DNA of 45,085 nucleotides, counting the filler, from Jimgerdemannia flammicorona (taxonomy: Eukaryota), in the NCBI GenBank assembly GCA_003990765.1. It is 2 parts of 2 records of this genome, joined end to end, with 100 filler letters (N's around TTAATTAATTAA, not from the genome) between each part and the next. Parts side by side here need not be neighbours in the genome. Positions count along the whole stretch, not along the records: positions 1 to 22,493 come from RBNJ01001266.1; 1 more part is not named here. The stretch is one strand, 5' to 3'. The position numbers were made by a program, and so were the translations under genes. The notes under the pieces are model-generated. The model did not search any database. It was not told the DNA's origin and worked only from the letters and a program-made list of their open reading frames with translations. This document shows, one piece after another, positions 1 through 45,085 of the stretch. Positions within the stretch are counted from its first letter, which is position 1. Each line of letters starts with the position of its first letter.

Positions 1-946
1 TTAATGGACTCAATGTCCTATGGATTTTAATTGAAAGGAAATCTAGACTATATAGGCCAAAACCCTCCCCCACTACTCATCAAGCACTGCCCCCCCATTA
101 ATCTAGGCTAGCTATTGTCCAGCAGCTTGACTATACCAGATGCAGTAGGGCCTATATTGGCCCATACCTCATTCTGTACACCATGCTCTCCCTATCATCA
201 GGGGGAATCCAACCATATGTCAATGACTGAAAGTATATATCTAAGACTCCAACATATGTACAAGGTCATGCCCGAGCCAAATAGAATAGCCCCTACCACC
301 CCAAGAAGAATAACAGATAAAGAAAAACTCTCATGAAAGTACAACATGGTGGATAGGACCTAGTTCTCCCAGTTGAGGTGAGTAAAGAACTTATATGTGA
401 GGCAGAAGGAGACCCCTAATACCCCACTACTCAAGCCTGTGGGTCTCAATCACATTATTATATCAGCTCTTGATTCCAGTTGAGTGCAGCCAAGATATCT
501 AAAATGGGTAGCCTCAGGCCCCCCAACTCCCTCTAACAGCTAGGGCCCAACTTGCTGAATTACCAAAAGAAGCCAAAAGTAATACCCACCACCTAACCAC
601 TCTGCACCAATCAAAAGGCCCCACTGAAGCAGCACTTGCCCTAGTCCTGATGACTGCTCCCAGCCTGGTATTCTATTGGTTTACCATAATTATCCTTCCT
701 CTTATCTATGATGGCCATCTCCCCTCCCATTCTGATATTACCTAAAAAACAGTCATCTACGCCAGAACCATACTCACTGAGAAGCTCACCAAAGCCAGAG
801 GGCTCCACCACAGGTACCGATAACCTGCAGGTAACCTATATTGGGCACTTGATGCCCAAGGTCAGCTGACTCCCTATATAATCTGTGATGTACCAAGACA
901 ATATCTTATTGGTAATAGCAAAAGGAAGAAAGCATTGCACCAAAAC

Positions 947-1324
947 TAGTACTCCCAAATGAGTCAAATCAATTCGAATCGAATTGAATTGAGGGTTAAA
1001 TAAGTTGAATGGAATTGGGGATTTTTCAATTCGAATCAATTCAAATCGAATCAAAAGTCAAATTGAATTGAGGGTCTGATTCGAACCCTAATTTTCAAAA
1101 TGCAATAACTCAGCGTAAACTCATCCAAATCTAACATACTTTAGCTTGTTAGAATCACATTAATATGGTGAATCTAACAAGCTAAAATATGTTAAATTTG
1201 GATGAGTTTTTGTCGAGTTATTACATTTTGAAAATTAAGGTTCAAATTGAACTTCAAATTGAATTGGACCTTTGATTCGATTCAAATCGAATCAAATTGG
1301 ACCCTTGATTCATTGGGAGCACTA
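947..1324 (+). mobile_element. Non-autonomous hAT-type MITE, copy 1 (378 bp, foldback)
   Basis: Termini TAGTACTCCCAAATGAGTCAA ... TTGATTCATTGGGAGCACTA. Perfect 8-bp TSD ACCAAAAC at 939-946 and 1325-1332. ATTCGA/AATTG subterminal repeats and a central imperfect inverted repeat at ~1084-1242. An 8-bp TSD with TAG termini is typical of hAT. Confidence 0.9.
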
Positions 1325-2118
1325 ACCAAAACAGATATACTCCAGATATAGCTGAAGGCACCAAAAACTGTGAAAAAGTGGAGAAGACACCAATCAGACA
1401 CCAATAAAGGAGCAACTCATCACTATTGCCTTCTCTCTACTACCCTGCAATAGGTACAGCAAACCAACCCAAGGTAGAGGGGATAATAATTGTGGAAAGT
1501 GAACTCAGAAGGTCACTTACCAAACTATTATAACCAGTAAGGTAGCAGAGAAAGAGATATTGATGATATTATCTCTGATGAAGTAGTTATCTAGGAAGAG
1601 ATATTCATGGATTAATTCTCTCTGTTTACTGAGATAATAATATATTGGGACTTCATTACCATTCTATAGAATAGCATCATCTGTCTCATATACTAGATAA
1701 GGTATTGGTGGGTGAAGGAGGGGTATATTATCTTTGCTTTCATCAGATTTACTATCTGCATACCTTCTATAGGTAACAGTACTATGAGTTGCAGAGTTGT
1801 AATATGCTGGCAGTTATGTTTTATATTGCTCATACTCTGGTGGTAGAGTTGTTAGTTCAATCTTGAGGGTTGTCTGGAGATACAGATTATATTCTCTGGT
1901 CTCTTCATTATAGTTGAAGTAATCAGGAGTAAATATAGGTTGGTACTCATGTCAGTGATCATTATCTCAATAGGTCTCATAGATGGTTATGAACTGTTGT
2001 AAGTTCATCAGTAAGATTGGCAGAATAATCAGAGTTGTCAGAGATTCTTAGCTTAAGATCATATCAGCATCAGAGGGATTGTTATCTTCTACTTTATTAT
2101 CATCAAACCAGATTATAT

Positions 2119-4606
2119 TGTAAGAGGGTTACTTGTTAGAGTAACTATTATATAGTTCCAGAAGAGTTTTCTAGAAGTTCTGGATATTCTGAAAGACTGT
2201 TTTCTTAAGATTAAGATCAATTTTATATGGAGTATATCCTCTATGCTTATTGATTTCAAGATCAGATTGATGTCTCAACCAAAGTCCTTTTTCGGACTAG
2301 TTCTGGATATTCAGGATTTTCTATATTTCAGAAAGTTCAAAAAACTAAGACCAGCTTAGTTGAATTGGCATATTGCTGCAGACAATACCCAATTAGGAAA
2401 TTTCGTAATAGAGTTAGGAGTGGGACCTAATGGAGAGCAGATTTACTTAAGAGTATTGTGTGGGTTATTAAATAGGTTTTATTTACTATTTATGATATTG
2501 CTATACTAAGAGTAGTTGTATGAAGAGATATTGTAAGGAAGTACTCAGAAGTTGTATTCAGATTGTTTAAGTATTTAAGTCTGAGATTTTGAGGTGTAAG
2601 AGAGGGGGTATTTATACTAGTGAGGGGCTATCTGGACTATACTGAATATGGATATAGTACTTAGTACCTTACTGAGTCGAAATATAGTCACATAGTATAA
2701 GTGTGATCTAATATTTCAAGAGATCATCTAGCTACTGTGTCAGTTCACAGTCATGTTGTACAAGGCTAATCTAACTATACTATGACTGCTAAGCTATCTA
2801 TAGATTTAGACACTGTCTAGGTAGTCTTTGATGACATCACTATTGATGATATTATCTCTGATAAAGTAGTTATCTAGGAAGAGTTATTCATAGATTAATT
2901 CTCTCTATTCACTGAGATAGTAATATATTGGGACTTCATTACCATCTTACAGGATAACATCATCTGTCTCATATGCTGGGTATGGAGTTGATGGATGAAG
3001 GAGTGGTACATTGTCTTTACTTTCATCAGATTCACTGTCTGTATATCTTCTATAGATTACTACACTATAAGTTGCAGAGTTGTAGTTAGTGCTCTCAACG
3101 AATTGAATTGAATTGAATTTGGCCCAAACTTGATTCAATTTGATTGAATCAAGGGTCCAATTTGATTTGATTTGAATTGAATCAAAGGTCTAATTCGATT
3201 CAAAGTTCAATTCAAACCTTAATTTTCAAAATGTAATAACTTGATGAAAACTCATCCAAATTTAATGTATTTTAGCTTGTTAGATTTACCGTATTAATGT
3301 GATTCTAACAAGCTAAAGTACGTTAGATTTAGATGGGTTTACGCTGAGTTATTGCATTTTGAAAATTAGGGTTCAAATCAGACCCTCAATTCAATTTGAC
3401 TTTTGATTTGATTCACATTGATTCAAATTGAAAAATCCCCAATTCGATTCAACTCGTTTAACCCTCAATTCGATTCGATTCAAATTGATTTGACTCATTT
3501 GGGAGCACTAGTTGTAGTATGCTAGCAGTTGTGGTTCATGTTGCTTGTACTCAGGTAGTGAAGTGGTTGGTTTGATCTCAAGAGTTGTCTGAAGGTACAG
3601 ATTGTATTCTCCAGTCTCTTCATTATAGTTGAAGTAATCAGAGGCAAATGTGAGTTGGTATTCATACCAGTGGTCATTGTCCCAATAGGTCTCATAGGTA
3701 GTTATAACTGTTATAAGTTCATTAGTAGTATTGGTAAAGTGATCAGAGTTGGCAGGGATCCTTGGCTTGAGGTCATATCAGTATCAGAGGGATTATTGTC
3801 TTCTGTTTTATCATTATTAAATCAAATGATATCATAGACATCCTTCATAGTATATTCTACTTAGGGCATTTGTAGGATGTGGTCATCAGGGTGTAGGAAG
3901 GTTCTGTCTGTAATCTGAACATACTCAATATACTTATAGTTGAGTTCTTGTATTATGTCATTGATTTGGCCATAAGACAGAGTAGCAATCATTTTGGCAG
4001 TAGTAACTTAGAGTCAGAAAATATAGGTACTATACTCATAGAAGAGTTCTTGATGTTTGTAGGCAATGAGTTTCTGATGTTGAGGTATCTGGGTAATATC
4101 TGTATTATAGTAGTATTCAACTATGTCTTCTAGGAGATGGCTGATCTAATAGTAGCTTGAGATTTGTCTGATTCAGTAAGCCTTACTAAGTATGTTTAGG
4201 GCATTCTATTGGACTTCTATAAAGTAGAGGAGTACTAGGCTATAGATATTTATGAGGAGTAGAGGAGGAGTGGCTCAGTTGATAATGGTATTCCAAATAT
4301 CAGTATGGATGCAGTTGTAGATCTTGGTGGTTATGTTTGTATATGTTTAGAAGTTGTGGTTGTTTTTTTGGTTTGTTTTGATTCTCTGTTTTGATGTATT
4401 TCAGTACTCAGTATATATATATTTGGTCCTAATTAGTAAGATTCTGTTTGTATAAATATTGTATTCCATGACTTTGTATTGACTCAGCTTCATGATCTTT
4501 TATTCCATGACTTCGTATTGACTCAGCTTTGTGATCATGCAGGTGATTTCCAGATTTGTTCAGAGATTATATGTGATTTTAGTGGCTTAGAGGTTATGTG
4601 CTTATA
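2119..4606 (-). mobile_element. Complete solo LTR of the same chromovirus family inserted into the 3' LTR (contains MITE copy 2)
   Basis: Starts TGTAAG at 2119 and ends GCTTATA (eroded CTTACA) at 4606. About 2056 bp after removing the MITE, colinear with 17840-19921. Flanks gattatat | tatcatagatatcc rejoin to the uninterrupted LTR sequence seen at ~19115-19135. Confidence 0.88.
3087..3510 (-). mobile_element. hAT-type MITE, copy 2 (424 bp, opposite orientation to copy 1)
   Basis: Termini TAGTGCTCTCAA ... TTTGGGAGCACTA. Perfect 8-bp TSD GTTGTAGT at 3079-3086 and 3511-3518. The empty site is visible in the other LTR copies (~1797 and ~18800). Confidence 0.92.
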
Positions 4607-5409
4607 TATCATAGATATCCTTCATGGTATATCCAACTTAGAGCATTTGTAGGATATGGTCATCAGGGTGTAGGAAGGTTCTGTCTGTAGTTTGAATATA
4701 CTCAATATATTTATAGTTGAGTTCTTATATTATATCATCAATTTGGTTATAGGATAGAGTGATAACCATATTAGAAGTAGTAACTCAGAGACAGAAAATA
4801 ACAGTGCTATACTTATAGAAGAGTTCTCAGTGTTTGTGGGTAATAAGCTTCTGGTGTTGAGACATCTGGGTAATATCTGTGTTATGGTAGTGTTTGACTA
4901 TATCTTCTAGGAGATAGCTAATCTGATAGTAGCTTGAGATTTGTCCAATTTAGTGAGCTTTGCTAAGCATGTTCAGGGCATTCCATCAGGCTTCCATAAA
5001 GTAGAAGAGTACTAGGCTATAGATATTCATAAGGAGTAGAGGGGGTGTAGCTCAGTTGACAATAATATTCCAAATATTAGCACAGATGTAGTTATTGATC
5101 TCAGTGATCATGTTTATGTATATGTTCAGGAGTTGGGGTTGTTTGTTTGGTTTATTGTAGTTCTCTGTTTTGATACATCTCAGTACTTAGTATATATATA
5201 TTCAGTCTTGATTTGTAAAACTCTGTTTGTATAATTCTTATATTCCATGACTTTGAGTTAACTCAGTTTTATATACTGTAACTTTGGTTTGACTCAGCTT
5301 TGTGATCTTGCAGGTGATTTCCAGATTTGTTCAGAGGTCATGTATAATTTCAGTGGCTTATTCAGTAGGTGATATATGATTTCAGTGGCTTGGAGGTTGG
5401 ATGCTTACA

Positions 5410-5423
5410 ACTCTCCCCTTCTT
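5410..5423 (-). promoter_or_regulatory. Polypurine tract (PPT)
   Basis: Minus strand reads AAGAAGGGGAGAGT immediately before the TGTAAG start of the 3' LTR. Confidence 0.85.
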
Positions 5424-5844
5424 AGCTTTTGACATCCTTATTGGGACCTTCTAATTTTGATCTAGTGTTATTATATCATTTGGATGGTCAAAAGTCTGAT
5501 AAAGTTCATTTTCTCAGAAAGTGACATGCTCATAGTACAGTTGCCTAATATGTTGGATTTACTTATTAAAGAGTTATATATTCAATACTCTGTGCTGGAA
5601 GTAATTCTGACATTATTCACTACTGGAGAATTTCCTTTAAGGAATCTTCTTAAATGTCTATATCTTGTTTCCCACCAGTGGTATGGAGAAAATAGGCTAG
5701 CTTTCAGTTTTGCTATTTTTCTAAAGAGTTGGTATTTTATCTTAACTTGTTGAGTTTTTTTATTTTGTTCATGATAATTATAATTGTTTAGAAGAGTAAT
5801 ATATAGTATATACTAATAGGTGCAGAAGAGCTTGGGTTTCAGTT

Positions 5845-8800
5845 ATTCAAGGAATTATATTTCTGAACTAAGTTGGTGGTATTCTGGAGATTGGTCTTTG
5901 ATTCCTATATTGCATCATGGATTGAATAACCTTTCCATTTGACAAGGTACTCTGGATGGTTTTTGTGGCTACGTTTGTTGAGGATTTGTTCAACTTTGTA
6001 TTCTTCTTAGTCATTAATAATGATAGGTGCAAGTGATTCTGTAGTTCAGTTGAGAATAACTCATTGTTGTTTTTATTATATTGCTTAAGACATTGGACAT
6101 TGAAGACTGGATGAATCTTAATGGTATCTGATAGTACCAATTTATAGGAAGTAGATGAGACTTATGTAATAACTTTGAATGGTCCAATAAATTTGCTATT
6201 CAGCTTTGTAAATAGTCTGTATTTGAGGTTGTCAACTCAGTATCCTCAGATGTCCAGTAAAACTTTTTCTCCAATATCAAAAGTTTCTTCTTGACAATAT
6301 TGGTTAATATACTGTAACTGTTATTCTTGGGCTTGTAATAAATTCTTGATGGCAATCTGGCTTAAGTTTTATATTCAGAGTAGGAATTCTTCAATGGCTT
6401 TGACTATAGAGAGTTCATCAGTGATTTGGATAAGTATCCGAGAGGTGTTTGAGTTTTATCCTATATTGGCAAAGAATGGAGTAATTCCAAGAAAAGCTTG
6501 CTTACTATTATTGTAAGCAAACTTGACTGTAGTAAGGTGTTATGCTAATTATCTTATCTGTAGGAAATATAGTTCCTTAGCATTTATTCTAGAGTTCAGT
6601 TCATTCTTTTAGTTTAACTATCAGTTTTAGGGTAAAAGGCTATAGATAGTGTAAGTTTCATTCCCAGGTGAGTATAGAGGGCTTTCCAAAAATGGCTGGT
6701 GAATTTTGGGTCTCAATCACTAATAATGATCTTGGGAAGACCATGATAGTAGAAGATTTTATCAAACAAGAGTATAGCAATATCTGGTGCTATTGCAGTA
6801 GTAGTAGTTGGTATAAAGTAGGCTTGTTTGCTGAGATAGTCTATGAAAACAATAATTGTATCTTTCCCATTCTTGGTTTAGGGTAGTTGTATAATGAAGT
6901 CTATAGATATTTATTCCCAATTGGCAGATGGTACTAGGATTGAGTGGAGTAGATCAGGTTTTGCTAGTATTGAGGACTTGTTGCATTAGCAGGTATCACA
7001 GAAAGTGATATAGATCTTTAGCTAATCTGCCATATAGGGTCAATAGAAGTTTTAGGAAATAACTTCATAATATTTGTTAAATCCTAAATGTCTAGCTGTA
7101 GGGGCATCATGATATTTGAATAGGATAGTCCTTTGGAGGTCTCAGTTGTTTGGAATATACAATCTGTCCTTATAGTAAATAGTATTGTTCTTCGGTCAAT
7201 ATTGATGATACTGAGTATACTTGTCAGCATCATCACTACTCAGGATTTCTTGGAGTACTTGAGCTTCTTTATCATTAGTATATACTATGATAATTTGTTC
7301 CATAATAGAGTTTGTAACCAAGGTGAGAGTTGGATAACTTCTTTGATTAGTAGTCTGGAGATTGTATCAGCAACAACATTTTTCTTGCTAGAGTGATACT
7401 GGATTTCATAGTCAAAGTTGGTAAGGACTTTCATCCATCTGACTTGCTTTTGAGAAAGAGTAGCCTGAGTCTTAATGTTGACTAATGACTTGTAGTTAGT
7501 CAATATAGTAAAGTGTACTATTTTTAGATATAATTGATATTTAATCAAGGTATCTATGATGGAAAACATTTCTTTCTCATAGGTTACATAGTTGATTTCA
7601 GTATTATTGAACTTGTGGGAATAATAGGCCATAGGGTATTCTTCTTGTATGAGTACTGCTCTAAGAGCTAGATCAGAGACATCAATAGTAACTTCATAAG
7701 GTAGGGCAGGGTTTGCTGCTTGAAGTACTGGAGTGGTTATCAAGATATCTTTTAGTGCTTGAAAGGCTATATCTTATTCAGGTTACTAATTTATAAGATT
7801 GTTGAATTCTTTCTCTTGTTTCATAGTCTAGGGTTGTTCTTCTTTCTTACTATGCTTGGTTATTTGGGTAAGAGTAGTAGTGATCTTGGCAAAGTTGGCA
7901 ACAAATCACTTATAATAGTTTGCTAATCCCAGGAATAACTGGAGGTCTTTCAGCTTCTTGGGTCTGGGCCAATCCTTGATTGCAGAGATTTTGCTGGAGT
8001 CCACTTTGATTCTATTTAGTATGACAATGTGTCCAAGGAATTGAATTTTCTTCACATTTGCTGAGTTTTGCAAAGAGTTGGTTTTCTTGGAGTTTCAGTA
8101 GTATATACTAGTTTAAGGTGTTTGAGATATTCCTCCAGAGTTTTGCTGAAGACTAGGATGTTGTCAATATAGACAATAACAAATTTATCCAGATATGGGT
8201 ATAGGATGGTATTCATCAATATCTGAAAGGTTACAGAAGCATTAGTTAAGCCAAAGGGTATAACCAGAAATTTGAAATGTCTATAGCAGGTTTGGAAGGC
8301 TGTCTTGTAGATATGTATCTTCTTCTTTCATGGCAATTTGCCAATAGCTATTTCACAGGTCAAAAGAGCTCATGAACTGTGGGTTGGTAAGCCTATTGAA
8401 TATTTCATTGATTCTAAGTAATGAGCAACAGTTCTTAATAGTCTGTTCATTGAGGTCACAGTAATCAATGCATATTTATAGGTCTTCTCCTTTCTTGACA
8501 ACAAAGAGAACTGGTGCACTATAGGGTGATCACTGGGTCTGATGAATTCTTGTTCTAGAAGTTTATTAATTTTTTTTCTTGAGTACATCAATCTCTCTCA
8601 AAGATATATAATAGATTGATTTGAAGGCAGGCTTAGTATCTGGGATAGTCTTGATGGTATAGTCTACTGCTCATTTAGGAGATAGATCTTTCAGGAGTTT
8701 CTTCAGAAATATATCTCAGAATTTCTAGAGTAGGGGTCTGACATGGCTGTCAACTTTAAAAAAGTCTTCTTCAGAGTTCTCAGGTTCTTCTTTGGATAAG

Positions 8801-9390
8801 TGAATAAAGATGGCAAAGAGAGGACATTTCTTAGCCAATTTCTTGAGCTGTAGTTTGTTGATGTGAGTGATCTTTGGTCCAGGGTCACTAGAACTGAGTG
8901 GGTCTTTTTTGCCTTGCAGTTTGAAGTTATGGTATCCTTTCTTAATGGTTAGAGAATGGTTTACCCAATTGATCATAGAGTTCTCTTGTTTCAACCATAG
9001 GGTCTCAAGAATGATTTCATTGTCAGAAAGTGATACAATCTGGAGGGTAACATATACTCAGTAGTCATTAATTCAGAAGAGTAGGTTGCAGACTTTCTTG
9101 CTAATGACATATAAGGTTCCATTAGCTGTGGCAACTACTTGAATTTGTTGTACCAGAGATATGAAAACCTTGAGTCTGTTGGCTGTTTCTTTATTAATGA
9201 AGTTGCCTGAGGTACCACTGTCTATCATAATCTTGACAGGTGCTTGATTGACAAAAGCTTGAAGTATAAGCAGTTTGTCTGATCCAATGGTAGTGATTTT
9301 GGTAGTAAGAGCTTTCCTTCTATTGGTTCTTCTTTGAGCCAGTTCATTGACATAAGAGAAGTAATCATCAATTATTTGGAAAGAGTACAT
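5845..9390 (-). pseudogene. pol: pol relic: aspartic protease, RT, RNase H, integrase, chromodomain
   Basis: PR 9073-9390 (VKIMIDSGTSGNFI). RT ~8000-8600 (YIDNILVFS at ~8146-8172). RNase H 7285-7743 (IDVSDLALRAVL, EINYVTYEKE). IN ~6070-7120 (HPVFNV, FIGPFKV, SIDFIIQLP). Chromodomain ~5870-6007 (EEYKVEQILNKRSHKNHPEYLVKWKGYSIHDAI*E). Many stops and frameshifts. Confidence 0.93.
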
Positions 9391-9492
9391 TTCAATGCCA
9401 TAGAGATATCAGCTACTAGATATATATCTATCTTTGATTTTCTTGTAGAATTGTTCTTCTTTGCTTACAGTAGGTTGGGCTGGGGCCTTATT

Positions 9493-9903
9493 TGATGAGC
9501 CAAATTCTTTGGATCCTCAGATGGTGGGTAGTAGTTCAGAGACTTCCTTGACTGTAAAAGTTGACTCAATTTTTTTGAATAGAATCTGCATAATACAGAA
9601 ACCAATAGGGATCTTGAATGGTATCCAACTGTGATTTCAGATGAGGATAATAATTTTACTTGTGTAATCTTTATCAATGACTTCTCTTTCTACTGAGAGT
9701 CCTTTTAATGCTAGGCTACTGTAACAGCATATTTTTCCAATATGTCCTTCTGGTATTTGGATGCTGATTCCAGTATAGACTTGTTTGACTTCTCAGTTGG
9801 AAACTGTAACTTCTTTAGCTACATATAGGTCATATCCAGCTGCTTTTTGACTTCCTTTGGTTGGGGCCTTAGCAGTTTATCTTAACTTAATAAAGTCTAT
9901 TGT
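9493..9903 (-). pseudogene. dut: dUTPase domain (trimeric type) in frame between Gag nucleocapsid and protease
   Basis: Single frame: TIDFIKLR*TAKAPTKGSQKAAGYDLYVAKEVTVSN*EVKQVYTGISIQIPEGHIGKICCYSSLALKGLSVEREVIDKDYTSKIIILI*NHSWIPFKIPIGFCIMQILFKKIESTFTVKEVSELLPTI*GSKEFGSS. All five dUTPase motifs are present (AGYDL; [R]SSLA; [G]VIDxDY; [R]I[A]Q; [R]GxK[G]FGSS). The bracketed deviations are C>T/G>A changes. Confidence 0.93.
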
Positions 9904-10644
9904 CTTGGTGGTCAGATTGTTGAGGTGGTATAGAGTAGTAACAGTTGCTTGTATTACTGTTCAGGGTTTTTGATTAGGGCAGACACTGGCCATGTGTTCT
10001 GTCTTTTGGCAATAGAAGTATGCTCTACTTCTTTGAAGTTTATTTCTTTTTCCTTCCATGAGTTTCTTGAAGATACTTGGCTGAGTAGGTTCAGGATTTT
10101 GGAGTATCCAAGAGATAGATATGGAGGAAGCTCAGAGTACTTTATGCTTAGGTTCTTCTTTTTTGGTCTAAGTTTTTTTCTTATTGTTAAATTGTCTTTG
10201 AGGCAGGATTGGTCCAGCTGTCAGAATTCGCTTAACCATAGTCTTGATTCTTATCAGGTACCATTATTGGTGATCACAACCAACTAGGCAGCCTTGTTCT
10301 TGGATTTTTCTAGTAAACCATTCAGGCAGTATATTGAATAAATGGTCTGCTCTTATACCATTTCATGCTTCATCATTGGCAATATATCCTAGGCCAATAG
10401 TGTTCAGTAGTGACTCAAGTTTTATACAGAAGGTTTCAAATTCCTCTTTGCTATATATATCAAATTTGAGGTTATGGCATTTAACTCGAGATTCAGCAAT
10501 CATAGTTTCACTATAGTATTGAGCAATCATAAGTTGTTTGAGTCCAGGGGCTGCAGAATGGTGAGGTTCCTCTAGTAACATTCAGGTTATACAATCTTTT
10601 AGCAACACTTTCAATATAGTTTCTGGAGATAAGCTACTAGAATC

Positions 10645-12699
10645 ATGGCAACCAACAAGTGTCCTGAGGTGTGTACTGGGCAGAGTGGCCCTGGAGTGTT
10701 TGAATGGTAGCAAGTGGGGAGAGGCCCTGGCTTGCAGGGAAGCATGAGGGGCCTGCTGGTGGGAGGATGCAGTAGAGGAGGGGGTGGGGCTGGAGGTCAA
10801 GGGTCTGCTGGTGGCAATGGGGGAAGATCTGGACTCCCGAGCTTCCCGGACAAGGTTAAGGAGAGTGGGTGGCTGGCAGGTACTAGGACTGGAGCTGCTG
10901 AGGGGAAGGGTAAGATGAGCCTTAGAAGGGGGGGTGGTGCTCCAGCTGGGAGTGCAGGAGTAGGGGCTGGAGGCACTGTGGCTGGAGGTGTGACTGTTGA
11001 TAGGAATGTGACAGGGAATCAGGAAAAAAAAAGAGATGTGACAGCTGATGGCCAGGTGGGGCAGGGATTCCTGATGTGGAAGGGGGACCTGGCAGATAGT
11101 GTAACAGGGCTAGTAGTGACCCCATTGCTCAAGAAGTCGATCTCAGAGTTCGTGGTGACCTTGTGCTTCAGGGGCTTGGTAGTAACAGTGAGGATGGTTC
11201 TGGGGCTTATTTCAAAGCAGGTGGCTGGGGCGGTCTTGGTGAAGTTCCTAAAGGGTCTGGAGGGGGTTGAGGTGGGCTTTGAGGAGGCAGGCCTACTGGA
11301 TGAGGCGCTGAAGACTGGTGTCATGGTTGGGGAGATGGTGGTCCCTATAGTGTGGTACCTGCAATGAGATCCCAGGGTAGTACAGCTTCTGGTGAAGGGG
11401 GTGCTCATGGTGACTAAGGAGGAGACTAGGAAGAGGGTGGAGGAAGTGATGGTTGAGTATGGTGATGTGGTGGACATTGGCTTTCAGGTGTGGGAGGGGA
11501 TGATGATCAGGATGGGTAATGTTGATGTCAGGATTCAGCTGGTGGGCAAGGAGACCATGGGGAAGGCGAGTGACTGGCTTTCTGTGCTGATGTGGGGGGC
11601 ATTCATCTGTAAGGTTTCAAGGGTGAAGGGGAGTGAGGAGGAGGAGGAGGATTTGTTGGAGGCACTGGAGGAGATGAGTGGAGCTGTGGAGAGGAGAGCA
11701 AGGGCCTGGAAGATGTATGAGGAGTTGATGCATCTAGAGGTTGTGGATGAGAAACATATCTGTACTGACAGAAAGCTGTGGGAGTAGGCACAGGGGTGCA
11801 GGAGACAGAGAGAGCTTCTAGCAAGTATAGTGGTGAAGGCAAAGCAGAGGGCAGTGGGAACTGAAGGGTCTGGGGGTGTCAAGGCCAGTGTTTGGGTGAG
11901 CAAAGGGGGTGGGGAGGTGGAGGTAGATAAGAAAGGGGCTGAAAAGGTGCTGAGCAAGGACCCCTTTGCTGATGGCACTTTTGAGGTTTGGGAGCTAGAG
12001 CTGGATACAACCTCCCCTCTTATCAGGAGGGGCCCGGCTGAAAGGAGGCAGACATCTGAGGATACGCTGATGAAGGGGGCCCAGCAGGTGCACTTTGGGA
12101 TCCCTGATGTGGAACAAGGGGGTCAGGTGGTGGCAGTTGGTGAGGATGAGCTGGTGGATGTCCCTGAGGAGGAGTGGGATGAGGCTGCCAGTGTAGGGAC
12201 TGACACCACAATGTTGGATGTTGGACAGCCAGGGACTCTGGGAGGGAAGGAGGTGGGGAACTTGCTGTAGATGAGCAAGATGATAGATAATCTTGTAGCT
12301 GAGTCTTTGGGAGAGGTGGATCTGTGGGTAATGCCTGAGGAGCATTGGGCACAGATTCTGCATGGTGAGGGAGTGGTGGAGGCACTGAAGGGGGAGATTC
12401 TTTTGATTTTCCTGGAGGAGGAGGGATATGAGGTTGATGAGGTGAGGAGGGCTGAACTGGTAGTGGTCGCTGGGGAGTGGGCAGCATACTGTTGGGTGGA
12501 GCAGCATGGTTTGCAGTTCTAGCAGGAGGCTTGTTGGGAATATTGTGAGAACTTTGAGGAGCAAGAAGATGGGGCAATGGTAGAACTTCTGGGAGGCTTG
12601 GAGGCACAGAAAGCTGGTGAGAGGGAACTAGCTACAGATCATGACTTGGATTTGTTGCAGGAGGAGCAGGATGCAGCATTGTAGAGGGTGGATTCATGA
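10645..12699 (+). pseudogene. LINE ORF1 relic (684 codons, one frame, several premature stops)
   Basis: ATG at 10645. ORF-track pieces 10714, 11392, 11830 and 12271 share this frame. RRM-like segment (LLVKGV...YGDVVDIGF...GNVDVRI). TGA at 12697-12699. Confidence 0.75.
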
Positions 12700-15600
12700 T
12701 ACAACATTTTTCTCTTATGAACAGTACAACCAATGTTTTCTCTTTGAATGTGAATGGGCTAAGGGGATCTGGGTGGTATAAAAACATTTTTAACTGGCTT
12801 AAGGGATTGGAGGCAAATCTCTTTTTATTGCAAGATGTTTAGTGTGAGAATGAGGATGATCAGGTTGAGTGGACTAGGAAATGGGGTGGGGCTGCTACTT
12901 GGTTTGGAAAAGTGCCAATTCTGGTGAGGAAGGGTAGAGGTGACTTGGGGGGTATTGGGAGCTGGGGTGATCACTTGGTCTGGGGAGATTGGCATCGGCC
13001 AGGGTAGGAGTCAGTGAGGGTTAGCTCTTGCTACTGCCCTGCAGTTAGGGGTGAGAGGATTGCATGGATTAAGGAGCTGCTGGAGGAAGGTATTCTCTTG
13101 GAGGAAGAGATTGATGTGCTTGGGGGGGACTTTAATATGGTTCGGGATCAGCATCTAGACCAAACTGATGATGGGCAGGGTACAGGAGGGAGGAGTAGAG
13201 ACCTGGATGTATGGGAGGAGGTGGAGAGGCTGAGCTCCTTAGGAGATATGGGCAGAATATGATGGGGCAACTCAAGGGTCTACACACATTGGGTGAATGA
13301 CTTAGGTACAAGGATTGACTGGATTCTGGCAGCAGATTGTTGGGGGTCTGATATCTGGAAGGCTTTGGAGATAGATTGGTGCTCATGATCTGATCACTGG
13401 GGACTGTTGGGACAGGGGTAGTTTGGGGGGAGTGGAGATGGACCTAGACATTGGCACCTTAACTCCTCTCTGCTAGCTGAGAAGGAGTTGTGGGACTCAT
13501 GGGTAGAGGACATTCAGGCGAAAATTTTCTGCTGGAGGTGTGAGGGTTTGTCAGTGGGTATCTGTTGGATGAGATTGAAAGAGGCTGTGAGGGTCTATTG
13601 GGGAGGGGCTGAGAGAGAAGAGGGGAGGCGAAGGAGGAAGCACATGAGGTGTGCTTCCAATAGGCTGAAGAGATTGCATATAAATTGGGCAGGTCTGCTT
13701 GCTGCTGATGAGGTAGAGGACTGGAGGTTGGCATGAGTTAGATTGGAGATAATGGAACTACAACAGGTGTTGAGAGAAGAGGAAGAGGTGCATATGTGAG
13801 GTATGGCTGCAAGGCTATGGTGGCAGGGGCTCAAGGAGGGTGAGTGGCCTACTAGATTTTTGTCCCATCTGCTCAAAACTAGGAGGGTGAGGTATCGGTG
13901 GGATGGAGTCCTATGTGCCAATGGGGATATGGTATATAGCACACAATGAATCTTAGGGGTTTTGAAAGAGAGATGGTAGGGTTTGTGGAGTGAGGAAGAA
14001 GGGGATACTGATGGGGTGGCTATTGAAGATACATTAGGAGAATGGAGGCTGCCGCAAGTGGCTGGACTGGATGACTTGGCCTTGCCAGTGTGAGGTGAGG
14101 AGGTCCAGAATGTCCTTGCAGCAACTAGACCCGGAATAGCACCAGGGGAGAACAGACTACCATGGGACTTTTAGAAGAAGATGGTTATGGTCCCTGGTGT
14201 TTTGGGTGAGATAACTGCTCTCTGTGATCATGTTCTTCAGAGTGGTGAGTGGGTTGGAGAGCAGGACCTCAGGCTGGTGGCTTTATTGTATAAAGATAAG
14301 AGAAGGAGAGAAGACTGGAAGAACTGGCAGCTGATCATGCTTTTGGACATGGATAGGAAGATGGTGACTAAGGTGGTTGTTGCAAGGCTGCAGAAAGTTG
14401 CTCAACAGATGCTGGGGGAGGAGCAGTGGGGCTTTGTTGGGGGTAGACTTATAAGAGATGGGACTGCTTGGGTGCATGGTGTCATTGAAGGGGCCCGAGC
14501 TTGTGGCTTGGATGGAAGGTTGGTTTTCTTGGACCAGGAGAAGGCCTACAACTGGGTCCGGCAGGTTTGGCTGAGTAAGGTGTTGGATCATATTGGTATT
14601 CCCCCAGGATTTCGGGCTTCTATGTTGAGTCTGCTAGAGGGTAGTTGGGTGGTACTGATGTGCAATGGTTACTGTGGTCTGGCATTTACCTTGGAAAGAG
14701 GGGTTCCTCAGGGGGACCCCCTGTCCCCTATTCTGTATGCCCTCTCTTTGGAACCTTTGATGGATAGAATTTGCCAGAAAGTGGTAGGGCTCTCTATCTA
14801 TGATATAGTGTGGAAGGTGGGAGCATTTGCAGATGATATGATGGTTGGCCTTGGGTCTGTGGCAGATGTTGAAGTAATTAAGGTGGTAGTGGATTAATAT
14901 GAGAATTACTCTGGGGCGAAGCTCAACTGGCATAAGTGTGAGACTATGGTGTTGGGAAATGGGCTGGTGGGTGGAGATATCATTGGAACAATTGTCCCTA
15001 CTGGTGAGGTGGTATGGTATCTGGGCATCTTCCTCTCTATGTATGGCTCTGTCCTGCTATGAGTGTGGTGGGAGAGCAGGGTGGCTACTTGGGGGGAGGC
15101 CCTTTGAGGTTGGGGAGGCCACCATATCTCTCTAGCAGGGTGGGTAGCAATTCTGAATGTGTACTGGTTCCCCAAGCTATGGTATGTGGCCTACCACCTT
15201 GACTTCTCAGCTTGGATGGTGAAGAGGCTGATGAAGGTGGCTAGGGATTGGATTTGGGCAGGGCAGAGGTTCCATATACTCTTGTAATATCAGTAGTTAG
15301 GGGAGATCTTGGCCTTATAGATTTCCCTAAGAGATTGCACTGCTTGTGAGTCTGGTGGTTGAAGAGAGCAGCTGAACTGCAAGGAGGGGGTTAGGTGCCT
15401 CTGTTGCAGAAGGTGTGGGAGATGCGAGCCTCCCCTCGAGGGTCCTCAGGAGACCTACTCTCTTTGGTAGGGCTCAAAGGAATTCAGAGGCTGAGATTTA
15501 AGGGCTTTTGGTGGGGAGTGGTTGATGGAGCATACAGAATTTGTCTGCACTAGCAGGGCAATGAGGGGGAGATATTGTGGGGACCTAGTATATAGTGATG

Positions 15601-16216
15601 GGATAGATTGCTACTGAAAGGTGCTCCACTTGCTGCTTTTGATATTGGGGATGGAGTGGAGTATCAGCAGGGTCTTGGCCAGGATCTTTGGCCAAGTGGC
15701 TAGCAGGCAGTCAGGATTGGCAAGGAGTGGGACTGGGTGGGTATCTGGTCTTAGAGTGCTAAGGTATGGTGGTGGCTTCCCCCCAAGTTCTGGGTGGTGT
15801 GGTGGCAAATACTGCGGTGGAATATCATGCTGAATTTCTGCACCAGGCATCTGGTGGATGGTGGCTGTTTCAATTGTGAGGAGTGTTACAATGTAGGGCA
15901 AGCTGGGGGTTTGGTGCAGATACTGGAATATTGGCTGGGAGATTGTGAGATTTTGGGGGACTTTTGGGTTGCAATAGGAGATAGGCTGGGTGTGGGGCGC
16001 AGACTGGTGGGTGAGGGGGATTGCTGGGAGGGCTTGAGGTCTTGGCTAGTGGGGGGAGTGGGGGATAGTTGGCTTACTATTGGGTGGGTGTTAGCAATTT
16101 GGGTGGGTTTAGCAGAACATTGGTTATTTGTGTTTGAGGAGGGGTGGCAGGTGAGCCTGCAGGAGAAGGTCTTAAGGTGGGAGGAGCTGCTGGGAGATCT
16201 GATGACTGGATGGTGA
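12696..16216 (+). pseudogene. LINE ORF2 relic: APE endonuclease, reverse transcriptase, C-terminal Cys domain
   Basis: APE motifs SLNVNGLRG, GGDFN, RIDWIL, SDH. RT motifs QWGFVGGR, DQEKAYN, GVPQGDPLSP, AFADD. C-terminal CFNCEEC. Contains stops and frameshifts. Confidence 0.93.
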
Positions 16217-16428
16217 ATAGGTTGGGGTCCTTCAGGGGGGTGATGGTGAGGTTTGGTGATAAAGATATGTGATCAGAGTGGTGGGAGGGTAGGAATTGTA
16301 TTCGATAGAGTGGTATTTCATTGAGAAGGGGTAGGGGGGAGGGGCCCCCCTAGGGGGATAGGGTAGGGGGTGGGTTCACTGTACTTATATGGGATAGATG
16401 GGTATAATAAAGGAAGAGTCTGAGTGAC

Positions 16429-16464
<36 letters not shown>

Positions 16465-17824
16465 GCTACAGGATGGGCTCTATATCCTGGGGCATTGTTT
16501 GCTACATTCTGGGCAATAACTGTAGATTGAGTATCCCATATAAGGGGCTTCTTAGGAAGGATTTGCCACCATTCTTTAGCAGGTCCTCAGAAGAATATAA
16601 TAACTTGATGGATATAGACCATAGTAGTAGCAAAGAGTTGTTCCAGAGTATGGTCTTGATTATTTGTTAGAAAGCAGTCAGCAACTTGCTCATTGGTCCA
16701 TTGATTGGCTTTAAAGTTGATATCAACTATACTAATGAAGCTTTGGACTTCTTATGTAGTACCATTAAAGATAGATAGGCTCAGATTTTTAGTTGGTCAG
16801 GTCTGTTCGGCTAAGGCAGTAAAGGTTGCTGCCATTATGGCTACCTGAGTTATAAGGTCTAGAATCTGTTGATTTGCCATGTTGTTTACTGGAGACAGTT
16901 GGACTACTGGTAGTTGGGTTACTGATATGACTTGAGGTACTGGTATAGAGTATGATGGTATTCTTTAGGTCTATGTAAGTTACTGGAGTAATAGTTGTAG
17001 GTCTGGAGTAAGGGCTTGATAGATAGCTGTCTATTGCTGTATAGGTATGTTCTGTCCTGATAGAGGTGCATCTCCTTCAGTAGTATATCCAGGATTGAAT
17101 TCACTGAGATACTCCTTCTTCTCTTTAGCTTGGTCCTTATGTAGTTGGGTTTGCTCAGCATCGAAGTAGACAGAATCAGTTGTATATCTGATTTCAGATA
17201 GGCTTAATTCAAAATCAAGTTCCAGTTCAGTATTGGTTTCAGATTTAGATAAGATTATAGCTGAGCCTGCTTCTGGTTTGGGGCCAGGTTGTTGATAGAG
17301 AGTTACTCTTACTTCTTCTTTAAGAATATGGTAGACCTTGCAATTCTGGAAGCAGTAGTATAAGGTGGTCTTGGTTCTTGTATAGTGAAAGTCAGTAGAG
17401 TTGAGCTACTTGGCTATAGAGGCTTAGACTTTATGAGAAACTAAGGCTAGAAAGACTGCTGCTGGTTATCCTAGGTTGCTCAGATTTGTAGAGCTGACAA
17501 AACTCTTATTGAGAAGAGTAAAGAAGACTTCTATAAGACCTTCTTTATCTTGACTTGCTGGGTGTAGAGCAAGGAGTTTGGTATATAGGGTTTTATCTAT
17601 TTACTGATTTAATTAGAGTACTCTTTCTTTAAATGAAGTTTGTCCCACTTGTTGTAGGTGTGGAGGTCAAATTGTCCTTATGTTAGGTTTAATTCTCTCT
17701 GGATTGTCAGATGGTTTAGGATAAATTCCAGTTCAGAGATTGGGCTTTATACCAACTTATAGGAATTCTCAGAGAAGTTTGTAGTAGAGTGAGAAAGTAT
17801 CTTGAAGTAGAATTGAATTGTAAA

Positions 17825-17836
17825 CCACTGCTACTA
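17825..17836 (-). promoter_or_regulatory. Eroded primer-binding site (tRNA-iMet-like)
   Basis: Minus strand reads TAGTAGCAGTGG 3 nt after the 5' LTR. This is one G>A change from TGGTAGCAG, complementary to a ...CTGCTACCA initiator-tRNA 3' end. The tRNA identity is inferred. Confidence 0.55.
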
Positions 17837-17839
17837 AGT

Positions 17840-19921
17840 TGTAAAAGAGTTACTTATTAGAGTAACCATTACATAGTTCTAGAAGAGTTTTCTGGAAGTT
17901 CTGGATATTCTGAAAGACTGTTTTCTTTAGGTCAAGATCAATTTTATATAGAGTATATCCTCTATGCTTATTGATTTCAAGATTGAATTGATATCTCAAC
18001 CAAAGTCCTTTTTTGGACTAGTTCTGGATATTTAGGATTTTTCATATTTCAGAAAGTTTAAGAAACTAAGACCAGCTTAGTTGAATTGGCATATTGCTAC
18101 AGACAATACCCAATTAGGAAATTTTGTAATAGGGTTAGGAGTGAGATCTAATAGAGAGCAGATTTACTTAAGAGTGGTTTGTGGGTTATTAAATAGGTTT
18201 ATTTGCTATTTATGATATTACTATACTAGAAGTAGTTGTATGAAGGGATATTGTGAGAAAGTGCTCAGGAGTTGTATTTGGATTGTTCAAGTCTTCAAGT
18301 CTGAAATTCTGAGGTCTGGGAGAGGGGGTATTTATACTAGTGAGGGGCTATCTGGACTAGACTGAATATGGATGTAGCACTTAGTATCTTGTTGAGTTGA
18401 AATGCAGTCATATAGTACAAGTGTGATCTGACATATCAAGAGATTATCTGACTGCTGAGTCAGTTTACAATCATATCATATAAGACTAATCTAACTATAC
18501 TAATGACTGCTAAGCTATTTATAGATTTAGATGCTGTCTGGATAGTCTTTGATAATATCACTATCAATGATATTATTTCTGATGAAGTAGTCATCTAAGA
18601 AGAGTTATTCATGGATTAATTCTCTCTGTTCACTGAGATAATAATACATCAGAACTTCATTACCATTCCACAGAATAGTATCATCTGTCTCATATGCTGG
18701 GTAAGGTGTTAGTAGATGAAGAAGGAGTGCATTATCTTTGCTTTCATTAGATTCACTGTCTGCATACCTTCTATAGATAATAGCACTATAAGTTACAGAA
18801 TTGTAGTATACTGACAATTGTACTTCATATTGCTTATACTCTAGTGGTGGGATTGTTGGTTTGATCTTGAGGGTTGTCTGGAGATACAGGTTATATTCTT
18901 CAGTCTCTTCATCATAGTTGAAGTAATTAGGGGTAAATATAGTTTGGTACTTATACTAGTGGTCATTATCTCAATAGGTCTTATAGGTAGTTATGAACTA
19001 TTATAAGTTCATCAGTAAAGTTGGTAGGGTAATCAGAGTTGGTAGAGATTCTTAGCTTAAGGTTATATCAGCATCAGAGGGATCATTATTCTCTGCTTCA
19101 TCATTATCAAACTAGATTATATTATAGATATCCTTCATAATATATCTAACTTGGGACATTTGTAGAATATGGTCATCAGGGTGTGAGAAGGTTCTGTCTG
19201 TAGTTTGAATATACTCAATGTACTTATGGTTGAGTTCTTGTATCATATCATTGATTTGGCCATAGAATAGAGTGGCAATCATATCAGTGGTAGTAACTCA
19301 GAGACATAAATAACAGTACTATACTTATAAAAGAGTTCTTAGAATTTGCAGGCAATGAGTTTCTGGTATTGAGACATCTGGATAATGTCTGTATCATAGT
19401 AGTGTTCAACTATGTCTTCTAAGAGATAGCCAATCTGATAGTAGCTTGAGATTTATTCAATTTAGTGAGCTTTGCTAAGTATGTTTAGAGTATTTCATTG
19501 GGCTTCTACAAAGTAAAGAGGTGCTAGACTATGGATATTCATGAGAAACAGAGAGGGTGTAGCTCAGTTGACAATGGCATTCTAAATGTCAGCATAAATG
19601 TAATTATAGATCTCAGTGGTTATATTTATATATATATTCAGAAGTTGAAGTTGTTTGTTTAGTTTATTGTAGTTCTTTGTTTTGACACATCTCAGTGCTT
19701 AGTATATATATATTTGGTCTTGATTAATAAGACTCCATTTGTATAATTCTTATATTCTGTGACTTCAAGTTGACTCAGCTTTGTGTACTGTGACTTCAGT
19801 TTGACTCAGCTTCATGATCTTACAGATAATTTCCAGATTTGTTCAGAGGTTATGTATGATTTCAGTGGCTTGTTTGGCAGGTGACATGTGATTTCAGTGG
19901 CTTGGAGGTTGTGTGCTTATA
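17840..19921 (-). repeat. Uninterrupted 5' LTR (2082 bp)
   Basis: Ends TGTAA...CTTATA. Minus-strand TATAAATA at 18329-18336 (also 2609-2616 in the solo LTR) and AATAAA at 18198-18203 imply a U3 of ~1.6 kb. Confidence 0.92.
18527..19623 (-). pseudogene. LTR(U3)-encoded ~365-aa ORF of unknown function (other copies at 2806-4334, and 1558-2118 plus 4607-5111)
   Basis: One long frame in the three LTR copies. ATG retained at 5109-5111. Stops in one copy are mostly CAA/TGG in another. Terminal TAA shared at 18527 and 2806. Preceded by a TA-run at 19703-19713. Confidence 0.8.
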
Positions 19922-21456
19922 AGTATCCAGAAGTGATACCAAGAACAAGTCAAGAACAAAATTGCTATTATAGTTCTTAGAGCAATTGAATGACAATAAA
20001 ACTCTACTGAACTATCATCTGTCAATATATATATTACTGAAGACCTTAATCCAAATAAAGCCCAACAATGTCTTGATAGAATATAATATTTTCAGGCTTT
20101 CTGCTATTAACAAGAACTTAAGGAATACTATAAGATAGAACACCTTATCTATCAATAAGCTACCCTTAGTACTGTCAAGCAATGAGTCTATCTTTTTATT
20201 GATAACTATACTTATATAGTTGCCAAACAACTCTATATCCTTTTCTATACCAGACCCTAAGTTCTTGATCATCTCTGTAGAGTATTCCCTAAAAATATCA
20301 TCAATTTGAATGATGAACAATAGAGCAAAATTATTTTTCAAGTAGTTCAGTATATTGTTCACCAGTTTGATAAATATCTAGAGTTTAGTATTGAGTCTAA
20401 TGAGTAGGCTTAAGTAAAGAAAAGAAGAATATAATAAATTAATACAAGCCTCTGAAATTTCTATAGAAATTTCTATAGAATTTCTAACTAGCAGTTATAG
20501 TTACTTAAAGTGGTATAACTATATAGATATACTTAGTACACTATATTTAATCATAGCCTTGAATATATATAAATACTCTCTATACTGAGTATGTTGTAAC
20601 CTCAGCTCTACTTTCTCTAAATATAAGAATAAAGTAATATTCTTATTATAGAAACTCCTCAGATTCAACTTGTTAATAATTCTAAGTTTGATTAACTTGA
20701 GATATAAGTACAGCTATTCTCATCAGTACTAGAACCAAAAGTAATACTTGGACTCTGCTACATTAGATAATTGAAACTCAGAACTTAGAGCTAATAGTTA
20801 TTATTAATTATCTGTAATATATTAATTCTATCAGTATATAGTTTTATTATAAATAGATATTTAAAAATAAAGTAATTTATTTAAGAGAAAATTATGATAT
20901 ATAATCTGAATTAAATATAAGTTAAAGAATAGATATTTAATTATATTATTTAAATTTAATTTCTAATATAATATAATTATTATTAGTAAACTTATATAAA
21001 TAACTCTAGAATTATAAGTAAATAAACCTTAGATTAAAATAATTTAGAAAGAATAAGTAGTTTGATATATAAAGAAATCTTTAGATATATAATTCTGAAA
21101 GTTAAAAGAATTTAAAATAAAGAAATCTGATATACTTTTTAAGTTAAGTATCTACTATATTATAATATATAGAATTTCTTTAAGAATTTCAAAAATAAGA
21201 AAGTTATAAATTCTGATTATATGTGAATTTTAGTTATATATAAATTTTCTTTCAAATAAAGAACTAATATATTATTATATTATTATAAGCTATTAAGAAT
21301 TTCAAATAAAATTAAAATTTAATTTAATTTAACTAATTTGAATTGAACCTTCAATTCAATTTGAATTAAATCAAATTGGACTCTGAATTTGATTTGAATT
21401 CAATTCAATTCAAATATGAAAATCCCCAATTCAATTTAATTCATTTGGGAGCACTA
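19922..21456. mobile_element. Extremely AT-rich TE relic ending in the same hAT-type TIR as the MITEs
   Basis: ...TCATTTGGGAGCACTA ends at 21456, with AATTC/AATTG subterminal repeats from ~21310. Decayed plus-strand frame at ~20020-20430. No partner TIR is visible. Confidence 0.55.
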
Positions 21457-21703
21457 TTCATGATATTTGTCTTCAGAAAGGAAAAACATGCATAGGCGAT
21501 ATTTATGGCAAAGGACACTTAGGAGGTAAAATTGTTACAAGGCCACCAAAGCGATCCATTATTCGGGTGGCGCCATAAAGCGCCATCTTCTTTATTCCGG
21601 CCTCACTAGGAATACTACCATCTTCGTGGGCTCATTATAACTGGGTGACGCCAGCACGTGTAAAGCTTCCATCTCTCAACAATTCAAAATCGCCCATTTT
21701 GCC

Positions 21704-22478
21704 TCACTTTGCAGTTGCAGCATCACCCAAAACTTCGAGCACCGTCTCCCATATCAGCGCAACTACACGGTCCACGTCCTCAACCTTGGTCTCGCGACCC
21801 ACGCTAAACCGGATGGCGGAACGGGCGATCACAGGCGGTACTTGCATGGCGAGGAGTGTGGCGGAAGGGCTGGTAGTAAGACGCGCCAAGCACGGAATGA
21901 GAAGGCAAACGACGAAAGCAATCCCCGTGTCAAATAGAGTTACATCGGGTTCTTCCGAGGTAAAAACTCAAACGGAATAGTAATTACAATAACAACTATT
22001 GTAATAGCCAATTGAAATAATATGAACGAAGAAGACAATGCCTAAATCGTGAACCTCAATATTCAACTCACCCATCAACACCCGTATGACACGCCGCGCC
22101 CTTCCCGACGGTCACACCCTTTTCTAGCAGCCGTTTCACGAGCGCCATCGCTGTCGTGGCGCCCTCAGTGTCGGCCCCAACCCTGACGACGGAAAAGTTG
22201 CACGTGTTGGGGATACGGTTCGCGCCCTCGCCGTGGATCACAGCACCGAAGCCTAAAGGGGCTCGAACGCGGATCTGGGTCTCGAAGTGCGCGATAAGGT
22301 TACGGTAGTGAACGGAGATAGTATGGAGGCGAGCCACTACAAGATGGCTTGCCTGTTCAAGGAACGTGGAGATGGTAAGGATTGTAAGTATTGAAGAGGT
22401 GCTGCTGTGGAGAGGATGTGTCAAAGATAAATCAAACGTACTTCGCCGAGGCCCGCGATCATGCCTGTGTTTTCAGTA
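21704..22478 (-). CDS. SCLY: Selenocysteine lyase-like / class-V PLP cysteine desulfurase, last three exons (5' part lost at the contig end)
   Basis: Exons 22478-22442 (TENTGMIAGLGE), 22352-22072 (RIPNTCNFSV...GKGAACHTG) and 21869-21704 (PSATLLAMQVP...ARSAIRFSVGRET), with GT-AG introns in phase. The GAACH and PNTCNFS motifs resemble SCLY more than NFS1 (GSACT). Confidence 0.8.
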
Positions 22479-22493
22479 CTATGTAGATAGCAA

Positions 22494-22593
22494 NNNNNNN
22501 NNNNNNNNNNNNNNNNNNNNNNNNNNNNNNNNNNNNNTTAATTAATTAANNNNNNNNNNNNNNNNNNNNNNNNNNNNNNNNNNNNNNNNNNNN
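22494..22593. other. Artificial contig linker
   Basis: Exactly 100 nt of N with TTAATTAATTAA (stops in all six frames) at 22538-22549. Confidence 0.95.
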
Positions 22594-22699
22594 CCCAAGA
22601 AGAATTCATGGAGAATGCATTTGCCCGCGCGATTTAACTGTTAAGTTTCACACCCTCCATTGATCCACATGTTGATACCGCCTCAAATTATCTCTTTTT

Positions 22700-22900
22700 A
22701 CATCAAATAGAAGAACATTCTCGGTAACCAAATATCGGCTGCAAAAGTTTCCATTTTGATGTGTTCCCAGACAATATTTTGGGCTTCACATTTGGGGACT
22801 CCTGTTTTGTGCTACTCTTGCGGTAAACAAGCGAAGCCCAAGTCAGTAAGACCCACCACAATGGGCGACTCCGAATCCCATGACACCGAGAAATTGAACC
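22700..22900 (-). pseudogene. Possible protein-kinase fragment
   Basis: Frame VVGLTDLGFACLPQE*HKTGVPKCEAQN...TFAADIW...FYLM loosely matches the DFG / APE / DxW spacing. Confidence 0.3.
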
Positions 22901-23696
22901 CAGAGCCTCATATATGATCAACTTCGTATGATCCCCTCCCAGTTCTAGGATGAATCGATACTCTATGTAAAACAGAATTTTTCGCTTTTCCGCTTTCTCG
23001 AATTTATCGGTTTGCTACCCACAGTTCAATCCATTGTCCTAATTTTTTTTTTTCCACATTAATATTAAAATAGCGTGCATGTATATATATTACTTGAAAC
23101 CTACATCAAAACACTTTTCGATCGAGCCACTATAACGACCGTACGGTGCACGAGATTTTTCATTTTCAAAATTATTGTGGGCTCTAAACATTATCCTTGA
23201 TTGTTCTAGGTAAGACTCCGTATTCCTCATTTTTAAAATCCTAAAATACTGTAGTTACTGAAGGATGTGGGACTGAAAAAACCAATGAGATTTGGGAGCG
23301 GGGCGGTTACTCTCGTATCATGACATCTTATTGTGTCGATAACACAGCGCCCCGGCCTTTCTACAAAGTAGCGTCGTCGCTGATTGCATTTGCGATTTGG
23401 ATTCAATTATTCACAGTGGCAAAGTGCGCACATCACTGCTTTCTGCTGATCTTTTTCTGCACAACGCTGTTCAGCTATTCAAGGTTTGAAAATAATCCAT
23501 TGAACTGTCCTCAGAGAATTAACAATAGACAGTAAAAAGCGAGGATACTCACGTTGGCCATAATATGACTATTTTTACCCTTCTGACAGACGAAGATCCA
23601 TGATCCAGAAGAAATGCCACACTAGTCATGTGATAATTTTCATTCAAAACCAAGCTCTCGTGGTTAGGTTTTTGTGGCAAAACTGCTGGTGCTTCC

Positions 23697-23728
<32 letters not shown>

Positions 23729-24620
23729 GGGGAAATGGGGAAATTTTAACTTTCGCGAAGGTAATTGAAAATTAGACCACTAATTCATGAGAAGGATTAT
23801 TATTTAAAGAAGGATTGGGCTACTTGGAACACCGATCATAGATATCATTCTGCCCATAAGAAGGTGTAACTTTTCGCAGCTAATGAGCTAGCATGGTTAC
23901 ACATCAAGTGAAACCGACAAAAATCTGTGGCCCTGAAGCTTTCATTTGCAGGTTTGAGGCCTTTGTGATGTCTTTCAAACTTCATTTCCTGTCGAGGCAA
24001 TGCTTGGGTTAAAGGTATGCATGGGCAGGAGAATTTTGACATTTAAACCCTTGAGAGAAAGGCAGTCATGTCAGGGTACCTTTTGATACTTTGGTGTTTG
24101 ATATCCGTACATAATACCTAGTGAATTTGTTGGGGGTAGAATTTCGTTTCACTGCCGCTTAACTAATTCACCAGATGGAAGCCAGATCCTTTGAAGTTGA
24201 ATTATCACGGGTATTGTACACGGTGATGATAGGTGACAAGCGTGGTTATGGAAAACGTAATAAAATTGTTAGGGAAAGCTTACTGTCTTAGGGAGTATCG
24301 AACCTCAAAGAGGAAATAATCGCTGGGCTGCTATATTCCATTTAAAAGGTGAGGATTACCATAATTTTTTGAATCCAAAATGCTGTGATGTGTGGCATTT
24401 TTAGCATAATAATATGTTCTAATTTTGTGTCCTGAGGCAGATTATTATACGCATTGTTTTCCCCAATCCCGACTCCTATACAACACGATAAGGAATTGTA
24501 TTGCATATCGATCCACTATCACTTCGAATTTTGAAAAATTTATTCGTGGAATACAATACAATAAACTGAATATAAAAATCCCGAATCTTGGATTAGTTTT
24601 AACAAGTGAACCTCCACGAT

Positions 24621-25949
24621 CTACTGGTTGTAATCTCTAATAATATTCATTGTTGGATCACCATCAGATCGTGGAGTGGCAACCTGGTTTGTAATTGTAC
24701 AGTAATTTGTCGCGATGCTAAAAAATGTGAGACGAAACCGGCAATAAGGAAATAGGTAGATTGCAGATTTTGCAGAATACAATTAAGTTACCACAACTTA
24801 CTAGTAGGAGTGATGGGCGTCAATACTCCTAATACCTTTGACAGAGTTGGAGCAGGTGGAATCCTCGGATTGTCCACATACCACCGTGGTGCCATTTACA
24901 TCTATGATCCAGTGCTCTATACCTTCGTGCTAGCCGACGTGATGAAGAAATAAAAATGGTCAGCTACAAAGAAGATTGTCGGAAGATAAACGTTTTCACT
25001 CTGAGAACTTGTGTAACAACCTCGAATCCCAAGCTCTCCAGCGGTAGTGATGGGACGATAACGTCCTGATTGACAGTGCGAATGATAGAGAAGCCAATGT
25101 TCGAGGCATATTGGGCGAAAGTGGGATTGCCGATACGGGGCTCGCCTTTGATTTTTCAATTGAGGAAAAGGAATATGTAAGCCGCGCGCTTGTCGAAAAT
25201 AATTTCGCTCTTTGTTATTGACCTACCGAATGTGTAAACGGAAATGGCCGACGCGTTCAGTATGGAAATTCTCGTGTGAAGGTCTATTGCCGCAAAGACG
25301 GCATTGGCTAGAAGGGGTCATGTGAGTGAGAATGCGTGTAAGGAATTATTGAATTAGAGCTTAAACTATGGATTTTGTACTAGCGGAACAGCGACCGGGA
25401 AAGTGAATTGCTTACCTCCACCTGACGAGTGGCCTATGACAATAAGTTTGTAATCTGGATGCTTGGTGAGCTGTGAGCTGATACAATCGTAGACGATACT
25501 GGCTGAATCTTGATAAGATGCCCGAAACCGAGGTTCGTAGGAGCTTGCGCACCATCTGCCGTCACCGTCCATGAGCTAAAGCTAACGTCTCAACTCACCA
25601 GCGTGAACCCGCGCTCCCTCTACGGAGGGATGCTCGACCATTTTAATGAATGCGTCTTCTAACTTCATCTGCGTAAAAACTGTGCCCTGAAATGTCAGGT
25701 ATATTGCGATGAACCCCCTAGCAGCCTCCTTCCCTATCCGGAACACGCGCACAAGTTTTAACTGGGGGAAGTGGTCACAGTACTCTCCGCAATCCCAACC
25801 ATTGTCAAGTTTGCAAGCCGCTACGGCGGCCAGCCTCGCGTAATCCGTAATTACGGCGATCTGTTCGGCGTCGAGATGCGGCTTTTCGTCGGGTAACGTG
25901 TGCGTCAAAGTTGCAGACAGAGCGAGAGGGTAAGAAGGCTGATTCGCAT
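24621..25949 (-). pseudogene. Secreted class-3 (Rhizomucor/Rhizopus-type) lipase, probably pseudogenised
   Basis: Motifs WDCGEYC, TFQGT, RVHAG|F, GHSSGG, YTFGEPRIGN, RTVNQDVIVP, HEGIEHWI, CSNSV...HHSY across GT-AG introns. Frameshift in the signal peptide at ~25925. No AG before the F-R-A-S-Y exon. Catalytic Asp position is Val. Confidence 0.82.
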
Positions 25950-26039
25950 GGTTTTGGTGTTTGATGTTTGATTCAAGAACGACGCGAGGAGGATGTTAAG
26001 AATTGAAGCGGCAGGGGATAAATCGTTATTTAAATAGGG

Positions 26040-26074
<35 letters not shown>

Positions 26075-27631
26075 GCCTCCTGTCAAGTGTACGCCTCGCG
26101 TTCAGGCCGAAAATCACGTTTGGAGCTCAACTTGTAAATATATAGCTTCTTTTTTGGGTAAATTGTTGTGATTGGCTTCGCGCTGAGATCGAAAGGTTAT
26201 CGATCCCGAAAGAAGGGGGTGCGACCTGACCCGATACATACTTACCTTCACACTATCCGATAAAATTCGGATAGTTATAAGCAAGCTCAAACTTGCAAAG
26301 GCACCCAACCCGGTCTCTCAATGCATTTACTGCCTCACACATAGCCCCGCCTCACCGATTTACCCGCCTGAGAGACAAGTCAAAAACGGTTCTCCGCCTT
26401 CTGCATTTAGTAAACAGTGGTATATACCTCATCTTCATCCGTAAGTTCACAACCCTGCCTAATCTCATCAACGACTCCAATTCGCGACTTAGAAAAGCTT
26501 TGCACACCCGTCCCACCCAGCACAGCTTAGTTGGTTTCAATAAAAACGGGCCCTTTGTGTAGCCAACGCGGATTGCGATTCAGGAAGCGTGCATACTTTC
26601 TAACCAGCCGAATTGAGCGTGAAGGGATACTTTGCCTTGAGGATATCGGACAACCGATTCAAATAACCTCGATACGATATCCGTGGTATGATAAACACTT
26701 TGTTCTATTGGTGGCTTATTATACTTCAAGTTGTATGGTTGACGTATTTTTTATCCAATGCACTTTCCACTCACCGACAACAGCAAAATGCAACTGTTAC
26801 TCGTCCAAATATGCTGAAAGATATCTGGCGGTTGCCAACTTTACATAACATCCTAACGAAGTCATACCAAATTTTCAAAGGCACTTTATGGATGATAGAG
26901 CTTGAAGGCATTTTCGTTATATATATATCAAATTTAATCATTTAATTGACGATACACCAGCTTCTCTGTATTTTCAGATGAATTTTTCATTTTCATTCCT
27001 TCAGTTTTCCTAAGCAATCAAACCTGCACACTAGTAACAAATCGAGAAAGCCACCTAAATCAAACTGAGTACTGAATGGAAAAGGTTGCATAAAGTCGTA
27101 TACATAAATCAAATATATATATATATATCAATAACAAATTGAAAAGGCTGCTTGAAATTAAGTTGCACACCAAATAAAAGAAGCTGTATAAATTGAAGCT
27201 TTGTGCTGAACAGAAAATTGAAGCCTTGTGTTAGCAATCAATCGAAGAAGCCATGAACCGAATTGAAGTTTCTCATTTATCAGTTCTTGTTTGTAGCCTA
27301 TGCACATTATATCATAATATTTATTGATGATATGTGCAGAGTTCGCACACACTATACATATTCTGTGCCTAATAAAGACTCGCATATAGAGGCCGCACAC
27401 AACTCACTAACTATACCCATTTTACATATTTACAGAATATGTGCATATACACTTACGTAGGTTGGTACATAACGCAGAGCTTGTACATAATTATGTATGC
27501 AGGTCCTGTATAGGGTGGATTCTGCACAGATTCTATGTAGATCCCACACAAGATCACACAGGATCGGCACTGAATTCGAATATTTTTTTTTTTTTTTTTT
27601 TTTTTTCCACCCGAATCAGATAATAGAGATC

Positions 27632-27940
27632 CTAAAATAGGAGCGTTGTTATAGCTGTAATCCCTGTGGCCACGGCTGCAATCGCACACGTCAGACACAT
27701 AGAGATTACGCCAAGGGCGCCGATACTTTGAAGAATCGCAATGACACCACCGGCGGCAACGGCGCCTCCATAACTTGACATAAAGGATGCGGCCGCAGTT
27801 CCGGCAACGATTCCACCGGCTCCGAACCCAAGAAAGGTCACCAACAGGGGGGCGACATAGGGAACTGCAATCAAGCAAACGACACCAACGGCAACGGGGA
27901 TGGCGATTTTGAGGATTTTGCGGAAGTTCCAACGAGCCAT
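27632..27940 (-). CDS. IFI6/IFI27 (ISG12)-like small hydrophobic protein, 102 aa
   Basis: LGFGAGGIVAGTAAASFMSSYGGAVAAGGVIAILQSIGA matches the Ifi-6-16 family signature. Intact ATG-to-stop ORF. Confidence 0.85.
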   Translation of the reverse strand: MARWNFRKILKIAIPVAVGVVCLIAVPYVAPLLVTFLGFGAGGIVAGTAAASFMSSYGGAVAAGGVIAILQSIGALGVISMCLTCAIAAVATGITAITTLLF

Positions 27941-29062
27941 ATGTTTTTCTGTGGTGGGGGTATGTTGATTATGTTAATTTTCGCAGTGGGAAATATGAAT
28001 GGAAAAGTAGCGTCATTAAAATATTTATACATTATATCTACAATGCCAAATACACAAAGGAACATTTCGTGACACCGCCAGACAAACAAAGGGAGCAAAT
28101 GGACACAGAAGATTACGCCGAATGGATCGGCCATCCAGGGTAACCCAGCCCAATCCTACCCATGACAGTGGCCCGATCCGTTACAACCGGGTTGACGGGT
28201 TGATTGACATAATTATGTTCTTGGTTCTTCAAAGAAAATGCGGCAAAATAGAACTGTAGATCAACTCTTTGTCACCGTTACTTGAAAGTCTCCCAGTTTC
28301 TCAATTAATTATGAATACTGAGCGTTTTAGGAAAATTGAGCATTCCTGGAATGTCAGACTGTCGGTATTGACCGTGTTCCGGAAGGCGGCAACATACTTA
28401 TTATTACAAGAATGTAAAAGGACTAGTGCTCCTAACAAAATGAATATCAGCCCATCCTCCTCCGCATCGCGGACTTCCCCATGTTCTTCAAGCATGTCAA
28501 CGGAAGGAAAGAGCACTCCCTTGCACATATATAACAGCTCCTCAACAAGTCCAATTTCACAACTCAAAAAATTTTCGCACACCCCTTCCCTTTCGCGAAT
28601 TCGAATTGCAGTCCTGGAATTGTGCTGGTTTGTACGAAGAGACACCTTGCGCCTATGTTGCGAAATATTAGCTTGGCACCCGGCCCCAGACTAGTTTGGC
28701 GAGGAGTTTTCCATTTCTGCACTTTTGGTTGTTAACCCTGGTCGACCCTCGACCCGTTAGGAGCCCTATTACGTGCACATTGGCCATCAAAGATCATTAG
28801 CCAAAGTTCCTGATTGGTTTTTACTGTACATTACATGGATCACGTCTGTGAGGATTAATACCCAACGAACCGAAGCAAATACTAGTTTAGGCGCAATAAT
28901 TGAGGCAACCATTATAAACAGTTTTACGGGCGATATTAAGTGGGGGTAAAATATTATAACCGCGATAATTATATAATTATATAAAATTGTTGACATCACG
29001 TTTCCTAAGCCACCTCCATCACCGTCCTCTTGACCAACAAAGCAACGTCCGACCATCACGCC

Positions 29063-29665
29063 ATGCCAGAAACCCCCGAGGAAAAGACCCGCCGCTTCCA
29101 GATCGAGCTCGAGTTTGTACAGTGCCTTGCGAATCCGTGGTACCTCCACCGTGTGTGTTCCTCAATTATCCTCTCCTCGCTGACTGATGATAGGACTGGT
29201 TCTGACACCATCGTCTTCATTCCACCAAACAGACCTGGCACAACAGGAGTATCTGAAGGATCCGGCTTTTATCAACTACCTCGATTATCTACAGTACTGG
29301 AAACGGCCCGAATACGCCAAGTTCATCATGTGCGTCACAAACCTGCCCGTGTATCATATGTTGCTCGAATACCTCTTATTCAACCCCCTTTACCTATGGT
29401 CTCACTAACTTTCTTCACATTTTCTTAAAGATACCCTCACGCCCTCCACTTTCTTGACCTCCTTCAACACCCCGCCTTCCGCGACAAGCTGATCCTAAAG
29501 AAAGAAACGGAAGCCATCCACCAGACACAATATTACCATTGGGCGTACTACCGGAACCCGCCGCGCACGCAAGGGGCACCGGAGGTGGGCGCACAGCAGC
29601 AGCAGCAGCAGCAAGAGCTGGCGAACGGGGGACCGGCAGCTGACGGCGCGGCGCAGAGAGCGTGA
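29063..29665 (+). CDS. MED31: Mediator subunit 31 (SOH1)
   Basis: Exons 29063-29150 (RFQIELEFVQCLANPWYL), 29233-29329 (LAQQEYLKDPAFINYLDYLQYWKRPEYAKFI) and 29431-29665 (YPHALHFLDLLQ, poly-Q tail), with GT-AG introns in phase. Confidence 0.97.
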
Positions 29666-31319
29666 GAGTGGCCGGCGGTGTGTGATTCTGCGTGGAAGAT
29701 TATAAATGATGGATACCATGTTGTGGTAGTCAAGATGGGCTTAAGGGAAAGGATGGCGGAGGTGAAGATACTTGTTTGTTGTAATGGCGGACGAGGAGTG
29801 GGGGCGGGGCGATAGACGTGGGTTTATTGGGCGAATTGTAAATATGGAGCACATTGGGGTTTTGAACGAACGAACCTAACTCAGAAAGCCATTTGGTCCT
29901 AATATTGCCAATAATTCACGAGAGCAATGAGAAAGAAAAGTGTACAGCATTACAATTGAGCAATGTCATGAGTAAAAATGTAAGGCACAAACGATTTGCC
30001 GGCGCTGGCGACTCCAACTCAATTATCACGAATGAAATATCCAAATTCTGCCAAAGGAGTAATACGAGTTATATGTTATACAGAGATCTATATCGTGGCT
30101 GAATAATGGGACACAACTCGTCGCAAATGACAAGACAAATTATTGCCTTACCGCAAGGAATCATTGACCATTTCAAAATCTGCGACTTGAACGTTCGACG
30201 TATGCAATAACAGCGCTCTCGGCGTTTTTTTTTATATCGTGACCCGCCGTATTGCTAATACTGCATATTGTGATCCAAGGTCTCCCCTAAATCGTCGACA
30301 CGTGTCAACGACTTCAAGCTCGAGTATTGATAAGCTTCACTTGTAAAAAAGAATCAGCTACGCAAACTGCATGATTTTTTAAAAGCCGCAAAAGCGATGA
30401 CAGAAAATGCGCTATATTATTGGCTGTGCGAGATGACTTTCCGCCCAAGTGGGTGATGTTGGCGTTTTTGGAAATAAGGCCCTCCCATTTAATGTTATAA
30501 TTCTTTGCACTTTAACTTTTCCACAATTTCAGCGTGAGGCGCGTGTCAATATTATATTGCGTATTCGACGGAAAGGCCAGATCGGGATGACTCGACGCGA
30601 TTTGAAGGGCAAGTATTTTTGGTGGGCGTCAATGCTTTTGTGCTTTAAACAGTATTCGGAATGACCGAATTCGACCAACCTCGCCCGAGAAAAAGGAATA
30701 TGTTGATCACCAGGGTCACCTTCGATTCATTGATTACAGACGATTCGCAGCTTCTATTCAAGAAAGGTTAATCTTGCTAGAACATTTATTCGTTTTCCTT
30801 GCAATCCATCTCACGTAATGTATAATGAGAAAGGTCACAAGGACGGATGGTCTTGAAAATTTAATCGACAACCCATATTATCAGGATGTGAAAGATACCA
30901 AGGATACAGGTTCCAATTCGGCAAATGCAGTAGTCAGAACGTGAGGAAAAAGTAAGCGATCGTCCTTTATTCGAGGATACATTGTCATCGGCATAAGAGT
31001 CTCTTGATTCGGCTTAGGGTGTCCACCACTAGGGTGGAATGACAGAAAAATACCCGTTGGGCCATCGGGATGCTCCCTGGCCCCCGTGACGTGATTGCGC
31101 CCTGCATACGAAGTCAACCAGCCAGACGATCTTGCGTTGTTTTTCGGGGCGTGTGGAAAAATGGAAATCCGACTCCGACCAAATTGGGGTATGACGGATC
31201 GTTCACATAAACACCATTGTATCAAAAATGACGCTTAACACAGTCTGTTCACATAATTATATAAATAGTATACCCCGCAGGCTTTTTATTTTTATTTTTT
31301 GCCCCACACACTCACCCGC

Positions 31320-31595
31320 TCCAAACCAAACCCCCTCCGTACCCTCCTCCTCACCACCGCCGCGTTCTTTTGGACGACAGCCCACGGCGCCGAGTGCGGC
31401 AGCGATTCATGCAATGGCATGACAGCCGTGCAATCCAAGTGCAAGTACGCAGTCCTCCAGATGAAGATGGATGTGCGCTACGGCTGCAGTAAATACGGTT
31501 CCAATGACGACTGGATCATCACCATCGAGAACTGCTTAAGACCAAGCAACCACGCCGCTGCTCGCAGTACGACGACAACGCGCTCGACAACATAA
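31320..31595 (+). pseudogene. Small Cys-rich secreted-type protein lacking an obvious ATG
   Basis: Signal-like KPNPLRTLLLTTAAFFWTTAHG followed by AECGSDSCNG...KCK...GCSK...NCL. TATATAAATA at ~31259. No ATG upstream of the signal-like segment. Confidence 0.4.
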
Positions 31596-32039
31596 TGAAC
31601 CGGTGCATGAAAGGACGGCCGTCCGTGTGGTATGGGTCGTAGGACTGGGATGGCGAGCACTGGGAAATCAGTGGCCGGAACGCTTGCTCGGATTGAAGAC
31701 TTTACTTGGCCTTGGTCCCGTGTAGCGTCGTTGTGTTTCCACGTTGTCCTTTGATTTCTCAGACATTTACCCTTAGAAATTTTGCAACACTTGGTCAAAA
31801 TTAATTATATAGATTTCACGCTATAAATTGTCACCTCTTTTCAACTTTTATTTCGACTAATCAATTACAGTCCGTACTTATTGCAAGGACGTTGAATACG
31901 ACGAATTTATGAGCAGGGATTTGCCGTATTTAAGGATAGCTGAATATAACCCCATCTTTTTGACGAAGGCCATAAAGCAACATAACCTTAGAATTTTTGC
32001 AGCATGATGCAAACTGAATAATTTCCATAATAAATATAG

Positions 32040-33075
32040 TCTACGATCCCGGACCGCTCACTCCACGCCTTTCCATATCAGCTTCTGATGTACGTCGGAA
32101 ACTCGTCCAACTCCCTCGCCGCGCCCTGTATGGTTTCATTATGATGGGATTCGCTGACGCCCAGGACCACCCACATCTGCGGCTTGAGCGCCCGGGAGGC
32201 CCTCAGCCAGTTCTGGTAATCGCCAGAGGAAGGGAACGAACTGGCAGCGTAAGTTTAAGCAATAGGATCTGTTAAATCCGACTCAGGAAACGAAACGCTC
32301 AATTGTTTGCTCGCGAGGGCGAAATCGGCGGGATCCTTCCCGATGGGTAGAGGGATGTTGATTTGCTGCGTGTCGTCCAAACCGGCGGCGGCGAGCTGTT
32401 CGGCAACCTCCTAAGCGCACTGAGCGTTGATACTGCGCATTTTCATGATGGCGTGAACTACATGGAGGATTGGGGTAATGAATGAATAAATTTTGCGTTT
32501 ACAACGAAGACGTTAAAATGTGGAAAGTGGCGTTCGAGTGGTACGTACAATAGCTTGGTGCAACGGCCAGCGTTATGGGGAATGCAGTCGCTCTCAACTT
32601 TATCGGATTAAGTCGGCGCATATGAAGTTTCAAGCCACAATCTCCACACTCACCTATCTCGATCCAACCGCTGGGCTTCGTGACACGTTGAAAGACAAAG
32701 TCGAACGTATTGGGAGTCCCTTCAACGTGTTGGCGATTAAGAACGAGCAGTTGACCGGCATGTGGTGGGCCGCCAAGATATCGACTATGTCCGTGCCCGC
32801 AAAATTGGAGTCTGAGCCATTTCCTGATAGGTGGAGAGTAGCACGTAAGGTTTTGAATTGTATGGGATTCGAGATCCGGTTAGGATTACTCACTATAGAC
32901 TAGATTCCAGTCCCGCACCTTGTGAAAAATAGATGCGGTGTCAATTTCTTTCATACGGTATACATAATTAGTTCAGCAACATTTGATAATGGGCACTTAC
33001 CCTCCAGGACTTTGATCCCCTCGTTTAAATTTTCTCTGGAGGCACGTGATAATTGCTGCAAATGATACGAAAACA
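32040..33075 (-). pseudogene. Class I SAM-dependent methyltransferase pseudogene (paralog of 35824-37195)
   Basis: Fragments IKVLE|, CGTGI*, EMA, FAGTDIVD, PVNCSF..ANTLKGLP, NTFDFVFQR/VTKPSGWIEI, RALKPQM, with a stop, frameshifts and an internal deletion. Confidence 0.8.
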
Positions 33076-35823
33076 AAGAACTACAGGGACATCCTGTGCC
33101 TGCATTTACAAAAATAGTAATTTAAATGGGGGAGGCGCACCCTCGTAATAAACATCTATAGGGGCATGAAAACCAAGCCAAGTGAACGACAACCGGATTA
33201 CTCTTATGCTTGCATTCTAACCACGCGTTAAACGTAGTGCTGTCCGTTCAACCTAGTCGCCTCTCTCTCATCGTTTGGGAAAACGTATACCGGATTGCCC
33301 CCGTTCCTGATGCGCGGAATGAATCTGGCGCCACGATGGCTGATATCCATTTGTGCAATTTAGAGAGCTTCGTAAGCATGCCAACAGGTCCTGAAAACAT
33401 GGAACAAAAGCTACGGGTAGTTATAGAAACAAAGCGACAGATGCTACGGTATCATTGTTGCAAAGGCATGCTGAACCTAACAACGTGGGAGCGATCGATG
33501 CTTTTGTTCGACATGTTCAGGTACCGGACACGCAGCAGCGTAGAGTTCTTCAGTTTCAATTGGCCAGCTGATCCTTCATGACCTTTCACGTGGTTTTTAG
33601 GGCACCGATCGCACAAAAACAAAAAAAAAAGCAAGTCTTTGTAGTTGCAATGTCCCACCCAAGATAACAAGCATTTTCTTCCGTTTGGCAAGGTTGAAGC
33701 GCGGCTACCACCAAAAACTTCAAACACATTTATCCATACGGAGATTCAACATGTGCTATAGACGATGGGTCGTTTTGTTAAATTCCACCTGATTTGACAG
33801 AAGCAAATCCGTAGATTTCGAATGAATACGTCAATCGGAATTGCCATGAATGAAGTGTGAAAAGTTTGGATTCTCATGGTATCATAACTAGGAGCTATGA
33901 CCTCAAATTGATATGGGCCTTCTAGCTCACGCCTGGGTTTTTGAATATTGCGTATAAACATTCAGAGGGATTGGCTTCTTGCTACGAAAAAAGAGGACGG
34001 CCAAAAGTGACGTTTGTTCAGTCATTGTTTGCCTTATCGGGGGATCTCGTGATTAGCAAGCAAACCTTACAAATTTAGCTCGGCAAAATTTACCGAGAAA
34101 AGTCTTAAATGAAACTTAATGATTAATTATATGTCAACAAGCACCCGGGTTACCTTGCCAATAGTCAGGTTCCTAATTCGCTCAACGCCTTTGAAGATTT
34201 ACCATGAGTTTCAGCTAACTTTGAGAGAAGGAGGATGTTGATTTTTGTGTAAATTGCTTTCGTTCAACTTTTTCCATGTATTCTTTCAAGGTAACTTTCA
34301 AGTTTCGTCGACGAGGGCTTGATCCACAGAAAAAATATTGAGGAACTTTACATCATCGGGCAACAGTTGAATCAAAACCTGTTTTTCTTAATTCAGTAGC
34401 CGGTTTAAACGGGAGAAAGAAAACAGTAGTAGAGTACCTTCAAGAAACTTTAACACGGTGTATGGTCTTATGACTGACTGGGTAACATGCCATAATTGGT
34501 ATAATTGTATAAGAGGGAGCTGGTCGGCCGAATAATTTCATTTCCTAATTTTACGAACCTCGACTGGTCACAAACACTGCACCGACACACCGACATGGCG
34601 CCGCCGAACGTGGTACAAACGTAAACATTGAGCATTTTTATGACGAAGGCAACCCCCTCAACCTTGATCAGCGTCTAAATCACCGATCTGCCCAAGACTT
34701 TTCAACTGCGATCTTCGGGTAAATATTGAAGGCCTACACGCTCACATAGAAGGGTGAAACGGAAGAAAGCGGTTAGTGTCAAGCGCAGGATGCAATAGGT
34801 AAATAGATAGAGCTGGAGTAAATAAAAATTCAGGAGGAGAATATTCAAACACAATACCGAATTCTAAGAATAGAAGGAGCAAAGTTTCAGAGTCAAACAG
34901 AATCAACCAGGTACATGGTTTGTTGCCAACAAACGTCTGTTATCCGATTTGAGTTCAATTGACCCGCGCCTGTAAAAATGGCTTGATTTGTGGGCCGTTC
35001 TATCCACTCAAAACGAGTGTCATATTTGAGAAGCAGAAGAGTCAGATCCAGAAGAACTGCCGCATTTTAATTTTCGCGGATCGATCTCTGCGTGAACGGG
35101 ATACAGAGATCTTGGTGATCCCACCAATTGTGGACGTCTGTGCTCGAAGACGAGGTGATCTGAGATGCTGTGAATGAAAATCGGGACATCACTGTTTTCC
35201 AATTGCAGTGTAAGCTCATGCCGAAATGATTCGTTTGTCAAATGTACATGCCATACATGGACCATGTGCGCTGGAGGCTCGAATCATATGCGAGAATCGT
35301 TTTCTTATTACATATTATAACACTTTTTTGGGAAGGGGCGGTCCGACATCTCCGACCGGAAAAACCTCAAAGCAGAATTCTCGGAAAAGGGGGCGAAATA
35401 TATGAAACGGACAGCAAACATTACAGACAGCTCTTCAGTGTGTCACAAAAACGAATTCACAACAAAGCACAACCAACTATCGCGCCGCACCAAGCTTCTG
35501 AGCCTCTGGTTTGTTGTTGTCACGGGCTTTGTCGGCAATTTAAAGCGAGGATAGCGTATATTGATGACGAAAGTGGAGTTCCAGGATGTTTGGGAGCGTT
35601 CCCGCTCTGTCGAGGACCTTCTCTGCCGATCCTGTCCAGCCCGTTTCGGGAAATGTGCAGCGTGCGTGACTAGATTCTTCTCGGAATCCAGGACCCCGCT
35701 ATCGGGAACTGTGTTACTGGTATTTCATAATCTCTTAAAAAGCTTTAATATCAATAATCCGGGAAGCTCCTTTTTCCGGATCCCCCTTCCTCCTCCTACC
35801 CTTCTACTGTCATTTACCTTCGC

Positions 35824-36197
35824 ATGTCTGGCACGGAAATACAGCTGACATATTCTGACGAGGACAGTGGCTTCACGTTGATAGAGAAGCGGTGGGGAGT
35901 GACAATGAAGAATCCCAAGTAGTAAGTGGCAAACCAAAGTCTCAGAATTTAAACCGGCACATATGCCGCGGAAACCTCTGCTTCTTTGATTGAGTATACA
36001 AGCCATATGTAATACGTACTAATATTCATTTGGAACGTAGTATTTTGCCAAGTGACGAGACGGAGATCAACCGGCTGGATTACCAACACTACGCCATGCG
36101 GTAGGTGGACGACATAGGACGACAAGTTTATTACATGTAAGCCATTAAAATGCCTTCACAAATTAATCTAAATTGCCTTACTCTCTCTTACCGCCCA

Positions 36198-36245
<48 letters not shown>

Positions 36246-37195
36246 CGAGCTCGTTCATGGCAACTTCCAATCCCCCATTGAAGACCGCCTAGAGGAAGGA
36301 ATCCGGGTTCTGGACGGTACTATCTCATGGGTTTTCTTCGATAGGTTGCATTCACGTACACTAAATTCAATCTTATGCTAAATTTTAGCTGGCTGCGGCT
36401 CGGGCGTTTGGTGCCGTGAGATGGCTGAGGAATTCCCCGAGTCAACTTTTGTGGGCGTCGATCTGGCCACCTTTTTTAACGCGGTTGACCCCGACGATGT
36501 CCCCATTAACTGCTCCTTCCAGCAGGCAAGCATACTCCACCTGCCTTTCGAGGACGAGACCTTCGATTTCGTCATACAGCGGTTCCTCGGCATGGCCTAC
36601 TCACCTTCGGACTGGGAAACCGCTCTGAAGGAGCTCATCAGGGTGCTAAAGCCCGGCGGGTGGATTGAGCTGGCCGAGGGCAATTTCATCATGCAACGGC
36701 CGCCGGCGTGTTATCAGAGGTTCTACAATTCGCGTAAGATTTTTCTTTCTTTCCGGAATGGGGATGTTCATTAGATTGCTCGATTCAAATTACCTATCTC
36801 TCAAATTACCACAATCCAATCCACTAGAAATATATTGACTTCCCCCACCTCTCGCCATTTTGTACTTCCCAGTCGCAGCAGTCTGTCTCTCTCGCGGTGT
36901 GGACATTAGCCTCCTTCACGCCGTCCCGATGCGGCTTGCAGAGACAGGCGTCATCGAGGACATCACTATCGACTACCTAAGCATACCAACCGGATGGCAC
37001 GGCCGGATAGGTGATATCTGCCTCGCCAGTTTTGGAGCCGCCATGCGCGCCCTACGCCCTGCTATCGCGCCCACTATGGGTCTCGACAATGAGGGGTACG
37101 AGGCCATGTGCCAGGAGGTCCTCAACGGGTTCCGGGAGAAGAAGACTTGGTTTAAGGCACCCTATGGGTTTGGGATGAAGAGGGTGGAGGGGTAA
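35824..37195 (+). CDS. Class I SAM-dependent methyltransferase (LaeA-like family), 5 exons
   Basis: Exons 35824-35921, 36041-36100 (ILPSDETEINRLDYQH), 36246-36316 (GNFQSP...RVLD), 36389-36733 (AGCGSG...LPFEDETFDFV...RVLKPGGWIEL) and 36873-37195, all GT-AG and in phase. Confidence 0.92.
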
Positions 37196-37429
37196 AGCGA
37201 TGAAGATGGGAAGGCTAGGGGAGATGGAGCTTGTAATTTGGCGTTTTCGTGACGAACACAGGACAATATTTACCACTTTGTTTATTTGGTTTATGATTCA
37301 TAGTATGCGTTTCCTATTTTAATACGAACACTTTAATATCAATTATTTATTTCGCTTTTATTAGGCCAAAGCTACCCTGCGCTTTTCGAAGGTTAACACT
37401 TCTCTTCCATTTGTATATAGTTTTTAATA

Positions 37430-37510
37430 TTTTATTAAGACACACTGTAATAAGTATTTTATTAAGACGCCACTGTAGTAAGCATTTTATTAAGATCCCA
37501 TTGTGGTAAA
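37430..37510. repeat. Degenerate ~28-bp tandem repeat, 3 copies
   Basis: TTTTATTAAGA...CACTGT..TAA starts at ~37430, ~37457 and ~37485. Confidence 0.7.
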
Positions 37511-38311
37511 TTGGGCCGTTGTAGATATTTTGATTTCAACGTTTAGTAAAGAGGTGGTGTTTGAAGATGGAAATAGTGGATGGGTGATCGTTTTTTTAGA
37601 TTTGCAAAAAAAAAAAAAAAAGAAAAAAAAAAAAAAAAGAAAAAGAAAAAAAAACCGAATCAATGTTCAGCAATGCGCATACATTCACGTGTGATGAGAA
37701 TAATTTTAAAGTGCTATGAATTGGTCCGTGAGAAAGGTCTGTCTGTTGATATTAGTATAATGAAAGGGAGTTCCAACGAGAACAGTGCCTTTACCGTAGA
37801 GGATACCCTTCGTTTCTCGTGGGTTAGAATGTGCGAATATAAGACGGCACGCGCAATACGGCTGGAAAACATATTGAACAAGTACATTGTAGGTACTGCA
37901 GACTCCCGCTCCCGACTGGTGTCCGGGAATGGGATACGCGTTAATGACGTGCTATAACTTTCAAACCCCGAACTCCTCGAGTACACCGCACGTGACCACC
38001 CCTATCACAACGTAACATGCACCATGCACTTGCACCAGTGGTTGATTCTATCGAAACCATCATACCACTCATCCGCAATCCCTAGGGACATCAGGGAGCC
38101 GGCCCTGACCGCCGTTGTAACTCGGAGACGTGGTATTGCTTTATATCGAGACGAGTTCCGGTAATTGGAGGGTGAAGTCTCCCACGACCCATTGTCGTCG
38201 CCGCTGCTCTTGGCGATTTGTATGGGTTACTAGTCATGATTAGGGTTTGTAGATTTTCCTTTTCCCCTATTTTTATCCTCAATTTTTTTTTCTCTCTCGA
38301 GATTGAGCTGT

Positions 38312-38358
<47 letters not shown>

Positions 38359-40492
38359 ATTGGCTGGCGTATCATTGTATGCACTTATGTAGTAAAACAG
38401 ACACATAATTATATGAATCCATCTGTGATGCAGTACATCGACTGACTTCATAACTGCACACCACTTAGGTGAATCCATTTCTCCGACCGAACAAGAGGCG
38501 TACATCACACACTTGTATTTAGAATTCTGAAGGGGAAATGGGGCTCAAAGTATTGTGTTCTAGAATGCCTCATTTTAGGTGTAGGGAAACGATAAGAGAC
38601 GCCTCGATTTATTTTAGTCAGAGCACTGATTGTCGTCACCAAATGAGTGGCGTGACGCCGAGATTAATTATAATTATGCACTAATGAGTTTAACAGCTTA
38701 CGACATTTCCTACAAGGCGAAACACGTGGCAAGGTTCGCCTTCCGCGAGACGACCCATGACACTCCATCGTCACAAGAAACATATCTTCCGCTGAACCCA
38801 GTAGCTGTGTAAAACTCAACAAGGAGTACCGTATGCATTGAAAAACAAATCTTAACAATTAAGTGGCTGAAGTGAAAAGAGGACACCCGAAGTTCCCATA
38901 TTTTCTCTCGCCACCGCCAACCATGATATACTACTATTAACGATTTTTTACGTTCAACACAACCGACTGTTTAATGGCTTTTTTCTTCTCGAGCTTTATT
39001 TTTATTTTATTATTTATATATTTGTTTATTTGTTTATTTTATTTTTGCTCGCCTTTTCAGAACTTGAACTGCGGACTTCCATGTTATAAACAATGCCCCA
39101 ACATTCAACATTCCTGTTGGCAAAAATGTTCTGCGGTCCACCACCAACATGAGAAGCACGCAACACGACCTTCGCAATACAATAGAGCAATTTTTAGATT
39201 TTCAAATGCAATATATTATTGATATCACAACTTGCTTGCCAGATGTGGGATGACGCGTAAATTTATAGAGGAACAATTAAAAATCGAGATTTCAATTTGT
39301 TAGCGCAAGTATATTTCGGGATTCCATCTCCCCCGATCAAATACCCAAACTAGCCGGAGAATGCCATCACCTTTGCTGTCGTTAACGCGTATGGGCGAAC
39401 GTCGTCTTGTGGCCTGTTGTGAAACGGTGCCATTCGGTCTTTTCACAGATTACGGCGTTGAACACGTCGAAGGATTGGAATGAGCGTGTGAACATACAGT
39501 GTAAAACGATAGGTGAGCAAACTGGGACTTTTATTTATTCGCATAATCGACGAATATTGAATACATGCGGCCCAGCGGGCGTTACATAACATATGAAAAG
39601 AAAGAAGAGAGATTTCGAACACCGCGCTAGTACGTTTGCAATGGGTTTATGCCAGCCCAGACGTATGAATTCTTCGCCAGGATAAAATTAAAGCAAAAAA
39701 AAAAAAATTGTCAACCTTAAAATAGCGGTTGAAACCGCCGATGCACAAGAGTGATTTGCAACAGGGAAGAAACGCCGTACAGTACTTATAATTATAAATG
39801 CCCATGTGGCATACACCAGGGTGGGGGGACCCGGGTGACCTCTTCCCCTACGCAAAATAAATTTGGCACCAAAGTTACACAGATATTTTTCTCTTCTGAC
39901 GACATTTATTTAGTTTATTTATGGAGCAGCCCAGTTTTTGACTTGGCACGACGCCAACACACTATGAATACTATGAATACTATAATACTTATGAGGGCGT
40001 AACCACGAGCTCCCGACCCCTGGCGTATTTTCCTTCTCTTTCTGCGGCGTAGGAGTCGACGGAGGAATGTATGCGATATCGAGCACGGGTACAAAAATAA
40101 AGCTTGGGAATTCTGCAATCGACTTGTTTGCTTATGAAAATAGTTATGTTCAACTCTATGGCTATATTTAATAATTGAGGAAGCTGATAAGATCAAGCTT
40201 CCATTGGGCACTTTTCTTTCGTCGACGAGGTGTGGAGCGGCTAACCAGAAACACAAGCAGTCACAATGACCTAAATAGACGCAGTGATCCAAATAGATGC
40301 AGTGATCCAAATCCGAGGCAACTCCAAGAATAGCCGAAGATCAGTTTGCAACCAACTCTAAACATAGCCAACGATTAAGTAAACACATCTATCACTGGAC
40401 TTTCCTTAACTTTCATCCAAAACCATCAGTGACAAAATCCTTTCCGATTACTCCCTCTCTTCTGTAACACACTGTCCTACGCAACCCACTCG

Positions 40493-42852
40493 ATGACAGA
40501 CACGGTCAGAATCCTCAAGGACATAGTGGCGGGCCTCCCACAAACCGACGGTGTCATGTCGGCGCACCTGAACCCAGTCGAGCAGGTGTTATGCGTCGAC
40601 AACGTTGTGAACCCGACAAGCCTACAGGCGCACCTAGCGCTGCTGCGATGGCTCGATGGGCTTGAGATCCCGGATAAGATGCTCGACACCATATACTTGG
40701 TCAAGGCGGAACTGAGGTACTTGCACTGGCTCAATTATCTGAACCAGAGGAAACCGACTCAGCAAGAAATGATCGTGCCGCCGATCGGTATGTTCGCTCC
40801 TCCAATCTGGTTTGAATACGAAAAGTTGGACAGATGAGTAACGCTATTGTTGTTCGTTGGTGACTTTTGAAGACGTTGCCTGCATCTGGCACGCACACCT
40901 CCTCTCCCCTTATCGATATTATGAGGACCTCCTTCGTTTGTACCCAACAAGCGAACATATGCTTGATTACGTCTTTCCGCTCGAAAAACTGGTTAGATAC
41001 AATATTATATATACATCCAATATCGTCATGCAGCCGTCACATTGGATGAGTGCTACTCTGATTAACCCCCCCCCATTCTTTTGCTCGACTGTCTCCCGTC
41101 CACAGCATAAGGTGATTGCCAGCGGCTACCAAATCGATCTGCCGTCCGAGATAACGTGGTTGGAGTACACTGGCAATGAGCCATATGTCCTAGCTCTGAA
41201 TGACATTACCACCCGGCTGGTCGCGTTTTCCTGCCCCTGGTGCAGCAAGCAATCTGAGATCCAATGGTTTGTAGCTGAGATATGATTGGTTCCGCTCTTG
41301 CCCCGACATCTAGTTCTAATATGCTTTCTATTGTCTTTGTTCATAGGGAAACGTGGGCTAGAGTGAAAACCCAAAAGGGCCTGAGCTTTCGATGCCAACA
41401 CTGTACTGCCAAGTGCAACGCTGACACGCTCTCAGGTCGTCGTTTCCTAGACGACGTCGCTCTGTACCGACGCGACCGGACCCGATTTCTCGCGTACATT
41501 CATTTGTTCCTTCGCATATAAATCTATACAACTGTCATAATTTCTTCGCGCTACCAAACAACGAGCTAATTATCCTCCCCTTCCCTCCCTTCCCCCTCCT
41601 CCCTCGTCCCTTTCAGCGGCGGCATCATCACGACCAGAAAGGGCACTTACGAAGAGGATAAGATTATGGTGGAGCATCAGATGCTCCTTCTCGACCACGA
41701 GGCGAAGTGGCACTCTCAGTTGGCCAACGGGAAGAGTTGGCAAAATTGCGAGTGGAAGAAGATCGTGCCGACGCTAAAGGCAGTAGTGAAGGAACTGAAG
41801 CAGGAGCGCAAGGACACCAAGTTCCGGAAGCTGACCGTCGGTCGTATCCGTGGGTCTTATATGGGCCTCATCACACCGTTCTCCATCGACCTCGTCGCCG
41901 CTGTCGTGCGCCAGCGCGACTTCTCCTCGAAGATAATTGGGGTGAACATTGATTCGCAGGAGGGGTTGGCGGCTAGTGTGAGGAGGTACTTTATGTTCTT
42001 GATGTTGATGAAGAAATATTGGTATTCAAATGAGTCGTTTATCCCTACGCTGGATATTGGTAAGTGCGATAGCATATCTTTTCCTTAATTTATGATGCAA
42101 TGCTTGTGAGTTCATAACTAATCTTGACCGTTTGTAGACTTGGCCTGGCACACGCACATGCTGTTTGCACCCCGTTATCGAGCTTACACCACCGCGGCAT
42201 TAAGTCGGGTCACCAACCACGACGACACCATCAAAAAGGGGAAGCTTGATGGGAGCCTGGTGAAGACGTCCCTGAAATGGTACCAACTCTACAAAGGTAC
42301 GTATATCAATCTCAAGCTGTTCCGCCGTTCGCATCCACGAAATCCTCCGCTCATTCTCCCTCTTTCCTTTCCGACACATCAGAACCGTACACGAGCGAAA
42401 ACCTGGTACAAAGGTACTTGATTTTATGGCGAATATTCTTCGCCATCATCATGCCGCTGTACGGGATCTGGGTAATCTATATGGTGATCAAACTGCGGAA
42501 GGCGTCGCGCCGCCCAGCTTTGAACGAGAAGACGGGATCGTAAGTTACGGTTTCTTGGACAGCTTGCCGATCATGATTTAATGTGCTATACTCAATCTCC
42601 TGTTTCACCTTGTGACAGAGCGTGCGGCGCCGGCGCTGGCGACATGGCCTATACCATCTACATTGTCGACACTGGTAATGGATGTAAGTAACCCTCCTCT
42701 TCCTCCCTAGAACTGCCGTACCTATTTCCACATGCCAACCAATCAAGCTCACAAACATACCTACCCACACAGACTGCGACGGCGGCGGTTGCAGCTCGGT
42801 CACCAAGGCCGGATTGTGCGAGGCCGACACTGCGGGAGACCATGGTCACTAA
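40493..42852 (+). CDS. DUF1399 / glycine-rich-domain-containing (GRDP-like) protein, multi-exon
   Basis: Two repeats of the family motif (PPI|DVACIWHAHLLSPYRYYEDL; PTLDI|DLAWHTHML...NHDD), FSIDLVAAVVRQRDF, CPWC/CQHC, a hydrophobic segment and a Gly/Cys-rich tail. Confidence 0.85.
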
Positions 42853-43814
42853 TGTGGTGTGGGACTGTCGGGATGCGTGGCCGTTGAGGTGACGGATGGC
42901 TTGTATTTATGCCATGTGTATTTTCATGTATATACATACAGTGGTAGCGCTTTGTGATGTCGATGTATAATATATATATATATATTTACGTATATATTGC
43001 CTATGCTAATGCATCAATGCGAGCTTCTACATAGCAGGCATACTTCGACATATGCATCCGTACTTGAAATCGCGTGGCCTCTGAGGGCATACATATTTGT
43101 ATTTTGTATTTTCTATTTCTATTGTATGGTCTTTCAAACGATTAAATACCTAGTTCGTCCACACGCTAACCGGGTGGAACCACTTGACATACGTCACGCG
43201 TTTTTTTTTTTTTTTTTTCTCTGTTAACCCAAATGTTTGTGCAAATTTAAGGCCGTATGATCATTTGCTGCGCACCTAATTCGGGCACATGGGCCATGAC
43301 CAGCTGACAACTTGGGTACAAATATATATTACTTATTTCATAAGAACCCCAAAAAAAAGATAGATATAGATACATATTACAAAGGCCAAGCCAGAAAGAA
43401 ATGGGGAAAGGGGAGAAAAAAAAAAAGCTATTTTATATACAGGCCGAGCCTCGTTCTCCTTATCTACACACCACGGACATATACATACAATGGGCACCCG
43501 ATATAAAGGGCATTGTCCTGGAAGTGTCCGTCCAGACTCGAAATTGGAATAACCAGACACGCAAATGTCTATCGAAAGTTCTTATGTACATAGTTATAAG
43601 AATACGACAGAAAGAGGGGGGGAAAAAAAAGAGGGCGGAAAATAAAAAAAGAAAAGGAAACCGAATAAAAAAAAAGATATGTATTGTTCGATTTTGCAAC
43701 GGATGGATGGTGTACTCGCCAGTAGCTAAATTTGTTTAGATCACAATAGATCACAAGCGAAATTGTCGTCTCATCTCGTCTCATCTCGTCTCGACCAATC
43801 CCGCCCCTAGTTGC

Positions 43815-45035
43815 TCAATCCAAAAACTGGCCCGTCAAGATCGCATTCGTCATCGGGCTGGCCGGGCGGTCAGGCACAGCAGCCTGGAGCCTGACGGCTT
43901 CGAACCTGCTCTTGGGGTAGTCCGTGCGGGACTTAGGGGTCGGGGTAGGGGGGCCAAAGAAGTTGTGATCCGTAGTGTGAGTAGGCGAGGTGCTAGCCGA
44001 GTGCGAGAGGAAACTCGGGTAGGACGGCAACGGAGCCGGCAGCGGGGTGGTAAAGTGCACGCTTGGGAGGGTCTTGGCGCGCTGGAGTGAGTGAGTCGTG
44101 TCTGGGATGGTTGAGGAAAAGAAGGGGGGAGGGGGGGGGTTAGGATGACATGAGGAGGGGGGAGGGGCGAAAGGAGAATAGGGAGTAGACTTACTGGTTG
44201 GAGAGGAACTTAGCACGGATGAGGAGCTTGGCACGGATGAGGCGGGAAGGGTGGTGGTGAAGGCCGGGAGGGAGTGATCCTGGAGCTGTTTTGGTGAAGG
44301 GATGTGAGTACGATTACTTGTTTTCATTCGCGATATAAATTCCAGTCTCAGAGAGGGACATCCATTTGGTTAGATTTTTGTTGTTCCTGTGAGACTGCGA
44401 TCAAAGCGATTATTTATGAAATGATACCCCCCAGTGGGTCGATGAGTCCATGTAGTGCTATTGTTGGACTGGGCTGGGCTGGCGGGGCCGCATAGCGGAG
44501 ATGAGAGAGGCGAAGCAAGAGTGCAATATACCGATGCGGGTGGTGGTTGGCAAGTAGTATCACCTAAACGATTGATATCTAGTGATGATGTAACGTTCGT
44601 TCGGAATCGAGTTGTTCTACAAGCAATCCAGTAAATGATTATGTCGGTTCGACTCATGATTCGATAGCACGTTGATGATATAAAATGAACGAGATCCATT
44701 GCACTCCCTGACTGGAACGATACTCCAACGACACATGATCTATGCATCCATCCTTCTCGCGATCTGCATTGCCTATCCTACAAATTACGTATTTCTAACG
44801 CTCTACGTACCGTGAATCCAGACCCGGCCTGCCCTGGGGGGCTTCCGACGATGCCAGCGGAGCCCCACGTGCCAGAGAGGCGACGGTTGAACGAAGGCGA
44901 CGGGAGCGGCGAGGATCCGTACATGGCTGGGGCGCCGGTGGGCCAGCCGAGGCTGCCAGAGATGGACTGACTGCGCTGGCGGCGTGTGGATGTAGAGAAT
45001 GGTAGGGGAGTTTGCGGGGGAAGGGTCGAGGTCAT
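43815..45035 (-). CDS. Ser/Pro-rich uncharacterised fungal protein ending RPASPMTNAILTGQFLD; internal exon structure uncertain
   Basis: First exon MTSTLPP...RRQRSQSIS...RRLS followed by a GTACGT donor. Terminal ORF 43815-44327 has a non-random C-terminal motif. Confidence 0.65.
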
Positions 45036-45085
45036 GGATGAGAGAGAGAGAGAGCGCAGAGATACGGTGGGGTTGTTGGGGGGGG

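Follow-up and report, generated by a model that had tools for sequence, protein, structure and literature searches.

A chromovirus of Jimgerdemannia flammicorona with a probable protein-coding gene inside its long terminal repeats

The window, by which we mean the whole 45,085-nucleotide stretch of Jimgerdemannia flammicorona DNA analysed here, contains a Ty3/Gypsy chromovirus, now a dead and hypermutated copy, whose long terminal repeats (LTRs) each probably carry a protein-coding gene of about 250 codons in the sense orientation. This gene lies wholly inside the LTR unit and travels with it, and the pattern of differences among its copies indicates past purifying selection on the encoded protein. 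A sequence-only reading had described a single chromovirus at 1558..19921; an element with the corresponding Pfam domains does occupy approximately 1559-19921, but the interval is a nest of insertions rather than a clean copy.

Architecture of the chromovirus and its nested insertions

Pfam searches of stop-read-through translations place the element's reading direction on the minus strand and give the polyprotein order gag, zinc knuckle, dUTPase, protease, reverse transcriptase (RT), RNase H, integrase and chromodomain. The succession of protease, RT, RNase H and integrase along this strand, from 9282 to 6078, is that of Ty3/Gypsy elements (Metaviridae), as are the direct LTRs with TG...CA ends and the polypurine tract ahead of the 3' LTR. 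The leader and N-terminal part of gag (16462..17839, minus strand), read from translations with a candidate Met at 16880, are cut off by a LINE; none of their three frames matches a Pfam family, so that the gag label here reflects position and our reading of the translations. The C-terminal part of gag (9976..10644, minus strand) includes a CCHC zinc knuckle (9976-10017) whose first Cys is now Tyr. Also on the minus strand are an aspartic protease with the motif IDSGTSG (8935..9282; PF08284 RVP_2, E = 2e-8), an RT (8103..8490; PF00078 RVT_1, E = 7.3e-11) that is split over two frames by an indel and reads YIDNIL at the expected YxDD site, and an RNase H (7414..7779; PF17917 RT_RNaseH, E = 1.2e-20; PF17919, E = 4.4e-20). 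The integrase (6078..7144, minus strand) comprises an H2C2 zinc domain (6974-7144; PF17921 Integrase_H2C2, E = 3.4e-10), a core (6635-6913) that matches PF00665 at E = 7.8e-5 and 23.3 bits, under the curated cut-off of 32.6 bits, and a Tf2-1-type SH3 domain (6078-6212; PF24626 SH3_Tf2-1, E = 1.3e-12). After the SH3 domain comes a chromodomain (5854..6000, minus strand; PF00385, E = 7.7e-11), bearing out the proposed chromodomain integrase.

Self-blastn and alignment of the LTR copies delimit a 5' LTR at 17840..19921 (minus strand), whose ends, read directly, give a length of 2,082 bp, in agreement with the 2.08 kb first described; 19921, the proposed end of the element, is precisely its base 1. 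The LTR termini are TGTAAG...CTTACA, with the 5' LTR beginning TATAAG where the 3' LTR has TGTAAG, and the polypurine tract AAAAGCTAAGAAGGGGAGAG (5411..5430, minus strand), also read directly, ends one base ahead of the 3' LTR. The 3' LTR itself is in two minus-strand parts, one at 4605..5409 (LTR positions 1 to ~808, codons 1-55 of the LTR gene) and one at 1559..2122 (positions ~803-1362, codons 53-236), and is truncated at its far end, where the cut at 1559-1563 matches the proposed start at 1558. Between the two parts lies a solo LTR of the same family (2123..4604, minus strand), with the same termini, a third copy of the LTR gene and a flanking duplication of 3-5 bp that is ambiguous (ATA or ATATA). 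It follows from the shared termini and the short flanking duplication that the 2.08-kb unit is mobilised in full as an LTR. The LTR copies are 79.5-87% identical by self-blastn. With the far end of the outer 3' LTR missing, the element's own target-site duplication is unreadable, and the window holds no tRNA gene for comparison with a primer-binding site.

Two intruders complete the nest. A hAT-like MITE of 424 bp (3087..3510, no strand assigned), flanked by an 8-bp target duplication GTTGTAGT, interrupts the solo LTR's copy of the gene at about codon 159. A LINE of 5.8 kb (10645..16461, plus strand; 5' border approximate) lies in gag and encodes an endonuclease (Exo_endo_phos, E = 1.1e-6) and an RT (RVT_1, E = 6.9e-21); it has a 30-nt poly(A) tail at 16432-16461 and is marked by a jump in GC content.

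The copies have been heavily mutated. Alignment of the LTRs gives 383 variable columns with transitions only against 49 others, with an excess of C>T/G>A, and C/T columns account for 32 of 35 sites in CpG, 109 of 199 in CpA, 64 of 154 in CpC and 28 of 169 in CpT context. Such a C>T/G>A excess among copies, together with a dinucleotide bias, is what is expected of a RIP-mutated repeat of Pezizomycotina. The classical RIP thresholds are TpA/ApT above 0.89 and (CpA+TpG)/(ApC+GpT) below 1.03; the values here are 0.96-0.99, over the first threshold, and 1.2-1.3, missing the second, and because of the latter we prefer the term RIP-like hypermutation to RIP.

The gene inside the LTR

An open reading frame of about 365 codons had been reported in the LTR. 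A gene is indeed present there, but it has about 250 codons and there is no ~365-codon open frame: stop-free stretches in the 5' LTR reach at most 116 codons (18605-18955). In this LTR the gene spans 18527..19282 (minus strand; LTR positions 640-1395 of 2,082) in the sense orientation of the element, with 250 codons running from 19282 to 18530 and a terminal stop at 18527-18529. Seven in-frame stops interrupt it, six of them TAA, TAG or TGA at Q or W codons, and at all seven the other LTR copies have a sense codon (Q, W or Tyr). A C/G-restored consensus, which the sequence-only reading recommended as a check over all genomic copies and which was built here from the three LTR copies, opens the frame over 230 codons rather than 365, and resolving the seventh stop, which is Tyr in one copy and Pro in a homologue, extends it to 250. 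Before restoration the gene frame has 7 stops in 251 codons versus 16 and 43 in 250 codons for the other two frames of the span; beyond the span the same frame has 34 stops in 443 codons. Restoration erased six of the seven stops inside the span versus 8 of the 34 outside.

An in-frame protein search yielded 131 candidates and, among these, one match, P0009, an intact homologue of 247 aa (E = 4.1e-84, 58% identity, 98% of the query) from a 998-bp contig. P0009 and the LTR gene begin at the same Met, end at the same residue and are separated by two indels of two codons each. At the positions of the window's stops P0009 reads Q, Q, Q, W and W at five and Pro at a sixth, and the seventh falls within an indel. 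Undoing only C>T/G>A changes removes 50 of the 101 mismatches to P0009, compared with 7.8% for a shuffled P0009. Used as a tblastn query, P0009 matched each of the three LTR copies, with no further hit in the window, and the off-by-one frame of the gene stretch gave no match among 1.84 billion representatives. Differences among the LTRs other than those explicable by transitions alone fall at the third codon position in 11 of 14 cases within the gene and never at the second (binomial P = 6.9e-4), whereas the counts by position on the two sides of the gene are 10/6/11 and 1/4/3, so that the periodicity is confined to the gene span. The gene is thus found in more than one copy, in the independently inserted solo LTR and in the unrelated record P0009, which answers the concern that it might be a copy-specific capture. 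Besides P0009 there was no homologue among 5.8 billion clustered proteins, and none of 351 pattern matches in JGI metagenome contigs or 106 in IMG/VR was confirmed. The gene family is documented in two lineages only.

The encoded protein is very acidic (pI 4.05), rich in Tyr and Pro and free of Cys; its 19-residue hydropathy peaks at 0.97, and it has no membrane segment. It matches no Pfam family and no solved chain at E up to 1, and predicted models have no confident fold (AlphaFold2 mean pLDDT 35.9; Atlas model pLDDT 0.39). Composition is thus all that a guess at its function can draw on. The gene might be expressed via a subgenomic RNA or a transcript internal to the LTR, and the protein might work through binding to protein partners instead of by catalysis, perhaps to regulate the element, to serve it as an adaptor or to counter host control; each of these roles, taken singly, is unlikely to be the right one.

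The dUTPase and comparison with known elements

A dUTPase domain of the trimeric type lies at 9493..9873 (minus strand; PF00692, E = 4.3e-24, profile positions 3-128 of 129), with three stops within the Pfam span. As the sequence-only reading had it, the domain sits between zinc knuckle and protease, and the CCHC knuckle, dUTPase and protease share one reading frame. The top-scoring solved chains belong to cellular or generic dUTPases, first among them 3p48_A (E = 3.7e-20, chain residues 12-145 of 147 aligned); 1f7d_A, labelled pol polyprotein, scores 7.3e-11, and 1dut_A, 1duc_A and 2d4l_A, which we take to be retroviral dUTPase chains, score 6.9e-11, 6.5e-8 and 3.6e-5. This ranking of scores, as distinct from a phylogeny, points to a dUTPase of cellular type rather than of retroviral lineage, and the caution that no homology to genes of mouse mammary tumour virus (MMTV) is implied holds: the cellular chain scores 3.7e-20 and the pol polyprotein and presumed retroviral chains 6.9e-11 to 3.6e-5. 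The dUTPase, too, occurs in more than one copy. A 1,345-bp metagenome contig (L001) spans dUTPase, protease and the beginning of RT, arranged as in the window element, and is identical at 1,034 of 1,337 aligned bases (77% DNA identity). The accepted role of retroviral dUTPases is to lower dUTP and so reduce uracil in cDNA. The domain here may have been captured from a cellular gene and could likewise lower dUTP near the reverse transcriptase, so that less uracil would enter the cDNA.

It is no longer correct to suppose that a dUTPase is absent from fungal Ty3/Gypsy elements. Novikova et al. (2010, PMC2864245) describe the chromoviruses PosPlaTy3-3, -4 and -5 of Postia placenta with dUTPases at three positions, and cite earlier reports from Phanerochaete chrysosporium (Novikova & Blinov 2008) and from Tmt1 of Tuber melanosporum (Riccioni et al. 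2008). Like the window element, these PosPlaTy3 elements are Ty3/Gypsy with a chromodomain and a dUTPase (PF00692) in the polyprotein, and in PosPlaTy3-3 the dUTPase is at the amino-terminus of Pol and precedes the protease, as it does here (PMC2864245). The same authors conclude that the domain was gained independently and from more than one source (PMC2864245), in keeping with the apparently cellular type of the window element's dUTPase. In the portions of that paper available to us the descriptions mention neither an LTR gene nor 2-kb LTRs, a comparison by description only, and the legend of its Figure 3 labels an 'add. ORF' of unknown function (PMC2864245).

The betaretrovirus MMTV has the order nucleocapsid, dUTPase, protease and a gene, sag, in the U3 of its LTR; its product, Sag, is a membrane glycoprotein. 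The window element resembles MMTV in the order of zinc-knuckle protein, dUTPase and protease and in having a complete sense frame within a long LTR, so that both ends of the provirus carry it. It differs in having no env (no open frame or Pfam match in the 445 bp between the chromodomain, at 5854, and the 3' LTR, at 5409), no visible gag-pro frameshift, and an integrase with a chromodomain. The LTR protein is also unlike Sag, being acidic and soluble-looking, with no membrane anchor and no Pfam family. We regard the comparison as an analogy of layout only. HIV nef and foamy-virus bet are accessory genes of complex retroviruses that start ahead of the LTR and reach into U3, overlapping the LTR only in part; the window gene would share with them a 3'-proximal position over the U3 of the 3' LTR, if the placement argued for below is right, but runs from start to stop within the LTR. 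The MMTV LTR is reported to encode a superantigen (PMC2191198). Among plant elements, Retrosat2, RIRE3 and RIRE8 are described with LTRs above 3 kb and an orphan ORF0 (PMC3485330), and thus share with the window element long LTRs and an orphan, fast-evolving extra frame of unknown function in a Gypsy element; in the plant elements as described there, however, ORF0 lies outside the LTR, in the stretch from the 5' LTR to gag-pol. Five phrases for a frame in or within an LTR had no occurrence in the review 'Additional ORFs in Plant LTR-Retrotransposons' (PMC7264820).

Placement of the LTR gene and alternative explanations

We lean towards placing the gene in U3. It might instead be a real gene in R-U5, a leader frame ahead of gag that forms the first cistron of the genomic RNA, like the ORF0 of some plant elements, with transcription starting within the LTR's first 600 bp; we hold this to be possible but doubtful. 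It would need an R-U5 of more than 1.4 kb, which far exceeds that of any LTR retrotransposon known to us. In its favour, TATA-like runs (TATATATA) upstream of the frame, at LTR positions 210-219 and 286-295, are conserved in all three copies, and there is the precedent of Retrosat2-type plant elements, which are described with LTRs above 3 kb and an additional ORF0 ahead of gag-pol (PMC3485330). Against it, the interval from the putative early start to the gene still has stops in the gene's frame after C/G restoration. A TATAAATA box lies just past the stop of the gene, and ~40 nt on, at LTR position 1450, is a 12-nt complement of the post-LTR region that may be chance (estimated p ~0.1-0.3); together they fit, weakly, a start at ~1450.

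Two further readings question the role or the existence of the gene. The frame might be a passenger, a foreign or host coding piece captured in an ancestral LTR and of no role for the element, consistent with a protein that has no recognisable family or fold and is documented in two lineages, and with accessory frames of LTR retrotransposons being often lineage-specific, as the portions consulted of two papers describe (PMC5408684, PMC3485330). A neutral passenger would not be expected to keep the same start, the same stop and only in-frame indels across lineages differing at 21-41% of residues, nor to have 11 of its 14 non-transition changes in the third position of a codon, and no cellular donor appears among the 5.8 billion clustered proteins; we consider this improbable. 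Finally, there might be no gene, the open frame having arisen by chance from restoration and the 2-kb repeats not being true LTRs. Any stop can be 'repaired' by undoing transitions, so restoration inflates open frames, and the raw copy's longest open frame is 116 codons. Yet the intact P0009 matches at E = 4e-84 with no restoration, restoration cleared stops preferentially inside the span in one and the same frame, codon-position periodicity is limited to that span and the off-frame control found nothing, while the TGTAAG/CTTACA ends, adjoining polypurine tract and solo copy with its flanking duplication mark the repeats as LTRs. Contradicted by the LTR ends and solo copy, by P0009 and by the codon-position bias, this last reading is very hard to credit.

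If the gene does lie in U3, as we favour, the genomic RNA would have it at the 3' end, each round of reverse transcription would place a copy at both ends, and every solo LTR would retain it. An undescribed 'complex' lineage had been suggested for this element; the layout of nucleocapsid, dUTPase and protease plus an LTR gene is real and not specific to one copy, but its dUTPase half was already known. Since dUTPase chromoviruses are already published, only the LTR gene is a candidate novelty, and a whole gene inside an LTR is something that we found reported only for a retrovirus, MMTV.

Structure and decay of the nested chromovirus

GC content is 0.33-0.37 across the first 20 kb of the window, an AT-rich stretch compared with 0.38-0.54 in most of the flank, and a block of 50% GC lies within it at 10-17 kb. 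The sequence-only reading had described this region as one Ty3/Gypsy element with a chromodomain, a dUTPase between the zinc knuckle and protease, and 2.08-kb LTRs. Pfam searches of translations in which stops were read as X bear out the class of element (Chromo, E 7.7e-11), but its description as a single element missed both the minus-strand orientation and the nesting. Every retrotransposon domain that this stop-read-through recovered from the Gypsy element lies on the minus strand: dUTPase (PF00692, 9493-9873, E 4.3e-24), the protease RVP_2 (8935-9282, E 2e-8), RVT_1 (E 7.3e-11), RT_RNaseH (E 1.2e-20), Integrase_H2C2 (E 3.4e-10), SH3_Tf2-1 (E 1.3e-12) and rve, the last under its curated cut-off at E 7.8e-5. 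In the Atlas, a stop-free RNase H stretch matched only generic RT_RNaseH clusters. The position claimed for the dUTPase is upheld, as the zinc knuckle (9976-10017), dUTPase and protease occupy a single reading frame; frame changes further on sit within domains and therefore reflect decay rather than programmed shifts. Five codons past the zinc knuckle, the dUTPase frame contains a TGA (9961-9963, minus strand), which may once have terminated gag and been read through for the pol part, or may be a mutated TGG or CGA.

The block of 50% GC corresponds to a plus-strand LINE (10645-16461; RVT_1, E 6.9e-21; Exo_endo_phos, E 1.1e-6) that terminates in 30 A's (16432-16461) and divides gag into an N-terminal piece at 16462-16880 and a remainder running from ~10644 downward. 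The N-terminal piece gave no Pfam family in three frames, and a search for a target-site duplication found no common word of at least 7 bases between the two borders of the LINE.

The 5' LTR spans 17840-19921 and, by self-comparison and direct reading of its ends, is 2,082 bp long, in agreement with the earlier length. The LTR ends are TGTAAG...CTTACA, the leading TG now being TA in the 5' LTR copy. A purine tract (5411-5430) adjoins the 3' LTR. From its start at 5409 the 3' LTR runs to about LTR position 808, where a complete solo LTR belonging to this family (2123-4604) interrupts it; the 3' LTR picks up again at 2122 and is severed at 1559-1563, such that its last 720 bp are missing. The solo LTR shares its termini with the 5' and 3' LTRs, and ATA or ATATA flanks it on both sides. 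The 2.08-kb unit therefore acts as an LTR in two separate insertions. Inside the solo LTR sits a MITE of 424 bp, bordered by an 8-bp duplication. This MITE is hAT-like and present in two copies (3087-3510 and 947-1324) that are inverted relative to each other and ~92% alike, with terminal inverted repeats beginning TAGTGCTC and an 8-bp target duplication at each copy (GTTGTAGT; ACCAAAAC); when folded, the insert forms a long hairpin (-176.6 kcal/mol). The interval 1325-1558, ~230 bp that separate the second MITE copy from the cut-off edge of the 3' LTR, has no match elsewhere in the first 22 kb. Just past the repeat nest are two runs of 44 N's each (22494-22537 and 22550-22593), and the flank beyond contains ordinary host genes, a Med31/SOH1 fragment (29009-29428, plus strand, E 1.7e-7) and a class I methyltransferase domain (Methyltransf_25, 36382-36774, plus strand, E 1.7e-18), whose split ORFs suggest introns, as would be expected of a eukaryotic and probably fungal host.

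Aligned LTR copies differ at 383 transition-only columns and 49 others. Among dinucleotide contexts, CpG (32/35) and CpA (109/199) have the highest share of C/T columns and CpT (28/169) the lowest. TpA/ApT is 0.96-0.99, and since (CpA+TpG)/(ApC+GpT), at 1.2-1.3, misses the usual RIP threshold, we call the process RIP-like. As a result of this hypermutation no long ORF is left in the element. The sense strand of the LINE nested in gag is skewed (G 38.3%, C 13.5%), and the LINE has many Trp at endonuclease and RT motif sites that are usually Arg; the Gypsy element, read in the opposite direction, is likewise C-poor on the plus strand of the window (C 14%, G 21%). Base composition is balanced in the flank (23-45 kb). 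The pattern suggests a strand-asymmetric C>T process that acted on the whole repeat nest after insertion, regardless of the orientation of each element.

A reading frame within the LTR

Non-retroviral LTR retrotransposons are usually regarded as having non-coding LTRs. The sequence-only reading had proposed an ORF of ~365 codons inside the LTR; a frame is indeed present, but it covers ~250 codons (LTR positions 640-1395 of 2,082) and is broken by seven stops. Extension to ~365 codons was rejected on both sides, as stops upstream (codons 198, 200 and 207 of the LTR frame) and downstream (464, 468, 473 and 476) stay in all copies after C/G restoration, in which C>T and G>A changes are undone using the LTR copies. 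The longest open stretch in the raw 5' LTR is 116 codons. On the sense strand the LTR gene frame runs from a Met at 19282 to a stop at 18527-18529 with 7 stops in 251 codons, compared with 16 and 43 in the other two frames across this span and 34 in 443 codons in the same frame outside it. Six of the seven are TAA, TAG or TGA where another LTR copy has CAA, CAG or TGG; at the seventh, two copies have TAA and one has TAT. After restoration the frame is open over 230 codons, whereas 26 of the 34 same-frame stops outside the span persist. One MITE copy lies within the LTR gene of the solo LTR.

A search of a 5.8-billion protein set with the in-frame translation of the LTR gene (P0007) returned, among 131 candidates, one protein (P0009), an uninterrupted 247-residue homologue from an unrelated record (E 4.1e-84, 58% identity, 98% query coverage). 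Its first Met and last residue are those of the LTR gene, with two indels of two codons each between them. At five of the seven stops in the window it has Q, Q, Q, W and W; it has Pro at X231, and X82 falls inside an indel. The two proteins are identical at 146 of 247 positions, and 50 of the 101 mismatches vanish when only C>T and G>A changes in the window are undone (7.8% with shuffled P0009), so that identity before mutation was at most 79%. With P0009 as query, tblastn hits in the window were confined to the three LTR copies. A profile of both proteins found nothing beyond P0009 among 1,362 candidates from the 5.8-billion set, in a search confined to relatives of similar length, which would pass over fused or split forms. 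Pattern matches in JGI metagenome contigs (0 of 351) and in IMG/VR (0 of 106) yielded no confirmed relative, and an off-frame control, the LTR gene stretch shifted by one base, had no match among 1.84 billion representatives.

Differences among the LTR copies that are not transition-only, and for which hypermutation does not account, fall inside the frame at codon position 3 in 11 of 14 cases and never at position 2 (P = 6.9e-4). Beyond the frame, their distribution over the three codon positions is 10/6/11 and 1/4/3. From these sequence comparisons we conclude that the LTR contains a real gene of ~250 codons that evolved as a protein; support for it is from two lineages.

Pfam recognized no family in any of the six LTR frames, nor for the LTR protein itself at E up to 1, and no solved chain matched the protein at E up to 1. 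The Atlas had no usable neighbour or feature match for it (structural TM at most 0.30), and its model there has a pLDDT of 0.39; AlphaFold2, run on the single sequence without an alignment, gave a mean pLDDT of 35.9. The protein contains 46 Asp+Glu and 10 Lys+Arg, 23 Tyr, 24 Pro and no Cys (pI 4.05, GRAVY -0.81), and no segment has the hydrophobicity of a membrane anchor. Overall it resembles an acidic protein that is mostly disordered and has short, conserved motifs of aromatic residues.

The dUTPase and previously described elements

The dUTPase of the element aligns over almost the full length of cellular dUTPases. Its best solved chain is 3p48_A (E 3.7e-20), matched over chain residues 12-145 of 147 with the C-terminal glycine-rich motif included. 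1f7d_A, a chain labelled pol polyprotein, scores 7.3e-11, and the retroviral chains 1dut_A, 1duc_A and 2d4l_A score 6.9e-11, 6.5e-8 and 3.6e-5. This ranking of scores, as distinct from a phylogeny, suggests that the domain was captured from a cellular gene. A second copy is found in L001, a 1,345-bp metagenome contig whose dUTPase-protease-RT stretch matches residues 84-400 of P0008 (E 9e-125) and is identical to the window at 1,034 of 1,337 bases; L001 is degenerate too, and it begins downstream of the TGA that follows the zinc knuckle. The dUTPase is therefore not a private capture of the window copy.

In the account of Postia placenta chromoviruses given by Novikova et al. (2010, PMC2864245), dUTPase occurs at three positions: the amino-terminus of Pol in PosPlaTy3-3, the carboxyl-terminus in PosPlaTy3-4 and between PR and RT in PosPlaTy3-5. 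The same paper cites earlier dUTPase reports from Phanerochaete chrysosporium and from Tmt1 of Tuber melanosporum, and its Figure 3 legend names an 'add. ORF'. Fungal elements bearing dUTPase are treated as known by Rodriguez et al. (2017, PMC5408684) and by Arkhipova and Yushenova (2019, PMC6431247). In kind, therefore, the NC-dUTPase-PR arrangement has already been described, and the dUTPase part adds only one more member to a known set.

In a full-text literature search, MMTV had the sole protein-coding gene reported inside an LTR. Exact phrases ('ORF in the LTR', 'LTR encodes a') led to MMTV, foamy-virus microRNAs, HIV and others, and to no LTR retrotransposon with an LTR-resident ORF, and a plant review of additional ORFs (PMC7264820) contains none of five in-LTR phrases. 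ORF0 of Retrosat2 is described as upstream of gag and outside the LTR (PMC3485330). MMTV sag and the chromovirus LTR gene are alike in placement only. As for the proposal of an undescribed complex lineage, the dUTPase does not make this a new kind of element. The orphan gene in the LTR, which shows selection, appears to represent a so far undescribed variation on the chromovirus plan; the literature searched contained no description of it.

Placement of the gene and its possible role

Directly past the stop of the LTR gene is a TATAAATA box, ~40 nt upstream of LTR position 1450, and at LTR 1450-1461 (18461-18472), 55 nt past the stop, is a site with 12-nt complementarity (9 Watson-Crick and 3 G-U pairs) to 17816-17827, 13 nt beyond the 5' LTR. 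These may represent a Tf1-like self-priming site and a transcription start near LTR 1450, or the pairing may be due to chance, at which it is expected with an estimated p of ~0.1-0.3. The window contains no tRNA genes for comparison with a primer-binding site. We lean slightly towards a location of the gene in U3. TATA-like runs are present upstream of the gene too, and they are compatible with the alternative that it is located in R-U5, which we consider less likely than U3.

A gene located entirely within the LTR is doubled at each transposition, outlives LTR-LTR recombination in solo LTRs and can be expressed without gag-pol. A far-reaching and tentative reading, to which we give somewhat less than even weight, is that this fungal chromovirus lineage would be a true 'complex' retrotransposon in which gag-pol and a dUTPase are joined by a selected accessory gene wholly within the LTR, its acidic, aromatic-rich product without a predicted fold serving to regulate the element or to blunt host control. 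Such a product might, for instance, work in the manner of an activation domain or mimic a nucleic acid to target a host repair or silencing protein. If this reading is true, each insertion would have two copies of the LTR gene and each solo LTR one potentially expressible copy, genome-wide, and LTR-borne genes would have arisen independently a second time, outside the retroviruses. If the LTR gene is functional, it would allow the questions of why retroelements gain accessory genes and how these are expressed to be addressed in a tractable fungal system. Long fungal LTRs annotated as non-coding may likewise conceal genes, above all after RIP-like mutation.

Follow-up and report, generated by a model that had tools for sequence, protein, structure and literature searches.

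The mobile lineage of a Ty3/Gypsy chromovirus of Jimgerdemannia flammicorona (hereinafter, family A) retained, as judged from substitution patterns, a dUTPase under purifying selection and with its catalytic residues intact. We consider it likely, at roughly 70%, that family A used an active dUTPase that would have kept uracil out of its cDNA, an active enzyme being most likely since the constraint on transversions in the dUTPase matches that on the reverse transcriptase (RT). The family has a high copy number and encodes Gag with its CCHC knuckle, the dUTPase, a Cys/His module, protease, RT, RNase H, integrase, and chromodomain, in that order, in one long frame. It is represented by a dead copy in the window, that is, the whole stretch of 45,085 nucleotides analyzed here. 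The selection result, a family-wide change in motif IV of the dUTPase, and the conserved Cys/His module are new in this study.

The window element and its dUTPase frame

The window element is a decayed, LINE-interrupted Ty3/Gypsy chromovirus of family A (Table 1), with the order protease–RT–RNase H–integrase between the LTRs, a primer-binding site (PBS) and a polypurine tract, and a chromodomain that closes the integrase at its C-terminus; the stretch from the chromodomain to the polypurine tract showed no env. The splitting of gag by a 5.9-kb LINE was recognized by aligning 12 sister stretches to the window; the LINE has a poly(A) tail and is flanked by a target-site duplication of 16 bases (10546–10561 and 16461–16476, 14 of 16 bases alike). 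A Pfam scan of the RT stretch, made in one frame only, gave no matches, and this region was recognized via the alignment to sisters. The PBS-like motif may resemble the initiator Met tRNA end; the priming tRNA itself was not found, the nine-base pattern being unspecific, with 3,939 matches. A second LTR copy (about 4606–2118) interrupts the 3′ LTR and in turn carries a short inverted-repeat element (about 3090–3510), and from this we infer the nesting order in this region.

Table 1. Features of the family A element in the window, in the order of its transcription; all coordinates count along the whole window.
Feature	Coordinates	Strand	Remarks
5′ LTR, about 2.08 kb	17840..19921	minus	alignment to sisters
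PBS-like motif 3′ of the 5′ LTR	17828..17836	minus	TGGTAGCAG in sisters
Leader and 5′ part of gag	16461..17827	minus	collinear with sisters at 84–86%; separated by the LINE
LINE-type element in gag	10562..16460	plus	Exo_endo_phos E 5.8e-4 (below cut-off); RVT_1 E 4.8e-22
3′ part of gag up to the knuckle	10021..10561	minus	alignment to sisters
Gag CCHC zinc knuckle	9976..10020	minus	YFYCQKTEHMASVCP; dUTPase frame; first Cys is Tyr in the window copy
dUTPase domain	9493..9903	minus	137 codons; PF00692 E 5.6e-26; PDB dUTPases
dUTPase motifs, window copy	I 9840-9826; II 9729-9715; III 9687-9664; IV 9603-9586; V 9519-9493	minus	
Cys/His module, CxH-x12-CxxC	9352..9459	minus	between dUTPase and protease; conserved ligands in sisters
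Aspartyl protease	8938..9273	minus	DSG 9225-9211; RVP_2 E 1e-9; gag-asp_proteas E 2.6e-6; dUTPase frame
Reverse transcriptase, decayed, frameshifted	8050..8724 (approximate ends)	minus	about 83% DNA identity to sister RTs
RNase H	7414..7779	minus	RT_RNaseH E 7e-22
Integrase zinc finger and core	6635..7144	minus	Integrase_H2C2 E 1.3e-11; rve E 5.3e-6 (below its cut-off)
Tf2-like SH3 domain and chromodomain	5854..6269	minus	SH3_Tf2-1 E 1.1e-13; Chromo E 1.2e-12
Polypurine tract	5410..5423	minus	directly before the 3′ LTR start at 5409
3′ LTR region	1563..5409	minus	own 3′ LTR 5409-4605, then 2122-1563; self-alignment

The initial annotation had placed a dUTPase in frame between the Gag nucleocapsid and the protease, in a frame free of indels that the ORF track misses because of stops. 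All of this held. The knuckle, dUTPase, and protease form a single frame on the minus strand, from 10020 to 8938, with zero indels and with the quoted peptides present; four internal stops (9879, 9795, 9639, 9519) interrupt the dUTPase, two more flank it (9963 before and 9411 after), and no ORF of at least 100 amino acids spans it. The proposed HMM search with the restored peptide was equally clear: with X at the stops, the 137 codons match PF00692 at 91.3 bits (cut-off, 22) over model positions 3–128 of 129, and the best match among solved dUTPases in the PDB has E 6.4e-20. Translation of the plus strand of 9493–9903 gave nothing. The peptide IEMYSFQ, previously assigned to the protease ORF, belongs in fact to the separate Cys/His module, the protease beginning about 73 codons past the dUTPase. 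In sister L035, the frame runs from gag through the chromodomain with six stops, and the Gag knuckle matches PF00098 (E 3e-4); the knuckle ligands are retained in 90–93 out of 95 copies.

The window copy of this dUTPase-bearing Gypsy element is dead: it has lost the Arg of motif II and the Arg finger of motif V, and with four stops the motifs are not intact. Its 5′ and 3′ LTRs differ by 117 transitions and eight transversions in 810 bases; partial LTR pairs in four sisters are 94–98% alike. Compared with four sisters, the window copy shows mostly C-to-T/G-to-A differences, with rates per site of 0.54–0.59 at CpG, 0.33–0.36 at CpA, about 0.21 at CpC, and 0.13 at CpT; in the dUTPase, this type accounts for 44 out of the 55 differences that separate it from sister L077. 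Similarly, all 65 stops across 89 full-length copies are one transition away from the commonest codon. After insertion, the LINE split the window copy, which decayed by transitions.

The suggestion that the deviations from the dUTPase motifs are themselves transitions holds for the motif II Tyr, for Gly to Glu in motifs III and V, and for the CGA-type stops, the commonest states behind this decay being Arg in motif II (54 out of 89 copies) and Gly in motifs III (86 out of 89) and V (79 out of 89). It fails for CGT to TGT: motif IV has Cys in 89 out of 89 copies, with no Arg codon, nor is CGT ever found at the motif II Cys codons. The change from GCG to ATG is possible, GCG being found in three and GCC in 53 out of 89 copies.

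The window holds several further elements and genes. An inverted-repeat element of about 370 bases occurs at 939–1312 and 3145–3518 in opposite orientation (91% alike), the latter copy sitting in the nested LTR, and a related piece lies near 21300–21450. The 2.08-kb LTR (17840–19921, minus) holds a long sense reading frame, 299 codons in sister L036, with an acidic tail. Past the N gap, host genes at 27632–27973, 29009–29665, 36382–37195, and 41570–42088 encode an Ifi-6-16 family member, Med31, a methyltransferase, and a GRDP-like protein, respectively.

Family A copies and selection on the dUTPase

Searches of the 231-Mb genome gave 7,683 first-look candidates for the dUTPase query and 3,654 for a family-specific gag query; these are not copy numbers, since only 150 were scored per query. 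In order to avoid selection via the dUTPase itself, copies were chosen by gag, 70 of the 150 matches being taken (30 top loci and 40 picked for downstream room). The dUTPase was missing from none of the 70 copies examined: 53 align over at least 130 dUTPase codons, 15 enter the dUTPase and then reach the contig end, one has the dUTPase with an internal inversion, and one stops 4 bases past gag. Pooling gave 113 loci, 96 of them distinct and 89 with a full, indel-free dUTPase, a sample skewed to best-scoring, young copies. Among these 89, 46 have no stops in the dUTPase, 27 have one, 13 have two, and three have four. The knuckle-to-protease stretch is indel-free and in one frame in 70 out of 75 copies spanning it, ruling out a transframe fusion of the betaretrovirus type for family A; the order nucleocapsid–dUTPase–protease is thus possible within a single reading frame. 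One family A locus, L144 (G000:C21363), has a clean 343-base inversion beginning within the dUTPase.

Since decay after insertion proceeds by transitions, selection was assessed on transversions, counting single-base alleles against the commonest codon of each column and dropping multi-base alleles (23 in the dUTPase); the test tallies alleles, not events on a tree. The dUTPase transversions of 91 copies comprise 34 synonymous and 16 replacement alleles on 156 and 666 opportunities, respectively, that is, N/S 0.11 (binomial p 5e-14). Elsewhere in the element, transversion N/S is 0.14 in the gag end (95 copies), 0.15 in the protease (69), 0.14 in RT (47), and 0.23 in the spacer (78).

These counts bear most directly on the reading of the dUTPase as a neutral passenger that was picked up a single time and spread merely by sitting in frame within a successful element. 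Such a history could be seen in the singleton transitions, which are near neutral in the dUTPase (N/S 0.97), as decay predicts, and in the scarcity of the domain among RT relatives: PF00692 is present in one out of 120 nearest RT relatives among the matches listed, many of which may be 5′-truncated, so that, most of them having no dUTPase, the enzyme is dispensable for chromoviruses generally. It is contradicted by the transversions, as strongly constrained in the dUTPase as in RT (Fisher p 0.28), by the shared transversions in the dUTPase (five synonymous and zero replacement), and by the retention of the motifs in four families of this genome (A–D), whose dUTPases are 34–61% identical to each other. 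We therefore regard a neutral passenger as highly improbable, and constraint on the dUTPase of family A appears, from these allele counts, to have been as strong as on RT.

Active site, fold, and the Cys/His module

Mutants of the dUTPase of African swine fever virus (ASFV) at D29, R71, S72, S73, D91, Y94, Q120, R149, and F154 are described as having reduced or no activity (PMC7948977). Mapped by motif, the equivalents of all nine residues are the commonest state in family A, and 28 out of 89 full-length copies combine zero stops with all nine residues kept. Together with the purifying selection, this makes an active ancestral enzyme probable, as the initial annotation had proposed; many natural stop-free dUTPase domains exist, and activity is therefore open to assay. 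The RSS of motif II is common, with Ser in 97 out of 224 homologues, and is present in ASFV. Intact family A copies share with the homotrimeric dUTPases (human, yeast, vaccinia, ASFV; PF00692) the fold and five motifs, and likewise the catalytic Asp, Tyr, Gln, Arg finger, and Phe lid. They differ in that the domain is embedded in a polyprotein and motif IV has Phe–Cys where most have Asp–Arg. The predicted structure of stop-free sister L079, for which dUTPases were included in the alignment, has pLDDT 94–98 across the core of the dUTPase; its match to human dUTPase (1q5h) has E 8e-14 and rmsd 1.9 Å over 137 columns.

If the retroviral dUTPases are a guide, the enzyme would be made within the polyprotein, packaged in the particle, and trimerized, and would convert dUTP to dUMP and pyrophosphate at the site of reverse transcription. 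With less dUTP, RT would add less uracil to the cDNA, which would then escape cutting by host uracil repair. As in betaretroviruses, the dUTPase may remain linked to the knuckle of the nucleocapsid.

The change in motif IV speaks in favor of a non-catalytic job, e.g., a trimeric scaffold that brings knuckle and Cys/His module together, or a protein-binding switch, with hydrolysis weak or secondary. The Cys is a family trait rather than decay, since it is found in all 89 copies; it is also present in a diverged metagenomic relative, L200, and loss of the basic residue may lower enzyme activity. Moreover, the host possesses its own dUTPase gene, and a conserved module of unassigned role adjoins the dUTPase. 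Against this, all nine ASFV-tested residues, which do not include the motif IV position, are the commonest family state; Arg or Lys occupies that position in 204 out of 224 homologues, and the other 20 have neither, as in family A; and families B and D keep the motif IV Arg within the same layout. We thus consider a mainly structural role unlikely and prefer an active enzyme.

The module that adjoins the dUTPase lies in the 73 codons separating it from the protease. Its ligands are retained in 69–74 out of 76 family A copies; in the window copy, all four putative ligands are Tyr and are preceded by the stop at 9411. The ligand pattern suggests that the module binds zinc. It also follows the dUTPase in family D and in outside protein P0108, and is present in two metagenomic sequences, L200 and L201; P0108 is 51% identical to family A in the dUTPase and 58% over 50 residues of the module stretch. 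Families B and C and outside protein P0304 have the dUTPase layout without the module. Pfam gave no matches to the module of a family A member; for that of family D, the E-values were no better than 0.021 and 0.66. A PDB sequence search with the module gave nothing under E 0.1, two atlas searches yielded no usable match, and the module was absent from viral contigs. Its model, built on a six-row alignment, has pLDDT 76; the top structural matches reach Z 4.0 and, in Foldseek, E 3.8, values that speak neither for likeness to a known fold nor for novelty. A literature survey, mostly below full-text depth, found neither the module nor any test for selection acting on the dUTPase of a retrotransposon.

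The module and the decay pattern could together be taken to mean that dUTPase and module formed a counter-defence against host uracil-based damage (deamination or uracil-DNA glycosylase) going beyond cleaning of the nucleotide pool. The strong C-to-T decay at CpG and CpA and the company of module and dUTPase in families A and D and P0108 agree with this. Yet the dUTPase substrate is free dUTP, not deaminated bases in DNA, the decay takes place after insertion, families B and C and P0304 do without the module, and L201, a metagenome contig, has the module with no dUTPase in the preceding 112 codons. Such a role seems improbable to us, and removal of free dUTP by an active enzyme is the reading we retain. 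L201 has further Cys-rich motifs after the module.

Relatives, origin, and known dUTPase-bearing elements

Families A–D share the order knuckle–dUTPase–protease. The dUTPases of B, C, and D (L044–L072, L105–L113, L126, L180–L199) are 37–41% identical to that of family A; only D of these three has the module, and all three show a similar primer-binding motif. The host dUTPase gene, L104 (G000:C33350), is intact-looking and intron-bearing; L043 (G000:C6287:6592-7119) is an intronless, slightly decayed copy of it, 91–93% identical over matched exons. L043 is a processed retrocopy, and therefore host mRNA can undergo reverse transcription here. The dUTPases of the four families are 40–42% identical to this host-like copy (42% for family A).

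A dUTPase tree had been proposed as a way to find the donor. In our tree (137 columns; 70 hand-chosen rows out of about 240 aligned), family A falls, with weak support (87/85, unstarred; bootstrap not settled), beside the outside retroelement proteins P0304 and P0108 rather than the host. Grouping of family A with the host is not rejected (AU test, p 0.171), nor is a single origin of all knuckle–dUTPase–protease rows (p 0.255). The search for a viral donor gave 11 viral loci at 34–51% identity, none nearer than other matches. In the RT tree, whose rows are unnamed sequences and plant/algal relatives, A, B/C, and D are not supported as sisters; a search for RT homologues yielded no close named relative.

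dUTPases in LTR retrotransposons are said in a chromovirus survey to have been reported a few times, their role and origin being called unclear (PMC2864245). According to its description, the Gypsy element PosPlaTy3-3 of Postia placenta has a dUTPase at the Pol amino terminus, and in other Postia elements the domain is also found at the Pol carboxyl end or between protease and RT; Phanerochaete and Tuber Tmt1 elements are cited as further carriers (PMC2864245). Judged by this published description rather than by sequence, PosPlaTy3-3 resembles family A in having the dUTPase before the protease; since this placement has already been published for a fungal element (PMC2864245) and the window copy is dead, that of family A is only moderately surprising. 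PosPlaTy3-4/-5, the Phanerochaete and Tmt1 elements, rotifer Juno, Vesta, and TelKA, and a planarian giant Gypsy element are, like family A, Ty3/Gypsy elements with a Pol dUTPase, but theirs is described in the protease–RT interval (as in the rotifer and planarian elements) or at the Pol C-terminus, whereas that of family A lies between knuckle and protease (PMC2864245, PMC5408684, PMC6431247). In rotifer Juno, the dUTPase is followed by an additional zinc knuckle (PMC5408684, PMC6431247). For Entomophthora muscae, an enrichment of dUTPase, protease, and knuckle domains has been described.

The likeness to betaretroviruses noted in the initial annotation is one of position only. In MMTV and MPMV, the NC-dUTPase directly follows the NC knuckle and precedes the protease, as in family A, and has been proposed to act at the site of reverse transcription (PMC4531489). 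However, these are enveloped viruses whose dUTPase is described as a transframe product of gag–pro frameshifting (PMC4531489), whereas family A has gag and dUTPase in one frame and a chromodomain. More broadly, it is conceivable, though rather doubtful, that a chromovirus lineage independently evolved a frameshift-free, betaretrovirus-like NC-dUTPase along with an undescribed CxH-x12-CxxC zinc-binding domain regulating the enzyme or tying it to the reverse-transcription complex, that knuckle–dUTPase–finger modules are exchanged among distant RT lineages, and that a major share of the repeats of this genome belongs to dUTPase-bearing families.

A further placement of the domain in retroelements is seen in outside proteins P0078, P0079, P0088, and P0159, where the dUTPase comes after a stretch resembling RNase H (PF17917 in P0159); P0078 and P0079 are Copia-like by eye.

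Follow-up and report, generated by a model that had tools for sequence, protein, structure and literature searches.

The LTR of a dUTPase-bearing Ty3/gypsy chromovirus in Jimgerdemannia flammicorona very probably once held a genuine accessory gene of about 365 codons. We recovered this gene from three broken copies in the 45,085-nt stretch of assembly GCA_003990765.1 that was analysed here (the window), whose positions 1-22,493 come from RBNJ01001266.1. The best overall explanation, to which we assign a probability of roughly 0.55, is an ancestral accessory gene in the LTR that formed a self-contained unit and encoded a regulatory or adaptor product. An accessory gene inside an LTR is a known kind of arrangement; an orphan protein in a fungal Ty3/gypsy LTR appears to be a new form of it.

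Self-BLAST and a three-way alignment revealed a minus-strand chromovirus with 2.1-kb LTRs, which are present in three copies: the 5′ LTR (copy A), a solo LTR (copy B) and a split 3′ LTR (copy C) (Table 1). Pfam domains, called on read-through translations and converted from residue numbers to coordinates, follow the minus-strand order dUTPase, protease, RT, RNase H, integrase, chromodomain, which is that of a chromovirus (Metaviridae). Copies A and B start with TG and end with CA, and a purine-rich tract at about 5417-5432 directly precedes copy C; direct LTRs and a purine tract are likewise those of a Ty3/gypsy chromovirus. No clear target-site duplication was found around copy B. Homology in copy C stops at 1558, and the last 12 ORF codons and the remaining LTR are absent.

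Table 1. Features of the element, its LTR copies and the LTR ORF, in window positions.
Feature	Positions	Strand	Remarks
Copy A, 5′ LTR	17839..19928	-	2090 nt, TG...CA ends, followed by internal region; self-BLAST and three-way alignment
Tandem sub-repeats, LTR 5′ end	19770..19902	-	Also in B and C
AGCCACTGAAATCA, two copies in sub-repeats	19870-19857, 19902-19889	-	Copy A
GCTGAGTCAA, two copies in sub-repeats	19779-19770, 19810-19801	-	Copy A
TATATATATA box	19703..19712	-	Putative promoter, with the ORF start about 80-90 nt downstream; also in B (4421-4412) and C (5200-5191)
LTR ORF, copy A	18527..19623	-	Terminal TAA 18529-18527; profile i-E 1e-55 and 5.5e-152
Main TATAAATA box	18329..18336	-	191 nt past ORF stop; kept in B (2616-2609)
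AATAAA	18198..18203	-	Candidate LTR poly(A) signal; kept in B (2483-2478)
Copy B, solo LTR inside 3′ LTR	2119..4610	-	Self-BLAST and three-way alignment
LTR ORF, copy B	2806..4334	-	Three in-frame pieces, 4334-3708, 3705-3520 and 3084-2809
425-bp insert in copy B	3087..3511		Interrupts ORF copy B; inverted ends, duplicated ACTACAA
Copy C, 3′ LTR, first part	4611..5416	-	ORF codons 1-167 at 5111-4611, ATG kept
Copy C, 3′ LTR, second part	1559..2119	-	ORF codons 168-354
pol	5854..9873	-	Many stops, three frames used
dUTPase	9873-9493	-	Pfam 9.7e-24; precedes protease
Protease	9282-8935	-	Pfam RVP_2 6.4e-08
RT	8306-8103	-	Pfam RVT_1 1.8e-10
RNase H	7779-7414	-	Pfam RT_RNaseH 3.4e-20
Integrase	7144-6635	-	Pfam Integrase_H2C2 1.5e-10; rve 2e-4, below curated cut-off
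SH3	6212-6078	-	Pfam, read-through translation
Chromodomain	6000-5854	-	Pfam Chromo 2.2e-10; integrase C-terminus

Each copy of the ORF is damaged in its own way. Copy A has 14 internal stops, ATA at the start codon and a 1-nt deletion at codon 105 (19311/19310). Copy B has 12 internal stops, also ATA at the start, a 1-nt deletion at codon 210 (3706/3705) and, after codon 272, the 425-bp insert. Copy C, with an intact ATG and 12 internal stops, breaks in two after codon 167 and has lost its last 12 codons; an apparent extension of it beyond codon 167 was a spurious alignment into the region upstream of copy B. The first-pass annotation had described a cryptic ORF of about 365 aa on the gag-pol strand, with a different single-nucleotide deletion in the solo and the 5′ LTR and a 1098-nt consensus, and the deletions and the consensus length are as it gave them. 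In the alignment of the copies, LTR sequence flanks the ORF on both sides, with the start 305 nt from the LTR 5′ end. No further ORF of at least 70 codons was found in the LTR outside this region. Matching a profile of the ORF to the six-frame translation of the window returned the three LTR copies only and no fourth copy, and on this result we rejected the idea that the ORF is a duplicate of the element's own gag.

The LTR copies differ by 17-18% (17% between the 5′ and 3′ LTRs of the same element), with C/T or G/A transitions accounting for about 90% of these differences, a pattern that resembles RIP. Inside the ORF, transitions made up 183/202 differences between A and B, 167/186 between A and C, and 168/200 between B and C. 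The share of copy-sites mutated was 0.545 at CpG, 0.321 at CpA, 0.200 at CpC and 0.088 at CpT, and was similar at C sites (0.235) and G sites (0.258), such that both strands are affected. Repeated DNA, an excess of transitions, damage to both strands and a dinucleotide preference together are the marks of RIP, although methylation-driven CpG decay could contribute to the load. APOBEC-like one-strand editing, prompted by GC skew, was rejected because C and G sites are struck about equally.

To restore the ORF we chose C rather than T, and G rather than A, at every site where at least one copy retains it, which gave 1098 nt. The claimed frame then contains 4 internal stops in 366 codons, and the stop counts over the six frames are 5 (4 internal, 1 terminal), 16, 40, 9, 26 and 21. 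Not one of 5000 dinucleotide-preserving shuffles had any frame with 5 or fewer stops, the minimum being 6, and G content in the restored ORF is strongly periodic by codon position (28%, 10% and 14%). Stops common to all three copies tell the same frame apart: 3 were seen in the claimed frame against 3.7 expected if all arose after insertion, whereas each of the other five shares 10-38 where 0.4-3.7 would be expected. The ORF of the first-pass annotation, which was to be abandoned if the other five frames proved equally open after the same restoration, stands because they are not. Two other frames are likewise open in the C-terminal half after restoration, over 124 and 128 codons, so stop counts are weak evidence there and that part rests on the homologue P0001, described below.

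A profile built from the window's broken ORF copies and run against 1,835,955,588 representative proteins returned three matches at E<=0.001, two of them strong. These two, P0001 and P0002, are intact environmental fragments that jointly tile the whole ORF. P0002 (128 aa, E 2.5e-57) covers codons 1-128 with the same start Met and no stop, and P0001 (247 aa, E 7.2e-94) spans codons 115-365 with the same end residue. The third, P0003 (436 aa, E 1e-5), was rejected as a homologue: it consists of six repeats of a roughly 70-residue unit, each touching profile positions 110-147, has scattered unrelated weak Pfam matches, and resembles the ORF at the level of a motif or by chance.

P0002 confirms the manner in which the copies repair each other. 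At codons 42-43, which read CAA-TGA, CAA-TAG and TGA-TGG in the copies, P0002 has Arg-Trp, as the annotation had reasoned, and at all three codons where the copies share a stop (20, 54 and 109) it has Arg, in agreement with the CGA that had been assumed there. It differs from the restored translation at 19 positions, of which 12 are deaminations unrestored in all three copies, leaving 7 differing residues in 128 once deamination is allowed for. A fusion of the ORF to pol was rejected, with 3 stops left in frame over the 305 nt upstream after restoration, and is also contradicted by P0002 starting at the identical Met.

P0001 is more diverged, at 66.4% identity and 83.4% similarity, with two 2-residue gaps and no frameshift. 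Among its replacements, 42/83 are BLOSUM62-positive, compared with a share of 0.30 +/- 0.05 and a maximum of 0.47-0.52 in neutral simulations (1000 runs at matching divergences), in which the frame stayed stop-free in 0.6-9.6% of runs only. This conservatism relative to the neutral simulations points to selection on the protein, as judged from sequence comparison, and the ORF was probably kept by selection as part of the element. Openness beyond chance, periodicity, conservative homologues and gaps that stay in frame, as seen in protein-level comparison, all mark the ORF as a real protein-coding gene.

Several properties of these fragments bear on how they are to be read. That P0001 and P0002 have no stops is to some extent a given, since protein databases take called ORFs only. 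They derive from contigs of 1180 and 998 nt and are both singleton clusters; no single full-length intact copy was seen. P0001 starts at an internal Met, so the upstream side of its contig may be broken or closed. For the DNA of the two fragments, metagenome contigs were scanned twice, with 597 and 351 pattern matches, as were viral contigs, with 106 and 340; none was confirmed in either set. A word-index search with P0001 for further homologues returned P0001 itself alone (1/81 candidates).

These data bear on whether a gene was ever present, since the open frame might be an artefact of choosing stop-removing bases in an AT-rich mutated repeat. Restoration does cut stops in every frame relative to the majority sequence, any stop can be explained as a former CAA, CAG, CGA or TGG, and two other frames are open over more than 120 codons in the C-terminal half. 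However, the same rule leaves 9-40 stops elsewhere against 4 internal ones in the claimed frame, no shuffle matched it, and the triple-hit count fits the claimed frame only. Two unbroken natural proteins match that frame, and these lack the window's stops and are not translations of the same broken locus. We regard the view that no gene ever existed as close to refuted.

A second alternative is that part of a cellular gene or of some other element was captured and sits passively in the LTR, in which case the constraint would pre-date the capture or P0001 would be a cellular homologue. LTR retrotransposons do take up foreign ORFs, as PMC5408684 describes for bdelloid rotifer elements, and P0001 and P0002 are known here as protein sequences from short contigs. 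A conserved cellular gene would, however, be expected in annotated fungal proteomes, and just two fragments appear among 1.84 billion representatives, a scarcity that fits sequence masked as repeat by annotators. Moreover, P0002 is nearly identical to the window's LTR ORF, and the ORF is no fragment but a whole one whose start and stop are conserved. Capture is therefore improbable, and we return to a gene that belonged to the element.

The product of that gene was described at first as acidic and Tyr-rich, which the diverged homologue bears out: P0001 has a pI of 4.05, with 18.6% D+E, 4.0% K+R and 14.6% F+W+Y (percentages rescaled). By eye, no hydrophobic membrane segment was seen. The PPxY-like motif also proposed did not hold up, as it reads PPPEY in the restored translation and PLSEY in P0001 and is not conserved in the diverged homologue. 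Structure prediction suggests a helical N-terminal part of about 125 residues: the N-terminal 128 aa were modelled as five helices with pLDDT 54.3 and pTM 0.45. The acidic, Tyr/Pro-rich tail of about 240 residues is probably disordered, with AlphaFold2 giving the C-terminal 247 aa a mean pLDDT of 31.7 and 0/247 residues at 50 or above.

That the protein belongs to no recognised family, as the annotation had stated, was upheld by every search. None of seven window pieces matched a Pfam family at E<=1, nor did P0001 or P0002, and no PDB sequence matched at E<=10. The ESM Atlas model of P0001 (pTM 0.15) gave no usable feature match, its best structural TM being 0.30, and Foldseek with the N-terminal model gave 0 matches in the PDB at E<=0.001. 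The best VIA-align row was a membrane-protein helix bundle (Z 8.4, rmsd 3.2, 101 aligned), followed by unrelated helical proteins; a Z of 8.4 lies within the tool's range for unrelated helical models, so we did not count it as a fold match. Across the Pfam, PDB and structure searches, no family, fold or motif favoured a particular function. In composition the protein may resemble acidic activators, its structural models being of low confidence; an activator or adaptor role is a tentative suggestion that we consider less likely than not.

Signals around the ORF suggest how it may have been expressed. Its position upstream of the conserved TATAAATA box and AATAAA would place it in U3, and the 191 nt between its stop and that box agree with the approximately 190 nt first given. 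The TA-rich box that the annotation had assigned to the ORF is the TATATATATA box, kept in all three copies. Farther upstream lie the sub-repeats, whose TGAGTCA may resemble an AP-1/Gcn4 site. From these positions, the ORF may have had its own promoter and poly(A) site; for a promoter of its own, we put the chances slightly short of even.

The same layout is compatible with another mode of expression, in which translation of the gene would depend entirely on element transcripts, spliced or subgenomic, that run from the main promoter of the 5′ LTR into the 3′ LTR and end there. The upstream TATA-like box and sub-repeats would then be an ordinary U3 enhancer, and the solo and 5′ LTRs would be silent for the gene. 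The gene-in-LTR arrangement is otherwise best known from the superantigen gene (sag) of mouse mammary tumour virus (MMTV). There, as here, a complete sense-strand ORF of about 1 kb lies whole in an unusually long LTR, with a copy in every LTR as a consequence, and ends shortly before the main promoter and its TATA box; in our case start and stop are both in the LTR, with the promoter and U3 border placed from motifs. U3 is part of every full-length element transcript, and copies A and C have, after the TA box and ahead of the ORF start, a short upstream ATG that would be an obstacle to any short leader private to the gene. PMC2118998 describes an ORF in the MMTV 3′ LTR by which superantigen expression is controlled. 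On the other hand, the sub-repeats lie 1.4-1.6 kb upstream of the main TATA box, which is far for compact fungal promoters, but just 60-190 nt ahead of the TATATATATA box, and splice signals were not identified. Overall, we judge expression in the MMTV manner possible but rather unlikely.

Beyond layout, the two systems part company. The LTR ORF has no sequence relation to Sag, its pieces and homologues matching no Pfam family at all, and it lies in a Ty3/gypsy chromovirus of a fungus-like eukaryote, whereas MMTV is a betaretrovirus. The protein here is acidic, and a superantigen role would be senseless in a fungus. HIV/SIV nef and foamy virus bel/bet also place accessory coding sequence within U3 of the 3′ LTR, which is copied into the 5′ LTR too and makes the LTR longer. 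Those genes, however, begin in the internal region and just overlap U3, whereas the present ORF starts and stops inside the LTR, with the 3 in-frame stops upstream of it.

Among retrotransposons, the closest comparison is with the aORFs of plant LTR elements and the CERV ORF of C. elegans Cer1, which are likewise extra, mostly orphan genes beside gag and pol (PMC7264820 and PMC10309623). The aORFs treated in the relevant sections of PMC7264820 are internal, located either ahead of gag or in the stretch from pol to the 3′ LTR, and some run antisense, whereas our ORF is part of the LTR repeat. In that review, "in the LTR" has 0 occurrences as a phrase. The crapaud element of Podospora is similarly a chromodomain Ty3/gypsy element heavily mutated by RIP, with a variable LTR 5′ half, but the passages of PMC10787394 that describe it give gag and pol ORFs only and mention no LTR ORF. 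In the openly accessible articles searched, we found no description of a fungal LTR-embedded gene; papers there on an ORF in or within an LTR concern MMTV, other retroviruses, or an "LTR ORF" in the sense of gag-pol.

Taken together, we favour an ancestral accessory gene that worked for the element. Because it lies wholly inside the LTR, every LTR carries a copy, solo LTRs included. The gene would have been a self-contained transcription unit, driven by the sub-repeats and the TATATATATA box, all located within the LTR's first 230 nt, with its transcript ending at the LTR's own poly(A) signal. The protein would have been no enzyme but an activator-type factor with a regulatory or adaptor task in the element. 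All three copies in the window are dead: after insertion, RIP-like C>T and G>A mutation struck them on both strands, with the preference CpG > CpA > CpC > CpT. They are further damaged by the 1-nt deletions in A and B, the small inverted-repeat insert in B, and the splitting and truncation of C.

The fullest version of this picture, a fungal LTR family with an in-LTR gene, its own promoter, an LTR terminator and an orphan acidic trans-acting protein, is a good deal less certain, and we would put it at about one chance in four. If it were true, each insertion would deliver two copies of the gene and each solo LTR would stay a potential expression unit. The protein might then activate the family's LTRs or blunt genome defence, and the arrangement would be a fungal, non-retroviral counterpart of that of MMTV sag, with an unrelated protein.

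LTRs are usually treated as non-coding control regions and masked before gene calling, so a conserved gene wholly inside an LTR is invisible to standard annotation. Such blindness fits the finding of two fragments only among 1.84 billion representative proteins. The case also illustrates that lost genes can be recovered by playing hypermutated repeat copies off against one another, and here the recovered profile was good enough to locate intact relatives. Should the gene prove to work for the element, accessory genes inside LTRs would extend beyond the complex retroviruses, and solo LTRs, usually deemed inert scars, could be expression units spreading a trans-acting factor.

A minus-strand LTR retrotransposon was delimited in the window by self-comparison, three-way alignment and junction sequences, with a 5' LTR (copy A), a solo LTR of the same family (copy B) and a 3' LTR (copy C) that is split by copy B. 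Its internal region contains many stops, with coding spread across three frames; read-through translations gave the Pfam order dUTPase, aspartic protease, reverse transcriptase, RNase H, integrase, SH3-like domain and chromodomain. This order is that of a Ty3/gypsy chromovirus to which a dUTPase, an accessory domain reported for some fungal Ty3/gypsy elements, has been added. The solo LTR has no recognisable target-site duplication at its junctions with the 3' LTR (4605-4615 and 2115-2122), and the flanks of copy C rejoin to uninterrupted copy A sequence with zero extra bases. Together, these two features hint that copy B came to lie there by ectopic recombination or conversion and not by a simple insertion that later underwent LTR-LTR recombination.

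Inside the ORF of about 365 codons claimed for the LTR (18527..19623 in copy A), the three copies diverge pairwise by 17-18%, and transitions account for 183/202, 167/186 and 168/200 of the differences. The two LTRs of one element are identical at insertion. Here the 5' and 3' LTRs differ by 17.0%, equal to the divergence of either from the solo LTR, and therefore nearly all of the damage arose in place. Mutations fall on C sites and G sites about equally (0.235 and 0.258 of copy-sites), ruling out one-strand editing, and the mutated share declines from CpG (0.545) through CpA (0.321) and CpC (0.200) to CpT (0.088). This pattern is RIP-like and affects both strands; CpG decay may also have contributed.

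Several other features surround the LTR copies. A second retroelement, which lies within the chromovirus gag region in the opposite orientation, has a very odd composition (G 38%, C 13.5%, GC about 50%) and, unlike its surroundings, is not AT-enriched; it resembles a non-LTR element that either inserted after the RIP-like process or was spared by it. The insert in copy B has inverted ends and a duplicated ACTACAA, and a second copy, in the opposite orientation and 92% identical, also matches itself in direct orientation; it is a small foldback or MITE-like element. The block of 24% GC directly beside the 5' LTR is probably a further hypermutated repeat. The flanking DNA carries intron-bearing eukaryotic genes, and the exon-sized host ORFs with Pfam matches identify the right half of the window as ordinary gene space beside the repeat nest. 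For the methyltransferase piece, the closest neighbours by language model are eukaryotic, with Ascomycota and Mucoromycota the most frequent; together with the intron-bearing genes, this suggests a fungal host.

Features of the window, with the evidence or context for each
Feature	Position	Strand	Remarks
Copy A, 5' LTR	19928-17839	-	self-comparison, alignment, junctions
Internal region of element	17838-5417	-	self-comparison, alignment, junctions
dUTPase domain	9493-9873	-	in polyprotein, upstream of protease; Pfam E 9.7e-24
Copy C, 3' LTR, first part	5416-4611	-	starts directly 3' of purine-rich tract
Copy B, solo LTR	about 4610-2119	-	same family; interrupts copy C
Copy C, 3' LTR, second part	from 2119, cut off at 1558	-	junction sequences
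Insert in copy B	3087-3511		425 bp; interrupts solo LTR
Second copy of 425-bp insert	944-1312		opposite orientation
TATATATATA box	19712-19703	-	~80-90 nt before start codon; kept in all three copies
TATAAATA box	18336-18329	-	191 nt past ORF stop; also kept in copy B
AATAAA	18203-18198	-	downstream of TATAAATA; also kept in copy B
24% GC block	20001-21000		beside 5' LTR
Nested retroelement	10690-16500	+	in chromovirus gag region
Four consecutive in-frame ORFs	10711-12519	+	nested retroelement; single stops between
RVT_1 of nested retroelement	14175-14894	+	E 3.9e-18
A-rich tail of nested retroelement	about 16401-16500	+	
Ifi-6-16 host ORF	27635-27973	-	exon-sized; Pfam
Med31 host ORF	29009-29425	+	exon-sized; Pfam
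Class I methyltransferase host ORF	36382-36771	+	exon-sized; Pfam
GRDP-like host ORF	41570-42085	+	exon-sized; Pfam
Homopolymer A/T runs, 40-50 nt	36196-36248, 37595-37658, 38303-38356		in gene-bearing part
Two runs of N, 44 nt each	22494-22537, 22550-22593		at the join of the two records

In the claimed frame, copies A, B and C contain 14, 12 and 12 internal stops. One nucleotide is deleted at codon 105 in copy A and another at codon 210 in copy B, two separate 1-nt deletions in line with the first-pass annotation; the ORF of copy B is also broken by the insert, and that of copy C is split and truncated. We restored the sequence by applying one rule to every alignment column, choosing C rather than T, and G rather than A, wherever at least one copy retains it. 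The restored sequence, 1098 nt long, has 5 stops in the claimed frame (4 internal) and 16, 40, 9, 26 and 21 in the other five. Frames with at most 5 stops occurred in 0 of 5000 dinucleotide-preserving shuffles of this sequence, and 0.24% of the shuffles had some frame with at least 40. The G share at codon positions 1, 2 and 3 of the restored ORF is 28%, 10% and 14%, a periodicity that is that of coding sequence.

The possibility, raised in the first-pass annotation, that the other five frames would be equally open after the same restoration was not borne out, given their 9-40 stops and an excess of columns with a stop in all three copies. In the claimed frame, 9, 10 and 3 columns have a stop in one, two and three copies, respectively, and the 3 triple columns compare with 3.7 expected if all arose independently after insertion. 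In the other frames, 10-38 triple columns were observed versus 0.4-3.7 expected, and thus stops were present there from the beginning. Two other frames are also open in the C-terminal half after restoration (124 and 128 codons), making stop counts alone weaker for that half.

We then turned the broken copies into a profile of 353 positions, built from an alignment (A1) to which the three copies contribute seven in-frame pieces and in which stops are written as X, and searched all 1,835,955,588 representative proteins at a cut-off of E<=0.001. Three proteins passed, two of them strongly. P0002 (128 aa, E 2.5e-57), called a hypothetical protein on a 1180-nt JGI/IMG contig, spans codons 1-128 uninterrupted and opens with the same Met-Thr-Thr-Glu as the ORF originally read. 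It has Arg at the shared stops (codons 20, 54 and 109), where CGA had been assumed for TGA codons common to all copies, and Arg-Trp at codons 42-43, which had been read as CGA-TGG. Of the 19 residues at which it departs from the restored translation, 12 are explained by deamination in all three copies, leaving true differences at 7 of 128 residues. P0001 (247 aa, E 7.2e-94; ENA, 998-nt contig) spans codons 115-365, ends on the same final residue as the window ORF, and shows 66.4% identity and 83.4% similarity to the restored translation, with two 2-residue gaps and zero frameshifts. Its first residue corresponds to an internal Met, which may mean that the contig is closed upstream. The two proteins tile the entire ORF with start and stop positions unchanged; no single full-length intact copy was present among the profile matches in this protein set. 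The third, P0003 (436 aa, overall E 1e-5), has six repeats of ~70 residues, each weakly like profile positions 110-147, and we judged it a chance or motif-level similarity rather than a relative.

Conservative replacements (positive BLOSUM62) make up 42 of the 83 in P0001. This share, 0.51, was reached in 0 of 1000 neutral simulations from the restored sequence at the same divergence (0.30 +/- 0.05); at half the divergence, individual runs went up to 0.575. A stop-free frame was retained in 0.6-9.6% of neutral runs, depending on the divergence split, a figure that is biased because protein databases take in called ORFs only; the conservative-replacement excess is free of this bias. The replacement pattern points to protein-level constraint and, as judged from P0001 and P0002, intact relatives of the ORF exist in the environment. 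The restored frame, the shuffles, the triple-stop test and these two proteins agree that an ORF of ~365 codons is recoverable by mutual repair of the copies, as first proposed. We conclude that all LTR copies that this family has in the window bear a real ancestral ORF, and that RIP-like mutation, together with indels and insertions, inactivated these copies.

Within the LTR, 305 nt precede the ORF, and the 3 stops that remain there in its frame after restoration rule it out as a continuation of pol. A 14-mer and a TGAGTCA-containing 10-mer each occur twice in this upstream stretch; we take TGAGTCA to resemble an AP-1/Gcn4 site. The TA-rich box anticipated upstream comes after these sub-repeats as TATATATATA, and the ORF does end ~190 nt before the main box, TATAAATA. 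Because it stops before TATAAATA and AATAAA, its position places it within U3, and the LTR appears to have two TATA modules. No further ORFs of at least 70 codons were found in the restored LTR outside the claimed region, and a profile search of the window found only the three LTR copies, with no relative in gag or any other part.

The window pieces, P0001 and P0002 matched no Pfam family, and a search of PDB sequences gave no match. The N-terminal 128 residues are predicted with modest confidence to form five helices (pLDDT 54.3, pTM 0.45); Foldseek singled out no fold for them, nor did VIA-align, whose best match (Z 8.4) was followed by unrelated helical proteins. The protein is thus, as initially suggested, without a recognised family. 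The PPxY-like motif fared less well, being present in the restored translation and not kept in P0001. The acidic C-terminal 247 residues (pI 4.05, D+E 18.6%, K+R 4.0%) contain 14.6% aromatics and 9.7% Pro and are probably largely disordered, given the low confidence of the AlphaFold2 (mean pLDDT 31.7) and ESM Atlas (pTM 0.15) models. With its helical head and its acidic, aromatic and disordered tail, the product might fit an activator-type regulatory or adaptor protein better than an enzyme, a suggestion we make tentatively.

The retroviral genes nef and bet only overlap U3. In the text available for each source, the closest architecture is the MMTV LTR ORF, sag (PMC2118998), whose protein is unrelated to the one encoded here, and both the plant aORFs (PMC7264820) and the Cer1 CERV ORF (PMC10309623) are internal to their elements, whereas this ORF lies inside the LTR. 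For crapaud, a RIP-affected fungal chromovirus, the available text describes only gag and pol ORFs (PMC10787394). Within literature that excludes most subscription journals, we found no gene inside the LTR of a fungal or other retrotransposon.

Because the ORF is complete and has conserved ends, and because annotated proteomes contain almost no trace of it, as repeat masking would lead one to expect, we infer that it serves the element as an accessory gene rather than travelling as a passenger. The main rival for its expression follows the MMTV mode, in which the ORF would be read only from element transcripts ending in the 3' LTR; we consider this possible but rather unlikely. The most likely mechanism, to which we assign a probability of roughly 45%, is that every LTR works as a small gene in its own right, with a putative promoter and terminator. 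The sub-repeats and the TATATATATA box would then serve as promoter and the LTR poly(A) signal as terminator, yielding an mRNA of ~1.5 kb, and solo LTRs would also express the ORF.
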